64,000 bases of DNA, taken from positions 871 through 64,870 of the forward strand of contig CALVNT010000037.1 of the NCBI GenBank assembly GCA_944349925.1. The letters are read 5' to 3'. The notes beneath the pieces are model-generated. The model saw only the letters and a list, made by a program, of their open reading frames with translations, was not told the origin of the DNA and ran no database searches. The position numbers were made by a program, and so were the translations under genes. Source of the stretch: an uncultured Clostridia bacterium (GTDB lineage Bacteria; Bacillota; Clostridia; Christensenellales; UBA1242). Positions 1 through 64,000 of the stretch are shown here, piece by piece; positions within the stretch are counted from its first letter, which is position 1; every line of letters starts with the position of its first letter.

Positions 1-1508
1 CTGACCCAAAAGGCGAGTTATATACAGATAACGCAAACGTTTTGAAAAAAGAAGGATACCGAATAATGGTCCTTGACCTAGAGCAACCTTTTTCTTCTTC
101 AAGGTGGAACCCAATGGAGCACGCTTTTGATTTATATCAAAAAGCAGGAAATTTATCGTCGGAAGTTAAAAAATTTAGCGATATTTCTCCAGAAGAAGTA
201 GGTTACAAAAAATTTTCAAAAGAAGAACTAGATGGAATTCAGTACGAAAATACATGGTTTGGATTTGAAGGAAAAGCGTTTCCCAACAATGAGATTTTGA
301 AAAAAGAGCTTGAAGCAAGAAGATGTCAGCTAGAAGATGAGGCAAAAAGCGAGCTGCGAAACATTGCTATGGCAATCTCCCCTGTTGATGAGGGTGCAAA
401 AGATCCTTCATGGTCAAGAGGCTGTCAAGATTTCGTTCTTGGAATAATGCAGGCAATGATGGAAGATTCTCGCGATCCACGCTTAGGCATGACAAAAGAA
501 AAATTTAATTTTTACAATTTATATAAAATTGCTACCATAAGAGATGCGACAATGTCCGACAGAGATAGTGCATTAAAAACATTAACAGCATATTCTGAAG
601 GTCGTGATCCAATCAACTCAAATGTACATGCTTTAATGAATACAATTTGTGGAACAAGTTCTGTTACTCAAAGATCCTTTCTTGGTCAATTAGGCACAAC
701 TATAGGGGCTCTTGCTGATGACGGAATTCTTTATATGACCAGCGCTACAGATTTAAAATTTGAAGAAATACCAAAAGCACCGACAGCTTTCTTTTTAAGA
801 ATTCCAGATCACAAAGCTGAAAGACATTCTCTTGCTGTACTGTGTTTAAGCCAACTTTATAAAAACCTAGTTGACCTTGCAAATAGGACCTATAATCCTA
901 AAACAAAAAAGACAGGTACATTGCCACGACCGGTATATTTCATTCTTGATGAATTTGGTAACATGCCGAAATTTCAAAATTTTGGTCAAATGGTTACAGT
1001 TAGTAGGTCTAGAAATATTTTTATTGAAATTGTATTACAATCTTACAAACAACTTGATATCAAATATGGTGCGGATGAAGCTGTAAATATAAGAGGCAAT
1101 TTCCAAACAGAAATATTCTTGGGATCAGAAGACCCTTCAACTATCCAAGCTTTTTCTGAAGCCTGTGGCGAAACAACAGTATTCCATGAAGAAGAAAGCT
1201 CTTCTAAGTCTGATAAAGGAGATGCGGGAACGACTTATAACAAAAGCATTCAAAGATCTCGTCGTCCACTTGTAGATAAAAGCGAGCTTCGCACTCTGCC
1301 TCAATTTACTGTTGTAGCTAAAGTATTTGGTAAAGATATTGTAAAAGCAAGCATGACACCGTTCTTTAAAACCAAATGCATGATAAAAGATCCAGCACAA
1401 AGACCAATAGCTCTATCAAAGCGACTTAATGGGGAAGAAATCTTCTATGATGTTGAAAGAAGAAATAAAATTGTTTTAAAGCCTAGAAATCCTTTTGATA
1501 GATTTTAA
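1..1508 (+). CDS. Type IV secretion coupling protein (VirD4/TraG/TraD family), C-terminal part; 5' end cut by window edge
   Basis: Frame stays open upstream of the listed TTG to nt 3 (..DPKGELYTDNANVL). Contains YFILDEFGNMPKF (Walker-B-like DEF) and IVLQSYKQLDIKYG, typical of T4CPs. Confidence 0.8.
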   Translation, partial: DPKGELYTDNANVLKKEGYRIMVLDLEQPFSSSRWNPMEHAFDLYQKAGNLSSEVKKFSDISPEEVGYKKFSKEELDGIQYENTWFGFEGKAFPNNEILKKELEARRCQLEDEAKSELRNIAMAISPVDEGAKDPSWSRGCQDFVLGIMQAMMEDSRDPRLGMTKEKFNFYNLYKIATIRDATMSDRDSALKTLTAYSEGRDPINSNVHALMNTICGTSSVTQRSFLGQLGTTIGALADDGILYMTSATDLKFEEIPKAPTAFFLRIPDHKAERHSLAVLCLSQLYKNLVDLANRTYNPKTKKTGTLPRPVYFILDEFGNMPKFQNFGQMVTVSRSRNIFIEIVLQSYKQLDIKYGADEAVNIRGNFQTEIFLGSEDPSTIQAFSEACGETTVFHEEESSSKSDKGDAGTTYNKSIQRSRRPLVDKSELRTLPQFTVVAKVFGKDIVKASMTPFFKTKCMIKDPAQRPIALSKRLNGEEIFYDVERRNKIVLKPRNPFDRF

Positions 1509-1563
1509 ATAAAAAATATCACATATTAAAACCTTTGCGAATAAATAATCACAGAGGTTTTTT

Positions 1564-2001
1564 ATGTTGTATGAAGATGATAAAATTCTTACAATAGATG
1601 AATACGAAAAACTTGCAAAAGAATATTTAAAAGCATTTAGTGATAATGAATTTAAATTGATTAGAGCTACTGACGATAAAAATCTTGTCCAAAATGCCCT
1701 AACAGATTTTGCGCTAGTATGCAGAAGCCTTTTTTGTCTTGGGGGGTTTTTGAATACATCAAGATTATATTCTTTAACTTGCAAACAAATTAAATCCATG
1801 CAAGAAATTTATCAAACTATACCACCAAAAGTAACTGTGCCTTATAGAGACAAAACAAGATTATTTTTATATTATCTTGGGTGCGAAAACTCGTTAATTT
1901 TAAATTTAATAAATTTAGCAAAGACCAGCCAAAATTGTGATAAAATAGAACATATAATTTATGATAGGCTTGTTCTAAGCAAAAATATTTTTTTAAAATA
2001 A
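1564..2001 (+). CDS. hypothetical protein (possible conjugative-element accessory gene)
   Basis: 145-aa ORF with AGAGG about 7 nt upstream of the ATG; no recognisable motif. Confidence 0.45.
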   Translation: MLYEDDKILTIDEYEKLAKEYLKAFSDNEFKLIRATDDKNLVQNALTDFALVCRSLFCLGGFLNTSRLYSLTCKQIKSMQEIYQTIPPKVTVPYRDKTRLFLYYLGCENSLILNLINLAKTSQNCDKIEHIIYDRLVLSKNIFLK

Positions 2002-2055
2002 ATAAAATAACAAATTTATATGTTTCAGTTTTTATTTATAAATATTTTATTCACT

Positions 2056-2090
2056 AAAAAAATGTAGCTTTATTGCTACATTTTTATTTT
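2056..2090. terminator. bidirectional rho-independent terminator between convergent genes
   Basis: ATGTAGC-6 nt-GCTACAT hairpin flanked by an A-run and a T-run. Confidence 0.6.
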
Positions 2091-2099
2091 TTCAACAAA

Positions 2100-2651
2100 T
2101 TATTTGAGTTTTTCGATAACTATTGGTATTTCACTGTCTAAATCTTTTTTAAACTCAATAAGAAGTTCGTTTTTAAAAGGATTGTATTCATCTTTTGTCT
2201 CCAGCAAATTTTCTGCATTTATTTTGTATTTTTTTACCATCGTTTTTGCAATTTCTTTTCCTAAAAAATACAAAAATGAGTCCTCTTTTAAATCATTAAG
2301 ATAAGCAATACGATCAAAATCTTCATCATCTAAAATTGTATCGTAGGCGTTATTAAATAAAAATTGCATTTTATCAATAGCAAAATTATTCCCCTTAGAA
2401 CAAGCAAGAAGTTCCCAATACAAATATTTTTTATAATCTTCCTTTAAAAAATTTGTTATTCCTGATTTGTAATAATATGCAATAACATCCATTGCAACTG
2501 CATCGTTTTGCATTGCTTTTCTTTTAAGATTTTCAAATGCTTGTTGCACATTGCCTTTTTCTAGTGAATTATTTATGATTTTACGTTCTTCGACAAAACG
2601 ATCAAATGCTTCTTGATATTCAATAACTTTAGGTCTTAATCCGTGCGCCAT
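2100..2651 (-). CDS. hypothetical protein, weak Sel1/TPR-like repeat signature
   Basis: 183-aa ORF with AAGGAG SD and a TGtTATACT extended -10 upstream. AMDVIAYYYKSG..YLYWELLACSKGN resembles a Sel1 repeat. Confidence 0.45.
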   Translation of the reverse strand: MAHGLRPKVIEYQEAFDRFVEERKIINNSLEKGNVQQAFENLKRKAMQNDAVAMDVIAYYYKSGITNFLKEDYKKYLYWELLACSKGNNFAIDKMQFLFNNAYDTILDDEDFDRIAYLNDLKEDSFLYFLGKEIAKTMVKKYKINAENLLETKDEYNPFKNELLIEFKKDLDSEIPIVIEKLK

Positions 2652-2700
2652 TATCTAACTCCTTGTCTTTAGTATAACACAATTATAAAAAATAAAAAAG

Positions 2701-3903
2701 CTATTTTCGCCTAAGGTATGCAAAAATTTCAAAATTGGCAGTTTTTGGAAACATATCAAATAGTTCAATTCTCTCTAAACTATAATTTTCAAGTCTTTTT
2801 AAATCTCTAGCAAAAGTTGCATGATTGCACGAAATATAAACCATCTCTTTTGCCGAAGAGTCTTTAATAGCTTCAATTACTAAGTTATCACAACCTGCTC
2901 TTGGTGGATCTACAACAATTAAATCAATTTTTCTAGATATCTTTGGCAAAACTTTTGCACAGTCCCCTTTTAGATTGATTAAACTATTAAGCTTAGTTTT
3001 ATTTTTAAGCTCCTGCGCATCTAAATGTTCGCTTAAACCTAGCTCTATGCCATAAACTTGTTTTGCTCCAGATTGCAACATTTGTAAACTTAAAAGTCCG
3101 GCTCCACTATAGCAATTAGCAACAACTTTATCTTTAACAATTTCACACAATCTTCTATAAAGAGAAATTGCAATTTTGTTGTTTATTTGTGAAAAAGATG
3201 TCGGTTTTATTTTTAGCTCTTGACTATATTCTAAAGATGACTCACCATAACAATGAAAACTTTTGTTATTTACAGTTTGATAAATACCATGGTTGCATTT
3301 AATATTTTTTGACAATTCTTCAAAATTTGCATTAAATCTTTCTTTTACGAAGAAATTTATTAAAATCTTTTTGTCATCAGTCCTTATTTCTACATAGTTT
3401 ATAATATTTAGATATGGCTTTGAAAAATCATTCACTGCCTTAATGTTTTCGTCTATAAATGGTCTAGCAATTTTACATGTTTCAATGGTTATAATTTTGC
3501 TATCAGTATGATAACCTAAACCTTGGCTTGAGGGATATAACCTTATTTTGTTTCTATAAAAATACTCGTCACTAGCACTACAAATGATGTTTGTTTTTAT
3601 CCCTATTTTAGCAAGCTGTCTAGACAATATTTCTTTTTTAATTTCGATTTCCTTTTTGTAACTGATATGTTGAAAGTCACATCCGCCACATTTGCCAAAA
3701 TAAGGGCATAAAGGATTTACTCTAAACTTGTTTTTTGACAAAACTTCTTTTAATTGTAAAACATAATATCTAGAATTTTCCTTTAAAACTTCAGCTAGTA
3801 TTTTCTCTCCGAGTAAAACATATTTTACAAACCCAACTTTTCCATTTATATGGACAATTCCTTCGCCATTAAACCCAAAATCTTCAACTTTTAGTTCAAA
3901 CAC
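2701..3903 (-). CDS. rumA: 23S rRNA (uracil-5-)-methyltransferase, RumA/RlmD (TrmA) family
   Basis: N-terminal TRAM-like region, Fe-S cysteine cluster CPYFGKCGGCDFQH, SAM-MTase motifs (VVDPPRAG, ISCN). GTG start overlaps the engB stop (GTGTTTGA). Confidence 0.85.
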   Translation of the reverse strand: MFELKVEDFGFNGEGIVHINGKVGFVKYVLLGEKILAEVLKENSRYYVLQLKEVLSKNKFRVNPLCPYFGKCGGCDFQHISYKKEIEIKKEILSRQLAKIGIKTNIICSASDEYFYRNKIRLYPSSQGLGYHTDSKIITIETCKIARPFIDENIKAVNDFSKPYLNIINYVEIRTDDKKILINFFVKERFNANFEELSKNIKCNHGIYQTVNNKSFHCYGESSLEYSQELKIKPTSFSQINNKIAISLYRRLCEIVKDKVVANCYSGAGLLSLQMLQSGAKQVYGIELGLSEHLDAQELKNKTKLNSLINLKGDCAKVLPKISRKIDLIVVDPPRAGCDNLVIEAIKDSSAKEMVYISCNHATFARDLKRLENYSLERIELFDMFPKTANFEIFAYLRRK

Positions 3904-4486
3904 TTTTTGTGACCTCTATTTTGCTTTCTATATAATTTCTTAAATCATCAATCCCATACTGATTTTGACTGCTTACCGCTTTTATTATTTCTGTTCTAAC
4001 ATTTAAATTTTTAGCGATAATTTCAAGATATTGCTTGATTTTGCTTTTTGCAATTTTATCCGATTTTGTTGCTAAAATATTAAAAGGTATATTATTGTAA
4101 ACCAAATATTCTAGCATTTGTTTATCTTCTTTTGACGGCACATGCCTTATATCGACTAAAACAAAAACTATAACTATTGAGTGATTGCTTATAAAGTAAT
4201 TTTCAACAACATCTGCCCAAATATTTTTATTGCTTTGAGCAGTTTTTGCAAATCCGTAACCGGGTAAATCCACAAAATAATATTTCTCATCTATCAAAAA
4301 ATAGTTTACCATTTTTGTAAGACCAGGTGTTCTAGAAGTCTTTGCTAAACCTTTTACATTTGTCAAAGAATTTATTAAAGAACTTTTTCCGACATTGCTT
4401 CTACCAACAAAAGCGAATTGCTTTTTTTCATCATTTATAAGACCTTCTTTGCTTACTGCACTATAAATATACTTTGCGTTTTTCAT
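3896..4486 (-). CDS. engB: ribosome-biogenesis GTPase EngB/YsxC/YihA
   Basis: G1 motif GRSNVGKSSLINSL, DLPGYGF (G3), TKSDK (G4). Confidence 0.9.
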   Translation of the reverse strand: MKNAKYIYSAVSKEGLINDEKKQFAFVGRSNVGKSSLINSLTNVKGLAKTSRTPGLTKMVNYFLIDEKYYFVDLPGYGFAKTAQSNKNIWADVVENYFISNHSIVIVFVLVDIRHVPSKEDKQMLEYLVYNNIPFNILATKSDKIAKSKIKQYLEIIAKNLNVRTEIIKAVSSQNQYGIDDLRNYIESKIEVTKSV

Positions 4487-4502
4487 AATTTCATTTTAGC
4501 AA
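4487..4502 (-). promoter_or_regulatory. extended -10 promoter TGcTAAAAT placed 6 nt before the engB ATG (candidate leaderless transcript)
   Basis: Minus-strand reading is TTGCTAAAAT-GAAATT-ATG. No SD is present. Confidence 0.5.
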
Positions 4503-4521
4503 AATTTTTTTTCTAAATCAA

Positions 4522-4553
4522 GAAAAAAACATTAAAGAAATATCTTTAATGTT
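4522..4553 (-). terminator. rho-independent terminator of the 848-aa membrane protein gene
   Basis: AACATTAAAGA-4 nt-TCTTTAATGTT hairpin followed on the minus strand by a U-run. Confidence 0.65.
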
Positions 4554-4613
4554 TTCGTTTAAATTTATAAATTCGGTTTTAATTAAACAATATAATTTGT
4601 TTTAAGCTTCAAT

Positions 4614-7160
4614 TTATTCGCGAGCTTTAACAAAGCTTTCCATTGTTGAAATAAGTTTGTCAATTTTCTTGCTAGTTTCTTCGGAAGCCGCTGTTTGTTT
4701 TTGTGTCGCTTTAAGTTGTTCTTGTTGTAATTTATCACCAGTAAACTTAGTTTGGGCAGAAGCAATGTTTGCTCCAGGGAATGCTTTGTAAAGTGCTTCT
4801 CCAATTGTCTTGCCCAACTGAATAGATCCTTTGCTGAACGCTTCTTTCATGCCCTTCTTTACATAATCAGCAATCTCGTTTCCAGCCTTACCCAAAGCTC
4901 TAGCCTCTTTCTCAAGCTCTTTACGTTTCTCTTGACGCGCTTTATATCCACCATAAGGTTCATAAACTCGTCTCTTAACCGCATCATTTCCTTGAGCATC
5001 TTTACCTCTTGCAGCCAATGATAATTGTTTAATTTGGCCTGATAATTTGTCAACATTTAGACTCGCTGAAACATCTTTTGCAAAAAGTTTTAGTGGTCCA
5101 GTGACCATTCGCGCTGTATTCCAGAGCATAAGTGCTGCGCCTTTTGCAGTACCAGAACCATCTTCATGAAGATAATTTCTTGAAGCTTTGGTCTGTATTT
5201 TTTCGCTCAATTCTTTCTGCATCTCATTGAGTTTGGAAATACGCTCTTTGTTTTGATCTATTTCGCTGCTATAGAATTGAACTGAGTCATCTCTATCCAC
5301 TTCAGAATCAATATACGATTGTTTTCTTCTTGCCCACTTTTTATCTTTCTTGGCTATTTCTTCCTCAACGGCAGAATATGCAATATTGTTAGCTTCATCG
5401 TCCGACTTTCCTTTTCTCTTTGCATTGTCGAACGCTTCCATTTGTAACATTTGTAAATCTACATCAGCAGCAACTCTAGAATTAATATCCTCCTTATTTC
5501 TTGCTATCCAATCATTTTGAGCTCTTTCTCTTGCATCGTCTTTAGCATTGTCAAGTTTTTGCTGATTATTTTTCATTTCGTTATTTGTTTGCTCTATCTT
5601 ATTTTGATTTTCACTATACTCATTATTTAAATCTTTCAATCTTTTTTTTGCACGGTGCCTAAAATATCCCTTTACAGCGACAGCTCCTCCAAGCCCAAGC
5701 GTTCCAGCTGCTACAGCTCCCGCACCAACTGCAAGTTTTGTTCCCGAGCCTATTGTTTTTGCAACATTACTCTTAGCTCCTTCCCCCGTAGAGAACACAT
5801 CTCCTCCACCGACAAACCCAGACACGAGACTGATAAAATCTTTTGCCATAATTAGCCCTGTAGCCAAAAATACTATATTAACTATTGAATCTAAAAAGTA
5901 ATTATTAAAGAAAGAAATAGATTGTACAAAAGGCAATATTAAAAACAGAAGGTTTATGCCAACAATTGCTCCAAATGCGGAAAGAATTTGTTTAATAAAT
6001 TCATTTGACCAAGATTTAAAAGCTTTAAATTCATCCATAGGTGCTAATCCCAGTAAAGGAGGATAAATTAAAAACATCGCTGCAGATTTAATTAACCTCA
6101 TCATAAGGCCTATTATGATAGATATCATAATGCCAAAGCAAGACAAGGCACCTGCAAAAGCAATTATAAAGTTGAAATTCCACAAATCATAATAAATCCA
6201 AATTAAAGAAGTATTATATTTTGAAAAATGATTTATCGTTGTAACATTTGCTAAATCCAACAATTTGACATACATACCATAATCACAGGCTTGCTCTTTT
6301 AAGTCATAATATTTAACCCCTGTTTTGAATTGCAAATTATTAATAAAAGCATAATCAATTTGATAAGCCAAATACTCAGACTGATCTTCTGCGCTTTCAA
6401 ATCCCGGGCCTTCTCCCAAAACGTTCATACTTAAAACACTTTCTTTTATTTGAGAGACTGAATATTTTCCTGTTCTAACTCTATTACAATTATAAGCAGC
6501 AGATCTAAAAATTTGACCAAAAATTGGTGAATTTGTTGCAGGGGCACCTATTCCAAACATTTCATAAGAGGTGTAAATATTCTCTCCATTCCTTGTCCCG
6601 CTAGGAACAAACTCTGCCATAGCATTAGAACCATAAATTCCTGACAAAGACTCTTCACTTGTTGCGCCCGCAGTAATATTATCTAACGTTCTCAAAAGCA
6701 AACTTGATAATTGAAAACCGATAACAACCACAACAGGCACAATAACAAAAGTTATAGCAGATTTTATTGCATTATAAATGATTTTTGTTGGGTTTGTTTT
6801 TCCAGAATCTTCATTATAGTGCGATTTTATGATTGCAACAATTGAAGTTAAAGCGAGAAGAATTAAAGCAAAAATTGCAAGTGACCAAAAAGTTGTATTT
6901 AGCGCTTGCATTGTCCCAGAACTATTGCCAATACCTAAAATTCCGTTTATAAATTCTGTAAGTGGGTCTTGAAGTTCTACCGAAGAGCCGTTTACATAAT
7001 AAACATCTAATCCACAGAGTCTGCGAACCAACATTTGCATAGCATCAACAGCGCTTGCTATACAAGCAAAAAGCAAATAAATAACTTTTGGAATGACATC
7101 AACTAGCGTTCCTAAAGTGTCCCAAACACTCATTCCATTTAGTAATGAAAATGCGTTCAC
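4614..7160 (-). CDS. large polytopic membrane protein with Gly-rich segment and long K/E-rich C-terminal coiled coil; function unknown
   Basis: 848-aa ORF with GTG start preceded by GGGGGAAG. Multiple hydrophobic segments in the N-terminal ~480 aa, then a charged heptad-like tail. Confidence 0.6.
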   Translation of the reverse strand: MNAFSLLNGMSVWDTLGTLVDVIPKVIYLLFACIASAVDAMQMLVRRLCGLDVYYVNGSSVELQDPLTEFINGILGIGNSSGTMQALNTTFWSLAIFALILLALTSIVAIIKSHYNEDSGKTNPTKIIYNAIKSAITFVIVPVVVVIGFQLSSLLLRTLDNITAGATSEESLSGIYGSNAMAEFVPSGTRNGENIYTSYEMFGIGAPATNSPIFGQIFRSAAYNCNRVRTGKYSVSQIKESVLSMNVLGEGPGFESAEDQSEYLAYQIDYAFINNLQFKTGVKYYDLKEQACDYGMYVKLLDLANVTTINHFSKYNTSLIWIYYDLWNFNFIIAFAGALSCFGIMISIIIGLMMRLIKSAAMFLIYPPLLGLAPMDEFKAFKSWSNEFIKQILSAFGAIVGINLLFLILPFVQSISFFNNYFLDSIVNIVFLATGLIMAKDFISLVSGFVGGGDVFSTGEGAKSNVAKTIGSGTKLAVGAGAVAAGTLGLGGAVAVKGYFRHRAKKRLKDLNNEYSENQNKIEQTNNEMKNNQQKLDNAKDDARERAQNDWIARNKEDINSRVAADVDLQMLQMEAFDNAKRKGKSDDEANNIAYSAVEEEIAKKDKKWARRKQSYIDSEVDRDDSVQFYSSEIDQNKERISKLNEMQKELSEKIQTKASRNYLHEDGSGTAKGAALMLWNTARMVTGPLKLFAKDVSASLNVDKLSGQIKQLSLAARGKDAQGNDAVKRRVYEPYGGYKARQEKRKELEKEARALGKAGNEIADYVKKGMKEAFSKGSIQLGKTIGEALYKAFPGANIASAQTKFTGDKLQQEQLKATQKQTAASEETSKKIDKLISTMESFVKARE

Positions 7161-7249
7161 AAACTTCCCCCTATCAACATCTATTTTTTACATTATACCA
7201 AAAAAAAATACAAATATCAACAATATTTTACAATTAGTATTTATAAATT

Positions 7250-8023
7250 CTAAAATTGCTTAAACATAAGCAAAAATTCTTCTAAAGAAAAGTCTTCTGG
7301 TCTTTTGCCGATATCAAAATCTTTTAACTTGATTGCAATTTCATTTTTTGACAAATTTTTATAACCTTGCAAATTGTTTGCTAAAGTTTTTCTCCTCATA
7401 GAAAAACATTTTTTTATAAAATTAAAAAATTCTTTGCCGTCCACATTCGCAAAATTGTTTTTTTTCTTCATTGTGACAACAGCAGAATCCACTTTTGGCA
7501 TTGGATAAAACATTTGCTTTCCTACAATGCGAGTGATTTTTGGCTGGCAGTAAAAATTGCACATTATAGATAAAATGCCATAATCTTTGCTACCATTTTT
7601 TGCTGTTATGCGCTCGGCAACTTCTTTTTGCACCATTATAGTCAAACTTTCTATTTTGCTACTTTGTTCCAAAAATTTAAATATAAGTGGCGAGGTTATG
7701 TAATAGGGCAAGTTTGCAACTAATTTATATTTATTTTCAAAGTTTTCTTCTATTTTTTCAATTGGCTCTTTTAAAGCGTCTTTAAAAATAAATTTAACAT
7801 TTTTTAAATCTAAAGCCTTTAATTGATTTTCGAGTTCTTTATCGATTTCATATGCAACGACCTTTTTCGCAAATAAAGAAAGTTGTTTTGTTAAAGCCCC
7901 TGCTCCTGCTCCTATTTCTAAAACTTCATCTTCGCTACAAATTTCGCCGTCGGCGACTATAGCTTTTAAAAGATTTGTATCAGATATAAAATTTTGCCCA
8001 AACTTTTTTTTAAAATTATGCAT
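7250..8023 (-). CDS. rsmA: 16S rRNA (adenine1518/1519-N6)-dimethyltransferase RsmA/KsgA
   Basis: FGQNFISD, EIGAGAGALT and NLPYYITSP motifs. Confidence 0.9.
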   Translation of the reverse strand: MHNFKKKFGQNFISDTNLLKAIVADGEICSEDEVLEIGAGAGALTKQLSLFAKKVVAYEIDKELENQLKALDLKNVKFIFKDALKEPIEKIEENFENKYKLVANLPYYITSPLIFKFLEQSSKIESLTIMVQKEVAERITAKNGSKDYGILSIMCNFYCQPKITRIVGKQMFYPMPKVDSAVVTMKKKNNFANVDGKEFFNFIKKCFSMRRKTLANNLQGYKNLSKNEIAIKLKDFDIGKRPEDFSLEEFLLMFKQF

Positions 8024-8798
8024 TTCTTCCTCCTAAACAAAATAATTTTTGAGCATTCAAACTTGTTTGAACTGCAACCTCTTCTACACTTATACCTTTT
8101 AATTTTGCTAAGTTTTCTGCAATTGTTGGTATAAATTCTGGGCTGTTTCTTTTTCCTCTAAACGGATGAGGGGTAAGATAAGGGCAATCTGTTTCTAAAA
8201 GTATTTTGTCTAATGGAATAACTTTTAAAGTTTCCTTTAAATTTTGCGCGTTTTTAAAAGTCGAAACTCCACCAACCGATATATTTAATCCTAGTTTTAT
8301 AAGTTGAAAAGCACTTTCTTTGCTACCTGAAAAGCAATGCATAGTTCCGCCAAATTCTAAAAGATTTTTATTTTGATTTAATATCTCTATCATATCGCCA
8401 ATCGCTTCGCGACAATGTATTATTACCGGCTTTTTTAACTTATACGCAAGCTCTAGTTGCATCAAAAAAGCCTTTTTTTGTATTTCTTTTTTGGGTGCTC
8501 CTTCCGTAAATTGCATACCTATTTCGCCTATGGCAACAACCTTTCCATCTTTTGCCATTTCTTCTAGTTTTGCTAGCCCCAAAGCGTCCGCCTCTTCAGC
8601 ATATTCAGGATAGATTCCAACAGAAGCGAAAACATTTTTGTACTTATTTGCAAACTCAACCGCTTTTAAAGAAGAGCTGAGATTGAAACCTGAAGTTATA
8701 ACAAAATCAACACCGAGCTCGTACGAATGTTTTAAAACTTTTTCTATATCATTATCAAAAAGAATATCGGTAAGATGGGCATGAGTATCAATAAACAT
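8016..8798 (-). CDS. TatD-family metal-dependent hydrolase/DNase
   Basis: MFIDTHAHL N-terminus, HCFSG and ETDCPYL motifs, GGAAGGA SD. 8-nt overlap with rsmA. Confidence 0.85.
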   Translation of the reverse strand: MFIDTHAHLTDILFDNDIEKVLKHSYELGVDFVITSGFNLSSSLKAVEFANKYKNVFASVGIYPEYAEEADALGLAKLEEMAKDGKVVAIGEIGMQFTEGAPKKEIQKKAFLMQLELAYKLKKPVIIHCREAIGDMIEILNQNKNLLEFGGTMHCFSGSKESAFQLIKLGLNISVGGVSTFKNAQNLKETLKVIPLDKILLETDCPYLTPHPFRGKRNSPEFIPTIAENLAKLKGISVEEVAVQTSLNAQKLFCLGGRNA

Positions 8799-8910
8799 AA
8801 TAAATTTTCCTTCCTAAACAAATTTTAATTAAATTTTGAAAAAAGTCAAACCTTTAAAAATAAAGATTTTCTTTAATTATAATTGCTACCTTTTACGAAT
8901 ATATAATTAC

Positions 8911-9480
8911 ATGAACAAAATTTGGCTATGTATGATAATTTTGTCAATATGCTTTTTACTTTGGACTGATCCGGGCTCTGTGTTATCACAAATGCTAGAC
9001 TCTTCCAAAGACGCTTTAACTTTGTCGATTGAACTATGTGCGGTATATGCTGTTTGGCTTGGTATATTAGAATTAGTAGAAAAAAGTGGCTTAAGCGAAA
9101 AGCTGGCAAGAGTGCTTCACCCAATAATAAAAAAAGTTTTTAATATAAACGACCCATTGACAGAACGACTTATTGCAATGAATATATCTGCAAATATGTT
9201 AGGGCTTGGCAATGCCTCTACACCGTTGGCAATAAAAGCAATAAAGCAAATGGATACTGGCTCCCCTGTTGCTTCTACTGCAATGATCATGCTAATCGTA
9301 ATAAATGCGACATCTATTCAACTTTTACCTACGACAGTGATAGGACTTAGACAAGCAGCTGGCTCTACCTCTGCTGCTGACATAATTTTGCCCACTTTAA
9401 TAACGACAATTTTTACAACCATATTAGCAATATTTTTAGTTAAATTATGTGCAAAACTTTTTAAAAGGGGTGAAAAATGA
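8911..9480 (+). CDS. spmA: spore maturation protein A-like (nucleoside-recognition/Gate domain membrane protein)
   Basis: MNKIWLCMIIL.. N-terminus and overall hydrophobic pattern as in SpmA. Start chosen at ATG 8911 rather than the track TTG 8836; start is uncertain. Confidence 0.65.
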   Translation: MNKIWLCMIILSICFLLWTDPGSVLSQMLDSSKDALTLSIELCAVYAVWLGILELVEKSGLSEKLARVLHPIIKKVFNINDPLTERLIAMNISANMLGLGNASTPLAIKAIKQMDTGSPVASTAMIMLIVINATSIQLLPTTVIGLRQAAGSTSAADIILPTLITTIFTTILAIFLVKLCAKLFKRGEK

Positions 9481-9983
9481 GTTTGTATATCTTGCCAATT
9501 CTTTTTCTCTTTATTTTTTTATATGCACATGCAAAAAAAGTAAACTGCTATGATACATTTATTAACGGAGCAAAAAAATCTATACCTCTTGTTGTAGATA
9601 TTTTTCCCTATATTGCTGCAATAATGATTGCAGTTTCTTTGCTTAGGACAAGCGGAATAACTAGTTTGCTTGCAGACTTTACAAGTCCAATTTTTAATCT
9701 TTTAGGTATTCCTACCGAACTTATCGAGTTGGTACTTTTGCGACCATTTACCGGTTCAGGAAGTTATGCACTTTTAAATGACGTGCTTTTAACTTATGGT
9801 GCAGATAGTTATATTTCAAGATGTGCGTGTGTAATTTTAGGCTGTAGCGAAACTATTTTTTATGTAACAACAATTTATATGTCTCAAACAAAAGTAAAAA
9901 AACTCTTGTATGCAATTCCTGTGGCTTTAATTTGCTCTATAGTAGGCTCAATACTAGCCTGCCTTCTTTGCAAAATAATGTAA
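9477..9983 (+). CDS. spmB: spore maturation protein B-like membrane protein
   Basis: 168-aa hydrophobic ORF overlapping the spmA stop by 4 nt; LLRPFTGSG motif. Confidence 0.65.
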   Translation: MSLYILPILFLFIFLYAHAKKVNCYDTFINGAKKSIPLVVDIFPYIAAIMIAVSLLRTSGITSLLADFTSPIFNLLGIPTELIELVLLRPFTGSGSYALLNDVLLTYGADSYISRCACVILGCSETIFYVTTIYMSQTKVKKLLYAIPVALICSIVGSILACLLCKIM

Positions 9984-9999
9984 AAAAAGAATTGTGCTT

Positions 10000-11571
10000 T
10001 TAACACAATTCTGCTAGTTCATTTATTTCTTTCTCGACATCTAGTCTTGGGAACAAAATTGAAATGTCCTCAACTTTTTGACCGGATTTTAAGTTTGTAA
10101 AATTATCAAGACCTTCAAACTCACTGTTTTTTATCCCCAGAGCATTTAAAACTTTTTGCGCTTTTTCTGGCATAAATGGTTCGAGAAACTCAGAGCCTAA
10201 TCTTATACATTCTAGCAAAGTTCTTAAAATCGCTTTTAATTCATCTTGCCTATTTTCATCTTTGGCAACTGCCCAAGGTTGAGCAAGTTGAATATAAGTA
10301 TTTGCCTCTGAGAAAATGTTAAATATAGACGTTATTGCTTTTGAGACATCGTAAACTTCCATGTATTTAATAACATTTTCTTTTTCTTTCAACGCCTTAT
10401 TTTGAAGAGCAATTTCATTTTCTCCATATTGTTTTGCTTCTGGAATAATAAGGTTGAAATATTTTTTTAACATTGAAAAAGTTCTAGATACTAAGTTTCC
10501 AAAATTATTACATAAATCCGAATTATATCTATTTAAAAATGCTTCTGTAGAGTAATTTCCATCTGAACCAAAAGGAATTTCTCTCAGCAAATAATATCTT
10601 ACTGCATCTGCGCTATAACGTGGGACCAAAATTCTTGGATCCGTGCATTCAACCGTATTTAATTTTTTGCTTTTAGAAAGCTTGTCTCCTCCTAGTAATA
10701 ACCAGCCATGTCCGAAAATTTGTTTTGGCAAAGGAAGATCTAGCGCCATTAAAATTGCCGGCCAGATGATAGCATGAAAACGCACAATGTCCTTACCTAT
10801 TAAATGTAGATCTGCAGGCCAATATTTTTTAAACATACTATCATTTTCTGATAAATATCCTAAACCAGTAATATAGTTTGAAAGGGCATCTATCCAAACA
10901 TAAATAGTATGCTTTTGATCAAAATCAACTGAGATTCCCCATTTTACGCTTGTTCGACTAACGCACAAATCTTCAAGCCCTGGTTTTATAAAGTTGTTAA
11001 CCATTTCGTTAACTCTACTGCTTGGTAGTAAAAATTCTGGATTGTCTTTGTAAAGTTTTAAAAGTTTATTGGAAAATTCAGAAAGCTTAAAAAAGTATGC
11101 TTCTTCCTCTTGTTCATGAACTTCTCTGCCACAATCTGGACATTTGCCATCAATTAGTTGACTTTGAGTCCAAAAAGATTCACAAGGCAAGCAATAAAGA
11201 CCTTTGTATGTTGATTTGTATATATAACCCTTTTCATATAATTTATTAAAAATTTTCTTTACTGCTAAAACATGGTCATTATCTGTTGTTCTTATAAATT
11301 TGTCGTAATTGACATTTAACATTTTCCATAAATTTTGTGTATCTAAAACAATATCGTCCAAATGTTGTTTTACATCTTTCCCTGATTTTTTTGCCGCTTC
11401 AAAAATTTTTTGTCCATGTTCATCAGTTCCTGTCATGTAAAAAACATCTTTGCCTTGTTTCTTTTTAAATCTAGCAATTGTGTCTGCTATGATAGTGGTG
11501 TAACAATTTCCAATAGTCAATTTAGAACTTGGATAATAAATTGGCGTAGTAATATAAAATTTTTCTTTCAT
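10000..11571 (-). CDS. metG: methionine--tRNA ligase (short form) with degenerate HIGH motif
   Basis: FYITTPIYYPSSKLTIGNCYTT aligns with Firmicute MetRS ..GKLHIGHAYTT. Also TGTDEHGQKI and KLSKS (KMSKS). Start at MKEKFY after the AGGAGAA SD. Confidence 0.9.
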   Translation of the reverse strand: MKEKFYITTPIYYPSSKLTIGNCYTTIIADTIARFKKKQGKDVFYMTGTDEHGQKIFEAAKKSGKDVKQHLDDIVLDTQNLWKMLNVNYDKFIRTTDNDHVLAVKKIFNKLYEKGYIYKSTYKGLYCLPCESFWTQSQLIDGKCPDCGREVHEQEEEAYFFKLSEFSNKLLKLYKDNPEFLLPSSRVNEMVNNFIKPGLEDLCVSRTSVKWGISVDFDQKHTIYVWIDALSNYITGLGYLSENDSMFKKYWPADLHLIGKDIVRFHAIIWPAILMALDLPLPKQIFGHGWLLLGGDKLSKSKKLNTVECTDPRILVPRYSADAVRYYLLREIPFGSDGNYSTEAFLNRYNSDLCNNFGNLVSRTFSMLKKYFNLIIPEAKQYGENEIALQNKALKEKENVIKYMEVYDVSKAITSIFNIFSEANTYIQLAQPWAVAKDENRQDELKAILRTLLECIRLGSEFLEPFMPEKAQKVLNALGIKNSEFEGLDNFTNLKSGQKVEDISILFPRLDVEKEINELAELC

Positions 11572-11592
11572 TTTTATTCTCCTAGTTAACAA

Positions 11593-11621
11593 ATTTTATA
11601 ATAGCGCAAAAATTTTGTCAA
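11593..11621 (-). promoter_or_regulatory. metG promoter
   Basis: Minus strand reads TTGACA-17 nt-TAAAAT, about 20 nt upstream of the SD. Confidence 0.6.
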
Positions 11622-11716
11622 GCAAAATAAAATATTTGACAAAACACGCGTTTTTTCAAGCAATTTGACATGTTTTCTATAATAATTTTCATCTAGCAAA
11701 ATGTTAAAATGAAAAT

Positions 11717-11866
11717 GTGAAAAATCGTATTTTCTTGATTGTGGGTATAGCACTTTTTTGCTTATGCGTTTGGATGATGAGCGTACTTGCTCTAAAATCA
11801 TCTTCGACCGCTATTGTAGCTGAGCCCGCTTTTCTTAGACAAATTTTTACAAATTTCTTTTTGTAA
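11717..11866 (+). CDS. candidate unannotated small membrane protein (49 aa, GTG start)
   Basis: (V/M)KNRIFLIVGIALFCLCVWMMSVLALKSSSTAIVAEPAFLRQIFTNFFL has one clear TM helix. TGtTAAAAT (11702-11710) lies 6 nt before the GTG. The patch is locally more GC-rich than its surroundings. Confidence 0.3.
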   Translation: MKNRIFLIVGIALFCLCVWMMSVLALKSSSTAIVAEPAFLRQIFTNFFL

Positions 11867-11867
11867 A

Positions 11868-11896
11868 TTGATTTTTTTATTTGTTTGTGCTAAAAT
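11868..11896 (+). promoter_or_regulatory. promoter of the MBL-fold gene, TTGATT-17-(TGc)TAAAAT; ATG begins 7 nt after the -10
   Basis: -35 at 11868-11873, TG at 11888-11889, -10 at 11891-11896, ATG at 11903, no SD. The -10 is embedded in the 16-bp palindrome TGCTAAAATTTTAGCA. Confidence 0.55.
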
Positions 11897-11902
11897 TTTA
11901 GC

Positions 11903-12685
11903 ATGCGTATTGTTAATTTGAGTTCTGGAAGCGATGGCAATGCCACTTTTATAGAAACCAACCATACAAAAATTTTGATAGACAATGGAATAACTGCTTC
12001 ACAAACGATTGAAAAATTAAAAATTTTAGGTGTCAATCCAAGCGAAATTGAAGCTATTTTAGTTTCGCATGAACATAGTGATCATGTAAAAGGGATAGAC
12101 GTGTTTGCAAGTAAATTTGATATTCCTATTTTTGCGCATGATGATGTTTGGACTGGTCTAAACGAAAAACTAAAGAAAATTTCATTAAAAAATAGAATGT
12201 CTTTTGATGGCTGTTTCGAATTTAAAGATTTATATATATCACCTGTTAGTCTTCCTCATGATGTACCATGTTACGGTTTTTCTTTACAAGAAGGCGACAA
12301 AAAAATGTCTATTGTCACAGATCTAGGACATTTTAACGATAAAATACTGTCAAATCTCATGGGCAGTCGAATAATTTATTTAGAAGCAAATTATGATAGG
12401 GACTTATTATATAAAGGCACAAAATATCCTTTGTCACTAAAACGACGAATTGATGGACCAAATGGTCACCTTTCTAATATAGATAGCGCTGATGCACTTG
12501 AAAGACTTGCTTACGGCGGGACAAGACAATTCGTTCTTTCTCATTTAAGTAAAGAAAATAATTCTCCATCTTTAGCCTATTCAACAACTTGCAACTTTTT
12601 ACAAAAAGACGGAATAGAAGAAGGAAGAGATGTAAAAATTGACGTTGCGACTACAGAAATTGGAACAATTTTTAGATTAAAATAG
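11903..12685 (+). CDS. MBL-fold metallo-hydrolase (YycJ/WalJ-like)
   Basis: MRIVNLSSGSDGNATFIE.. N-terminus and HEHSDH metal-binding motif. Confidence 0.85.
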   Translation: MRIVNLSSGSDGNATFIETNHTKILIDNGITASQTIEKLKILGVNPSEIEAILVSHEHSDHVKGIDVFASKFDIPIFAHDDVWTGLNEKLKKISLKNRMSFDGCFEFKDLYISPVSLPHDVPCYGFSLQEGDKKMSIVTDLGHFNDKILSNLMGSRIIYLEANYDRDLLYKGTKYPLSLKRRIDGPNGHLSNIDSADALERLAYGGTRQFVLSHLSKENNSPSLAYSTTCNFLQKDGIEEGRDVKIDVATTEIGTIFRLK

Positions 12686-12747
12686 CCAAAAATTTGCATA
12701 AAACATATAAAATAACTGTGTTTTATGCTATTTTTTTAAATTTGCTA

Positions 12748-12776
12748 TTGAAAAATAAACAAAAAGGTGCTAAAAT
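12748..12776 (+). promoter_or_regulatory. promoter TTGAAA-17-(TGc)TAAAAT for the 12812 gene
   Basis: Consensus-like hexamers; here followed by a ~30 nt leader with a GGAGGG SD. Confidence 0.55.
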
Positions 12777-12811
12777 ATAATAGAAATTATAGAAATGTTT
12801 TGGAGGGATAT

Positions 12812-14503
12812 ATGAAAGTTAATTTAAAGGAATTCTTAACAACTTTATTTAATAACCCAAAAGAAATTGATGCAAAAGCAAAAGAATTGTTGTGCCCAGA
12901 TGTAAAAAACTATGCTTGCACATATGATATGCTTTCCTTTCTAAATGAGCCTCGCGCAACAGAAAAACTAGATGATTTTGTTTATTTTGTAAAGAAAAAT
13001 AATAATTCAACTAACATTGCCGAAGAAAACTTTTTGACAGAAAAGGATATCAATGCCATTAAAAGCATAAAAGATTCTAAAGCTCTTTTGCAAAAAATAG
13101 TTTATTTGTCTGGGTTAAACAAAATTGATTTGCCAGAAAAATTTGTTACAAATTTTCAAAATTTGTCAGCAAATACCGATTCCCTAACGGATTTACTTTT
13201 GGCTTCAGTTTTAGTAAATAAGATTACAACATCTAAAACCGATGCTTTTGATCAAATAATCGTTGAGGTTTTTTCATGCTTAGCCGAAAAATCTTCAAAA
13301 CCAGTTTTGAAGGAAAATATTTTAAATATTTTAGAGAAAACCAACTCAGAATGGAAAGTTGAAGCAGAAGAAATTTTAAAACAGTATGCTATATTTTCTG
13401 AATTAACATATACATCAAATCAAGCAACTTATTCCCGAACTGGAGTTACGAAAAAATCTAGAAATAGTATGTTTTATTTTGATGAAATCGCCAATAATAA
13501 ATCGCTAATTCAGTCATATGAAGAGATTGAAGATGTTTCAATTGAAGATGCTATAAAAAATTTTGATATGGCAGAAAATTCTAATTACATTGCTTATGCA
13601 ATAAAAATGATTGAAAAAACAATAAAAGCAAAAAGAGTTTGTGTGGGTTATGAAGTTTTTGCTTCTGAAGCAGTATTCTTAACACTTTGCGAGTTGTATG
13701 GCAAAGAAATAAACTCAGATTTATTGTTCGCTTTTGTAAATCCATTAACTGAAGGCTTACGAACAAACGGAGCTTTTGAAAACAACTTAGAAGAAATAAA
13801 ACAAATTGCTAAAGATATTTCAGGCAAAGAAATAAACTTTTTGAAAGATGTTGCTAGCGAAGATTCTTTAAAGATAACAGAAGACAGTGAGGATTCTTTT
13901 GAGATAACAAAAGACGAAGATGAAACAAAAAAAGGTCTTGCAACTGGTCCTATGCCCAAATTAGTAACTTCTTTTATAAAAGATGTAACTATGCCAAAGA
14001 CCTTAACTTGTGGCAATATTCTTGGAAAAGCGAAAGAAATTGTGGGGTACCACGGAATGTTTATAAATGGTGTTGGAAAGAAAAAATCTAAAAAAATTAC
14101 ACCAGAGCAAAAAGAAACGGCCAATAAATTTAATGCAGTGATTCTTGCAGCAGATAAACCAGTAACAAAATACATCACAAAAAAATCTGCTATAAAATTT
14201 ACAAAAGATGCAAAATACGATAATCTAGTTCAAAATTTCGCAGAAATTTTATTTCAAATTTACGAAAAATATCAAAATCAACGACTTGAGCTTGAAAAAT
14301 TAGAAGATAAGATTCAAAAATCAATAGACCCTGTAGAGAAACAAAAACTTATCGACAAATTTAACAAGAAAAAAGAAGAATATAAAAACAACATTAAAAC
14401 AACTTCTTTGAAAAAAGAATTAAAGAAAGCACTAAGAGAAGAGTTTTATAGAAAAAACATAAGTGATGATTATGCTGATGAAGCAGAAAGCAAGGGTATA
14501 TAA
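12812..14503 (+). CDS. hypothetical protein (563 aa, acidic/Lys-rich)
   Basis: Long ORF. Start moved from the track GTG 12767 to ATG 12812, which follows GGAGGG. No recognisable motifs. Confidence 0.6.
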   Translation: MKVNLKEFLTTLFNNPKEIDAKAKELLCPDVKNYACTYDMLSFLNEPRATEKLDDFVYFVKKNNNSTNIAEENFLTEKDINAIKSIKDSKALLQKIVYLSGLNKIDLPEKFVTNFQNLSANTDSLTDLLLASVLVNKITTSKTDAFDQIIVEVFSCLAEKSSKPVLKENILNILEKTNSEWKVEAEEILKQYAIFSELTYTSNQATYSRTGVTKKSRNSMFYFDEIANNKSLIQSYEEIEDVSIEDAIKNFDMAENSNYIAYAIKMIEKTIKAKRVCVGYEVFASEAVFLTLCELYGKEINSDLLFAFVNPLTEGLRTNGAFENNLEEIKQIAKDISGKEINFLKDVASEDSLKITEDSEDSFEITKDEDETKKGLATGPMPKLVTSFIKDVTMPKTLTCGNILGKAKEIVGYHGMFINGVGKKKSKKITPEQKETANKFNAVILAADKPVTKYITKKSAIKFTKDAKYDNLVQNFAEILFQIYEKYQNQRLELEKLEDKIQKSIDPVEKQKLIDKFNKKKEEYKNNIKTTSLKKELKKALREEFYRKNISDDYADEAESKGI

Positions 14504-14530
14504 GATATAAAGACTTTAGATTAAAATATA

Positions 14531-14558
14531 AAAGGCAAGTTATAATCTTGCCTTTTTT
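14531..14558. terminator. bidirectional terminator (end of the 12812 gene and of the tRNA pair)
   Basis: AAGGCAAG-7 nt-CTTGCCTT hairpin followed by TTTT. Confidence 0.7.
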
Positions 14559-14632
14559 GGTCGAGGTGGTGGGATTTGAACCCACGACCTTATGGTCCCG
14601 AAACATACGCGCTACACCTGCGATACGCCTCG
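14558..14632 (-). tRNA. tRNA-Pro(CGG), with three non-Watson-Crick stem positions
   Basis: Reverse complement CGAGGCGTATCGCAGGTGTAGCGCGTATGTTTCGGGACCATAAGGTCGTGGGTTCAAATCCCACCACCTCGACCA. Cloverleaf with anticodon loop TTCGGGA and encoded CCA. Mismatches at 6:67 (C/A), 10:25 (U/C) and 31:39 (U/C). Confidence 0.75.
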
Positions 14633-14725
14633 GTTATATTTCATTTTTTTATCTAAATTCAACATTAGAACAAAAAAACTATTTACTTAATAAAATCAAA
14701 TTTAAACAAAAAATAGCTATTATCT

Positions 14726-14799
14726 TGGAGCAGGCAACGGGAATCGGACCCGCGAATTATGCTTGGGAAGCACACATTTTACCACTAAATTATGCCTGC
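14726..14799 (-). tRNA. tRNA-Gly(CCC)
   Basis: Reverse complement GCAGGCATAATTTAGTGGTAAAATGTGTGCTTCCCAAGCATAATTCGCGGGTCCGATTCCCGTTGCCTGCTCCA. Anticodon loop TTCCCAA. T-loop reads TCCGATT (C at position 55). Confidence 0.8.
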
Positions 14800-14842
14800 A
14801 AATTCTTATGTATTATAACTTATTTCTAAAAAAAATCAAAAT

Positions 14843-14870
14843 AAAACGCTAAAACTAGCGTTTTATTTTT
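14843..14870. terminator. bidirectional terminator
   Basis: AAAACGCTA-4 nt-TAGCGTTTT hairpin followed by a T-run. Confidence 0.65.
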
Positions 14871-15063
14871 AATTTTCTCTAGATTTACAAACAGTATCCG
14901 TAAATTCTATTGTAGAAAGGTTAGACGCTAAAGATTGAAAGAAAGTTCTCATAAGACATACTTCTCTCGGCGTTAGTTTACAAGACAAATATATTGCTAT
15001 GCTCCCAGCAAGAGCGACCATTTCTTTCCCAGAAAGTTCTAAACCTTTTTCTTCTTTTGCCAT
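14869..15063 (-). CDS. small hypothetical protein (64 aa)
   Basis: MAKEEKGLELSGKEMVALAGSIAIYLSCKLTPREVCLMRTFFQSLASNLSTIEF.. resembles small conserved clostridial proteins of unknown function. No SD; TAAGAT-TATAAT-ATG lies upstream. Confidence 0.5.
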   Translation of the reverse strand: MAKEEKGLELSGKEMVALAGSIAIYLSCKLTPREVCLMRTFFQSLASNLSTIEFTDTVCKSREN

Positions 15064-15102
15064 ATTATAATCTTATTCAAAAATCAAATATATTGTTAAA
15101 AT

Positions 15103-16734
15103 TTAGATCTCTTGTATTTTTGCTAGTCTTTCTCTAGTTTCTTCTTCACCAAGTGCGTCTATAATATAGTAAAGAGACGGCCCGCTTTCCTGACCAGTAA
15201 TAGCATATCTTGCATACAAACAAGCTTTTGCAATATTTCCTTTATAATCTTGTGGATTTTGTTTATACAATTTATTGTCAATGGCAAAACCATTTTCTCC
15301 TGCCACTTTTTTTATGTGTTCAAACCATTCTTCATTTGATTTAGGCATAACAAAACTTTCAAGATAAACTTTTATAAATTCTTTAAAATTTTCATCTAAA
15401 TTGTTTATTTGTGGCCTATCAAAAGCATATACAAAATATGATTTCATCATTTTATAATTAAAAATATCTTTTCGTGGTTTAATACAATTATCTCTTTCCA
15501 TAGAGCACAATTTAATAAACTTTTCTTTTTGCCGTTCTAGCAATTGAGAAAGTGGCAAATCAAATTCTTTTGCCCAATTTAACCAATTTTGGTACAGTCT
15601 TTCTCCGCTTTGAAAAGCAATAACATTCTTTGCAATATCGTTTAGTTTTATTAAATCAAAAACAGGTGCCACTGTAGTTATATCTTTTATACCGAACTTA
15701 TATTCGCTCCAAGGTAAATCTGGATTCTGTTTACGCCAAATTTCAAAACCAGAGTTTATCAAGTTTAAAAGATATTCTAAAACACTTTCTATAGGATAAC
15801 CTTCACTGAAATAATATCGCATATCTGCTTCGGGGTCTTTGCGTTTTGAAATTTTGCGTTTACTACCACTCTCATCAATTTTCCAAATCAATGGGTTATG
15901 GCAGTAACAAATTGGCTTAAATCCCAGTGCTTCAAACAATTCGATGTGCATAGGTGTTGAAGAGATATACTCTTCCCCTCTTACAACAATTGTTGTACCC
16001 ATCAAAGTGTCATCTATTGCGTGAGCAAATGCGTATGGAGGCACTCCATCATTTTTCAAAAGAATAAAATCTTTACTATTTGCTTTCGCTTCTATTTCAC
16101 CTTTTATTAAATCATAAAATTTTACTCTTTGCGAGCCATCGTTTTTAGTTTTTAAACGTATAGCAAAACTTTCGCCGTTGTCTATGTGTGTTTTTATTTC
16201 GTCAAAAGTCATATTTCTGCAAGGATCATATTCTTTTTCGTCATCTTGTTGAAATTTGCTTTCTCTAAGCTTCAAAACATCTTCTTTTCCTTCAGTTTTT
16301 TTGCAAAAGCAAGGAAAAGCTTTACCTTCTGCAACGAGTTTTTTTGCAAAAGCACGATATATGTCAACCCTTTGACTTTGTACATATGGACCATAATTTC
16401 CGACATCTTTACCATCTAGCGTTTGAAATTCATCAGGAAAAATATTAAACCTTTCAAGGACTTGATATATAACATTTTTTGCTTCTTTTATTTCCCTTTT
16501 GGAGTCTGTGTCTTCAAACCTTAAATAAAAAACTCCATCACTTTGTTTTGCAATGTTGTAACTGATAAAAGCAGGAAAGAAATTCCCTATATGCATAAAG
16601 CCGGTAGGACTTGGAGCAAACCTTGTTACTTCTTGTCCATGTTTAAGATTTCTATTTGGATATCTTTTTAAAATTTCATCAGTGCTAATTCCACCGGGGA
16701 AAATAAGTTCTGCAATTTTTTGATTGTCGTTCAT
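15103..16734 (-). CDS. gltX: glutamate--tRNA ligase
   Basis: RFAPSPTGFMHIGN (HIGH region) and KISKRK (KMSKS). Confidence 0.88.
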   Translation of the reverse strand: MNDNQKIAELIFPGGISTDEILKRYPNRNLKHGQEVTRFAPSPTGFMHIGNFFPAFISYNIAKQSDGVFYLRFEDTDSKREIKEAKNVIYQVLERFNIFPDEFQTLDGKDVGNYGPYVQSQRVDIYRAFAKKLVAEGKAFPCFCKKTEGKEDVLKLRESKFQQDDEKEYDPCRNMTFDEIKTHIDNGESFAIRLKTKNDGSQRVKFYDLIKGEIEAKANSKDFILLKNDGVPPYAFAHAIDDTLMGTTIVVRGEEYISSTPMHIELFEALGFKPICYCHNPLIWKIDESGSKRKISKRKDPEADMRYYFSEGYPIESVLEYLLNLINSGFEIWRKQNPDLPWSEYKFGIKDITTVAPVFDLIKLNDIAKNVIAFQSGERLYQNWLNWAKEFDLPLSQLLERQKEKFIKLCSMERDNCIKPRKDIFNYKMMKSYFVYAFDRPQINNLDENFKEFIKVYLESFVMPKSNEEWFEHIKKVAGENGFAIDNKLYKQNPQDYKGNIAKACLYARYAITGQESGPSLYYIIDALGEEETRERLAKIQEI

Positions 16735-16749
16735 AATTCTCCTATAAAA

Positions 16750-17748
16750 CTATTTTTCTGTAGAATAAAGATTTGATATTTGCGAAACAAAACTATCTAA
16801 TATTTTATTGCTTGCAAAATAATTTTCGATTTTTTGATAATAATTTTTAGCATCTTCAAGAGAAGCTGAATATTGATCTATATTGCCATTAAAATTAACT
16901 AATAAATTGTACATTGAAAAATTGTTTAAAGATTTTTCTAAATTAACTCTTTCTTCTTTTATTTTTTTCTCTACATCTTTTAAATTTACAAAACCTTCTT
17001 GCTTATCCGCAATACTGTCTTCAGTAATAAAGAAATATTGAACATTGTAAATCTTATTTAAAATTGAGCTAGCACTAAGATAAATTGAATTGTCTGAAAA
17101 TTTTTCTCCTTTGTATGAAGAAAGTAAAAGTTTTTGACAATCGCTGGCAATATCAAGGCGAATGCAATCTAAATATTGATTTGCCTCGTTTATTGAGATT
17201 TCGCTAAAATCTTCATTTATGATTTTAATATCATTGAGCAAAGCGTCTTTTACTGATAAAGCAAGATTGTAAATATTTTTTAAAAAATCTAAACTGTCGC
17301 TTTGGTATTTAGTTGCAAAGCCATTGTATATAAGACTTGTCGACCCTTCTTTTATTTGAACAAGATCTTCATAACTTTGTTGTGTTTTATTAAAAAATTC
17401 TACTGCTTGATCAAGATTTGACGAGATAGCCGAGTAATCATAATTTTCATTTAAATTATTAAAATTGAAATAATAATCTTGAATAAAGTCTAATGCGATT
17501 TTTGACAATAATTGACAGTTAGAATCAATTTCTTCAAATTGTCCATCATCTTTCTTTTTATTAAATTCTTTAAATTGATTGTTTTCAATAAATGATGTTT
17601 CTTGATTGATATCTGCAACAAAGCTGTCGAGTTTATTGTAAATTTCTTTTGAACTAGTTTGCTCATTGCAACCAAACATCAAGATTGCACTGAACACCAC
17701 AAGAAGAGCGCACAATACAAAAACTAAACTTTTTTTCGCTTTTATCAT
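16750..17748 (-). CDS. putative lipoprotein, function unknown
   Basis: Signal peptide with lipobox LMFGC; Asn/Tyr-rich helical body. Confidence 0.6.
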   Translation of the reverse strand: MIKAKKSLVFVLCALLVVFSAILMFGCNEQTSSKEIYNKLDSFVADINQETSFIENNQFKEFNKKKDDGQFEEIDSNCQLLSKIALDFIQDYYFNFNNLNENYDYSAISSNLDQAVEFFNKTQQSYEDLVQIKEGSTSLIYNGFATKYQSDSLDFLKNIYNLALSVKDALLNDIKIINEDFSEISINEANQYLDCIRLDIASDCQKLLLSSYKGEKFSDNSIYLSASSILNKIYNVQYFFITEDSIADKQEGFVNLKDVEKKIKEERVNLEKSLNNFSMYNLLVNFNGNIDQYSASLEDAKNYYQKIENYFASNKILDSFVSQISNLYSTEK

Positions 17749-18713
17749 AAATTACCTCCCAAGAAGGCTTTCACTTGATTGTATATCCCTTCTTCGTCTT
17801 CTATTCCTTCAAATGTTTTGGTAAAAGAAATAATGTTTGTCTCTGATAATTTTACACTTGAAATAACTTGCTGAAAGGTTTGTTGCTGATAAAGGCTATA
17901 AAATTGATTCACTTTATTATAGTTTGTTACTATATTGTCATTAAAATAATAATTTAAAGCATTATCTGCGTTTAATACATACGAACTTACAAAATTGTTA
18001 AAAGCGTATACTAATGCATGGCAATTGTATTTATATGATGAGAAAGCCTGCTGAATTTTATCTTCATTACTAAGAATTTTAAACTGTTTTTGCAATACAG
18101 TTATATAATCTAAAACCGCATTCGCTGATAGTATAGATGCTAAATTTTGTTCTACGCCAAAATAACTATTTTTGAATATTTCGTTATAAGTTGACAACCC
18201 CGTTTTATAACATTCTAACATTTTTTCAAAGTTTATTCTTATCTGTATCCAAGATTGTCTTAAAAAGTCGGGTGAATCTTTCGTGTATGATTGCACTTTC
18301 TTTAGCTCATTTTTTATAGAGTCTTTATACTCTTGAAGCTGATTAAAAGATTCCGTCAAAGGTTTATAATTATCATAAAAATATTCATTTTCCTCAAAGA
18401 ATATTGAATAGTCCTCGTATTTATCAATTATAATTTCAAGACTTGATAAAACGCTCTCAACATCTTCCATTTCTTGATTATAACCTTTTACCGAACTTTG
18501 AGAAACTGTATCTTTAAAATTATTATAAAGCTCTTTGTCTTTTGAACTGCTTAACAAAAATGTGTTTTCTTCGTTTTTTAATGCTTCAATAGCACTCTTA
18601 GGATTGCCCGGCAAACACAATATTATTGTAACAACAATAATTGCAATTAAAACTAGTATTGCTATGACAATTAGCCATTTTTTGTTAAAAGCTTTTTTCT
18701 CTCCTTCTGCCAC
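17745..18713 (-). CDS. N-terminally membrane-anchored protein, function unknown
   Basis: GTG start after GGAGGG, single TM (WLIVIAILVLIAIIVVTIILCL). Co-oriented with and overlapping the next gene by 4 nt. Confidence 0.55.
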   Translation of the reverse strand: MAEGEKKAFNKKWLIVIAILVLIAIIVVTIILCLPGNPKSAIEALKNEENTFLLSSSKDKELYNNFKDTVSQSSVKGYNQEMEDVESVLSSLEIIIDKYEDYSIFFEENEYFYDNYKPLTESFNQLQEYKDSIKNELKKVQSYTKDSPDFLRQSWIQIRINFEKMLECYKTGLSTYNEIFKNSYFGVEQNLASILSANAVLDYITVLQKQFKILSNEDKIQQAFSSYKYNCHALVYAFNNFVSSYVLNADNALNYYFNDNIVTNYNKVNQFYSLYQQQTFQQVISSVKLSETNIISFTKTFEGIEDEEGIYNQVKAFLGGNL

Positions 18714-18724
18714 TTATCCCTCCT

Positions 18725-20149
18725 TTAATCATCAAAAACATCTAAATCTATATTTTCAACTGGCGTTTGTGAAATTTCGCTAGGTTCTACTTTGTTTGTC
18801 TTTGCTACAAAAACCTTATCTTTAAGATTGACAAAAGTTGTGTATTGCCCAATCCAGCGAAGTTTTACAGTTCCAGTACCACCATTTCTATGTTTTGCTA
18901 TGATAAGTTCGACTGTTCCCGGTTCATCTTCTTGTGGAACATCATTATATTTTTCAGGATTGTAGATAAATAAAACAATATCGGCATCTTGTTCTATTGC
19001 CCCGGAATCTCTTAAATCTGAAAGCAAAGGTCTATGGTCTTGTCTGCTTTCAACTCCACGAGACAACTGAGAAAGAACAATTATAGGCACATTTAACTCT
19101 TTTGCGGCAATTTTTAGTGTTCTTGATATATCGCTTATTTCTAGTTGACGGTTGTCCGCTTTTCTAGCCGAAGTCATAAGTTGTATGTAGTCTACCATGA
19201 TTAAATCTAAACCATCTTGCATTTTTAATCTTCGACATTTAGAAAGCAAATCTGCAGGAGTTGTCATTGAACTATCGTCTATGTATAACCCGCTTTGCTC
19301 AAGTTTTTTGCTGGCCGTCCAAATTCTTTTCCATTCTTCAGCGTCCATTTCACCTTTGAGTGCTTTTTCCATATTAACCTTTGCCAAAGAACAAATTGCT
19401 CTTTGCATAAGTTGTTCTTTGCTCATTTCAAGAGAAAAAACTGCACATTTTTTATTTTGCTCTGTCGCCGCTTGTGTGATTATATTCATAGCAAAAGAAG
19501 TTTTTCCAACGCCGGGACGCGCCGCAAGTAAAATTAGGTCGCTGTTTTGGAGACCATTTGTTATTTTATCAAAATCAATAAACCCAGTAGGTATACCCTT
19601 TAGTATTGTAGGATCTTTGGCAATTTCGCTAAATTTATCTATAACTTTTTTTACTGCTCCGTCGCCTCTGCCGACATGTTCAAGACTAGAACGGCCTTCT
19701 TTTTCGGCAATTTCAAATATAACTTGCTCTGCAAATTGTAAAGACTTGTCTTTATCTTGATTGTCAAAAGCATCTTCGATTATCTCTTGACCTGATCGTA
19801 TTAGTTTGCGTCTTATCGAGTCTGACTTAACTATATCACAGTAGTGTTTAAAATTTGCAGCTGAAGGGACCGTGTTGGTTAAATCCATTATATAGTCAAT
19901 TCCGCCAACTTTTTCAAGTTTCCCTTCTTTTTCCAACTCATCAGTTAGCGTTACAAAATCAACAGGGATCGACTTGGCATAAACCTTGCTCATAGCTTTA
20001 TAGATTTCACTATGTGCTTCAGAATAAAAATCACTATCTTTCATTTGAGCCAAAATATCAATTTGAGATTGATTGTCTATAAGAATGCAACCTAAAACAG
20101 CCTGTTCTGCCTCTAAGTTGTGTGGTTGGATTTTATAATCTTTTGCCAT
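18725..20149 (-). CDS. dnaB: replicative DNA helicase DnaB
   Basis: PHNLEAEQAVLG, Walker A ARPGVGKTSF, and the IIVLSQLSR / RDSGAIEQDAD motifs. Start set at ATG (MAKDYK) after GGGGAGGA. Confidence 0.9.
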   Translation of the reverse strand: MAKDYKIQPHNLEAEQAVLGCILIDNQSQIDILAQMKDSDFYSEAHSEIYKAMSKVYAKSIPVDFVTLTDELEKEGKLEKVGGIDYIMDLTNTVPSAANFKHYCDIVKSDSIRRKLIRSGQEIIEDAFDNQDKDKSLQFAEQVIFEIAEKEGRSSLEHVGRGDGAVKKVIDKFSEIAKDPTILKGIPTGFIDFDKITNGLQNSDLILLAARPGVGKTSFAMNIITQAATEQNKKCAVFSLEMSKEQLMQRAICSLAKVNMEKALKGEMDAEEWKRIWTASKKLEQSGLYIDDSSMTTPADLLSKCRRLKMQDGLDLIMVDYIQLMTSARKADNRQLEISDISRTLKIAAKELNVPIIVLSQLSRGVESRQDHRPLLSDLRDSGAIEQDADIVLFIYNPEKYNDVPQEDEPGTVELIIAKHRNGGTGTVKLRWIGQYTTFVNLKDKVFVAKTNKVEPSEISQTPVENIDLDVFDD

Positions 20150-20187
20150 GTCGAAGTCCTCCCCATTTGACAAAAATATTTAAAATA

Positions 20188-20451
20188 TTATTTTTTAGTA
20201 AAAGGATCCTTATATTTTTCCTTTTCTTGTTTAATCTTTTTCTTTTTATCTATTTTATCACAAATAATATAAAAACACAAATACACGATTGAAGTAAAAA
20301 CAATAATAATAAATCCAGAAAGCACGGGACTAAGATTTGCATAATTTATAAGAGTAAAAACGATTAAAGCATCAATTAGAAAAATCGATACTAAAAACCA
20401 CATAAGCCTTTTATAATTTTTTCTTAAATCTCTGCTATCTTCTGGTCTCAT
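20188..20451 (-). CDS. small membrane protein (87 aa)
   Basis: Two hydrophobic helices and a Lys-rich tail. The last base of its start codon coincides with the last base of the typA stop codon (1-nt overlap at 20451). Confidence 0.5.
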   Translation of the reverse strand: MRPEDSRDLRKNYKRLMWFLVSIFLIDALIVFTLINYANLSPVLSGFIIIVFTSIVYLCFYIICDKIDKKKKIKQEKEKYKDPFTKK

Positions 20452-22283
20452 TAAATTTCTCCTCGCAAAATTTTTCCTTTTTCTCTTAATCTCATATTGT
20501 GGTCAAGTATAATTTTTCTAATTCGCATACTCTTAGGTGTAACTTCCAAAATTTCATCATCAGCAAGAAATTCAATTGCATCTTCTAGAGACATCTTCCT
20601 TGGAGGAGTAAGCCTTAAGGCATCATCTGATCCAGAAGCTCGGCAATTTGATAAATGTTTTTTCTTGCAAACATTGACTACAATATCATCTCCTTTAGGA
20701 TTTTGCCCAACAACCATGCCAGCATATACAGGGACTCCCGGCCCAATAAATAAATCTCCTCTCTCTTGAGCATTGAAAAGACCATAAACAATGGCTTCTC
20801 CTGTTTCATGGGCAATTAAAGAGCCATATTCTCTTCTTTTAATATCCCCCTTCCAAGGTTGATATTCATAAAAAATCGAATTGATAATTCCTTCTCCTCG
20901 AGTATCCGTAAGCAACTCACTTTTAAATCCAAACAGACCTCTAGAAGGTATAGTGAATTCCATTTTCATTCTTTTGCCATGAGGAGTCATGCCGACAAGT
21001 TCTCCTTTACGCACACCCATTTTTTGCATGACTACGCCTGTGCAATCTTCAGGAACATCTAGGAAAAGTCTGTCAACAGGTTCGCATTTTACTCCATTTA
21101 TTGTTTTAATGAGTACTTTAGGCATTGAAACTTGAAATTCATAACCATCTCGTCTCATATTTTCGATTAAAATAGAAAGGTGCATCTCGCCTCTACCACA
21201 GACTTTAAATCTTTCTGCCGTTTCTCCATCGCTAACTCGCAAAGACAAATCTTTAACCGCTTCTTTATAAAGCCTGTCTCTTAGATGTCTTGAAGTTACA
21301 AATTTTCCTTCTTTACCTGCAAAAGGACTATCATTGACCATAAATGTCATTTCTACACTTGGCTCGGCAATTTTGACAAATTCTATTGGCTCAATTTTGT
21401 TTGCATCGCAAATGGTATCACCAATTTGCACATCTTCTAAGCCTGCTACACAAGCGATGTCGCCTAACTCAACTTTTTGTACAGGCACCTTTTTTAATCC
21501 TTCAAAAACAAATAAACTTACCACTTTTGATCTTACATTTTTTTTGTCGTCGTGATAGTTGCATAAAACAACATTTTGCCCTACCGCTAACTCTCCTCGG
21601 CTTAATTTGCCTACTGCAAGCTTACCTACATATTCATTGTGCTCTGCCGAAGAAATAAGCATTTGAGTAGGAGCAGTTTCGTCACCTTCTGGAGCAGGTA
21701 TATGTTTTAAAATTGTGTTAAAAAGAGCGCTCATATCACTTCCTGTTTGATCTGGATCAAGTGATGAGACACCGTTTCTGGCAGAAGCAAAAACAAATGG
21801 AGAATCAAGTTGCTCTTCGCTGGCATCTAGGTCAATCAAAAGCTCTAGAACTTCGTCAACGACTTCTTTTATTCTGGCATCAGGTCTATCACATTTGTTT
21901 ACTACAACCACAACTTTAAGTTTTAAGGCAAGAGCCCTTTCAAGTACAAATCTTGTTTGTGGCATTGGCCCTTCATATGCATCAACAACAAGCAATACAC
22001 CATCTACCATTTTTAAAACCCTTTCTACTTCTCCACCAAAATCAGCATGTCCGGGGGTGTCAATAATATTGATTTTTACTCCGTTATAAACGCAGGAGCA
22101 ATTTTTTGACAAAATAGTAATTCCTCTTTCTCTCTCTAAATCATTTGAGTCCATAACTCTGTCTTCAACAGCCTGATTTTCTCTAAAAACCATTCCTTGT
22201 TTAAGAAGAGCATCGACCAAAGATGTTTTACCATGGTCAACATGGGCAATAATAGCTATATTTCTAATTTTTTCGTTTTTCAT
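20451..22283 (-). CDS. typA: translational GTPase TypA/BipA
   Basis: AHVDHGKT, DTPGHADFGGEVER and NKCDR motifs; 610 aa. Confidence 0.92.
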   Translation of the reverse strand: MKNEKIRNIAIIAHVDHGKTSLVDALLKQGMVFRENQAVEDRVMDSNDLERERGITILSKNCSCVYNGVKINIIDTPGHADFGGEVERVLKMVDGVLLVVDAYEGPMPQTRFVLERALALKLKVVVVVNKCDRPDARIKEVVDEVLELLIDLDASEEQLDSPFVFASARNGVSSLDPDQTGSDMSALFNTILKHIPAPEGDETAPTQMLISSAEHNEYVGKLAVGKLSRGELAVGQNVVLCNYHDDKKNVRSKVVSLFVFEGLKKVPVQKVELGDIACVAGLEDVQIGDTICDANKIEPIEFVKIAEPSVEMTFMVNDSPFAGKEGKFVTSRHLRDRLYKEAVKDLSLRVSDGETAERFKVCGRGEMHLSILIENMRRDGYEFQVSMPKVLIKTINGVKCEPVDRLFLDVPEDCTGVVMQKMGVRKGELVGMTPHGKRMKMEFTIPSRGLFGFKSELLTDTRGEGIINSIFYEYQPWKGDIKRREYGSLIAHETGEAIVYGLFNAQERGDLFIGPGVPVYAGMVVGQNPKGDDIVVNVCKKKHLSNCRASGSDDALRLTPPRKMSLEDAIEFLADDEILEVTPKSMRIRKIILDHNMRLREKGKILRGEI

Positions 22284-22442
22284 AATCTCATTCCTTTTTA
22301 TCCATTAAATTTTATCATAATTGTATTGAAAAAACAAGTGTAAATAAAAATTATTTATCTAATTATTTAAACAAAATCAATTATTTTTATAATTTAAAAC
22401 AACTATTATTTACAGCTAAATCAAAAATTTTATTTGAAATCT

Positions 22443-22478
22443 AAAAACAAGAAAAAACTTTCTTGATAGAAAGTTTTT
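22443..22478 (-). terminator. terminator of the 747-aa gene
   Basis: AAAAACTTTC-6 nt-GAAAGTTTTT hairpin. Confidence 0.6.
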
Positions 22479-22487
22479 CCTAAGTTT

Positions 22488-24731
22488 TTATTTTTTATTA
22501 TTTAACATTGAAATTTCTTTTATAAGTTCTTCAAGTCTTTTGTTTATGTTTGCAAGTTCGCTTTCAGACTTGTTAGTTTGTTTGGCATTTACAGCCTTTT
22601 CTTTAAGATCTTCGACAGTCTTCATAATTTGATCTTTTTCTTGATCAATCGATTGCGTCTCTTCGTTTTGCATAACGTCGTCTAATTCTGAATTTATAAA
22701 AGCTTTCATTTTGCTAAGTTTTTCTTCTTCCTCAGAAATCAGCCTGCTTATTTGTGAAAGAGTTGGTGATTTTACAATAGTTTTTATTGTTTTGCTAGAA
22801 GGCTTTCTGCCTGCCGTTTTTTTGTAAGGACTTCTTTTTTTCTTATCGCTTTCAGTTTTTTCCTTTTTGGCAACAGGCTTTGATTGAGCGTCTTTTCTAG
22901 GACGGCCTCTTTTTTTCTTCTCTTTTGGCTCTTCCACCTCTTGAGGTTGTTTTCTTGGGCGCCCTCTTTTTTTCTTTGGCGATTCTTCTAATTTTCCAGC
23001 TTCGCCATTTTCCAACTTAGTTTCTTCAGATGTTTTTTCTTCGTCCGATTCCATTGCAGAACTTTCTGCCTCGTTTTGCACAGCAATATTCTCTTTCTCG
23101 TCGTCTTCGGCTTGTCCATCATTGTTATCATTTTGAGCCGGCGTTTCATCTTTTGAAGTTTCGGCTGTAGAAATCAAATTTCCATCTATGTCATAAACAT
23201 TGCCATCTTTGTCATGATACAACCCGTTGGTATCATGATAAGAACCGTCTTCATAAATGTAATTTCCTTCTTCGTCATATTCGCCTTGCATATTTTGCGA
23301 TTCTTGGCTTTGTGCAGTCTCTTGAGCCATATGACTTTCTAATTCCGCTCTAAGCGTTTCATTTTCATCTAAAAGTCTCTTAATTTGAGTTTGAACGATG
23401 GTAAGTTGTTTATCGCTTTCCATTGTTTTTTCTCTTAGCAGTGCGATTTCGTCTTTAACTTTTTGTTGAGCTTTGTCTGAAGAAGTTTTATAAACCTTTT
23501 CGTAAAAAGTTTGATATTCCGCCATCATTGCTTTTTCAACATTATCTTTTGCCTCTTCTAATTGCTCTCTCAATTCCTCTGCTTCTTTTTTGAGTTCATC
23601 GCTAGAAATTGCATATCTAGTTTCTTCTTGGTCATATTCTGTTTGCAGTTGTTCTTGTTTAGACCTTTCTTGATCTTGTTGTTTTCTTAAAAAGCTAACT
23701 TCCATTCTGCTAGTTGTCGCTTCTTGTTGTTGTAGTAATTTGGCAATGTTTTCTTTTGTTGCTTGAATTTTCTTTTGAAGATCTTTTTGAGTGTTTTCAA
23801 AATTTCTTTTTAAAGCTTCTTTTTGCATATCAATATCTGCAATCTTTGTTAATATTGTTTGCTTTTTATTTAAATAAGCTTCACTTTCTTTCATTGCTCT
23901 TTCAAGCACTAAAGACCCATCAATACCCGCTTGCTCAAAATCATATTCAACATATTCGATTTCATTTTGTTTAGCATTTTCAAATTCTTCTTTTGCTTTT
24001 CTAGCTCTAGCTTCGTAAAATTCTCTAAGTTGAGGGTTTCCTCTAGAAATTTCTTTTTCAGTAAATAACAAATCATAATCTATGTAAACAGGAAGGTCAA
24101 CACAAGCATTTGTGATAAATCTTGCAAAAATGTGATAATTATGGTAAAGCTCGTCAAGATTTAAAATTCTTTTTGCTTTTAAGATTAAAATAGTTACAAC
24201 ACCTATCAGCAAAACAAAAATTGGTATAACAAGTGCCACTGCTAGCAAATTTAAAGAAAATACTGCTTGCCCTGCTTGCGAAGCAAAACCAAATAATAAG
24301 CAAATAACAGCCCATACTGTAGTTATCAAAGTTAAATTTTTTACATTCCCTTCCCAACTGCTAGTTTTCAAAGGTTTGTCAATCAAATTTTCTTCTGACA
24401 GGTAACTAGTCGGTTCATGTTCTCTAAACAAAACATATTGTTGCCAAAAATAAACAAATCTTCTTGGACCTTTTTTAACGAGATTATTAAAGTCTTTAAT
24501 ATTGTCTTTGTCTAGTTTTTTGTTAATAAAAAGCCAATTATTGTATTTATCTAGACATCTTTTCATTCTAGCTTCATAGGAAAAGAATGACCTTATAAGG
24601 AACATTAAAATAAAAAATATTTCAATGCCTATGGCAATGCCCAAATAACCCCCAAATCCAATAGCGCTTGTCAGTTGTGTAAAAAAAGAAATAAGTGCAT
24701 TGTCGACATCTGCTAACATAGAATAAAACAT
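22488..24731 (-). CDS. membrane-anchored coiled-coil protein with two AT-hook motifs
   Basis: About 4 N-terminal TM segments, a long E/K/Q-rich coiled coil, an acidic low-complexity stretch, then KKKRGRPRKQPQ and KKKRGRPRKDAQ. Confidence 0.6.
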   Translation of the reverse strand: MFYSMLADVDNALISFFTQLTSAIGFGGYLGIAIGIEIFFILMFLIRSFFSYEARMKRCLDKYNNWLFINKKLDKDNIKDFNNLVKKGPRRFVYFWQQYVLFREHEPTSYLSEENLIDKPLKTSSWEGNVKNLTLITTVWAVICLLFGFASQAGQAVFSLNLLAVALVIPIFVLLIGVVTILILKAKRILNLDELYHNYHIFARFITNACVDLPVYIDYDLLFTEKEISRGNPQLREFYEARARKAKEEFENAKQNEIEYVEYDFEQAGIDGSLVLERAMKESEAYLNKKQTILTKIADIDMQKEALKRNFENTQKDLQKKIQATKENIAKLLQQQEATTSRMEVSFLRKQQDQERSKQEQLQTEYDQEETRYAISSDELKKEAEELREQLEEAKDNVEKAMMAEYQTFYEKVYKTSSDKAQQKVKDEIALLREKTMESDKQLTIVQTQIKRLLDENETLRAELESHMAQETAQSQESQNMQGEYDEEGNYIYEDGSYHDTNGLYHDKDGNVYDIDGNLISTAETSKDETPAQNDNNDGQAEDDEKENIAVQNEAESSAMESDEEKTSEETKLENGEAGKLEESPKKKRGRPRKQPQEVEEPKEKKKRGRPRKDAQSKPVAKKEKTESDKKKRSPYKKTAGRKPSSKTIKTIVKSPTLSQISRLISEEEEKLSKMKAFINSELDDVMQNEETQSIDQEKDQIMKTVEDLKEKAVNAKQTNKSESELANINKRLEELIKEISMLNNKK

Positions 24732-24907
24732 ATCGCTCTCCTTTTTTTCTAGCCTTAGTATAACACATTAAAAAATATTTACAAACAAATTCGTCAAAAT
24801 TATTTAAAATAATTTAAAAAAATATTTTTATAACGCTTATTTGTCTTTAAAATAAAGGCAGAAAAATAATTTAGAAAAATAAAAAAGTTGGCAAAAAATC
24901 TAACTTT

Positions 24908-27900
24908 TTAAAAATTTATAACCTTTGAGAATTTCAATGATAATAAATATTTATTTATTTTTTTGCTAGGATAGGCTTTGGATAATGCTTTTGAATATAA
25001 TTCAATTTGTTTTTTATATCTTTGCCTCATTTGCTCTTCTGACCTTGTGTTTGTAAATTTATAATCTATTAAAATGATTTCTTTATCTAAAACAGCAAAC
25101 AAATCAATGGCGCCTTGAACAATGATATTTACATCTTGATATTTTTCGTCTATATCTTTTAAAGAGATTTGCATTACGAATTCTTTTTCCTTAAAAATTT
25201 TTCCACCACGACATAATGTTTTTACTTTAGAGATGTTACTTAATAACAAATTTTTGTCTTCTTCTGATATTTCTACTAGTTCATCTTTGTGGTTTTCAAT
25301 CTCGGCGCATAAACTTTCTTTGTCGCAAATTTTATCAAAATCTAAAAGCTTCATTGCAAGGTGTAGCAAATTGCCCCTTTCAATGCTTTCTGTTCTATCT
25401 GCCCCGTTTGTTTCTCCATAAGCAAAACTTTTTGCATTTTCGTTTATTGAAGTAACTGAATTTTTCAATTCAAAATTGTTAAAATTGTATTTTAAAGCAA
25501 TTTTTTCCTTTATATCTTCTAAATCTATCACTTCTTCTTTCAAAACTTTTTTTGTCGAAAGCGATTCCTTTTTATCGTTTGCAAAAATCTCGATGTCAAA
25601 GTTTTTATCTTGATATTCGCCTTCAGTTTGCAATTCGTATGCAATTTTTTCGCCTAGTGCAGTAAAGACCAAATCAAAATAGCTGTTACAATCTTCCAAA
25701 TTTTTCTTTGTTTCGATTTCTTTGAAAGTTCCGCAAAGCACAAGATGGTTTTTTGCTCTAGTTAAAGCAACATAAAAAATCATGATTTCATCGATCCAGT
25801 GGCGTTTCTTATTTTCTTTTCGTATAGCATGCAAAATAGGGGTTGGGCTTTTAGTTAGCATAATGTTATCGTACACATTTGTTCCTAATCCAAATCTTTT
25901 TGAAATTGCGAAAGAATTTGTGTCTGTTTTTTCAAAATTGTCTCCACACCCAGCTAAAATAACTATTGGATACTCTAATCCTTTTGTAGCATGTATAGTT
26001 GTCAAAAGCACTGAATTATCTGATTGAGAAATAAAATTGTTTTGAATAGACGAATTCTCGACCGACTCAATAATTAAAGGTACATTAAAATCTGCGTTTA
26101 TTGATTTTATAAGTTTGTATAGCGCTTCTACTGATAGCTCTTCATCTTTTTCTTCAATGTCAGAAGGCAAATTTTCGAAAAAATTGCTTTTGTTGATTTT
26201 TTCTTTTAAAGACTTAACGACCCCCTTAAACTGACAATTAAATTTAAAATCTTCTAAAAATTGATAAAACCAGCAAACTTTTTGATTTTGATTTTTTAAA
26301 CTTTCTATTTTTTCTTCAAAAGTTTCCCCCTCTGCCAATGATATATTCGCTAGCTCATCTAAATTAAATTTGCAAAATGGTGAATGCAATACAGTTGCAA
26401 GTGCAATATCATCATTTGTAGACAAAGTTAATTTTAAAAGAGAAATAATTATTTTTATACTTGTACAATCGATTAAATTATTTTTAGAATCAGTAACAAC
26501 ATCAATATTTTTTTCTAGCAACAGCTTATAGCACTGCTTCATAGTTTTGCTTCGACCTCGAAACAAAACCGCTATATCTTGTGGTAAAACCTTTCTAAAA
26601 GATTTAGTTGAAACATCAAACAAGTTGCTATTTAAAAATTTTTCAATCTGATTAGCAATTAAACTACTTTCCGCTTGATTTGCATCATTTAAAGATAGCA
26701 AGTCTTGTTTTACACTGTAAATTTTTGGAAATTTTGCTTTTTCCTTTTCGCTTTCCCTGCACAAGCATATTTTAACAGGTTTGTCGCCGTCAAAAGCAAA
26801 ATCTTGTTCACCTTTTAGCATAGAAGTTGAAAAATAATCAACACCTGTTGAGTTTTTTGTCATTATTTTTTCAAAAATAGTATTAACAAAATCTAAAATG
26901 TTTTTATCACTTCTAAAATTAGATTTTAAAAATAATGCTTCACTTTCATTGTCTTTTGAAAATGCTTCAATATCTTTTTGCATTATTTCCATGCTCGCGT
27001 TTCTAAAACCATAGATGCCTTGTTTTATATCACCAACCGCAACAAACATTCCTTTTTCTGCAATAGGTTTTATGATTGATTCTTGCAATTTGTTTGTATC
27101 TTGATATTCGTCAATAAAAACATAATCATAACTTTCTTGCAATTCTTCTAAAATTTCTTTATCAGCAAGCATCTTTTGAGCAATTTTTTCGGCATCAGCA
27201 AAATCAATAAAATCTCTGTTTTTTTTCATAGAGTGATAATTTTTAGCAAACAAGTCTACTAATAACAAAATTGCTTTATTTAAAACACCCATTCGTTGTT
27301 TTTTTAGCGAAAGTTGCGAAAAATCATATTGTTTACACAAATTTATAATTTTTTTTAATTTTGCGCTTGCATTTTTTAAAACCTGTTTGTTTTCTTCGTC
27401 AATTTTTTTTGAGGTCATTCTAGGCAAACTAAAACTAGCAATGTTTTTTGCATTCTCAATATAATCTTCGCCAAGTGGAGTTTTTAACAAATCTAACAGC
27501 TGGTTGTAATAAGATATCAGCTCCGCCTCTTGACTGTTAAATTGTGTAGCATATTGAAAAATCTCGTTAAAATCTTGACGGAGAAAATCGTTAAGATATT
27601 TACAAGAATCGTCAAAAAGTTTTTCGTTGTTGTTTAAAAAATAATCAAACAAATATTGCTCATCTTCCTGACTGTCAAAAAAATTTTTTATTTGGTTAAC
27701 ACAATCAAAAATCATGCCTTTATTTTTTTTGAAAGCAAAAAAAACTTCGCCAAACTCATTTGTATAATTTTCGGAAAACTCCTCAAACGCTCTCTCAAAA
27801 GCTTTCTCTTTTAAATTTTGACTTTGTTTTTCGTCTATAATTGAAAAATTTTCATCAAGTGAAGTTTTTGAAATATTTTGTTTTATTATTTTTTCACAAA

Positions 27901-28192
27901 ACGCGTCAATAGTTTTGATATCACTTGTAGGAATTTCATCAATTTGCTCAAACAAAAAATCCGAGCTTTTTTCTTTTAAAAATGATTTTAAAAGCCTTTC
28001 TTTAATTTCATTAGCGGCAGCTTTAGTAAATGTTAAAACTAAAAATCTTTTTAATGGTACTTTTTTCGAAATTATTAGATCGGTTATATATTTTATCAAT
28101 ATAAAGGTTTTCCCGCTACCGGCTGAGGCAGAAATTATAAGGTTTTGTTTGTTAAATTCAAGAACTTTTTGCTGTTCACTTGTCAGTCCCAT
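24908..28192 (-). CDS. addA: ATP-dependent helicase/nuclease subunit A (AddA/RexA)
   Basis: UvrD-type Walker A ASAGSGKT, FIDEYQDTN, and a C-terminal PD-(D/E)xK-like IILIDYKF. Confidence 0.85.
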   Translation of the reverse strand: MGLTSEQQKVLEFNKQNLIISASAGSGKTFILIKYITDLIISKKVPLKRFLVLTFTKAAANEIKERLLKSFLKEKSSDFLFEQIDEIPTSDIKTIDAFCEKIIKQNISKTSLDENFSIIDEKQSQNLKEKAFERAFEEFSENYTNEFGEVFFAFKKNKGMIFDCVNQIKNFFDSQEDEQYLFDYFLNNNEKLFDDSCKYLNDFLRQDFNEIFQYATQFNSQEAELISYYNQLLDLLKTPLGEDYIENAKNIASFSLPRMTSKKIDEENKQVLKNASAKLKKIINLCKQYDFSQLSLKKQRMGVLNKAILLLVDLFAKNYHSMKKNRDFIDFADAEKIAQKMLADKEILEELQESYDYVFIDEYQDTNKLQESIIKPIAEKGMFVAVGDIKQGIYGFRNASMEIMQKDIEAFSKDNESEALFLKSNFRSDKNILDFVNTIFEKIMTKNSTGVDYFSTSMLKGEQDFAFDGDKPVKICLCRESEKEKAKFPKIYSVKQDLLSLNDANQAESSLIANQIEKFLNSNLFDVSTKSFRKVLPQDIAVLFRGRSKTMKQCYKLLLEKNIDVVTDSKNNLIDCTSIKIIISLLKLTLSTNDDIALATVLHSPFCKFNLDELANISLAEGETFEEKIESLKNQNQKVCWFYQFLEDFKFNCQFKGVVKSLKEKINKSNFFENLPSDIEEKDEELSVEALYKLIKSINADFNVPLIIESVENSSIQNNFISQSDNSVLLTTIHATKGLEYPIVILAGCGDNFEKTDTNSFAISKRFGLGTNVYDNIMLTKSPTPILHAIRKENKKRHWIDEIMIFYVALTRAKNHLVLCGTFKEIETKKNLEDCNSYFDLVFTALGEKIAYELQTEGEYQDKNFDIEIFANDKKESLSTKKVLKEEVIDLEDIKEKIALKYNFNNFELKNSVTSINENAKSFAYGETNGADRTESIERGNLLHLAMKLLDFDKICDKESLCAEIENHKDELVEISEEDKNLLLSNISKVKTLCRGGKIFKEKEFVMQISLKDIDEKYQDVNIIVQGAIDLFAVLDKEIILIDYKFTNTRSEEQMRQRYKKQIELYSKALSKAYPSKKINKYLLSLKFSKVINF

Positions 28193-31172
28193 TATTCACC
28201 TCCTTAAAGTCTCTAAATGTTTTCAGTCTAATCCCGCTGTCTTTTCGATACATGCAAATTCCACCAAATACGCAGTGCTCACAAGCGTCGGCGTCGGGCA
28301 TCGGCTTTACAAAACCTTCCAAAATTTCTTTGCAAGCCCCTTTTGCCACTTCCCAAGCGTAATTTTGATAAAAACTAAGTGGCATTTTTGAAATAGCGTT
28401 GCCTGTATATGAGCCTGATTTTGAAAGAGCAATTGATAAAATTTCGCTTTTAGCCCCTTCGGTTAAATATTTATCAAAAAGTTTTAAATTTTCATCATCT
28501 TTTTCAACAAGACCTTTTAATAAACTTTTCCCGCCTTCACTATCTTCATAATCAAACTTGCAATCAAAATAAAAAACACTACCACAATGCTTGTTTAATT
28601 TTTCTTGCATAACTTTTGCATATAAAAATAATTGCAATTTGTTTCCATAATAAAGATCTTTCAACAATGATTTAGGCTTGCCTGTTTTATAATCAATAAT
28701 TCTAAAATATTCTTCTGCCACATCAATTCTATCTATTTTCCCAATAAAATTTAAGTTTTCGGAAATATTAGCGACCACCTTTTCCTCTAAACTATATGGT
28801 CTAAAACATGACGCTTGCATTTCTCTGCAAACATTTTCTAAGATTGTTTTTAATTGTTTCTTTAAAAATTTGACTAAGCCATCTTTTTCACATAACAAAT
28901 CTAATTTCTTTTGTAAACCTTGGCTTTCTATAATTTTATCAAAATTTAAATTGATAAAACTATCAACAATGCCATAATCAAAAGAAAACTCTTTGTTAAT
29001 ATATTGATTTACAAAAAGCTCAACTGCTTTATGGCAAATATTTCCAACATCTCTTTGGTCGAAGGCAAAAATTTCTTTTTCTTTTAAATTTAAGCCATAC
29101 CTTACAAAATGCTTAAACGGGCAAGAAAAATAAGTTTCAAGTTGAGTTACGGAGACATAATTATTTTTAAAAAACAATTTTGTTTGCAAATTTTTTTCAG
29201 TTTTTGTACTATTCAAAATCTCATACTTTTTCAAATTGGCAATACAACCGATTCGGTCTACAAGGTCACTTTCTTTAGTAAAAATTTTTGCAATTTGTTT
29301 TGTTTTTGTTTGAAATGTTTGATTTAATTGTTCAACAAAACTTGGCAAGGCATTTATTTTTCCTTCATCATTTAATAATTGAAAGCTTACAGCAACACTT
29401 TTCCAATTTTGAGTAAGCAAATTAAAAAGAGAAAAACGATTTCGCCTATTTATCATTCTGCTAGTAGGCTGGACAACTTTTTTGCAAATTGGGTTTTCTA
29501 TATCCCTATCACTTAAAATCGCGTTGTCACCAATAATTTTTGGAAGATTTTGCCCGCCTATAACAAACAAATTTTTTCCTTCTTCAAAAAAACTTTCCGT
29601 TGCATCTCCAACCATAATCCCATCAACTAAAGTTGGCACAGAAGAAATTTCTTTTGCGCTTAATATAAGTTCCAACTCTTTTGCTAGCTCCGCAAAATCT
29701 GCTTCATCATTCGGTGAAGAAGCATTTTGTATAAGTTGAACTGTTTTGCTGACAATATCAAAACTTTGTGCTTCAATATTTTCTTCTTTATATAGTTGTT
29801 TTTCGTGTAAGAAAATTAAATATTTTTGATAATTTGGATATATTTCGTTTAAAAAATTTTTAACCATATCAATAAGTTGATTAAAGGTTTTAATTTCTTG
29901 AAATTTATATAAGTATTTAGAAAAATTGTCTACAGAGCTAAAGAATTTGTCAAATTTCCATTTTCCATCAATCTGTTTTTGTATAATTTGTTCGATTATA
30001 TTTTTATTGTCCTGTGTTTGTAAAAGAGCGTTTGTGTAAAAATTTAAAAGACTTTCTTTTGAATAATTATGTATTTTTATATTTAACAAGGAAATAACCG
30101 CTCTAGCTAAAAGAGTTTGAAATGCATTTATGGAGTCGTCTAGAAAATAATTAAATTCGTATTTAGAAAAGATTTCATCAATAAGCTCTTTGTAGTCATC
30201 AAGTTGCCCAACTGCCACTGCAAAATCAGAAAACTTGTTCCCTTTTCGTATTTTTGACATTATAATTTTTGCAATATTTTCTACTTCTTGTCTTTTAGAA
30301 AAAGCGCTATAACTTTTAAAATAATCATCAACATTTACTGCGGGCGTTATTTGACAAGAATATAAATTTATAAGCACGCTCTCTTGTCCATTACTTTTTT
30401 TTAAGTTTCCTTCAAACACTTCTATTTGGTACTTATTTTCATTACATATTTTAATTATTTTTTCTTTTATATCATTTTCATATATATATTTGTTACCAAT
30501 AGTTTTTGGACTTGCAAACGAAATGTTTGTTTCTAGAGCACCATCGACAACAAATTTAATTATTTCATACATCTGTGAAGTAAAACTATCAAACTGAGCA
30601 AAATAAATTTTTGTTTTTGCCAAATAGTCTTTGGCAGAAGGATATTTTAAAAGTTGCTCAAAAAGTGATGCCGGATCAAGATTGTCACCGACTAACGAAA
30701 GATATTTTTCATATAATAGTGCAATATCGTGAAATTTATTTTTAGAAGTTGCAGATAAAAAACTCATTTTGTTAATATCTTCTGGAAAAATTCTGGAAGA
30801 TCCTAAAAGAGAGATTGCTTTAAAAATTTGATTACAAAAATTTATATTACTCTTTTTAAAATATAAAAATTCTTTTTGCTCCTCTTTTGCCGCCTTTTTC
30901 ACAAGCAACAGCCGTTCTCCAGCAGTGAGCATTTCTTGATTAACGCCGCTTTTTCTTAAGAGATCTATAGCGAAATTTGAAAAAGTAGTAACCCTTACAT
31001 TAAAAAGTATGCCTCCTGGTAAAAGCGACAACAATTTTTTTTCAGCCAAAAGCGAAAACCTGTCTGGCACAATAATCAAATGTTCTATTTCGTAATCACT
31101 ATTGTCGATGTGCGAAAACATAAAATTTGTTGCACAAGTAAGATTTTCTTCAACCCAAAGATTAACCTTCAT
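28176..31172 (-). CDS. addB: helicase/nuclease subunit B (AddB/RexB), Walker A absent
   Basis: Immediately upstream of and overlapping addA. Nuclease motif IIDYKTGK. Fe-S cysteines CPFKHF ... CEHCVFGGIC. The N-terminus reads VEENLTCAT where AddB normally has GRSGSGKT. Confidence 0.8.
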   Translation of the reverse strand: MKVNLWVEENLTCATNFMFSHIDNSDYEIEHLIIVPDRFSLLAEKKLLSLLPGGILFNVRVTTFSNFAIDLLRKSGVNQEMLTAGERLLLVKKAAKEEQKEFLYFKKSNINFCNQIFKAISLLGSSRIFPEDINKMSFLSATSKNKFHDIALLYEKYLSLVGDNLDPASLFEQLLKYPSAKDYLAKTKIYFAQFDSFTSQMYEIIKFVVDGALETNISFASPKTIGNKYIYENDIKEKIIKICNENKYQIEVFEGNLKKSNGQESVLINLYSCQITPAVNVDDYFKSYSAFSKRQEVENIAKIIMSKIRKGNKFSDFAVAVGQLDDYKELIDEIFSKYEFNYFLDDSINAFQTLLARAVISLLNIKIHNYSKESLLNFYTNALLQTQDNKNIIEQIIQKQIDGKWKFDKFFSSVDNFSKYLYKFQEIKTFNQLIDMVKNFLNEIYPNYQKYLIFLHEKQLYKEENIEAQSFDIVSKTVQLIQNASSPNDEADFAELAKELELILSAKEISSVPTLVDGIMVGDATESFFEEGKNLFVIGGQNLPKIIGDNAILSDRDIENPICKKVVQPTSRMINRRNRFSLFNLLTQNWKSVAVSFQLLNDEGKINALPSFVEQLNQTFQTKTKQIAKIFTKESDLVDRIGCIANLKKYEILNSTKTEKNLQTKLFFKNNYVSVTQLETYFSCPFKHFVRYGLNLKEKEIFAFDQRDVGNICHKAVELFVNQYINKEFSFDYGIVDSFINLNFDKIIESQGLQKKLDLLCEKDGLVKFLKKQLKTILENVCREMQASCFRPYSLEEKVVANISENLNFIGKIDRIDVAEEYFRIIDYKTGKPKSLLKDLYYGNKLQLFLYAKVMQEKLNKHCGSVFYFDCKFDYEDSEGGKSLLKGLVEKDDENLKLFDKYLTEGAKSEILSIALSKSGSYTGNAISKMPLSFYQNYAWEVAKGACKEILEGFVKPMPDADACEHCVFGGICMYRKDSGIRLKTFRDFKEVNNGTDK

Positions 31173-31187
31173 GGAGTTATTTTATCA
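31173..31187 (-). promoter_or_regulatory. extended -10 TGaTAAAAT placed 6 nt before the addB ATG (candidate leaderless)
   Basis: Minus strand reads TATGATAAAAT-AACTCC-ATG; no SD. Confidence 0.5.
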
Positions 31188-31226
31188 TATTCAGTTGATT
31201 TAATCAACAAAACAAAAATAAAATGG

Positions 31227-31973
31227 CTAAACATTTTCAGCCACTTTTGTTTTTTTTAGAGAAAGCAAATTTGCTTTTTCGCATTTTAATTTTATCATTT
31301 TTTGATTTAAACTTTGATTTTCTTTTCGCAGTTTTTCAAATTTTTCTTTTAAAGACAACAACTGACTATCTTTTTCGCCCAACATCACAATAGCTTTTCT
31401 AAGCTTTTCATTTAACCCTTCCTTTTCTTTGGCCTGCTTTTCCTCTAAATCACTTGCAATATTTCTTCTTATCAAACGGACAAGCCCCATAAAAAGTGAA
31501 GTTATATCATTTTCGCTAAGCCCTTGTTTGCGACTTGTAAATCTAATAATATTGTTTTGCTCAGCGCTTTGCCCTGATTGTGCTTTGGTGAAATTTCGAT
31601 ATTTGTTTTGATACCTAAGCATAACAGTTGGATCTCCATTGGAAAGCTCATAGCAGGCACTTCTAACACTTTTACCTTGGTTTTTCAACATATCTATTTT
31701 GTTAACAAGGTTTTGCTCCTCAATCTTTGAAAAACTTTCACTTTTATTTTTTTTATGCAACTCTAGATTTATTTTCAACTTTTCCAGTCTTTCCGAATCA
31801 TTTGATAATTTGTCAATTTCTTGATAATAATAATTTCTCACCGAATTTGGTTTTCTATTGTATTTTTTAGCATGCTCCTCAAATGCGTTTCTAAGAGCAA
31901 TTCCTTGTGCTTTTTTTTGCTCTACTGATAAAAAAAGTTCGCAAACCTCTTTATTAGCCCAAATGCCTTTCAT
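31227..31973 (-). CDS. hypothetical protein with C-terminal coiled coil (possible Myb/RsfA-like N-terminus)
   Basis: Start set at MKGIWANKE after AAGGAG. W..E...F....G..L..AFEEHAKKY pattern; low-confidence family guess. Confidence 0.5.
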   Translation of the reverse strand: MKGIWANKEVCELFLSVEQKKAQGIALRNAFEEHAKKYNRKPNSVRNYYYQEIDKLSNDSERLEKLKINLELHKKNKSESFSKIEEQNLVNKIDMLKNQGKSVRSACYELSNGDPTVMLRYQNKYRNFTKAQSGQSAEQNNIIRFTSRKQGLSENDITSLFMGLVRLIRRNIASDLEEKQAKEKEGLNEKLRKAIVMLGEKDSQLLSLKEKFEKLRKENQSLNQKMIKLKCEKANLLSLKKTKVAENV

Positions 31974-32065
31974 AATCTTTTCTCCTTTGTATAATTTATT
32001 GACAGAGATATTTGTTTTAAACATTTTTTTTGCATTAAATTCAAATATGCAGAGTAAAATATGAT

Positions 32066-32899
32066 ATGTTTAAGATATATTCACAATTTGATTGTTTGTT
32101 AAACTATAACGGCAAAGAAGTTTTTCTATCTGAAAACGAGAATCTTGATATAGAAACACCTTTAAAAATAAACGTTTATCCTCTTAACAATAAGCTTTCA
32201 TTTGTTTTAGACCTTGAAAATTTAACTGATAATCAATTTTACAAAACAAAAAAAGATAATGATACAACCTATATTGTTTTAGTTCAATCTTTTTTTGTCC
32301 ACAAAGAAGATATACATTCCTTCAAAAACTCTCCTTACCCTTTTGAAGTTTCGGTTTCTAAATCGGAAATTTCTTTTACCTCATCTTTTGCCAAAAAGAC
32401 AATGGCCCTACCGCCTTATACTAGTTACAAGGTTTCAAAAATTAAAAATCTTTGCGTTTGCATTTTTGATAATAACAATTATTCTTTTATTGTTGTATAT
32501 AATCCTAAAAATGACAAAATAAAAACTTTTAATGATGTTGACACTTTTTCTGACGATAAATTCATTATAAAAGAAGATTATTTTGATTTAGAATATAAAA
32601 TAGATAATGACGGTTTGAAAAATTCTTCGTTTACTTTAAATAAACCAATCCCTGAAGAGTTGATCGCATATCAATTTATGCTATCAGTCAAATTGCAAGG
32701 CTACGATTTTGCTTTTTCATTGCTTTCAAAAAATATGCAAGAAAAAATATCTACAAAGGATTTACGAGAATTTTTATCTGATATAAAGTTTTTTAAATTT
32801 ATAAAAAAAGACAAATGCTTGGCTCTTTCAGCTTCTGATACAATTATTTTATCTTTCAATATAAACAATAACAAAATAGAAGATATTTCTAGCGATTAA
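32066..32899 (+). CDS. hypothetical protein (277 aa)
   Basis: Long ORF with no recognisable motif and no SD. Confidence 0.5.
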   Translation: MFKIYSQFDCLLNYNGKEVFLSENENLDIETPLKINVYPLNNKLSFVLDLENLTDNQFYKTKKDNDTTYIVLVQSFFVHKEDIHSFKNSPYPFEVSVSKSEISFTSSFAKKTMALPPYTSYKVSKIKNLCVCIFDNNNYSFIVVYNPKNDKIKTFNDVDTFSDDKFIIKEDYFDLEYKIDNDGLKNSSFTLNKPIPEELIAYQFMLSVKLQGYDFAFSLLSKNMQEKISTKDLREFLSDIKFFKFIKKDKCLALSASDTIILSFNINNNKIEDISSD

Positions 32900-33416
32900 A
32901 ATCTTCTAAATATCGATCTTCACCATATTCTTTCATCCATTTTGATATTATGCAATCTTGCGGAAAGTCTCCTGCCGTCAAAAAATCAATAAGATTAACA
33001 AACTCTTTGGTTTCTGCAAATAAAACTTTCTGCAAGATTTTTACGGGATAAAATAGATCCATATCATTGTGCTTATAACTTAAAACTTTGCAGTCAAAAC
33101 TTTGGTCATTATCTATAAAAACATTGACGCCTTTATCATATAAAATTTTTTTGAATAAAAAAAGCTCTTGAGTGCTAGGTTCAATAAATTTACATCTTAA
33201 CAAAATGTTAAAAAAATCCATAAAAAACACAATAACATTTTCTAACGATAAAGATTCAAAAGCAAATCTTATTTTGGAAATATCGTTAGCAAATGAGAGC
33301 ATTTGTTTTGAGTTTTTAAAGCTAATGCTTTGCCAAATTTGTTTTTTAAGTTCACTTTGCAAAGTGACATATTTTTCTTCTAAAGAAATAGGTTTAATCC
33401 AATCTGAATGTTTCAT
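32889..33416 (-). CDS. hypothetical protein (175 aa)
   Basis: ORF with AAGGA SD; convergent with the previous gene and overlapping it by 11 nt. Confidence 0.5.
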   Translation of the reverse strand: MKHSDWIKPISLEEKYVTLQSELKKQIWQSISFKNSKQMLSFANDISKIRFAFESLSLENVIVFFMDFFNILLRCKFIEPSTQELFLFKKILYDKGVNVFIDNDQSFDCKVLSYKHNDMDLFYPVKILQKVLFAETKEFVNLIDFLTAGDFPQDCIISKWMKEYGEDRYLEDFNR

Positions 33417-33526
33417 AAAAATCCTTTTTTAATATGATAAAACAAAAATAATAAAAAAGTAAGAAGATTATTGTCGAAAAAAAAGCAATTTTGTCAATAA
33501 AAAAATAAAAAAAATACAAAAAACAC

Positions 33527-33555
33527 TTGAAAAAAGCAAACAAAATGTGTATAAT
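33527..33555 (+). promoter_or_regulatory. tRNA-Ser promoter TTGAAA-17-TATAAT
   Basis: Hexamers at 33527-33532 and 33550-33555, 16 nt upstream of the tRNA 5' end. Confidence 0.6.
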
Positions 33556-33571
33556 AGGCTTGTTAACAAAT

Positions 33572-33659
33572 GGAAGGATGGCTGAGCGGTCGAAAGCGGC
33601 GGTCTTGAAAACCGTTGATGTGAAAGCATCCTGGGGTTCGAATCCCTATCCTTCCGCCA
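33572..33659 (+). tRNA. tRNA-Ser(UGA)
   Basis: GGAAGGATGGCTGAGCGGTCGAAAGCGGCGGTCTTGAAAACCGTTGATGTGAAAGCATCCTGGGGTTCGAATCCCTATCCTTCCGCCA. Long variable arm, anticodon loop CTTGAAA, encoded CCA. Confidence 0.9.
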
Positions 33660-33706
33660 TAGACTTGTCCATCCGTACCAATTCTGGTATGGGTGGAATT
33701 TTTTAT
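33652..33706 (+). repeat. direct repeat copy 1 (attL-like): last 8 nt of tRNA-Ser plus terminator hairpin
   Basis: TTCCGCCATAGACTTGTCCATCCGTACCAATTCTGGTATGGGTGGAATTTTTTAT. A 12-bp stem (33669-33680 / 33685-33696) is followed by a T-run. Confidence 0.8.
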
Positions 33707-33771
33707 TAGATAATTTTATATAATTGCATTTATTTAAATTGTGATTTATAATAATTAAACGGAGAGATAAA

Positions 33772-34557
33772 ATGTTATATGATTATTCTAAAAATATTAT
33801 AATATGTGAAGATAGAAAGCAAGTTATTAATAGTAAAATATATTTTCAAATACAATGCATTCATGGTTATAAAGATATATATGCTAAGCGTTTTATAAAT
33901 AAAGGTGAATACGGAGGTTTTGTTCATTCAAGTATTTCGAAAATTACTAATTGGATTGAAGAAAATGACATTTTGGGTATGCCGATAACTGAAATTTGTT
34001 ATATCCAGAAAGTATCTTCTTATTGTAAATATAGAAAAAGTAATTTATTAAATCATGTAAATTTTGTTAAAGAATATGTAAATTTTTGTATGTATAATAA
34101 GAAAGGAACTTCTGAACATAGCAAAATAAATGCACATCTTTGGAATTCGCAAAGAATATTAGGGATGATAGAAGAATTAAAACAAAATGAAGAAATTATT
34201 ATTAATCAACATACTGAAATATCTGATGCAAAAAAAATAGTACTTTGGCTTCTTTTAGGAGCTATTTCTGAAGCAATTCTAAAATTACATATCATATTAA
34301 CGAGAGAGAAGTATAAAGATTTTGAAAAATCAGATTATGAAAAACTAAAAGTTAAAGATATAATAAATAAAATGTATGAACAAAAAGACATTTCAAAAGA
34401 AGATAGCATCTTTTTACATAAATTAAATGGCAATAGAAACATGATACATATATTAAATAACGAAAATATTTATAATTACGAAGAATATTGTATTGCAATA
34501 GATAATCTATTTCAAATATTAACAGATTTATATAATATACAAAAAAGTATGATTTAA
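33772..34557 (+). CDS. hypothetical protein (261 aa), first island gene
   Basis: GGAGAG SD; no family recognised. Confidence 0.5.
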   Translation: MLYDYSKNIIICEDRKQVINSKIYFQIQCIHGYKDIYAKRFINKGEYGGFVHSSISKITNWIEENDILGMPITEICYIQKVSSYCKYRKSNLLNHVNFVKEYVNFCMYNKKGTSEHSKINAHLWNSQRILGMIEELKQNEEIIINQHTEISDAKKIVLWLLLGAISEAILKLHIILTREKYKDFEKSDYEKLKVKDIINKMYEQKDISKEDSIFLHKLNGNRNMIHILNNENIYNYEEYCIAIDNLFQILTDLYNIQKSMI

Positions 34558-34573
34558 TAATACTTTGATCAAA

Positions 34574-34599
34574 AAAGAGAACAATTCTATTGTTCTTTT
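34574..34599. terminator. bidirectional terminator (end of the 10-gene operon and of the 33772 gene)
   Basis: AGAACAAT-TCT-ATTGTTCT hairpin with flanking A and T runs. Confidence 0.65.
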
Positions 34600-34609
34600 G
34601 TCAATAAAT

Positions 34610-35182
34610 TCATAAATCTAATTTGTATTTAATTGTATTAAAAGCAATCTCAAAAACCTCATTTTGCGATAAAAAAGATGTGTCTATTATTAAGTGCTTA
34701 AGTCTATATTTTTTAATATATTGAATTAATTTTTTTTCGTCTGCATTTAAAATAATTTCATTTTGCAAATCAGAATCATGCGGATTTCGTTTTAAAAGCC
34801 TAGTTTTTCTTATTTCTGGAGTTGCTGTTAATAAAATTGTAAAATCAGGCTTTCCAAAATTTTTAATTGAATTTTTAAATATAAATTCACTAACTTTATT
34901 GCCATTCCAATAATAATTTAATAGAGCATGCCTGTCTAAAATTACATTTTTATTTTTATAATATTCAAGAGCATAATTATCGCCTATTGACAAAAACATC
35001 GCAGTTAATAAACTGTTATTATAATTAATTACTTTTTCAGAAATTTTTCTATAATCATTTTCAGAAATGTCATATAACTTGCACTCAGGGTGTTTAACAT
35101 ATTCATATTTCAATTTTTTTGATAATTGTAGGGCAAGCGACGTTTTGCCAACTCCATCATGTCCTTCAATTGCTATAATCAT
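34610..35182 (-). CDS. thymidylate-kinase-family P-loop nucleotide kinase
   Basis: MIIAIEGHDGVGKTSLA (P-loop), LDRHALLNYYW (DR[YH] motif region) and PDFTILLTATPEIRKTRLLKR (lid/PD..L region). Confidence 0.7.
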   Translation of the reverse strand: MIIAIEGHDGVGKTSLALQLSKKLKYEYVKHPECKLYDISENDYRKISEKVINYNNSLLTAMFLSIGDNYALEYYKNKNVILDRHALLNYYWNGNKVSEFIFKNSIKNFGKPDFTILLTATPEIRKTRLLKRNPHDSDLQNEIILNADEKKLIQYIKKYRLKHLIIDTSFLSQNEVFEIAFNTIKYKLDL

Positions 35183-35778
35183 TGTCCTTCTCTCCTTAAT
35201 AAAAATTTAGTTAATTTTTTATACAAATTGTCCTCATATAACAAAGTTTTGCAACCAGCTGTTTGTGGGTTTTTTATATCCATTTCCCAATTGTCACCAA
35301 TATGTAATATTTCTTGTGGGTCCATTTTAAACATAGTAGCTAATTTTTTAAATGCTATTGCCGGTTTACCTGCAATATGGAAATCTTCCAATGTTGATAT
35401 ACAAGTTTTAAATAATGCTTGATACTCTCCAAGTTCAAAATCTATAAATGTATGAGTAGTAGTAGAAAATATTACGCAAGGAATTTTACTTTTACTTATA
35501 AAGTCTAATATTTTTAAATCAAGTTTGGGTTTATCTATTTTTTCAAGCTCATATTTAGTATTAAAATTTAAAAGATTTTCCCAATATTTTTCATCATAAT
35601 ATTTAAAATCATACTTTCCTACTTCGTTAAAAAAAATTTTTAGATTGTCCTTTGCTTCTTGTATGCCAATATTATAATGCTTTGCGTATTTTTCAGGTAA
35701 AATTTTTAACCAGAATGTGTCAGAAAAATTGGAATTTGAAATAGTTCCTTGCAAATCAAAGCTTATTAATTTTATCAT
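35179..35778 (-). CDS. HAD-superfamily hydrolase (phosphatase-like)
   Basis: Motif I FDLQGT (Gln at Asp+2) and motif IV HIGDNWEMDI. Confidence 0.65.
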   Translation of the reverse strand: MIKLISFDLQGTISNSNFSDTFWLKILPEKYAKHYNIGIQEAKDNLKIFFNEVGKYDFKYYDEKYWENLLNFNTKYELEKIDKPKLDLKILDFISKSKIPCVIFSTTTHTFIDFELGEYQALFKTCISTLEDFHIAGKPAIAFKKLATMFKMDPQEILHIGDNWEMDIKNPQTAGCKTLLYEDNLYKKLTKFLLRREGQ

Positions 35779-36299
35779 CTTTTCTCCTTAACTTTTACAA
35801 GTGAGAAAATATCATATTCTTTTAAATCTTTTCTTCCATTTAAATATTCTAGCTCTGTTATATACACTAAAGCATTTACTTTTGCTTTTTGTTTTTTAAC
35901 TAGGTTAATTGCCGCCAAGCTAGCACCACTTCCAGCCATAATATCATAAATTATAGCACAATTATCATTCTCAATTAATGCGTCTACTTTTAATTGATAT
36001 TCAGCTTTACCGTATTCTTTGATAAATTTTTCGCTATAATAATCACCAGGAATTAAATTTGGCTTTCTTATAAGAACTAAAGGCAAGTTCAATAAATGGG
36101 CGATGATTGAACCAATAGTAAATCCTTTAGATTCTATAGCCACAATTTTTGTTATTTTTTTGTCTTTTAAAAACTCTAAAATTTTATTTATTGCCATATT
36201 TCTTGCACTTACATTTTTAAGTAGATAAGTAAAATCCCAATATTTAACACCCTCTTTAGGGAAATTGTCGTAACCTTTTACAAATTTTTCAAACTCCAT
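35775..36299 (-). CDS. adenine-phosphoribosyltransferase-like protein with altered PRPP loop
   Basis: Collinear with Apt: YDNFPKEGVKYWDFTYLL, ITKIVAIESKGFTIG, VLIRKPNLIP, EYGKAEYQLKVDAL. The PRPP loop IIYDIMAGSGAS replaces VVDDLLATGGT. Confidence 0.7.
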   Translation of the reverse strand: MEFEKFVKGYDNFPKEGVKYWDFTYLLKNVSARNMAINKILEFLKDKKITKIVAIESKGFTIGSIIAHLLNLPLVLIRKPNLIPGDYYSEKFIKEYGKAEYQLKVDALIENDNCAIIYDIMAGSGASLAAINLVKKQKAKVNALVYITELEYLNGRKDLKEYDIFSLVKVKEKR

Positions 36300-36304
36300 A
36301 AATA

Positions 36305-36919
36305 TTATTCCTCCATAAGTATTGCTCTTGATGGACCAGCATCAATGCCAGTTACTTTAATTGGTAAGCAAATAAGTTTATATTCTTTTTCAACCGTGTC
36401 TTTTAGCCTCAGATTATCTAAACAAATAATGTTTTTTTCCATAAAAATTCTATGTATTTTACATTCTCCATTTCTTTCAAAACTTTGATAATCATAACCT
36501 ACAAGAATTACACCCAAATCCCTTAGATATTCTGCTGCATCTTCTGTCAATGCAACATGTTCAGGATTGTATTTTTCCATTTTATCATATGAATTTTTAG
36601 TTTTTAAAAGTATTCTTTTTAAGTAAATATCTTTTTTCTGTAAGTCTTTTTTAGTTATCATATCATCTGCTTCTGTTAAATCTAACACTTGACAATCACC
36701 AATCAATACTTCAAATGGTACTTCATCACTTTTCCATTTATCATTAAACAAATAATACGGAGCATCTATGTGCGTTCCGGCGTGAGCACCAAAATCAAGC
36801 CACGTAAAGTTAACTGGTGCATCCGGTATTCGAGCTAATCGAATTAGCTTTGGTGGCTCATCATCTTTCCAGACAATAGTGCGTTCATTAAGCTCCATTG
36901 ATATATCAATAATATTCAT
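36305..36919 (-). CDS. cyclase-family protein (kynurenine-formamidase-like metal hydrolase)
   Basis: FGAHAGTHIDAPYY signature of the putative cyclase / KynB family. Confidence 0.7.
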   Translation of the reverse strand: MNIIDISMELNERTIVWKDDEPPKLIRLARIPDAPVNFTWLDFGAHAGTHIDAPYYLFNDKWKSDEVPFEVLIGDCQVLDLTEADDMITKKDLQKKDIYLKRILLKTKNSYDKMEKYNPEHVALTEDAAEYLRDLGVILVGYDYQSFERNGECKIHRIFMEKNIICLDNLRLKDTVEKEYKLICLPIKVTGIDAGPSRAILMEE

Positions 36920-38159
36920 AGATCTCTCCTAACTTTTTATTTATTCTTTTTAGCCAATTGATTCTATATGTACTAAATTTTTTTAGTATTTGATTTAAAA
37001 TGAATAATCTATATTTTTTATATTTTCTTAATATACTTTCTGAATATTTTATATTGCATTTTAATTTTTCAAAAGCATTCCAATAGTCAAGGTGGTTTTT
37101 TACTGGCATAGGTGACCATGCTGGCGCATAAATTTCAAAAACTTGATCAAGAAAATCATAATATTTGGAAATGCCATATAACTTAAACTCTAAATCTTTT
37201 ATAATATATCTGGCAATATCTTCAATTCTAATATAGTTTCTTACTTGTTCTTCTACGCAGTTAGATTTTAATTTTGATAATAAATCATTTTTTAAAATAT
37301 AATCTTTTATTGTTTTATAAAACGCCTTACAATTTTTGCCTTCATTTAACACATTTAACAAATCATCTAAATAAATTTTTTCAAATGTATCGGCAGAATA
37401 AAAATAATAACCTATTAAATCAATTCTGTTTTCAAATGGATAAGCCCCATTGGTATAGCACTCTAACTCTGTCTCTTTGCTATAAAGCGTGAATGCAATT
37501 TTATCAACTAAATTTGGTTTTTCTAAAAACATACAGAATGCGGAAAGTTTAAAATCTGGCTTAATATTAAATAATTTAGCAAATAAATTAAAGTTCCTAA
37601 TGATAGTTCCTGCGTTTATATATTCGTCAAAAACCAAAAATTTAGAATTAAAAAATTTAGATAATTTTGTACCATATAAAACTTTATTAAATTGTTTCAA
37701 TATATTATAATTATAATCAAAATTATCATTTATGCTATCTATAATTGTAAATGGTTTTTTCTGTATTAAATTATCCAAATTTGTTTTGTCGCATAAATTT
37801 TTTAAATAATTGCAACGGGGAAGTAAATGATTATTAATTAGTACGTTTTGATTTAATTCAGTTTTGCTAAGATACAATTTAAACCAATCAAACAAATTAA
37901 AGTTCAAATCTCTTGGAATTTTGAGCTGTATAAAGTTTATATCTGAAACTTTATATTCAGGTAAGAGTGTGATAATTTTAAATAAAGGTGCTGTTCCACT
38001 TTCAATAAAAATTACATTTTTGTAATTTGACTTAATAATTTCATCAAAAACCATTTGAGCCATTTTTATTGACTGTTTGTCGTCTTTGTATTTAAATCCA
38101 CGACCAAAATCCTCATTAATAAATTTTGATAAATTATCAATTTTTCCATATGGATTCAT
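36906..38159 (-). CDS. orphan 417-aa protein with a possible PRTase-like PRPP motif
   Basis: FLVFDEYINAGTIIRNF resembles the hhhhD[DE]xxxxGxT PRPP loop; otherwise unrecognised. Confidence 0.35.
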   Translation of the reverse strand: MNPYGKIDNLSKFINEDFGRGFKYKDDKQSIKMAQMVFDEIIKSNYKNVIFIESGTAPLFKIITLLPEYKVSDINFIQLKIPRDLNFNLFDWFKLYLSKTELNQNVLINNHLLPRCNYLKNLCDKTNLDNLIQKKPFTIIDSINDNFDYNYNILKQFNKVLYGTKLSKFFNSKFLVFDEYINAGTIIRNFNLFAKLFNIKPDFKLSAFCMFLEKPNLVDKIAFTLYSKETELECYTNGAYPFENRIDLIGYYFYSADTFEKIYLDDLLNVLNEGKNCKAFYKTIKDYILKNDLLSKLKSNCVEEQVRNYIRIEDIARYIIKDLEFKLYGISKYYDFLDQVFEIYAPAWSPMPVKNHLDYWNAFEKLKCNIKYSESILRKYKKYRLFILNQILKKFSTYRINWLKRINKKLGEIYEYY

Positions 38160-38161
38160 AT

Positions 38162-38818
38162 TTACTCCTTTGCAATTTCAATGAAATTTTTAATTTTTTC
38201 AAAATCTTTTCTATCTTTTTTTAGATAAGTATCGCTGAAGGTGCTAACACCAGTAGATACATCAACACCATATGGCTCGGTTGTTTTAATTGCACCTTGT
38301 AAATTTTGTAGATTTAAACCGCCAGCAATAAAAGAAGGTTTGTTTGTTGATTTCAATAAAATTGATGTTCGTATCCAATCATTTTCTTTGCCCGTTCCAC
38401 CAGTATAATCAAGATTTCTAGAATCAAATAAAAAGTAATCACAATAAGGGTAATAAAGCTTCATTCTGCTTTCTGCATCATTATAATTAGAAACAATTGT
38501 TTTGATAATTTCCCCTAAGAAATTTTCTCTAACAATTTTTATCTGCTTTTCATCAATATCTTCTGATATTTGAATACCTGTACACTTTATATATTTAGCT
38601 AAATCCAAAATGTCCTCAGCATTTAATAAGTGCGTAACTAAAAAGCTTTTAACATTTTTAGGAAATTTTTTTATAGTTTCACGAACCCATTGAGCGTATG
38701 GTTCGACCTCAACAGGCAAAACTTTTCCACCCATAACAAATCCTATACAATCTGCTCCGAGTTTTATCGCATTTAAAGCATCAATTTCGTTACTTATTCC
38801 ACATATTTTAACTTTCAT
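38162..38818 (-). CDS. phosphoribosylanthranilate-isomerase (TrpF/PRAI)-like TIM-barrel protein
   Basis: MKVKICGIS..AIKLGADCIGFV, TGGTGKENDW, FIAGGLNLQNL and YGVDVSTGVS are collinear with TrpF. No other trp genes are nearby. Confidence 0.7.
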   Translation of the reverse strand: MKVKICGISNEIDALNAIKLGADCIGFVMGGKVLPVEVEPYAQWVRETIKKFPKNVKSFLVTHLLNAEDILDLAKYIKCTGIQISEDIDEKQIKIVRENFLGEIIKTIVSNYNDAESRMKLYYPYCDYFLFDSRNLDYTGGTGKENDWIRTSILLKSTNKPSFIAGGLNLQNLQGAIKTTEPYGVDVSTGVSTFSDTYLKKDRKDFEKIKNFIEIAKE

Positions 38819-39656
38819 TTTCTTTTACCTCATAATTATAAACTTCTTTTAAATATTCACCCCACAAACCATCATCATTTCCGCTTTTAGTTTTTAACTT
38901 AGATAAATTGTCAATTGAACCGCGATCGATAACACCATTTTCAGTTACTTCACATAAATTACCATTACCATCAACAAATACATCATAATCGTTTTCAATT
39001 TCAAAATCTTCTTCAACAATAATGCTGTTTTTATAATTTTCTTTGACTTTTTTCATTAAAATTTCATAGGCATCTTTATCTACTTCAAATCTTTTACGAT
39101 AATCTTTTCCATATCCACTGGCGAAAAATTTTCCTAATTTCCAACTTAAAATTTTACTATTCATTAGAGTAAACATATTAGGGATATCATTAATATTCTC
39201 TTTGCCAACCATAGTATTTATTTTAATTTTTACTTTTGGATATTTGCTTGATATATAGTCAACTAGTTTTAAAACATGTTCATGATGATTTTCAAGCGCA
39301 CAGGGACGCATTTTATTATGTATCATAGGGTCAAATGAATCTAATGGCAGATTAATTGCATCTATATAATTTAAAACATCTTCTTTTTGTGGAAGTAGTA
39401 TGCCATTGGTTGAAATTATTGTCATCAATCCCTTGTCTTTGCAATACTTAATTATTTCTATAATATCATCCCTTACAAGTGGATCTCCGCCTGTAAGATT
39501 TATAGCTTTTAAGCCATTGTCAATTAAAACATCTATAACATGTTTTGCCTTTTGTGTACTTATTTGTTCACGATTAATTCTCCAATCAGAAAAGCAAAAT
39601 TCGCAATTCATATTACATCTGCTTGATATTTCAAAACAAGTGTAAACTATTTTCAT
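38808..39656 (-). CDS. radical SAM enzyme, viperin/MoaA-like (no auxiliary cluster)
   Basis: CNMNCEFC (CxxxCxxC), INLTGGDPL, IISTNG, LPLDSFD, IKINTMV, SWKLGKFF. 282 aa with no C-terminal Cys cluster. Confidence 0.65.
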   Translation of the reverse strand: MKIVYTCFEISSRCNMNCEFCFSDWRINREQISTQKAKHVIDVLIDNGLKAINLTGGDPLVRDDIIEIIKYCKDKGLMTIISTNGILLPQKEDVLNYIDAINLPLDSFDPMIHNKMRPCALENHHEHVLKLVDYISSKYPKVKIKINTMVGKENINDIPNMFTLMNSKILSWKLGKFFASGYGKDYRKRFEVDKDAYEILMKKVKENYKNSIIVEEDFEIENDYDVFVDGNGNLCEVTENGVIDRGSIDNLSKLKTKSGNDDGLWGEYLKEVYNYEVKENES

Positions 39657-40753
39657 AAATCCTCCTTAAAAATATTTTCTATTTCATTTTTTACTCTTTC
39701 ATAATCTTCTTTAAAAGTTGTTAAATCCCCATTAATATCTAAATGATTAAACTCACTTCCTCTTTGGGTTGCTTCAGTCGAACCTGCCATATTTACAGCA
39801 CCTATAGATTTTACCCTTGTAATGTTATAGCCGAACTTTTCCATAGCTTTAATTTTTAATGGATTATTTGTCAACATAACAACATTTTTATTTGCTTGTA
39901 TAAAGTCCATAATAATAGGAGTTATATTATATCCAGCACCATCGTTTTCTTTTCTTGGATCTCCTTCAATGCCGATAGTAGTAAAGCCTCCATACATTGT
40001 TGTTTTATAGGTTTGTTCTGCACTATATTCACCTCTGTGACGCATTGAAGCTCGCTCACTTAAATCAAAAACAAATTCATCTTTTGTATAGCCGCTACCC
40101 ATTCCATTTTGAGAATCAATATGCATCAAAACAAATCCAATTTTACTGATTTTACTATAAATATGTTTGCCTTCGCTATATTTAAATTGTTCTTGCACCC
40201 AATGTTCAAAAGCATCTCCATTATCAAATTTAGGTGGCGTGATTTCATTAAAAGTCGCTGATAGTTCTCTGATATTTTTCCATTGATAATAACAATTGCA
40301 TCTTTGAGAACCAAACAAGAATGATGGCGTACAAGCAGATTCTGTTCTTAAAACAATTTTATTATCGTAAATATTGCCTACAATTCCAACGTTTGCATAT
40401 TCCATGCCAATCATGGGATTATAAATACACAAACCAATGTGTCTTACTAGATGTGGTGTTTCATTTTTCTCTGATAAAGAAAATAAAGTTGCACCTTTAT
40501 TGGCAATAATTAAGGACTTTGTTTTTTTATGAATTGCAATATCATATAAATTCATTAAATCACCAGTGGCTTTGTTTTGATCTAGCCCTGTTATAAAATT
40601 TAAAATTATCTTATTAAACATATTTCTATCTTTGATATTCCAAACAGGTGAATTGTCATTTGGAACTTTATCTAATACTTCGATATAAATTTGTCTTATT
40701 CTTTTTATCCTAGATAAATAGTTATTTATTCCGTTTTCAATTTTATCTTTCAT
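39653..40753 (-). CDS. GTP cyclohydrolase II-family protein, divergent, with ~130-aa N-terminal extension
   Basis: RTESACTPSFLFGSQRCNCYYQ (three Zn-ligand Cys as in RibA C..RCDC) and VVMLTNNPLKIKAMEKFGYNITRV (RibA LLTNNPRK..L...G). Confidence 0.65.
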   Translation of the reverse strand: MKDKIENGINNYLSRIKRIRQIYIEVLDKVPNDNSPVWNIKDRNMFNKIILNFITGLDQNKATGDLMNLYDIAIHKKTKSLIIANKGATLFSLSEKNETPHLVRHIGLCIYNPMIGMEYANVGIVGNIYDNKIVLRTESACTPSFLFGSQRCNCYYQWKNIRELSATFNEITPPKFDNGDAFEHWVQEQFKYSEGKHIYSKISKIGFVLMHIDSQNGMGSGYTKDEFVFDLSERASMRHRGEYSAEQTYKTTMYGGFTTIGIEGDPRKENDGAGYNITPIIMDFIQANKNVVMLTNNPLKIKAMEKFGYNITRVKSIGAVNMAGSTEATQRGSEFNHLDINGDLTTFKEDYERVKNEIENIFKEDL

Positions 40754-41300
40754 TTTTTTCTCCTAAATTATTTTCAAAATTTTTAAAGATTTGGTTTAAT
40801 CTTTCATATTCATCTACATGCGGGAATATATTGCTACTTCTATCGTGTTTGAAAATTTCTGCCATTTCAAAATATTGGGCACATTCTACTTCTTCTTGTT
40901 GATATCTTAAATCTTCAAGATTAACATTTTTTTTCAATACAAATACATCTACAAATTCTCTGCTTACTATGTCTTTCCAAGCAAAATCTTCTTTAATTGT
41001 GAATAGAAATTTAAAGTCTTTGGGCTTCAATTTTAGCCCTAATTCTTCTTCTCCTTCTCTAATGGCACTAATAAGTGATTTTTCTCCCGCAGCAATGTGA
41101 CCAGCAAAGGAACAGTCCCAGTAGTTTGGGAAAAATTTCTTTTTAGCACATCGTTTTTGCATTAATATTTGATTTTTATCATTTACAATCCAAACATGTA
41201 CGCTTTTGTGCCAAAGCCCTTTTTTGTGAGCTATAGCTTTATCAATTACTCCTTTACAATTACCATTTTCATCATACCAATCAATTAATTCATGCTCCAT
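40743..41300 (-). CDS. NUDIX hydrolase
   Basis: Intact Nudix box GHIAAGEKSLISAIREGEEELGL. Start at MEHELIDW after AAGGAG. Confidence 0.8.
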   Translation of the reverse strand: MEHELIDWYDENGNCKGVIDKAIAHKKGLWHKSVHVWIVNDKNQILMQKRCAKKKFFPNYWDCSFAGHIAAGEKSLISAIREGEEELGLKLKPKDFKFLFTIKEDFAWKDIVSREFVDVFVLKKNVNLEDLRYQQEEVECAQYFEMAEIFKHDRSSNIFPHVDEYERLNQIFKNFENNLGEKNER

Positions 41301-41899
41301 TCTTTTTCTCCTTTTTCTTGTGATATTTCTGGTAGTGGCAGAAAGCCACAACATATAACTGGGGTGTTTTCTGCATTAAAATTTAAATTATCATCATTTA
41401 TCTTGCCTTCCCTTAAAACAGACAGACATCCAGTAATTTTAAAACCTGCTTGATTTGAGAAGTTTTTCATAAATTTAAATGTTGATCCAGTTGAATATAC
41501 GTCATCTACAAATAAAACATTTTTATTTTTCAACTTTTCATATTCTGTTTGCGAAACATAGTACTCGCTTTTGCCAGATGTAATACTTTCGCCATCAATA
41601 GATATTGGATTTAACATATAGCACTTTTTACTTTTTCTTAGACATACATAGTCACAATTAAGATATCTCGCAACTTCTTGTGCGATTGGCAATCCTTTCA
41701 ATTCGGTGGTTAAAATTATGTCGTATTTAATACCTTTCGTTATAGTTTGATAAGATAGAGATTTGCCCGCTTTTTTTAATAATTCCATGTCGCCCACCAA
41801 ATTAAAACCAGCAATATATATGCCACTTGGGGTTTTCAAAATAGGCAATTGTCTTTTTAGTCCTAAAATATTTAGCTCATAAAAATTATTTTTTTTCAT
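41285..41899 (-). CDS. type I phosphoribosyltransferase
   Basis: PRPP loop VLFVDDVYSTGSTF. Start at MKKNNFYEL after GGAGGG. First gene of the operon. Confidence 0.75.
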   Translation of the reverse strand: MKKNNFYELNILGLKRQLPILKTPSGIYIAGFNLVGDMELLKKAGKSLSYQTITKGIKYDIILTTELKGLPIAQEVARYLNCDYVCLRKSKKCYMLNPISIDGESITSGKSEYYVSQTEYEKLKNKNVLFVDDVYSTGSTFKFMKNFSNQAGFKITGCLSVLREGKINDDNLNFNAENTPVICCGFLPLPEISQEKGEKEWSMN

Positions 41900-41949
41900 A
41901 TTTACCCTCCTAAAATATACTGTCTTTATTGACTTCGGCATTGTATTTT

Positions 41950-41998
41950 TTTATACGGTGTCAATATGACACTATCAATATATCATAGCATTAGTGTC
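41950..41998. promoter_or_regulatory. operon promoter (minus strand TTGATA-17-TATAAA) with palindromic operator in the spacer
   Basis: -10 at 41950-41955 and -35 at 41973-41978. Perfect palindrome GTGTCA-ATA-TGACAC at 41958-41972. A further inverted pair is GACACTA (41969-41975) / TAGTGTC (41992-41998). Confidence 0.55.
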
Positions 41999-42120
41999 TT
42001 GTCAACAATTTTATTAAAAATTTTTTAATATTTTTTGTTAAACCAAAAAGTGTTAAATCTACACTAAAAGACTTTACTTTATTTTTTAAATGTTATATAA
42101 TCCTGAAAAGGATATAATTT

Positions 42121-42762
42121 ATGGAATTTAGTAACAAATATGAAAAACAAATGATCTCAGTTGATATTTGCATGTTTTCAATAATAGATAATAAATTAAA
42201 TGTTTTACTTGCGAAAAGAGCTGAAGATCCATATAAAAATATGTGGAGTTTAATTGGCGGTGGAGTTTATAATGACGAAACGTGTGAAAACGCTGTAAAA
42301 AGAGAATTAGCCGAAAAATTAGATATTCATGATATTTCACCTATTCTTTCGAGTGTTTTTAGTGAACCTAAAAGAGATATTAGATTTAGAAATATATCAA
42401 TATCATATTTTTGTTTAGTAAATTCTTCAATAGCACATAAAATTAACACAAAAAAAGTTTTAGAAGTAAAATGGAGTGAAGTATATAAAATTACAAAATT
42501 GGCATTTGATCATAACGATATACTAAATAAAGCAATTAACCAATTAAAGGAAAAAGCTTTTGATATTGATTTCATGAAACCTTACCTACCTAAATATTTT
42601 ACTTTATCCACACTTCAATCAATATTTGAAAGTATTCTGCAAACGAATTTAGATAAAAGAAATTTTAGAAGAAAGTTAAATTCTTTAAATTGTTTAATTG
42701 ATACAGGTGAAAAAAACGAATTAGACAAACATAAAAAATCTGTTATTTATCAATTAAAATAA
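42121..42762 (+). CDS. NrtR-like Nudix-related transcriptional regulator
   Basis: N-terminal Nudix fold with degenerate box (GGGVYNDETCENAVKRELAEKLDI). C-terminal winged-helix signature FTLSTLQSIFESILQTNLDKRNFRRKL...SVIYQL. Confidence 0.7.
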   Translation: MEFSNKYEKQMISVDICMFSIIDNKLNVLLAKRAEDPYKNMWSLIGGGVYNDETCENAVKRELAEKLDIHDISPILSSVFSEPKRDIRFRNISISYFCLVNSSIAHKINTKKVLEVKWSEVYKITKLAFDHNDILNKAINQLKEKAFDIDFMKPYLPKYFTLSTLQSIFESILQTNLDKRNFRRKLNSLNCLIDTGEKNELDKHKKSVIYQLK

Positions 42763-43182
42763 AGCACCTTATTAACCTTTTTTCTCTTTTTAATAAAAAT
42801 TAAAAAAAACACTATATAAACTGTTTCATTTAGATAGAGCTCTTTACTTATATAATTCCATTCTAGCCAAAGATGTTTAAAGCATCTGTAAGCCAATTTA
42901 ATGCTATACCTGTACTTAAATACTTTGATTAACCCCTAAAGGACAAGTCCCAAATAACACGACTAAAATAACGATTAGATTAATTAAGATTATGTTTTAA
43001 ATCATAGAACGCTAACCTTTAAATTAGGGTCATTAATGTTTGTTCCGTTACTTGTTCTACTTATCTTTGATTGCTGGCAATATTACTGCCAAACCATTAA
43101 CATATTTGTTCACGAAAATTCAAACCATTTACTGAACAAGCAATAACAACAATTAAACAAAATAGGGCAACAGCAAAACAAA

Positions 43183-43532
43183 ACCAATGACAATATTTAT
43201 TTATACTTTTAATTTATCAGACATACCCCTTACTTATTTAAAAGCATAATAAGAAGCATTTTATCCGAACTTCTAAATGGCTTAATTTTACATTCACAAA
43301 CAGATAATTTTCAAGCATAGATAATTAGATACATTTACGAACAATATGCAAAAAATGTTTATGTTAAAAACATAACAGAAAATATAACAAGTAAAGGTAT
43401 TTACTGTCGTGGGAAACTTTTTTAAAAAATGCAGTTTACAGAATACTAAAAAATGAAAAATATTCAGATGTGTATCATTACAATGATGAAGTGTTTAAAA
43501 ATATTTATCCACAAATTATTCCTAACGATTAA
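43183..43532 (+). pseudogene. decayed large-serine-recombinase fragment (recombinase domain only)
   Basis: Frame A reads ..HTPYLFKS..LILHSQTDNFQA*IIRYIYEQYAKNVYVKNITENITSKGIYCRGKLF. After a frameshift in a T6A6 run it reads KNAVYRILKNEKYSDVYHYNDEVFKNIYPQIIPND*. This matches the PYGY ... IF..Y ... G..W....V..IL.N..Y.G pattern. Two in-frame stops, one frameshift, no Zn-ribbon or coiled-coil part. Confidence 0.55.
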
Positions 43533-43682
43533 ATCATAAAAAATTTAGTCGTTTTTGTTGTTAAATTTAAAATGAAATTTTACAAATTATTCAAAAACTA
43601 TTGCAATTTTTTATATTCTTAATATATACTATGTATATATTAAAAGTTAAAAGGAAGGAGTGTTTTTATGGATACGCACGCT

Positions 43683-43735
43683 TTCCGCCATAGACTTGTC
43701 CACCCGTACCATTATGGTATGGGTGGATTTTTATA
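43683..43735 (+). repeat. direct repeat copy 2 (attR-like), also a functional-looking terminator hairpin
   Basis: TTCCGCCATAGACTTGTCCACCCGTACCATTATGGTATGGGTGGATTTTTAT. Differs from copy 1 by one stem transition, the loop (ATTC vs TTA) and one A. Confidence 0.8.
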
Positions 43736-43914
43736 ATGTTATATTAAATTTAGTTTATTATACAATTTAAACTATTAAATAATTTTGCAATATAATCAAT
43801 TGATCTTTTCTCATTTATAGATAATTGTTTATACTAATAATTATTTATTTTCTTTGACATTTTTAAAAAAATAAATATACTTTAATTGATAATATTTTTA
43901 TAAGGAGGAAGATT

Positions 43915-44592
43915 ATGTCTGAAACTGAATACAATAGAATGCCATTAATTGGCGATAAAGCTCCAGCTTTTAAAGCAACAACAACACAAGGAGAAATCAA
44001 TTTCCCTGCAGATTTTTCTGGTAAATGGGTAATATTATTTTCTCATCCTGCCGACTTTACACCTGTTTGCACAACTGAATTTATGACTTTTGGCTCTATG
44101 ATTGATGAATTTAAGGCATTAAACACTGAACTAGTTGGTTTGTCTGTAGATTCACTATATTCACACATAGCATGGCTTAGAAAAATTCAGGAACTTGAAT
44201 GGAATGGTAAGAAAAATGTAAATGTAACATTTCCTTTAATTGAAGATATAAAAATGGAAGTTGCAAAAGCATATGGCATGATTCAGCCTGGTCAATCAAC
44301 AACGCAAGCTGTTAGAGCGGTATTTATCATAGATCCAAAGGCGACCATAAGAACTATTTTATACTATCCGCTTTCAACTGGCAGAAACTTTGACGAAATA
44401 AAAAGAATCATACAAGCACTTCAAAAAGCTGATAAAGATAGCGTTGCCACACCAGCTGATTGGAGACCGGGAGATGATGTTATTGTTCCAACAGCCGGAA
44501 GCTGTGGCGTTGCAAAAGAGCGAATGGAAACACAAAATGATGACCAGTATTGTTTAGATTGGTTTATGTGCTTTAAAAGAGAAAAAAAATAA
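43915..44592 (+). CDS. peroxiredoxin (AhpC/TSA family, Prx6-like)
   Basis: FSHPADFTPVCTTE active site. AAGGAGGAAG SD and a TTGACA-16-TATACT promoter at 43854-43881. Confidence 0.88.
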   Translation: MSETEYNRMPLIGDKAPAFKATTTQGEINFPADFSGKWVILFSHPADFTPVCTTEFMTFGSMIDEFKALNTELVGLSVDSLYSHIAWLRKIQELEWNGKKNVNVTFPLIEDIKMEVAKAYGMIQPGQSTTQAVRAVFIIDPKATIRTILYYPLSTGRNFDEIKRIIQALQKADKDSVATPADWRPGDDVIVPTAGSCGVAKERMETQNDDQYCLDWFMCFKREKK

Positions 44593-44603
44593 ATTTGCAA
44601 TAT

Positions 44604-44645
44604 AAAAAAATACGCATTATCAATTTTTAAATGCGTATTTTTTTA
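44604..44645 (+). terminator. rho-independent terminator
   Basis: ATACGCAT-13 nt-ATGCGTAT hairpin followed by a T-run. Confidence 0.6.
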
Positions 44646-44761
44646 TGCTTAGTTAAACAATTTTACAAATAAAATTAATTGCAAATTTTATTTGAACCTA
44701 AAAACAAGTTGAATATGAAAAAACTATTTTTTTGTAAATAAAATGATATTTCTTTATAATG

Positions 44762-45346
44762 TTATCCTTTTGCAACATACCATTCGTCCGGCAATTGCTC
44801 TCCCCATTGTGTTTTCCAGCCTTCTTCGTTTGCTTCAACTAGTTCGGCAGTAAAACTTAGATTTATTTCGTCTCCACTATTTATATTTTTAAAAGTATCC
44901 GAAATCACAATTTTATTTATAACAACAACATATTGCCCCATATTTATTTGCGCTGAAGTATCTTTATTGCAAAAATAATAATATCCATCTTGTCCTAATA
45001 CCCAATTCGGATCAATTTCAATAGATATCAAGTCTGTTTCTTCGCCGTTTAATAATAAAATAGGCTTAAATCTTGCATATGATGAGATTCCTTCATTTTT
45101 TAAATAAAGTCCTCCATCTAAGTTTATGCTTTCACCAGGTGCAACATAATTTGGAAATTGTATTTCCGATATCTCAACAAAGTTTCCATTTGTCCAAATT
45201 CCATTTACAGCTTCTATTTTGATTGTGTTATTTAAAGTGATAGATTGATTTCTTGCTGCCCACACGAAGATTGGACAAAAGATGCCAAGCATAGCTAAAG
45301 CAAATATAATAATAAATATTTTTAAAATCAATCTACCTTTTGTCAT
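44762..45346 (-). CDS. TasA/camelysin-like secreted protein (SipW-type signal peptide)
   Basis: The N-terminus MTKGRLILKIFIIIFALAMLGIFCPIFVWAARNQSITLNNT resembles the ..TWAAFND.. SipW-dependent signal. Confidence 0.5.
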   Translation of the reverse strand: MTKGRLILKIFIIIFALAMLGIFCPIFVWAARNQSITLNNTIKIEAVNGIWTNGNFVEISEIQFPNYVAPGESINLDGGLYLKNEGISSYARFKPILLLNGEETDLISIEIDPNWVLGQDGYYYFCNKDTSAQINMGQYVVVINKIVISDTFKNINSGDEINLSFTAELVEANEEGWKTQWGEQLPDEWYVAKG

Positions 45347-45347
45347 T

Positions 45348-45938
45348 TTAGCCTCTTAAACTTTTTATTTTATCTAGCCACTGTTGTGGTGCATTGTCTT
45401 TCCAAGGGTGATTGTCATAATCTATTGATGACATTTGTAAAACATCTACTTCCACTATAAAATCCATACTATAGTTTGAATATTCTTCGCTTTGTGATGT
45501 TTTACAAGTTATTGAAGAAAGAAACGGTAATACAGATATATCTTTTATTGAGCTATCAAAATAAAAGCATAAATCAAATCCATCGCTTGTCCATGTGCTA
45601 TATGTACTATCCAAATTATATTGAATGTTGTTTGCAACTGCAACTTGTCTATCATACTGATCAAAATATCTTGTAACTATTTTCACGCGCAAAACTGCAT
45701 CTACATTGCAACTAAGATTGATTGATATTGGACATTCGATCGTTTGTCCTGCTTCAAAATCAATTTTTTGCGAAGAAGTAAAATTATCTACAGACAAAAC
45801 TTTTACTTGTCCTATTTGTGTATTTATGTTTGCCTCTTTACTATTAAATAAATAAGCATAAACAATAGGAGTAACAGGCACTGCGATAATAAGAAAAATT
45901 GAGAAACAAATCAATAAAATTTTTTTAAATTTTTTCAC
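45348..45938 (-). CDS. TasA/camelysin-like secreted protein (SipW-type signal peptide)
   Basis: ..PIVYAYLFNSKEANINTQIG resembles the TYAYF[ST]D...N.F..G signal class. Confidence 0.55.
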   Translation of the reverse strand: MKKFKKILLICFSIFLIIAVPVTPIVYAYLFNSKEANINTQIGQVKVLSVDNFTSSQKIDFEAGQTIECPISINLSCNVDAVLRVKIVTRYFDQYDRQVAVANNIQYNLDSTYSTWTSDGFDLCFYFDSSIKDISVLPFLSSITCKTSQSEEYSNYSMDFIVEVDVLQMSSIDYDNHPWKDNAPQQWLDKIKSLRG

Positions 45939-48900
45939 GCCTGCCCTCCTTCAAAAAATATAACACTTGTAATTATAGGATCCCAATTATTGTATCCCTT
46001 AGGGTTAAAAGAAATTCTTAACTCGCTATAGTATCCTACAGGAACAATGCCACTTATATAGGTTTGATACCAGAATGGAGAACTTTCATCTCTTTCAGGG
46101 TCAAGGGTTTGAGTTATACTTAAATTATCAATTACTTCCCATGTATTTTCTTTTGTTAATCCTTCAATGACAATTGGCATATTTAACGGATTGTAATTTA
46201 TATCTGTATATAAGAAGAAGTCTGTGTAATTATACAAAATAATTCCAAATCTATTAGATATCATATCATAAGCGATATATGAAAGATCAAAATCGTTTTG
46301 GTTTTGGATAATTCCACTAGTATCTACTTCTCCAAAATAATCAGTATAATTTTTGAAATATTGATAATTATCACTTGATGAATCTATAGTATAAAAAGAT
46401 AATCTATCTTGCGTAAACGAACTATGTTTCATCTTTGAACTGTCAACTAAATCATCATTAAAGATTATTTTATCTTTATATAAGTCCCAATCTAGTCCCT
46501 CGCTATCTTTGTAAGTCATGTTAAACACTATTTTAGGTGTTGTAGAAAAATAATCAATGCCACTACTAAGCGATTTAAAATACCAAAACGCCTTTGTAAA
46601 AGTACCATCGGGTCTAATAAGCCACAATCCTTGCATATCCTCATTGCGAGGTCTTTCATGTAAAGGTTGCAAATTTTCATCATAATTTAGGTTGACATTG
46701 CTATATACTTCCCAATAAATAAGTTTATAAACTCCCCACTCAATAGCGCTTTCAGTTTCGTGCTGAATTTTCGCAAAATAATTTTCGTCTGTATTTTCAT
46801 CATAACCGAATTCTGTAACCATTACATTTTTTTTGCCGGCGAAGTCTGGATTAAGTGGATAATTGTCTGGATCTGTATAACAAAGATTTGTTTGCGCCGC
46901 ATTATAAATTTCGTTTAGCACATCTTCCAATGGAAATAGATAATTTCCTTCTTCATCTTGTAGGTATGTGTACCAATCGGATAGGCTATATAAATCACAA
47001 TATGTGTAAGGAATAGCCACATCGACCAATCTCCATCGATTTGGCACACTAGGAATATCTGAGCCAACATGACAAACTTCAAAATTTCCATAGACTTTTG
47101 AACTGCTTTGTTCTACCCTTGACCTTCCTTCTATAATACCATCTTGTCTTGCATTAATGTATCCGACATAAGCATCTGTAAGTAGTTGTCTTTCTTGATC
47201 GTTTTGACATAAGTCGAAAATTGGTCCGTAAGCATTATCCCCTTCCCAATTTGATAAAATAAATATTTTTTCATCATCTTTATACTCAGTCAGCAAATAC
47301 TCAGTTAAATTTGCAAATTCTTCTCTTACATACTGATAATATATCTCTAAGTCTTCCAAACTATAATTGTCCGTAATCACTTTCTCCCATGGACAATAAA
47401 CAAATTCATATGCAATTAAAACATAGGTCTTTATTTGTGGCAAAGACAAAACGGTTTTTACAATATCAGTTTTTGCTAGATCAGTCATGCTGTTGATTGA
47501 TTTGTTGCCCCAATCAGAATTGAAAGGATACATTGACGCATAATTGTTTGCTAAAGCAAATTTATAAACTGTAGAGTCCATATCATTGGCAACAAAATAT
47601 GCACCCTCTAATAAGTAATTTAATTCAGTAAAATTATAAAGTCCACCCCAGTTTGTTGCTCCAAGCACATCTTTTATTTGATAGCCATAAGGAGATTGTG
47701 GTATTTGTGAAGAAGACAACTGTTCAAATTCAAGATTTGAAACGACGTTATTTGTCCCGACATAAACATTTTCTCCATCAACATTTACCACAGGATCCAC
47801 ATTATATGTTTGTTCTATTGAAGTTTCCGAAAAATTTGAAGAATTGTCATACAATAAATAATCATTTGTATTTTCGACCACAAAATCAAGTTGAACATTT
47901 TCTGCATAAAGGTCAACGACAAAAGATTTTTCGTTTATCAAAAAGCCGTTATAATATATTTTTACATCATAATATGTAGGCACAACATAAGTAAACATGT
48001 ACGAGCCTTCCTCTGGCAGACTTATTGATACATTTGAGTTGTTGTAAAGAGCACTGCTTATCAAAAGGCCACTCGGCGAGCGCATTGAATAAAATAAGGC
48101 AAAAGACAAATCAGTTTTATATTGATCGTTTTGAATAAACTCTACGCTTATCGACATATCGCAAGCAAAAATTTTTTCATAATGTGCGTATAAGATCAAT
48201 CTTGGAACGGTAATATTTTCAAAATTAGTCTGTTTATTTCCATCAACTTGCGAGTCAAACCAGCCTAAAAAGTTATAGTTTTCAACCTCATAATCGGCAG
48301 GAGGAGTAACAGAAGACCCTAGAGAAATTTCTTCATCAAACAGAATTTGTCCATTTAATCCTATAAACGCAACATAACTTTTATCGTTAGGAATAAAGTA
48401 ACAATACAAATCAGTATCTTGTGCAGGCATGATAAAATCAATATTTTCTTCAACAAAGTCTGCATTGTCTTTTGATATATCATCAATTTTCCAATAAGCA
48501 AAATGATAATCGGCACTTACTTGCTCAAAAGATATAGAAACTTGCTCTCCCGCGTAATAGTTTCCACTACCTATTAAAGTTGCTGTCCCTTCTGGATAGC
48601 TATAGACATTTAAAGCATATTGCTTTTGCACAAAATCTACATAAATAATGACATTTTCTCTTGGCATTGTATAACTCAATGTTTCTGTTTGAGATAAAAT
48701 CTGTCCATTTTCAAGGAAAAATTTGTCTATTTGATAGCCGGGATTTGCTATCGCCGTTAATGTCACTTGCTCCCCTACGGTAAAGTAATCACCTGTTCCC
48801 GTTACATAGCCATAATCAAGATTGTTTACAACAACTTTTAAAAAATATGTCTCTTCCATAAATATCGCAATTAAAGAAACATCGTTGTCTGGCATAGAAA

Positions 48901-50386
48901 AAACATAAGATAAATCATTGCTAACAGTTGAATCATTAAATGCATTTTTCCACTCAACAAATCTATATCCTAAATTTACAGAGGAAACTAGCGCCTCAAT
49001 GCTTGTGCCATAAGCGACATCTTCATCTTTTAGCACAACTTCACCAGCCAAATTATTAGATGTGGCAATTGTAAGGTGGTGTATGTTTGCATCATAGACA
49101 ACATATAAATTCATGTTGGAGCAAATGTTTGTAATTGGTGACGAATATCTATTACCAGCACCATTTGGCTCGGTTGAAAATTGTCCATTATATGTATAAC
49201 CTGTTTTAGATGGTATAGATAAGTCGTTAAAATTTACCGAGTACTGAGGATATCTCAAATTTATTGATTTATACAGTGTTGAGCCTGTTTCATCATAAAA
49301 GTTAATCTGAAAATTTTCATAAAAAACTCTTAGTTGTGGATATCCTTGATTATAAAACTCGCTATTACTATCCGAAACGAATCCCCATGTTCTAGGAAAT
49401 GCGTTTACAGTGTTCCATTCCCAAGAAGACAAAGGGGCGCTTGCTGAATTTTTTAGAGTTTCGCTAGAAACAACACTGCAATTTTCCGTCGTTGCGCCCA
49501 CCTCATTTCTTGAAGGATGCTGGTTGTAAAAATCATTTTTTGTTGTATCATTGTCAGTACAAGTATTTATCAGTACTGCACAATTTCTAATAGTTCCGCC
49601 TTTAGGATAAGCTGCAATTCCTGCTACTTTCCAATAACCGCCATAAACATGAAGCGTGCCAATGCTATAACAGTTTTCTATTATTCCGCTGTCTATTTGC
49701 TGACAAATACCACCTGCGTGCGTATCACCTGTTGAAAAATAATAATTATCAACATTTATATTTAAATTTACATAGCAGTTTGATACTCTTCCTTCTGCTA
49801 TCCATTTTATAACGCCGCCTATTTTCCCACCATTAGTACCGCCAGAAATACTAATGTCAATCGTTCCGCTGGCAAAACAGTTCTCGACAATACCATGACT
49901 ATCATTTGCTAATACTGCTATGTTATAGTTATTTCTGCCACTTCTACTTATATTAACATTTGTAAAACCTAAATTTTTTATAACCGAAGAAGAATTTAAA
50001 ATATCAAAGAAACTAAATCTATTTCTTGTGGTGTTTTTTAGTCCATTTATAACATAGCCTTGTCCATCATAAACGCCACTAAAAGTATCAATCGGCACCC
50101 ATTCATCAGCAGATATATCAATGTTTGTCGTTTGAATATAGTAAGCTGATTGAAAATTGCCAGCATTGTTGTTGCACTGCAAAGCCATATAAGCCAACTT
50201 TTGCGCGCTATCAATAACATACGGATTGTTTTCTGTTCCATCACCCTCAGTTATTGCGACGGTATTTGAGGTCCAGTCTGCCAAAGTTTGCAATTCAATT
50301 TTATTGTTTGGGAAAACGAACATGGCAAAGAAAAAAGCAAATATAACTGAAACTGTAATTATGCTATAATAGATTTTCTTTACCAT
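45935..50386 (-). CDS. giant surface protein: N-terminal anchor, GLUG-type region, InlB-B/Listeria-Bacteroides-type repeats, C-terminal glycoside-hydrolase-like region
   Basis: NPYVIDSAQKL...WVPIDTFSGVYDGQGYVINGL (GLUG-region pattern). Repeated ..GY.F..W.. beta-repeat modules. C-terminal SNWEGDN and VMVTEFGYD. No LPXTG. Confidence 0.6.
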   Translation of the reverse strand: MVKKIYYSIITVSVIFAFFFAMFVFPNNKIELQTLADWTSNTVAITEGDGTENNPYVIDSAQKLAYMALQCNNNAGNFQSAYYIQTTNIDISADEWVPIDTFSGVYDGQGYVINGLKNTTRNRFSFFDILNSSSVIKNLGFTNVNISRSGRNNYNIAVLANDSHGIVENCFASGTIDISISGGTNGGKIGGVIKWIAEGRVSNCYVNLNINVDNYYFSTGDTHAGGICQQIDSGIIENCYSIGTLHVYGGYWKVAGIAAYPKGGTIRNCAVLINTCTDNDTTKNDFYNQHPSRNEVGATTENCSVVSSETLKNSASAPLSSWEWNTVNAFPRTWGFVSDSNSEFYNQGYPQLRVFYENFQINFYDETGSTLYKSINLRYPQYSVNFNDLSIPSKTGYTYNGQFSTEPNGAGNRYSSPITNICSNMNLYVVYDANIHHLTIATSNNLAGEVVLKDEDVAYGTSIEALVSSVNLGYRFVEWKNAFNDSTVSNDLSYVFSMPDNDVSLIAIFMEETYFLKVVVNNLDYGYVTGTGDYFTVGEQVTLTAIANPGYQIDKFFLENGQILSQTETLSYTMPRENVIIYVDFVQKQYALNVYSYPEGTATLIGSGNYYAGEQVSISFEQVSADYHFAYWKIDDISKDNADFVEENIDFIMPAQDTDLYCYFIPNDKSYVAFIGLNGQILFDEEISLGSSVTPPADYEVENYNFLGWFDSQVDGNKQTNFENITVPRLILYAHYEKIFACDMSISVEFIQNDQYKTDLSFALFYSMRSPSGLLISSALYNNSNVSISLPEEGSYMFTYVVPTYYDVKIYYNGFLINEKSFVVDLYAENVQLDFVVENTNDYLLYDNSSNFSETSIEQTYNVDPVVNVDGENVYVGTNNVVSNLEFEQLSSSQIPQSPYGYQIKDVLGATNWGGLYNFTELNYLLEGAYFVANDMDSTVYKFALANNYASMYPFNSDWGNKSINSMTDLAKTDIVKTVLSLPQIKTYVLIAYEFVYCPWEKVITDNYSLEDLEIYYQYVREEFANLTEYLLTEYKDDEKIFILSNWEGDNAYGPIFDLCQNDQERQLLTDAYVGYINARQDGIIEGRSRVEQSSSKVYGNFEVCHVGSDIPSVPNRWRLVDVAIPYTYCDLYSLSDWYTYLQDEEGNYLFPLEDVLNEIYNAAQTNLCYTDPDNYPLNPDFAGKKNVMVTEFGYDENTDENYFAKIQHETESAIEWGVYKLIYWEVYSNVNLNYDENLQPLHERPRNEDMQGLWLIRPDGTFTKAFWYFKSLSSGIDYFSTTPKIVFNMTYKDSEGLDWDLYKDKIIFNDDLVDSSKMKHSSFTQDRLSFYTIDSSSDNYQYFKNYTDYFGEVDTSGIIQNQNDFDLSYIAYDMISNRFGIILYNYTDFFLYTDINYNPLNMPIVIEGLTKENTWEVIDNLSITQTLDPERDESSPFWYQTYISGIVPVGYYSELRISFNPKGYNNWDPIITSVIFFEGGQA

Positions 50387-50547
50387 GCTTCCTCCTTTCT
50401 TATTATTTGTTTCAATTCATTATTTATATAATGTTTATCTAAAAATTTTCAATACGCGTTGACTTATTGAATTGTTTCAAGAATATTTTTTGAAAAAACG
50501 CAAAAAATAAGAAACAAATCGCGAAAAGATTGAAAAAAGGAGAAAAA

Positions 50548-51171
50548 ATGGAAAGAACAAAATCAACGAAAATCAAAATTATTTCACTTGTAGCAAGTTT
50601 ACTTATATGTTTTGCCTTAATAGGCGTTGGTGTGTGGGCTGCAGTTTCTCAGAAATTGACTATTGACAACAACATTACAATTACAACTAGCGGACAAACA
50701 AAGGTTGCTGTTACAGTGTCTGAATATATAAACGCAAGCACAGACGCCGTATCTGCTGCTCCTCAAGACGAAATCTCTTCATCTTGGACAGAAAAAGTTA
50801 CTAAAGATGCAGAAACAGATACCGCTACTGGTAGCGTTTCCCCTATTAACTTTAATCTTACAGAAGGCAAAAATTATTATGCATATAAATTTGAGTTTAC
50901 AAACTCATCTGACAATATGGCTTATGCTCATATTTCAGCTTCCGCTGTAAATAACGAACAAATTACTATTTATTATGGTGAGACATGGGGAGCAACAATG
51001 CAAGCTCTTGGAAACAATGTTGCTTTAGACCAAGATGTTGACTTAGCGGCAACAGATGGCACAGGCGAATTCTACATTGTAGTTGCATCAAAAGCTCCAC
51101 TTGAAGAATTAAAAGCAGTTGAAGGACCTATCGAATTCAACATTACAGTGACATTAGACCAACTCGCATAA
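50548..51171 (+). CDS. TasA/camelysin-like secreted protein
   Basis: Start at ATG after AAGGAG. Signal ..LICFALIGVGVWAAVSQKLTIDNNITITTSG. Confidence 0.55.
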   Translation: MERTKSTKIKIISLVASLLICFALIGVGVWAAVSQKLTIDNNITITTSGQTKVAVTVSEYINASTDAVSAAPQDEISSSWTEKVTKDAETDTATGSVSPINFNLTEGKNYYAYKFEFTNSSDNMAYAHISASAVNNEQITIYYGETWGATMQALGNNVALDQDVDLAATDGTGEFYIVVASKAPLEELKAVEGPIEFNITVTLDQLA

Positions 51172-51246
51172 TTAAATTAAAAGGATTGACATAGGCCTTT
51201 TTATGATTATTTTTATTGTTTGATTATGAAAAACATTTTTTAAATT

Positions 51247-51894
51247 ATGGAACAATTATCGAGAAAAGAAAAAATTTTCAATATGCTAAATATTGTTTTT
51301 AACGCTATTTTTATTCCGTTAATAATTTTTGCCTCTATTTTTACATTGTCAATTGTTGTAAGTAAAATAAAAACGGGAGTACCTTCCGTATTTGGTTATA
51401 CCCAAATTCAAATATTATCTGGCTCTATGCAGGACGCAGGTTTTCATATTGGCGATCAATGTTTTGTAAAATCTCAAGACGCAAACACACTTAAAGAAGG
51501 TGATTATATTGCTTTTTTTTATTTTGCAGATCCGAAATGTTCTTCACCCGAAAATGTAACTGAAACTAGCACTCCACTAGCTAAGGCAGATTCGGCAAAA
51601 ATTGTTTTTCACCAAATCATACAAATTGAAACTGATGTCAATGGCAATAAATGGTTTACGACTCAAGGGACAAATAATGAGGCCCCGGACGATTTGAAAA
51701 TATATCAAAATTATGTAATTGGAAAGTATGTAGAAGAAGAAAACTTTTGGACAAGTTTTATATCTTTTATTACTTCCCCATATGGCATGCTATGCCTAGT
51801 TATTATTCCTTGTTCTTTAATAATCGCAGTTGATATTTATCAACTGATTGTAGTTTGTTACGAATACAGAAAAGAGACATCAAAAAAAGTTTAA
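51247..51894 (+). CDS. sipW: signal peptidase I, SipW (ER/archaeal) type
   Basis: ILSGSMQDAGFHIGD (SGSM catalytic Ser box), TQGTNNEAPDD (GDNN-like box) and a C-terminal TM helix. Start codon uncertain. Confidence 0.7.
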   Translation: MEQLSRKEKIFNMLNIVFNAIFIPLIIFASIFTLSIVVSKIKTGVPSVFGYTQIQILSGSMQDAGFHIGDQCFVKSQDANTLKEGDYIAFFYFADPKCSSPENVTETSTPLAKADSAKIVFHQIIQIETDVNGNKWFTTQGTNNEAPDDLKIYQNYVIGKYVEEENFWTSFISFITSPYGMLCLVIIPCSLIIAVDIYQLIVVCYEYRKETSKKV

Positions 51895-52004
51895 TATGTT
51901 TCTTAATTTGTAATAAATTAAATCTTGACATTTTAAAATCTTGTTTTATAATATCTTTATAAAAGTTCATAAATATTTTGTTTATGATTAAATAGAGGTT
52001 TATA

Positions 52005-52628
52005 ATGAAAAAGAAAAAAATGTTAGTAATTGTAGATATGATAAATGGCTTTATAAAAGAGGGCAATTTAGCGGACAATAATATTACGAGGATAATACCA
52101 GCTGTTATAAAAAAAATTGAACAGGCAATAAGAAACAATTATTTAATTGTTGCTTTTAGAGATTGCCACAAAAAAAATGATATTGAATTCAAATCTTATC
52201 CTGCTCATTGCATTAAAGGCTCAAGCGAATGCGAACTTATTGACGAATTAAAGCCATATCAAGAACACATGGTTGTCATTGATAAAAACACAACCAATGG
52301 ATTTAACACTGACCTTATGCCAATTCTATTGTCCTATTTTGCATATGACGAGGTAGAAGTTGTTGGTTGCTGTAGCGACATTTGTGTTAAAGACTTTACT
52401 AATAGTTTAGTCAAGTTTAGATTTGAAAATAGGCCAAATTTTAAAATTGTTGTTGACGAAAAATGCATTGACACCTTTAACACACCTACTCACAACGCAG
52501 ACATTGTCAACTCTTTAACTATTAACTATTTTGAAAGTTTAGGAGTGAATGTTATAAGAAAAGAGGGCTCAAATTTTTCAGCTTCAAATAATTCAACATT
52601 AGATAATGACGAAGAAAATAATAAATAA
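52005..52628 (+). CDS. isochorismatase-family cysteine hydrolase, nicotinamidase (PncA)-like
   Basis: VIVDMINGF (Asp), YPAHCIKGSSE, IDKNTTNGF (Lys) and VVGCCSDICV (Cys). Confidence 0.7.
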   Translation: MKKKKMLVIVDMINGFIKEGNLADNNITRIIPAVIKKIEQAIRNNYLIVAFRDCHKKNDIEFKSYPAHCIKGSSECELIDELKPYQEHMVVIDKNTTNGFNTDLMPILLSYFAYDEVEVVGCCSDICVKDFTNSLVKFRFENRPNFKIVVDEKCIDTFNTPTHNADIVNSLTINYFESLGVNVIRKEGSNFSASNNSTLDNDEENNK

Positions 52629-52642
52629 ATTTTTACAAATAT

Positions 52643-52675
52643 AAAAACTTGACTTTAAAACAGTCAAGTTTTTTT
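52643..52675. terminator. bidirectional terminator overlapping the YitT-family stop codon
   Basis: AAAACTTGACT-7 nt-AGTCAAGTTTT hairpin followed by a T-run. Confidence 0.65.
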
Positions 52676-53686
52676 GTTAGATATTCTAAATTTAATATTT
52701 TTTCTATTTCTTTTAAATGTATTTAAACTTAATTTGTTTTTTGTTTTTATAAAAGATTGTGCTTTTAATATTTTATTTTTAAATATACTTTGTTCTTTTA
52801 AAAAATTGCCATCACCATATGTTTCGGAAACAATATTAGAAAACACAAATGCGTTTGGTTCTATTTTTTGAACTATAGCACGCAAATCTTCATTTTGAAC
52901 ATCTGGGATAAGTGTAAGCAATATTGACTTTCCTTTTTTAGAAAACATACCTTCTCCGTCAATTCTTGTTACTCCTCTATGGTATTCATTTAAAAGAGCA
53001 TTTGCAATTTCTTCGTCTTTTTCACAGATTATATAATATGCTCGAACTCTTTTTATTTTGTCCAATATAAAATCTGTCCCAATTGAAGATATTACTGAAA
53101 CAATAATTGCATAAAGAGCGGTGCTCAACCCACTTGTTATAACAGTTAATAATATAACGAAAATATTTATAAATAATATGCAAATGCCTCTTTTAACTTT
53201 CGGGAAAAATTTGTTTAAAATTACAGCAAGCACATCGCTTCCGCCAGTAGAGCCCCCATATCTATATGCAAGGCCTACTCCAAAACCATACAATGCTCCC
53301 CCAACAATAGAATATAATAAAATATCATGAGCTTGACTTGTTATGGCAGGTATTGCCAAAAATTCCATTGACAAGGTGTAAGCCCCAAGCCCGACAAGCG
53401 TAAGCAATATAAACTTATATCCAAACATTTTTATAGCAAATATAAATAGTGCTACATTGATTATCAAATAAATCAAAGATGTTGCAAAAATTATCCCGCC
53501 ACTTTCAAGTAAATTATGAATTATTTGTGCAAGACCACTAAGACCTGTTGGAATAATTCCGGCAGGTTGAAAAAAAGAGCAGAATGCAAATCCTCCAATT
53601 ATTCCAGCAATAGCAACCATTATAATTTGCCAAACAAAACGCAAGTTTTTATCTTTTTTTAATTTTTTTGTATCTAGAGTTCTCAT
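52664..53686 (-). CDS. YitT-family membrane protein (DUF2179 C-terminal domain)
   Basis: Polytopic N-terminus with GIIPTGLSGLAQI and a soluble C-terminal domain. Confidence 0.7.
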   Translation of the reverse strand: MRTLDTKKLKKDKNLRFVWQIIMVAIAGIIGGFAFCSFFQPAGIIPTGLSGLAQIIHNLLESGGIIFATSLIYLIINVALFIFAIKMFGYKFILLTLVGLGAYTLSMEFLAIPAITSQAHDILLYSIVGGALYGFGVGLAYRYGGSTGGSDVLAVILNKFFPKVKRGICILFINIFVILLTVITSGLSTALYAIIVSVISSIGTDFILDKIKRVRAYYIICEKDEEIANALLNEYHRGVTRIDGEGMFSKKGKSILLTLIPDVQNEDLRAIVQKIEPNAFVFSNIVSETYGDGNFLKEQSIFKNKILKAQSFIKTKNKLSLNTFKRNRKNIKFRISNKKT

Positions 53687-53784
53687 GATTTAAAGTTTAT
53701 CATATTTTTCAGTTTTTTAAAAATAAAATATCACTTATTGTTTAAATTTTGACTTTAATCAACAAAAAAGTATATAATAAAATT
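53687..53784. promoter_or_regulatory. 98-bp divergent promoter region; both flanking genes look leaderless
   Basis: Plus strand: TTGACT(53749)-18-TATAAT(53773-53778)-N6-ATG(53785). Minus strand: TGaTAAACT-N7-ATG(53686). Neither side has an SD. Confidence 0.5.
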
Positions 53785-54669
53785 ATGAAATGTCTTTTTG
53801 TTTATAATCCTAAAAGTGGAAAAGGTAAAATTTTAAAACATATTGAGTATATAACAAAAACTCTATTTTCTATCTTTAAAGATGTTTTAGTTTATCCTTC
53901 GCAAGCAAAAGGAGATATTGAAAATCAAATCATGTCTAATTGCAGTGATATTGACGCTGTTGTAGTCGCTGGTGGCGACGGCTCAATAAGCGAAGCAGTA
54001 AATGGTATTTTGCATTGTAAAAAGAAAATTTATTTAGGAATTTTGCCCTTTGGAACTGTAAATGATGTTGCTCATAGTTTAAATATTCCATGTAATTATA
54101 AAAAAGCTTTGAAAGTCATAGAAAAGCAAAACCTCTTTAAGCATGATATTATAAAAGCAGGCGACCATTATGGTATTTACGTTTTAGGCGGAGGATTATT
54201 TACTGAAACTAGTTATAACACTTCACAAAGGACGAAGAAAAAACTTGGCAAAATTGCTTATGTTTTACATGGTTTAAAAAAATTTTTTAAAACGCCTCAA
54301 AAAAATATAGTATTTATTCTAAATGATGGCACAGAAATTGAAAATCCTTCATTTTTCTTGTTTGTCAATTCTAAGTCCGTTGCCGGACAAAAGATAGATA
54401 AGGGGGCTAGACTCAATGACGGGGTAGGCTCGCTTGTAATTATAAAAAACAAAAAAAATAAAGTCGGTTTGACCGACCTTATTAAAATAATTAAATTGTT
54501 TTTATTTGGAATAGACAAATTTAAAGGAAAAACTATATATAAACAGACTACATCAAATTTTAAAATTAGCTGTGAAAATGACTTTAATTACAACTTAGAT
54601 GGAGAATGTTTGACTGCTAAATCGATTGATGTTGAAATTGTTAAAGAAGGTATAAACATTTTTATTTAG
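53785..54669 (+). CDS. diacylglycerol/lipid kinase (DagK/YegS family)
   Basis: MKCLFVYNPKSGKGK N-terminus and VVAGGDGSISEAVNG. Start moved from the track TTG 53749. Confidence 0.8.
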   Translation: MKCLFVYNPKSGKGKILKHIEYITKTLFSIFKDVLVYPSQAKGDIENQIMSNCSDIDAVVVAGGDGSISEAVNGILHCKKKIYLGILPFGTVNDVAHSLNIPCNYKKALKVIEKQNLFKHDIIKAGDHYGIYVLGGGLFTETSYNTSQRTKKKLGKIAYVLHGLKKFFKTPQKNIVFILNDGTEIENPSFFLFVNSKSVAGQKIDKGARLNDGVGSLVIIKNKKNKVGLTDLIKIIKLFLFGIDKFKGKTIYKQTTSNFKISCENDFNYNLDGECLTAKSIDVEIVKEGINIFI

Positions 54670-55382
54670 TATGCTATTATTTCCACTTCGGCTGAAATAT
54701 TTATTTTGCTTTGCAAAAGGTCTTCGGTCATAAATTTTCCGTAACTTTGGTATTTACTATTGCTACAACAAAAGCATTCTTCTTTTATTTTTAAAACGTT
54801 GATCTCATCTTTTCCCAAAATTTTTTTTGCTTTTGCTTTAGCATTTTCAATTGCTAATGTTAAAAGATCATTATATTTAATTTGATAATCGCTTAGAGTG
54901 AAATTTATTGAATTTACCGTTGCACCTATTTGTTCTACTTTTTGTATTGACATAATTAATTTGCTCAAATCTTTTACTTCATAGCATAGTGTAGTGCAGG
55001 TGCGCTCGCCTGTGCTACAAGTAAAACTATCTTTTGTTGGATAGGACGAAAAATAAGTTATAGAAATGCCCTCTTTTTCAATGCCCTCTTCGACAAGCGC
55101 ATTAACAACATTTTCCAGCAGTTGTTTATTTTTTTCTAGCGAAACATCTCTATATATATCTAAAGTCTCAACTTGTAAATAAACAGATGCATTATCTGCT
55201 TCATATTCTGCCTCAGCTTCACCCTTTACAATAATTTTTGTATCATAGTTTTCTCCCTCATACTCAACAACTTCCTCTGCTTTTGTAATATTTGAAGTTA
55301 TAAATATATTCCCAAACATAATTCCCACAAGTGCTACAAACACTAGAAAAAGTGCTGGCACAATTTTTACAATTTTTTTCAT
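54666..55382 (-). CDS. SIMPL/DUF541-like secreted protein
   Basis: Start at MKKIVKIV after GGAGG, N-terminal TM/signal, IIVKGEAEAEYEADNASVYLQVE pattern. Moderate family guess. Confidence 0.5.
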   Translation of the reverse strand: MKKIVKIVPALFLVFVALVGIMFGNIFITSNITKAEEVVEYEGENYDTKIIVKGEAEAEYEADNASVYLQVETLDIYRDVSLEKNKQLLENVVNALVEEGIEKEGISITYFSSYPTKDSFTCSTGERTCTTLCYEVKDLSKLIMSIQKVEQIGATVNSINFTLSDYQIKYNDLLTLAIENAKAKAKKILGKDEINVLKIKEECFCCSNSKYQSYGKFMTEDLLQSKINISAEVEIIAY

Positions 55383-55495
55383 TTTAACCTCCATCAGTTA
55401 TGATGATTAAATTTATGAAAATTATTTATATTCGACAAAGACAGACATAGTTTGTCATAAAAGAGAAAAAACAACTTCTCATGGCAAATTTTTGC

Positions 55496-55524
55496 TTTAC
55501 ATTTTTATGTTTTTTTGATAAGAT
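55496..55524 (+). promoter_or_regulatory. promoter TTTACA-17-(TGa)TAAGAT
   Basis: -10 ends at 55524 and the ATG of the small ORF starts at 55531. Confidence 0.5.
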
Positions 55525-55530
55525 TTTTAC

Positions 55531-55638
55531 ATGAAACAAGCAAAAAAAACGAAAGCTTTAACTAGCGAATTTAAAAAAAAATATTTTGATTTTTATGATG
55601 ATGTGAAAGATCCTTCTCATAAGGTTGTAGATTGGTGA
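55531..55638 (+). CDS. candidate unannotated 35-aa ORF upstream of the glycosyltransferase
   Basis: MKQAKKTKALTSEFKKKYFDFYDDVKDPSHKVVDW. The stop is 4 nt before the GT4 ATG. Leaderless geometry. Confidence 0.35.
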   Translation: MKQAKKTKALTSEFKKKYFDFYDDVKDPSHKVVDW

Positions 55639-55642
55639 AATT

Positions 55643-56818
55643 ATGGAAGACAAAAAATTGCATATAGGATTATTTTGTGATTCGTTTTATCCTATGGTTG
55701 ACGGGGTTATTCAAGTAGTGGATAACTACGCAAGAGAATTAGGTAAATTTTGTGATGTTACAGTTTTTGTCCCAAAAGCAAGAAAAAAATATACAGGCGA
55801 ATTTCCTTATAAGGTTGTTCGAAGCAAAATTATGAAAGTTTTTTTTCTCGATTATGATTTATCTCTTCCTCGCCTAGACAAAAAATTTATGAGACAATTG
55901 AATAATTCTAATTTGGATATAGTCCATATTCATTCGCCATTTACAATTGGTAAAATTGGATTAAAATACGCTCAAAAACATAAAATACCTTGTGTTGCAA
56001 CTTTGCACAGTCAGTTTAAAAAAGATTTTTATAGAGCAACACATTCGAAAATACTGACTAAATTTATGCTAAAAAAAATCATGTCTGTTTTTAATCAATG
56101 CACAGAACTTTGGACTATGAACCAAAAATGTGTCGACTTAAGTAGAGAATATGGATATGTCGGTAAAACTTACATAATGCCAAATGCCACAAATCTTAAA
56201 AATGATTTTGACTTAGACAAAGAAAATGTAAAAATAGAATTGCAAGATAAATATTTTATCAAATCAAACGAAAAAATATTATTATCCATAGGCAGATTAA
56301 ATAAACTAAAAAATATAGATTTTTCTATAGATGTTTGCTCAAAGTTAAAAGAGAAAAACTTTCCTTTTAAAATGATTATAGTTGGGAAAGGCGTAGACGA
56401 AAATTACTTTAAAGATTTAGTTAAATCAAAAAACCTTAATGACAAAATAATTTTTGCAGGAAAAGTTGTTGACCCTATAGAAAAAGCAAAATTGTTTCTC
56501 GCAAGCGATCTTCACATATTTCCTTCAGAATATGACACTGACGGAATTGTAAGAATTGAAGCTGCTGCATTTGGATTGCCTTCTATTTGTGTAAAAGACA
56601 GTTTCCCAGCATCTACAATAAAAAATGATATCAATGGATATGTCTGCGAGAAAAATTCAACAATATTTGCTGATAAAATTATTGAAATATTTAAAGATAA
56701 GCAAAAATACAACCAAGTTTGTGAAAATACATATAAAGATTTATACTTATCTTGGCCAGCCGTAATAAATAAAGCATACAACCGATATATCAAATTGATT
56801 GAGCAAAACAAAAAATAA
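55643..56818 (+). CDS. family 4 glycosyltransferase (glycolipid synthase-like)
   Basis: GT-B/GT4 pattern: N-terminal LFCDSFYPMVDGV, C-terminal E..G....EA.A.G.P-like FPSEYDTDGIVRIEAAAFGLPSI. Confidence 0.75.
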   Translation: MEDKKLHIGLFCDSFYPMVDGVIQVVDNYARELGKFCDVTVFVPKARKKYTGEFPYKVVRSKIMKVFFLDYDLSLPRLDKKFMRQLNNSNLDIVHIHSPFTIGKIGLKYAQKHKIPCVATLHSQFKKDFYRATHSKILTKFMLKKIMSVFNQCTELWTMNQKCVDLSREYGYVGKTYIMPNATNLKNDFDLDKENVKIELQDKYFIKSNEKILLSIGRLNKLKNIDFSIDVCSKLKEKNFPFKMIIVGKGVDENYFKDLVKSKNLNDKIIFAGKVVDPIEKAKLFLASDLHIFPSEYDTDGIVRIEAAAFGLPSICVKDSFPASTIKNDINGYVCEKNSTIFADKIIEIFKDKQKYNQVCENTYKDLYLSWPAVINKAYNRYIKLIEQNKK

Positions 56819-56872
56819 TACAATTTAGTTTTTATTTATAAAATTTAGATAAAACGCTAAGGGGGATCAAAG

Positions 56873-57301
56873 ATGGAAAAAGAGGTTCAAAACAAAGATA
56901 ACAATAATAGTACCAATAACCAATTATCTGTTAACGAAAATGTAGATAAATCTTTGCAACAAAATAAAAAAAATAAAATAAGTTTGACACTTTTTATATT
57001 TAGCGTCTTAACTTTTGTTGTAGGACTTATTTTAATTGTTTTTTATGCAAATGCCGTTTTTCAACATTTGATAAGCACAGAAGAAAACAAACTGGGCACT
57101 ACGTTTAGCTTAATAATTTTCTTTACCTATTTTGGTGTCCCTGGTTTTATTTTAGCGGTTTCTTCCACTATTCTCAATTGTCTTTCGGTATTTTTATATA
57201 AAAACAAACAACCTATAAAAATCATTTTTATGGTAATGTCAATACTACTAGTTGTAATCGCTATTGTTTTTTATATTTTAATGAGATTACCAGCTAATTA
57301 A
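56873..57301 (+). CDS. membrane protein (142 aa)
   Basis: GGGGGA SD, Asn-rich N-terminus and 4 hydrophobic helices. Confidence 0.5.
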   Translation: MEKEVQNKDNNNSTNNQLSVNENVDKSLQQNKKNKISLTLFIFSVLTFVVGLILIVFYANAVFQHLISTEENKLGTTFSLIIFFTYFGVPGFILAVSSTILNCLSVFLYKNKQPIKIIFMVMSILLVVIAIVFYILMRLPAN

Positions 57302-57379
57302 AAATAAGCAATAAAATGTTCTAGCTTAAAAATTTTAATACTTTAAAATAAAAAATAAAAACATCGCGTTTTTATTTTT

Positions 57380-58171
57380 TTATTTGCAATATATTTTTTT
57401 TAAAATATAATTCATAAATTTTGTAGGCAAAATTCTAGTTAAAAAACAAACTAACTTATACGAAATGCCTACCGTTTTCCTTAGCGGAGGATTTTTCATT
57501 TTTACTACTTTGCACACCACCTTGGCAACACTTTCTGGGCCTTTTCCAGATAGCTCGTCCTTTTCTATTTTTTTTATTCGGTTTTCAATCTTACTTTTTT
57601 CTGTTTGATTATCTAAATTGTTTTCAATAATGCGAGAAGATGTAAAATTTGTTTTCACATCGCCCGGCAAAATCGCACAAACTTTTATCCCACAATCTTT
57701 TAACTCATTTGATAGTGCTCTTGAAAATATTTCAACTCCAGCTTTTGTAGCAGAATACACAGCCTGATAAGGCAATGGCACCAATCCTCCTACAGAAGAA
57801 ATGTTGACAATTTTGCCTTTTGATAATTTTAAATATGGAATAAAAATACTCGATATTGTCATAACCGCTGACACATTTGTATCAACTAAAGAATATATTT
57901 TTTCAGGCGAGCAATATTCAACTGCTCCGGCTATGCCAAATCCGGCATTGTTTATAAGTAAATCAATTCTTCCGTGTTTTTCAAAAATTTCTTTTGCTAT
58001 TTCTTCAATTTTAACATAGTCGTTTACATCTACTTTGTAGTTAAAAAAATTTGTATTTTCGTTTATACTTCGAGATAAATTATATATGATGTACTCTTCT
58101 TCTAACATTTTTCCGCATGCAAGACCAATTCCACTGCTTGCACCTGTGATTATGGCAACTTTTTTCTCCAT
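57380..58171 (-). CDS. short-chain dehydrogenase/reductase
   Basis: TGASSGIG, NNAG and YSATK motifs. Confidence 0.85.
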   Translation of the reverse strand: MEKKVAIITGASSGIGLACGKMLEEEYIIYNLSRSINENTNFFNYKVDVNDYVKIEEIAKEIFEKHGRIDLLINNAGFGIAGAVEYCSPEKIYSLVDTNVSAVMTISSIFIPYLKLSKGKIVNISSVGGLVPLPYQAVYSATKAGVEIFSRALSNELKDCGIKVCAILPGDVKTNFTSSRIIENNLDNQTEKSKIENRIKKIEKDELSGKGPESVAKVVCKVVKMKNPPLRKTVGISYKLVCFLTRILPTKFMNYILKKIYCK

Positions 58172-58178
58172 TTTTCAC

Positions 58179-59051
58179 CTATTTTAATACTCTTGAGGTA
58201 GCCACCGCAAGCGCCCCGTCACCAATATGACAAGCGACAGATAATGAAAGTGGATCTACATATTTAAGCGGAACTGTAGGAAACTCTCTGCTAATTTGCT
58301 CAGCAAAAAGTTTTGCTTTTTCAGGACAATTTGTGTGAGCGACATAGAGCCTCATTTCGCCATTCTTAACAAAATCTTTAAATCTTGTTTCAAAGTCTTT
58401 TTTGATTGCTGCTATCATTTTTTGACAAGCTACCTTTTCATTTAATACTTTGGCAAATTGATCCAACTTTCCTCCTTGGATTTGCAAAACTGGCTTGATC
58501 TTTAACAATGTGCCGATTGCCGCCGCCGCTGGTGTCACCCTGCCGCCCTTTTTCAAATATTTTAACGTAGAAACCATAATATAAATACTATTATTTTTTC
58601 TGTTTTCCTCTAGGGCTTTTTTTATTTGAACCGCATTCATGCCCTTTTTTACAAGTTCTATTGCGTCGTAAACAGATTGCTTTAAAGTTACAGAAATTGC
58701 GTGATTATCGACAACTTGCACTTTGCCGCTAAATTGCCTTGCAAAATTTTTTGCTGTTTCACATGACATGCTTAATGCACTTGACATAGGAATGTGAACA
58801 ATTTCATCATAATCTTTTAGCACTTCTTCCCACAATTCAACTATTGAGCCAATTGATGGTTGTGATGTTGAAATGTTTACATTTGATAATAATTTTTTAT
58901 AGAACTCATCTTGCGTTAAATTTACATCTTCAAAATACTCTTCATCTCCTATCATAAAAGGCATAGGTACAATAAACAATCCCTCTATGCTATCACTTTC
59001 TTTTTTTGTTATACCTGAGTTACTGTCTGTGATAATTGCTATCTTATTCAT
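58179..59051 (-). CDS. DegV-family fatty-acid-binding protein
   Basis: IAIITDSNSGI N-terminus; 290 aa. Confidence 0.8.
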   Translation of the reverse strand: MNKIAIITDSNSGITKKESDSIEGLFIVPMPFMIGDEEYFEDVNLTQDEFYKKLLSNVNISTSQPSIGSIVELWEEVLKDYDEIVHIPMSSALSMSCETAKNFARQFSGKVQVVDNHAISVTLKQSVYDAIELVKKGMNAVQIKKALEENRKNNSIYIMVSTLKYLKKGGRVTPAAAAIGTLLKIKPVLQIQGGKLDQFAKVLNEKVACQKMIAAIKKDFETRFKDFVKNGEMRLYVAHTNCPEKAKLFAEQISREFPTVPLKYVDPLSLSVACHIGDGALAVATSRVLK

Positions 59052-59063
59052 AAAATTTTCCTT

Positions 59064-59606
59064 TTATCTATCTATGTGTAAAATATTAAAATCTACAAAA
59101 TTACCAAGAAAATGTGTATAGGTTAAGTTGCCCGATACACCCACTTTCATTCTTGATTTATGCTTGTTAAAATATGCCCTACATTTTGGGTTTACGCAAA
59201 TGTATCTAGGCTCTCTAACAAGACCACACCAACTCCAAATCATATCACGAATGATTTTTTCATGAATCTGCTCTTGATATACCGATTTTTTTCTACAATA
59301 GGGGCAAGTTAAATCTGTTTTAACAAATGCCAACATCTTAAAAGCACTTGTCCTAAATTTTATAATATCTGTTTTTGTAGTTTTACCTTCCCTATCTGCT
59401 TCATTCTGTATATAATTTACATTTTGTTCTTCTTGACTTTCAAAGTTTTGTTCGTTTTCACTATTTGAAGCGTTCTCGTCAGCCCCTTGAAAGCTTGGTT
59501 GAGAATTAGACATGTCATCGTTATAAATTAAACTTTCATCACCATCTTCCATTTGACTGGTTCTTTGTCGATATTTTTGTTTGTAATAATCTTTTGGTAA
59601 AAGCAT
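59064..59606 (-). CDS. hypothetical zinc-ribbon protein
   Basis: Start at MLLPKDYY after GGAGG. CPYC...CVNPKC cysteine pairs. Confidence 0.5.
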   Translation of the reverse strand: MLLPKDYYKQKYRQRTSQMEDGDESLIYNDDMSNSQPSFQGADENASNSENEQNFESQEEQNVNYIQNEADREGKTTKTDIIKFRTSAFKMLAFVKTDLTCPYCRKKSVYQEQIHEKIIRDMIWSWCGLVREPRYICVNPKCRAYFNKHKSRMKVGVSGNLTYTHFLGNFVDFNILHIDR

Positions 59607-59652
59607 TATACCTCCAAATTTATTATACACAAAAATACCCATTTTACAAAAT

Positions 59653-59680
59653 AAAAAAGCGCTATATTGCGCTTTCTTTT
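59653..59680 (-). terminator. rho-independent terminator
   Basis: AAAGCGC-6 nt-GCGCTTT hairpin with a U-run on the minus strand. Confidence 0.6.
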
Positions 59681-59681
59681 G

Positions 59682-59915
59682 TTAATCTATCCAAAGAACT
59701 TTATTTGCAACAAGCAATGTGATAATATCAATAAGCCACATAAATGGTATACCGATGATAATGAGTAATATGGCTAGTACGATACCTAAAGTACTTTTTT
59801 TGTCGATAGACCTTGCAAGACGATAAATGTTCCAAACAATGTCAAGAACAGGCAAAGCAAGAATGATTTTTATCCATAAAGCAAGTCCATTCATTCCTTT
59901 AATAAAACTTTTCAT
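59682..59915 (-). CDS. small membrane protein (77 aa)
   Basis: AAGGAGGG SD and two TM helices. Confidence 0.55.
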   Translation of the reverse strand: MKSFIKGMNGLALWIKIILALPVLDIVWNIYRLARSIDKKSTLGIVLAILLIIIGIPFMWLIDIITLLVANKVLWID

Positions 59916-60038
59916 AATCCCTCCTTAACACTTGTATTATATGCTCAAAAATTTTTTTAGTCAATATTTTTTTAGAATTTTATAAATAAATTTAACTATT
60001 TTTGTAGAAACGCCATATAAATTTTGTTTTATAAAGAA

Positions 60039-60067
60039 TTGACATTTATTAGATAAAAGATTAAAAT
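60039..60067 (+). promoter_or_regulatory. tRNA-Leu promoter TTGACA-17-TAAAAT
   Basis: Hexamers at 60039-60044 and 60062-60067. Confidence 0.5.
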
Positions 60068-60096
60068 AAATCATACTAATTGTCGATAAAAAATAT

Positions 60097-60182
60097 GCGG
60101 AAGTGGCGAAATGGCAGACGCGCAGGTTTCAGGTACCTGTGGTAGCAATACCTTGTGAGTTCGACTCTCATCTTCCGCACCA
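60097..60182 (+). tRNA. tRNA-Leu(CAG)
   Basis: GCGGAAGTGGCGAAATGGCAGACGCGCAGGTTTCAGGTACCTGTGGTAGCAATACCTTGTGAGTTCGACTCTCATCTTCCGCACCA. Long variable arm and encoded CCA. Confidence 0.88.
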
Positions 60183-60298
60183 ACAAAAATTATAGAATTT
60201 AATTAACATACAATTAATTAAAAAGAGGGATTTAATATTTACATATTGACTTTTTTTAATTATTGTATTATAATCAAACCATAATGTAAGGAGGATAT

Positions 60299-61240
60299 AT
60301 GAGATATTACACAAAAGATCCAAATCAAATGGTTTTTTCTTCTTTTAAAGCAAGTAACCTTTTTTTTGATAATTTATCAAGTCTTTATGGAGAAGCTGAA
60401 GACAAAGATTTAATAACTTTAATTAATGAAAAAAACAATAAATTCTTAGAAGAAGATAATAATAATTTTTATTATACGCCTGTTTCTTATGATTCTATTG
60501 ATTATGAAGGTCTTCCAGATAGAATAGCTTATGATATAGAGCAATTAGCCACTTATTTTACTTCTGCTTTTGATGATAGTTTTTATAATACAGGGAAAGA
60601 AAATCAAAATCTACCCTCTTTCTCCGAAAGAAATAAACAAATAATCGCATTTACTATTGCTGTCGAACATGGAGCAAATATTGAAATTTTAAAGACAAAG
60701 CTTGCTAAAATCTTATTAAATCAAAGGCTAGAAATAAATGAACATATTGCATCATATAAATCGAAAGATAAAAATATAACAATTGATCAGATTAAAGCTT
60801 CCGATAGAGGACTTTTAAACGATTTATTAATTGCTTATCGGAGAACATATCTTTTATTGATTAAAGCGGAAGGATTATCAAAAGGTTTCTCTCCTTACGA
60901 AGAATTATTTCAATTGGGTGAAAAGCTCATCAAATTAAAAGAAGAATATTCCAAGTCAGAATACAACAAAGAAAAATATGATAAAATTAGAGATTTAGAA
61001 AAATCAATTCAACAAGAATACTCAGAATTTGACCCTGAACTTTTAATGGATGTATCAAAATATAGAAAAGAATATTTTATAAATAAAACGACAGAAAAAC
61101 AGCTGTCTGAAGATGGCAGTTTAAACCCAAATATATCAAACGATTCAGAAAATTCATCCTATTGTCAAAGTGCCGATTTTATATATTCTTGTGTAAACAA
61201 GTTTATTGAGAAACAAAGCAATGAAACTAAGTCATTTTAA
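60299..61240 (+). CDS. hypothetical protein (313 aa)
   Basis: TTGACT-17-TATAAT promoter (60247-60275) and AAGGAGG SD. No motif recognised. Confidence 0.55.
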   Translation: MRYYTKDPNQMVFSSFKASNLFFDNLSSLYGEAEDKDLITLINEKNNKFLEEDNNNFYYTPVSYDSIDYEGLPDRIAYDIEQLATYFTSAFDDSFYNTGKENQNLPSFSERNKQIIAFTIAVEHGANIEILKTKLAKILLNQRLEINEHIASYKSKDKNITIDQIKASDRGLLNDLLIAYRRTYLLLIKAEGLSKGFSPYEELFQLGEKLIKLKEEYSKSEYNKEKYDKIRDLEKSIQQEYSEFDPELLMDVSKYRKEYFINKTTEKQLSEDGSLNPNISNDSENSSYCQSADFIYSCVNKFIEKQSNETKSF

Positions 61241-61255
61241 TCATTAAAACCAACT

Positions 61256-61290
61256 AAAAAAACGCGTTTTCGTACGCGTTTTTATTTTTT
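61256..61290. terminator. bidirectional terminator overlapping the tilS stop
   Basis: AACGCGT-6 nt-ACGCGTT hairpin with flanking A and T runs. Confidence 0.65.
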
Positions 61291-62613
61291 TACTTCTATC
61301 ATGTAGGCTGTTGGAACATCTTGTACTTTAACTTTGTTTGAAATTTCAACACCAGCGATGGCATAAACTTCATTTTCATCAGCAAGCACTGGCAAAATAT
61401 TTCTTGTGCGCAATGGAATTTTTTTGTCTATTAAATATGATTTTAATTTCTTTGTTCCACCACCAAACTTTTCAAAAACATCTCCATCTTGCCTAAATCG
61501 CCATATTGCATTTTTAGGTACTTTTCGATAATCCAAATATAGAACACCTTCTCTAGGTTCAAAATCTTTAACTCTTTTTACGCAAACTTTACCAAAACCT
61601 TCCACTTCAAACTCGCCACATTTAAAAGGCTCATTTAACACAACTTCTTCCTTATGTTTATTGACTATTGTGATATAATCATATTCTTTGATTGCAACCG
61701 CATCAAAAGGTAAAGATATTTTTTTGCCATTTTCTAAGTTGTTTGAAAGATCTAAAATCATGTCTATATGTTTTCTTTCAATGTCTTTAGTAATACCTAT
61801 TGACTTAAAGGCTTTAAAAATAATACGAGTGATAATTGCTCTATCAAACAAAAAGTAACTTGTAGGAATTTTTGCCTCGTCTCCCTCGGTAATGACTGCA
61901 TCGGCATATATATTTTTGTTTATATATTCATCATCTTCACTTACTGCCTGACCAAAAGACGAAATTGACTTAATCGCGTTTGGCCATCTAGAAAGCACCT
62001 GTTTCATAATAACATTTCTTATAAAATTTCTATTATAAGTTGTATCGACATTTGTTTCATCTTCTCGATAGTCAAGATTGTTATCATTTAAATACTGCAA
62101 AATTTCTTCTTTACTTGTATTTAGCATTGGCCTGATATAAACATTATCTCTTATAGGCTCCATTCCTTTAGCACCAGCAACCCCGCTTCCTCTAAATATG
62201 TGCATTAAAATAGTTTCTGCTTGGTCTTGCATGTGATGAGCAAGTGCAATTTTGTCAACTACGCCTTTTTTCAATAATGTTTTAAAAACGCCATAGCGAG
62301 CATCTCTTGCCGCCGTCTCAATGCTGACATTATTTTCTTTCGCTAATTTTAAAGCGTCTACTCTAAATTTATAAAAACGCACGCCAAGTTCTTTGGCTTT
62401 TTCTTTAGTAAAGTCTGCATCTATATAGCTGTTTTCTCGTATTCCATGGTCAACATGAATAGCAACAACTTCTATGTCAAACTTCTGTTGGTTATCTGCT
62501 AAATAATGAAGCAGTGCCATTGAATCACTTCCTCCACTAAAGCCAACACCTATGGTATCCCCAGCTGAAATCATTTTTGTTTGTTTTATAAATTTTTCAA
62601 TATCTTCAAGCAT
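61282..62613 (-). CDS. tilS: tRNA(Ile)-lysidine synthase
   Basis: PP-loop GVGFSGGSDS; 443 aa. Confidence 0.88.
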   Translation of the reverse strand: MLEDIEKFIKQTKMISAGDTIGVGFSGGSDSMALLHYLADNQQKFDIEVVAIHVDHGIRENSYIDADFTKEKAKELGVRFYKFRVDALKLAKENNVSIETAARDARYGVFKTLLKKGVVDKIALAHHMQDQAETILMHIFRGSGVAGAKGMEPIRDNVYIRPMLNTSKEEILQYLNDNNLDYREDETNVDTTYNRNFIRNVIMKQVLSRWPNAIKSISSFGQAVSEDDEYINKNIYADAVITEGDEAKIPTSYFLFDRAIITRIIFKAFKSIGITKDIERKHIDMILDLSNNLENGKKISLPFDAVAIKEYDYITIVNKHKEEVVLNEPFKCGEFEVEGFGKVCVKRVKDFEPREGVLYLDYRKVPKNAIWRFRQDGDVFEKFGGGTKKLKSYLIDKKIPLRTRNILPVLADENEVYAIAGVEISNKVKVQDVPTAYMIEVKK

Positions 62614-62767
62614 AAAAAATCTCCTAGTTTTTGTTAGTTAATTATACAATATAAATTACTTATAAGCAACAGTAATTTTTGAAAAATTTATAAAATTTTA
62701 TTTAATTTGTTATTTTTATTGCTTTTTTTGCTATTTTTTGTAACTTTTTTGATTATTTTTACAAATT

Positions 62768-64000
62768 TTAAAAAATTTTAACCACAATACAAGTCATATC
62801 ATCAACAGCATAGCCGTTATTATTTGCAAGCGCTTTGTCAATTATTGCTTGTGCATATTCCTGAGGATTTGTTGTCTTTATTGTAAGCAAAAAGTCTTTA
62901 TAATCGCCGTCACTTCCAAACGCATCATTTACGCCATCACTAGAAATGACTATAAAATCTTTTTCGGAGAGTACAACTTTTTTTATTAACGGTTTTGCGT
63001 CTTGTATTACTCCAATTGGTAATGCGCCGCTTTCCAAAATTTCGCAACCGTCTTCTTTTCGAACGAAAGATGATGTGGCTCCCATTTTGACAAAATCTGC
63101 TATTCCACTTTTTAAATCTACAACACAAATATCAATTGTTGAAAACATTTCGTCTTTTTCAAGATTTAAAAGTTTATTAACTGAAGATAAAATAATTTCA
63201 TTGTCAAAGCCTGCTTTATAAAAGTTTTCAACAAGGCCAATGGCTGTTTCAGATTTTTCTCTAGCATCACTTCCACTGCCCATTCCATCACATATAGCAA
63301 ACATAAATTTATCACCATCTAATCGTTCAATGCTATGGCAATCTCCCGACTGATTAGAGCCAGATTTATTTTGTTGTGCAATTCCGAAAATGCAATCATA
63401 TCGTGGAGCAGTTTTTAAATTTACTGTGGTCAAACCGGCTCGATAAGATGGATACATTTCATAAACAGCCATTTGGCTTCCGCATATTTTAGAAACTACG
63501 CTTTGAAGTTTTGTTTTTTCAACGTCCTCCTGTCTAACAATTAAAGAAGCAATCATCGTTCGCGCATCTTTATCATATATGACCGCATCAGTACAGCCAA
63601 TATTGTTAAATGCAAGTTCGTCAATAAGGCGATTTTCCCTTCCGCTATCAAAAGATAATACCGGCTCAACTTCTCTAGCGAGTTCTTTCATAAGCCCTGC
63701 AATTCCAAAAAGCTGATCTGAAATAAGAAGTTTGCTTGTATCTACATTTCCAACAAGTTGGCTATAATTCCTATACTGGTTTGTTAAAGTGTTTATTTCA
63801 CTTATCAGCATATTGGCTTTTCCACAGCGGGAAGCTAGATAACTTGGTAAATCAAGCACTGTTATTCTTCCTTTTTCTAACGCAATTGTTATCATCTCTT
63901 CAAAAACTTTTTTGGTATCATTTAAAAATGTTCGGTGGCAATGTTTTTCTTCTGGACAATTTTTGCATATTGAAGAGCAAATTTCATTGTAAAGCATTTC
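62768..64000 (-). CDS. spoIIE: stage II sporulation protein E (PP2C phosphatase), C-terminal part; N-terminus beyond window
   Basis: C-terminal PP2C-like GDCHSIERL..AICDGMGSG..ISSDGV..DDMT. The ORF is open to the window end. Confidence 0.75.
   Translation of the reverse strand, partial: EMLYNEICSSICKNCPEEKHCHRTFLNDTKKVFEEMITIALEKGRITVLDLPSYLASRCGKANMLISEINTLTNQYRNYSQLVGNVDTSKLLISDQLFGIAGLMKELAREVEPVLSFDSGRENRLIDELAFNNIGCTDAVIYDKDARTMIASLIVRQEDVEKTKLQSVVSKICGSQMAVYEMYPSYRAGLTTVNLKTAPRYDCIFGIAQQNKSGSNQSGDCHSIERLDGDKFMFAICDGMGSGSDAREKSETAIGLVENFYKAGFDNEIILSSVNKLLNLEKDEMFSTIDICVVDLKSGIADFVKMGATSSFVRKEDGCEILESGALPIGVIQDAKPLIKKVVLSEKDFIVISSDGVNDAFGSDGDYKDFLLTIKTTNPQEYAQAIIDKALANNNGYAVDDMTCIVVKIF

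Follow-up and report, generated by a model that had tools for sequence, protein, structure and literature searches.

Genes and candidate control elements of the operon

The window analysed here is a stretch of 64,000 nucleotides from an uncultured Clostridia bacterium. It carries an operon of ten minus-strand genes, one of which encodes a radical SAM protein, together with a divergent regulator gene and candidate control elements (Table 1). Neighbouring reading frames of the operon overlap by 4-14 nt or lie 2-5 nt apart. The overlap between the genes for the PRK07322-type phosphoribosyltransferase (PRTase) and the Nudix hydrolase is 16 nt if the latter starts at M19 and 70 nt as listed; the listed frame reaches 41354, orthologues have 179-185 amino acids, and M19, near 41300, is probably the true start.

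Table 1. Features of the radical SAM operon and its candidate control elements (positions in the window)
Feature	Position	Strand	Basis
Tmk-like nucleoside monophosphate kinase, 190 aa, last operon gene	34610..35182	-	Pfam Thymidylate_kin 48.7 bits (cut-off 27); PADLOC VakA 41 bits
HAD-family phosphatase, 199 aa	35179..35778	-	Pfam Hydrolase, HAD_2, Hydrolase_like
APRT-like type I PRTase, 174 aa	35775..36299	-	NF002636 140 bits (cut-off 125); TIGR01090 142 bits (cut-off 186)
Cyclase-family, arylformamidase-like metal hydrolase, 204 aa	36305..36919	-	Pfam Cyclase 70 bits; trp_arylform 125 bits (cut-off 223)
417-aa protein, divergent PRTase-like fold then helical C-terminal domain	36906..38159	-	PRPP-loop-like motif FLVFDEYINAGT
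TrpF-like (PRAI) Amadori isomerase, 218 aa	38162..38818	-	Pfam PRAI 66 bits; NCBIfam PRAI 114 bits (cut-off 215)
Radical SAM protein, 282 aa	38808..39656	-	ATG start; one CxxxCxxC cluster, C14/C18/C21
Highly divergent GTP-cyclohydrolase-II-like enzyme, 366 aa	39653..40753	-	Pfam GTP_cyclohydro2 26 bits; hhalign to E. coli RibA 32-177
Nudix hydrolase, IDI/YfcD-like subgroup	40743..41300	-	Pfam NUDIX 56 bits; intact Nudix box
PRK07322-type PRTase, 218 aa, first operon gene, accessory	41285..41941	-	NF005592 142.5 bits (cut-off 143)
Perfect palindrome GTGTCAATATGACAC, candidate operator for NrtR-like regulator	41958..41972		Sequence
Best sigma-70-like promoter match for the operon	41977..42005	-	TTGACA, 17-nt spacer, TG-TATATT; 11/12 positions, extended -10; consensus match only
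Divergent NrtR-type regulator, Nudix-like domain and NrtR winged-helix domain	42121..42762	+	Pfam NrtR_WHD 69 bits, NUDIX 54 bits

All operon genes other than the radical SAM gene encode proteins predicted to handle nucleotides or phosphoribosyl compounds; several of the family matches fall below curated cut-offs. The GTP-cyclohydrolase-II-like (GCH-II-like) enzyme is barely recognisable as a GCH-II by sequence, and the Clostridia and archaeal proteins are 51-56% identical to each other. Alignment to RibA with hhalign showed that the zinc-binding cysteine triad (C141/C152/C154), the DPR267 motif (corresponding to R128 of RibA) and the LTNNPxK motif are kept. In some GCH-II enzymes a Tyr-to-Met change makes the reaction halt at the formylated product; this position is variable here (Y, Q, T, H or F), at a spot where the alignment is unreliable. 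The TrpF-like sequence contains the N-terminal KICG motif with the catalytic Cys, the Asp of LFDS and the GGTG phosphate site. With these catalytic residues and the Nudix box kept, the GCH-II-like, TrpF-like and Nudix enzymes look active. The cyclase-like hydrolase shares 60-69% identity with its archaeal orthologues.

The 417-aa protein gave no match in Pfam, NCBIfam or PADLOC, and a search of PDB sequences with a profile of its family found nothing. Its AF2 model (pLDDT 94) had purine PRTases as best Foldseek matches, at a weak level (E about 1e-2, TMq 0.23), and the motif FLVFDEYINAGT is invariant in the family. One homologue of this protein is annotated as belonging to the Patescibacteria group. 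Patescibacteria and Woesearchaeota are small-genome lineages.

The palindrome and the best promoter match lie between the operon and the regulator gene. The TGTCAnnnTGACA core of the palindrome recurs in the corresponding interval of the related loci L004 and L005. No riboswitch or other Rfam element was found upstream of the operon. A role in the NAD pathway, prompted by the NrtR-type regulator and by a nadE neighbour in some genomes, was considered and discarded: no operon enzyme belongs to an NAD-pathway family, and NrtR-family regulators also govern pentose and PRPP metabolism (PMC2330246).

Similarity of the radical SAM protein to viperin and MoaA

A preliminary description of this DNA had identified a 282-aa radical SAM protein in an operon that ends with a Tmk-family kinase gene. 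The length, the start codon, a Pfam Radical_SAM match of 77 bits (cut-off 29.5) and the position of the kinase gene as the last of ten confirmed this. The same description held the protein to be collinear with viperin and to lack a second, MoaA-type cluster. A BLASTP alignment with chimpanzee RSAD2, used as a substitute for human viperin, placed all six proposed motif pairs in register: CNMNCEFCF/CNYKCGFCF, INLTGGDPL/INFSGGEPF, IISTNG/IVSNGS, LPLDSFD/ISCDSFD, IKINTMV/FKINSVI and SWKLGKFF/RWKVFQCL. Identity was 23% over 214 amino acids with an E value of 2e-14, well above chance, and a HMMER comparison with mouse viperin (5vsl) led to an identical register at E 4e-14. The second cluster is indeed absent. 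The cysteines outside CxxxCxxC (C7, C72, C119 and C236) form no MoaA-type C-terminal three-cysteine cluster, no cysteine past C21 is invariant across the family of close relatives, and C236, the sole cysteine past position 119, is not conserved.

Viperin is the closest characterised relative of the radical SAM protein by sequence, profile and predicted fold, ahead of MoaA. In pairwise comparison the preference is modest (58.5 versus 49.3 bits); profiles and the predicted fold are needed to bring it out clearly. The best NCBIfam model was viperin_w_prok (NF038283) with 105.2 bits against a curated cut-off of 180, the viperin model TIGR04278 gave 47.8 bits (cut-off 450), and the top PADLOC model was 'Viperins associated with kinases' with 109.7 bits. 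MoaA was the second-best NCBIfam family, with 88, 82 and 77 bits for models with cut-offs of 325, 284 and 231, none of which was reached. The QueE model scored 45 bits (cut-off 260), on the N-terminal 76 residues only, and PflA gave 23 bits in the comparison with PDB sequences. With hhalign, a profile of viperins and prokaryotic viperins (pVips) scored 237 over 229 columns and aligned to residue 243, into the C-terminal strands, whereas the alignment with MoaA scored 109 and ended at residue 196, leaving the C-terminal region unaligned.

The AF2 model of the radical SAM protein (pLDDT 90.9) has a partial (beta-alpha)6 barrel followed by a viperin-type C-terminal extension that aligns with its counterpart. 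The top ten Foldseek matches were viperins only, with 6q2q at E 3e-15 and TMq 0.75 over 268 of the 282 columns; MoaA structures first appeared at rank 37 (TMq 0.58-0.65), and PflA gave TMq values of 0.53-0.57. The view that the protein is viperin-like rather than MoaA-like was upheld. NCBIfam, PADLOC, PDB sequences, Foldseek and hhalign all place viperin ahead of MoaA, QueE and the PflA-type activases as the nearest characterised relative, but with scores below every curated threshold the protein is not a true viperin.

The same comparisons bear on the idea of a MoaA-like C-C cyclase, which would link a ribose carbon of GTP to the purine ring in an alternative pterin or molybdopterin-type route, after which the GCH-II-like enzyme would open the ring. 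Besides the NCBIfam scores of 82-88 bits, MoaA and the radical SAM protein share the radical SAM core, the phosphate-binding Lys/Arg pattern and, as proposed here, a nucleotide substrate, and a GTP-cyclohydrolase-type gene lies immediately upstream. Together, the GCH-II-like enzyme, formamidase and Amadori isomerase of the operon resemble what GTP cyclohydrolase I does within one enzyme, namely ring opening, deformylation and Amadori isomerisation. However, the auxiliary [4Fe-4S] cluster of MoaA is absent because no cysteine past C21 is conserved, the hhalign score is half that of viperin with the C-terminus uncovered, and the fold match is poorer. Furthermore, no moaC or MPT synthase gene was found near the radical SAM gene. 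We consider such a cyclase improbable.

A distinct radical SAM family

The radical SAM protein founds a distinct family with a single cluster and a viperin fold. About 93 close relatives are 43-63% identical to it, and a large gap separates them from the next relatives. The nearest neighbours beyond this gap are a 'cloud' of viperin-like radical SAM proteins of roughly 280 amino acids, which score 125-210 bits on the family profile and share just 25-33% identity with a family member. Their best NCBIfam match is also viperin_w_prok, below its cut-off. The cloud genes do not have the GCH-II-like, TrpF-like and cyclase partners, whereas kinase genes adjoin them in some cases, as in the radical SAM family. 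Their contexts are mostly on contigs of 1-2 kb and are mostly not readable because the contigs are so short; a PfkB kinase next to the cloud protein P0107 was the sole informative neighbour among them. On the E. coli IncF plasmid NZ_CP045714, a cloud member forms a trio with a deoxynucleoside kinase and NudI.

In a neighbour-joining (NJ) tree the radical SAM family and the viperins formed separate clades, with bootstrap values of 72% and 80%, respectively, whose deep nodes were weakly supported overall. The family was sister to the viperins in none of 200 bootstrap replicates, and a division of the family, the cloud and the viperins from MoaA and the SPASM enzymes received 21-41% support. The pVip sample consisted of eight PGAP-annotated pVips from plasmids; a large-database search with mouse viperin had only vertebrate RSAD2 among the matches listed and supplied no pVips.

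The family HMM gave scores for the cores of MftC (76 bits) and NirJ (68 bits) that are comparable to those of many pVips, and SkfB and SuiB were among the Foldseek matches of the AF2 model. Both findings fit a radical SAM enzyme that modifies peptides or proteins, or an activase, whose gene would lie in a nucleotide operon by coincidence. Against this, Pfam and the family alignment revealed no PF13186, SPASM or twitch domain and no C-terminal cysteine motif, neither a precursor peptide gene nor a glycyl-radical enzyme gene was found near the radical SAM gene, and the partnership with the operon genes is strictly kept in 21 loci. A coincidental association of this kind is hardly credible.

Conserved and replaced viperin signature residues

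The viperin signature is kept at 17 of 38 positions in the radical SAM family. All members have the barrel-core residues R117, K145, N147, N154 and W172-K173, which correspond to mouse R194, K220, N222, N229 and W246-K247, equivalences taken from sequence alignments with a register that is uncertain by about one residue, for example for R117/R194. The viperin N-[YW]-H motif (mouse N77/H79), located 5-7 residues before the first cluster cysteine, is absent from the family; the position of N77 is occupied by Cys or Thr and that of H79 by an invariant Glu (E9). The preliminary description had named the C-terminal extension as a structural mark of viperins. Such an extension is present in the AF2 model and aligns, yet none of its seven conserved positions (mouse E293, N295, M298, S301, Y302, G329 and R347) is kept, and the family has an invariant Y273 of its own instead. 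The seven include nucleotide-binding residues; in the 6Q2P work, Y302 and R347 are reported to contact CTP. Despite its viperin shape, the radical SAM protein is not a viperin.

A reading along the lines of the preliminary description makes the enzyme a viperin-type dehydratase working in metabolism. The PRTase and the Tmk-like kinase would supply an NTP, which would be converted to a 3'-deoxy-3',4'-didehydro nucleotide and passed on to the other operon enzymes. The close fit to viperin in fold and profile is consistent with this, as is the retained phosphate-binding core (K220, K247, R194 and N222 in viperin numbering). An NMP kinase gene adjoins the radical SAM gene in divergent family members, a Nudix hydrolase is on hand for modified NTPs, and the plasmid-borne trio with a deoxynucleoside kinase and NudI presents a related arrangement. 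The loss of signature residues argues the other way, with fewer than half of the signature positions and none of those in the extension kept, Asn77, Tyr302 and Arg347 lost, and Glu in place of His79. In addition, the score on the PADLOC pVip models is 110 bits, compared with 259-324 bits for two annotated pVips. A dehydratase acting in this way appears unlikely.

Conservation and setting of the operon

Across 21 loci, which come from Clostridia MAGs, Methanosarcinales and Woesearchaeota, the operon keeps its gene content and order. The shared set comprises the GCH-II-like enzyme, the radical SAM protein, the Tmk-like kinase, the TrpF-like protein, the 417-aa protein, the cyclase, the APRT-like PRTase and the HAD phosphatase, and a homologue of the NrtR-type regulator adjoins the cluster in nearly all 21 loci, bacterial as well as archaeal. 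The APRT-like PRTase is kept across the related loci. The HAD phosphatase occurs in most of them, and the loci without it stop short of its position; the PRK07322-type PRTase was absent from all 21. In archaeal loci such as L014 and L015, and in locus L059, the kinase orthologue directly adjoins the radical SAM gene, and L015 carries an additional PRPP synthetase gene. The flanks of the cluster are housekeeping genes. Metagenomes of gut Clostridia commonly contain the operon, and one allele of the radical SAM gene was present on 74 contigs. A full-text literature search with the names of the operon enzymes or 'viperin-like' found no paper describing the cluster.

This setting can be compared with that of a genuine antiviral pVip, which together with its kinase would provide chain-terminating ddhNTPs against phage. 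Real pVips adjoin nucleoside kinases, the best PADLOC model is that of kinase-associated viperins, and the kinase of the operon itself matches PADLOC VakA. Nevertheless, the protein stays below the NCBIfam cut-offs (105 versus 180 and 48 versus 450 bits), signature residues are gone, and the family was never sister to viperins in the NJ replicates. The genomic setting also argues against defence, with a metabolic operon of 8-10 genes in an order that is fixed across bacteria and archaea, housekeeping flanks, a metabolic regulator of the NrtR type, and a radical SAM family that was not found on viral contigs. An antiviral function of this kind is highly improbable.

Comparison with known systems

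Like viperin and the pVips, members of the family have a single CxxxCxxC cluster in about 280 amino acids (for viperin, the catalytic domain). They also have in common the fold with its C-terminal extension, the GG(D/E)P, (S/T)NG, DS, K-x-N and W-K motifs, the Arg of GRG/MRP, and linkage to an NMP kinase, which is frequent among viperins although not universal. The differences are the scores below curated thresholds, the replaced N-x-H motif, the loss of Tyr302, Arg347 and the other C-terminal positions, the separate NJ clades, and a genomic location that is a large metabolic operon and not a defence island.

The clusters for tubercidin and toyocamycin contain GTP cyclohydrolase I, QueD, QueE as radical SAM enzyme, TubE/ToyH as PRTase, TubG as Nudix hydrolase and a HAD phosphatase. 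In deazapurine nucleoside clusters a radical SAM enzyme occurs together with a GTP cyclohydrolase, a Nudix hydrolase and a PRTase that depends on PRPP (PMC6112128). The logic is the same as that suggested by the operon: a GTP-derived ring is opened, a radical SAM step follows, the product is ribosylated again from PRPP, and Nudix and HAD enzymes tailor the phosphates. The cyclohydrolase here is GCH-II-like instead of GCH I, however, the radical SAM enzyme has a viperin fold instead of a QueE fold, QueD and QueC are absent from the operon, and the organisms that carry it are anaerobic Clostridia and archaea instead of actinomycetes. Matching roles also exist in the early histidine pathway (HisG/HisE/HisI/HisA) and in the TrpD/TrpF steps, where a PRTase and a pyrophosphohydrolase act together with a cyclohydrolase that opens a ring and an Amadori isomerase of the TrpF/HisA type. 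The resemblance lies in the logic only. No operon protein belongs to the histidine families, and a radical SAM enzyme takes the place of a HisF/H-type synthase.

Proposed role of the radical SAM enzyme

On balance, the locus is probably best explained as an NrtR-regulated purine-remodelling operon that includes a distinct viperin-fold radical SAM family and not an antiviral viperin. The enzyme most likely carries out radical chemistry on a phosphoribosyl intermediate in purine remodelling and does not act in antiviral defence. A nucleotide or phosphoribosyl substrate is reasonable because the operon is metabolic, spans both domains, has 8-10 genes and an NrtR-type regulator, and is not a viperin-kinase defence pair. 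The suggestion in the preliminary description that the enzyme dehydrates or rearranges a nucleotide supplied by the operon enzymes is reasonable as far as the type of substrate is concerned, with the Tmk-like NMP kinase as a conserved partner; ddh-type dehydration is just one among several possible chemistries. As a rough division, rearrangement or ring formation would be a tentative candidate, and viperin-type 3'-deoxy-3',4'-didehydro formation a more doubtful one.

Beside the results on predicted fold, family limits, kept and lost residues, operon make-up and distribution, we infer an order of steps, a substrate and a chemistry; the order is read from family names, several of which correspond to matches below curated cut-offs. 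The PRTase-fold enzymes and the Tmk-like kinase would join a base to PRPP and bring it to a higher phosphorylation level. The GCH-II-like enzyme would open the imidazole ring, and the cyclase-family formamidase would take off the formyl group. The N-(5-phosphoribosyl)arylamine formed in this way would undergo Amadori rearrangement by the TrpF-like enzyme, and the Nudix and HAD enzymes would trim phosphates. The radical SAM enzyme may act on a ribosyl or ribulosyl intermediate that carries phosphate, or directly on the nucleoside di- or triphosphate. The phosphates of this substrate would be held by R117, K145, N147 and W172-K173, which are shared with viperin. Cleavage of SAM would produce a 5'-deoxyadenosyl radical that abstracts hydrogen from the sugar-derived chain, and this could lead either to dehydration or to a C-C rearrangement or ring-forming step.

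Taken further, the operon may represent an undescribed pathway common to Bacteria and Archaea, although we put this forward tentatively and give it rather less than even weight. In such a pathway a purine nucleotide would be ring-opened, deformylated and Amadori-rearranged, after which the viperin-fold radical SAM enzyme would build a new heterocycle or a modified nucleotide, with a possible function as cofactor, signalling molecule or antimetabolite. Its unusual parts include the barely recognisable GCH-II relative, the 417-aa PRTase-like protein without a family model and the NrtR-type regulator. The product could be a novel cofactor, the outcome of a salvage route, or a nucleoside antimetabolite relevant to gut ecology.

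To our knowledge, viperin is known solely as an antiviral ddh-nucleotide synthase. If the proposed role is correct, the viperin scaffold is also in metabolic, non-immune use. A sister-like family that keeps this fold but has a remodelled pocket and a fixed place in a metabolic operon would extend the chemistry known for the scaffold; it bears on the origin of viperin immunity, and could show an enzyme type ancestral to the antiviral viperins.

Relationship of the Radical SAM Enzyme to Viperin and MoaA

The radical SAM enzyme scored 77 bits with Pfam model PF04055 (cut-off 29.5). In a BLASTP alignment with chimpanzee RSAD2, which was used as a substitute for human viperin, sequence identity was 23% over 214 residues (E 2e-14). 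The six motif pairs that the preliminary description had reported as collinear with viperin were all in register in this alignment, and HMMER comparison with mouse viperin 5vsl gave an identical register (E 4e-14, residues 8-222 of the window protein). The CxxxCxxC motif is formed by C14, C18, and C21, and the other cysteines are C7, C72, C119, and C236. Because an alignment of 26 family members revealed no invariant cysteine after C21, the enzyme lacks a MoaA-type second cluster, as had been proposed from its scattered cysteines.

In every comparison viperin ranked ahead of MoaA. Of the NCBIfam models, viperin_w_prok gave 105 bits, followed by archaeal MoaA (88), AhbD (87), and QueE (45), and the PADLOC models of prokaryotic viperins (pVips) gave 108-110 bits. 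A sequence search of the PDB returned mouse viperin with an E-value of 4e-14 versus 1e-8 for MoaA. An AlphaFold2 model built with 26 family sequences had a mean pLDDT of 90.9, and the ten best Foldseek matches of this predicted fold in the PDB were without exception viperins or viperin-like enzymes. The best was mouse viperin with UTP (6q2q; E 3e-15, TMq 0.75, 268 of 282 columns aligned), whereas MoaA structures appeared only from rank 37 down, with TMq 0.58-0.65 and an rmsd of 8-10 Å. Profile comparison with hhalign gave a score of 237 against 11 viperins and pVips (E 1e-34, 229 columns, reaching the β-strands of the C-terminal extension); the score against MoaA was 109 with the alignment ending at residue 196, but the MoaA profile contained two sequences only, which weakens this comparison. 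Pairwise BLASTP was less discriminating: viperin gave 58.5 bits, E. coli MoaA 49.3, and the Methanomethylovorans pVip 70.5. The view that the protein is viperin-like rather than MoaA-like is thus borne out by model scores, PDB sequences, predicted fold, and profiles. That it is a MoaA-type cyclase, for which the archaeal MoaA score speaks and the missing second cluster does not, is quite improbable.

Position outside the Viperin Family

Sequence criteria nevertheless place the enzyme outside the viperin family. It scored below the curated viperin cut-offs (NF038283, 105 vs. 180 bits; TIGR04278, 48 vs. 450), and the PADLOC pVip models that gave 259-324 bits for two PGAP-annotated pVips, included for calibration, gave 110 bits. 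A viperin signature of 38 columns, each conserved in at least eight of nine viperins, was obtained by aligning 13 family members with two vertebrate viperins and seven plasmid pVips. The family retains 17 of these columns, including (in viperin numbering) the Cys triad, N85, GG-x-P, N-G, D-S, K220, N222, N229, and W246-K247. Some of the other 21 are replaced conservatively or partially (E127 by D/E; N158 is present in 9 of 13 members), while N77, H79, and S180 are among the clear losses, an invariant Glu (E9) occupying the position of H79. R117 is the counterpart of the viperin GRG-motif Arg, with a one-residue ambiguity between alignments. Invariant residues specific to the family are E9, W25, R26, H113, N114, H124, H125, K168, F177, G183, and Y273. 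The C-terminal extension is present as a predicted fold, but none of its seven signature residues (E293, N295, M298, S301, Y302, G329, and R347) is retained.

Close relatives sharing 43-63% identity number about 93 in a 90%-clustered database, and none of these bears an informative name. When 1.8 billion representative sequences were searched with the family profile, only four scored above 238 bits, followed by a continuum of unnamed radical SAM proteins of ca. 280 residues at 125-210 bits, here called the cloud. Ten cloud proteins scanned singly had viperin_w_prok as top NCBIfam model (89-125 bits); only 6 of 115 had E <1e-45, and the lowest, 2.9e-50, corresponds by extrapolation from the E-value to a score below the 180-bit cut-off. 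A neighbor-joining tree was computed from 147 sequences covering the family, 115 cloud proteins, an E. coli plasmid cloud member, viperins and pVips, MoaA, MftC, NirJ, and SPASM enzymes. In 200 bootstrap replicates the family was monophyletic in 72% and the viperins in 80%, and in no replicate were the two sisters. In the best tree, family, cloud, and viperins formed a clan excluding MoaA and SPASM enzymes, with a bootstrap of only 21-41%. Mean distances from the family were 1.84 for the cloud, 2.38 for viperins, and 2.8 for MoaA and SPASM enzymes, which places the cloud nearer to the family than the viperins by this sequence measure. A role as a peptide maturase or activase is extremely unlikely. 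The preliminary proposal of a viperin-like, not MoaA-like enzyme acting on a nucleotide is partly supported: viperin is the nearest characterized relative, but membership of the viperin family did not hold.

The plasmid cloud member, on E. coli IncF plasmid NZ_CP045714.1 (positions 5974-7971 of the locus compared), is encoded in one operon with NudI and a deoxynucleoside kinase, with toxin-antitoxin modules on either side. This viperin-like protein of 288 residues scored 105 bits with the PADLOC pVip models and 133 bits with the window family HMM, and it is annotated only as radical SAM protein. This trio may be an unrecognized defense-type system. Another cloud member adjoins a PfkB kinase gene.

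Operon Composition and Conservation

The radical SAM gene belongs to a series of ten minus-strand genes in which adjacent reading frames lie 2-5 nt apart or overlap by 4-14 nt, except for the first two. The 203-residue Nudix reading frame as listed overlaps the upstream phosphoribosyltransferase (PRTase) gene PRT1 by 70 nt, or by 16 nt if started at M19 (MEHELIDWY), near 41300; orthologues and the gene call on the identical public contig have 179-185 residues, and M19 is probably the true start. The reported Tmk-family kinase is indeed the last gene, which confirms the earlier observation of an operon shared by this kinase and the radical SAM protein.

Features of the operon and its surroundings
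Feature	Position	Strand	Remarks
NrtR-type regulator gene			divergent from operon
Sigma-70-like promoter match	42005-41977	-	best upstream of operon; TTGACA, 17-nt spacer, TG-TATATT
Perfect palindrome GTGTCAATATGACAC	41958-41972		just downstream of best promoter-like site
1, PRK07322-type PRTase (PRT1)	41285-41941	-	
2, Nudix hydrolase, IDI/YfcD subgroup	40743-41354 (as listed)	-	Nudix box intact
3, GTP-cyclohydrolase-II-like (GCH-II-like) protein	39653-40753	-	366 aa
4, radical SAM enzyme	38808-39656	-	ATG start, 282 aa; 4-nt overlap with stop codon of upstream gene
5, TrpF-like isomerase		-	
6, 417-aa protein	36906-38159	-	no family match
7, cyclase-family, arylformamidase-like hydrolase		-	
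8, APRT-like PRTase		-	
9, HAD phosphatase		-	
10, Tmk-like kinase	34610-35182	-	Pfam Thymidylate_kin 48.7 bits (cut-off 27)
261-aa ORF	33772-34557	+	no family match; just beyond operon 3′ end
tRNA-Ser(TGA)	33572-33659	+	just beyond operon 3′ end
Further tRNA genes	14558-14632, 14726-14799, 60097-60182		

The order GCH-II-like, radical SAM, TrpF-like, 417-aa, cyclase, APRT-like, HAD is constant in 21 loci from uncultured Clostridia and Eubacteriales MAGs, Methanosarcinales, Woesearchaeota, and one unclassified archaeon, and an NrtR-like gene adjoins nearly all of them. The cluster has its fixed point in the radical SAM gene. The Tmk-like kinase gene lies directly 3′ of it in two archaeal loci (L014, L015) and a divergent bacterial one (L059); L015 additionally contains PRPP synthetase and L059 an MFS transporter. 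A counterpart of PRT1 was absent from all 21 loci, and PRT1 is a lineage-specific addition.

Housekeeping genes (ribosomal protein L25, aminopeptidase, GatD, helicases, NadE) flank the related loci, and a viral contig collection contained no family members. This pattern is typical of a metabolic operon rather than a defense island. A true antiviral pVip, which the viperin likeness would suggest and both this setting and the missed cut-offs oppose, is very unlikely. In one Clostridia contig (L004, 20827 onward) a Cas13a gene occurs ca. 6 kb downstream of the cluster, probably by coincidence. In Clostridia MAGs (four loci, L001, L002, L003, and L012; ~16130-18150) the Nudix and Tmk-like kinase genes of the cluster are separated by a glutamine-dependent nadE of opposite orientation; this position and the NrtR-type regulator may hint at some connection with NAD or ADP-ribose metabolism.

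The core TGTCAnnnTGACA of the palindrome recurs at the corresponding site of another genome, between regulator gene and operon in L004 and L005 (8151-8163), where the radical SAM enzyme is ca. 50% identical to that of the window. The palindrome GTGTCAATATGACAC is a candidate operator to which the NrtR-like regulator would bind. Metabolism of NAD, pentoses, and PRPP is under the control of NrtR-family regulators (PMC2330246). Such control fits a PRPP-consuming pathway without singling out which one.

Partner Enzymes

Pfam hardly recognizes the GCH-II-like protein (26 bits), but hhalign pairs it with residues 32-177 of E. coli RibA. Its zinc Cys triad (C141, C152, C154), LTNNPxK motif, and DPR267 motif, the last at the position of RibA catalytic R128, are invariant. 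The sequence of the TrpF-like protein retains the cysteine of an N-terminal KICG, the aspartate of LFDS, and a GGTG phosphate site, the catalytic residues of TrpF. The 417-aa protein is matched by none of the Pfam, NCBIfam, or PADLOC models; its PRPP-loop-like motif, FLVFDEYINAGT, is invariant. Of the 50 Foldseek matches listed for its AlphaFold2 model (pLDDT 94), nearly all were purine PRTases, although these matches were weak (E about 1e-2, TMq 0.23, N-terminal half). The source name given for one homologue, P0468, belongs to the Patescibacteria group.

Between Clostridia and archaea, identity is 60-69% for the cyclase, 54-62% for the TrpF-like, and 51-56% for the GCH-II-like protein, and lower for the radical SAM enzyme (36-40%) and the 417-aa protein (29-31%). 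The high cyclase and GCH-II-like values suggest that the cluster as a whole was transferred between the domains and is under strong constraint.

Proposed Pathway

In the proposed scheme a purine nucleotide would be made or salvaged and then opened, the ribosylamine rearranged, and the product of a radical step re-ribosylated and trimmed of phosphates. A GCH-II-type reaction would give an N-(5-phosphoribosyl)aminopyrimidine, with or without the formyl group, from which the formamidase would release the amine, and the TrpF-type enzyme would turn the ribosylamine into a ribulosylamine. GTP cyclohydrolase I likewise proceeds internally through ring opening, deformylation, and conversion of ribosylamine to ribulosylamine. 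An analogy is also offered by the early part of the histidine pathway (HisG, HisE, HisI, HisA). The overall logic further resembles that of deazapurine nucleoside clusters, in which GTP cyclohydrolase, radical SAM QueE, the PRPP-dependent PRTase TubE, and Nudix TubG occur together (PMC6112128).

Of the viperin pocket, the radical SAM enzyme appears to keep the half that binds phosphate, with the half reading the base and the α-phosphate region rebuilt, so that its substrate would be expected to be a nucleotide or a phosphorylated ribosyl or ribulosyl compound, unlike the free NTP of viperin. Hydrogen abstraction from the sugar-derived chain would then lead to dehydration or C-C rearrangement. 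Formation of a viperin-type ddh product, with which the retained half would agree and the rebuilt half would not, seems doubtful. On balance we lean toward an enzyme set that remodels a purine nucleotide, with the radical SAM enzyme acting on a phosphorylated ribosyl, ribulosyl, or nucleotide intermediate. A full-text literature search found no publication on the operon. In this enzyme the viperin-like radical SAM scaffold takes a form of its own, within an uncharacterized operon that spans both prokaryotic domains.
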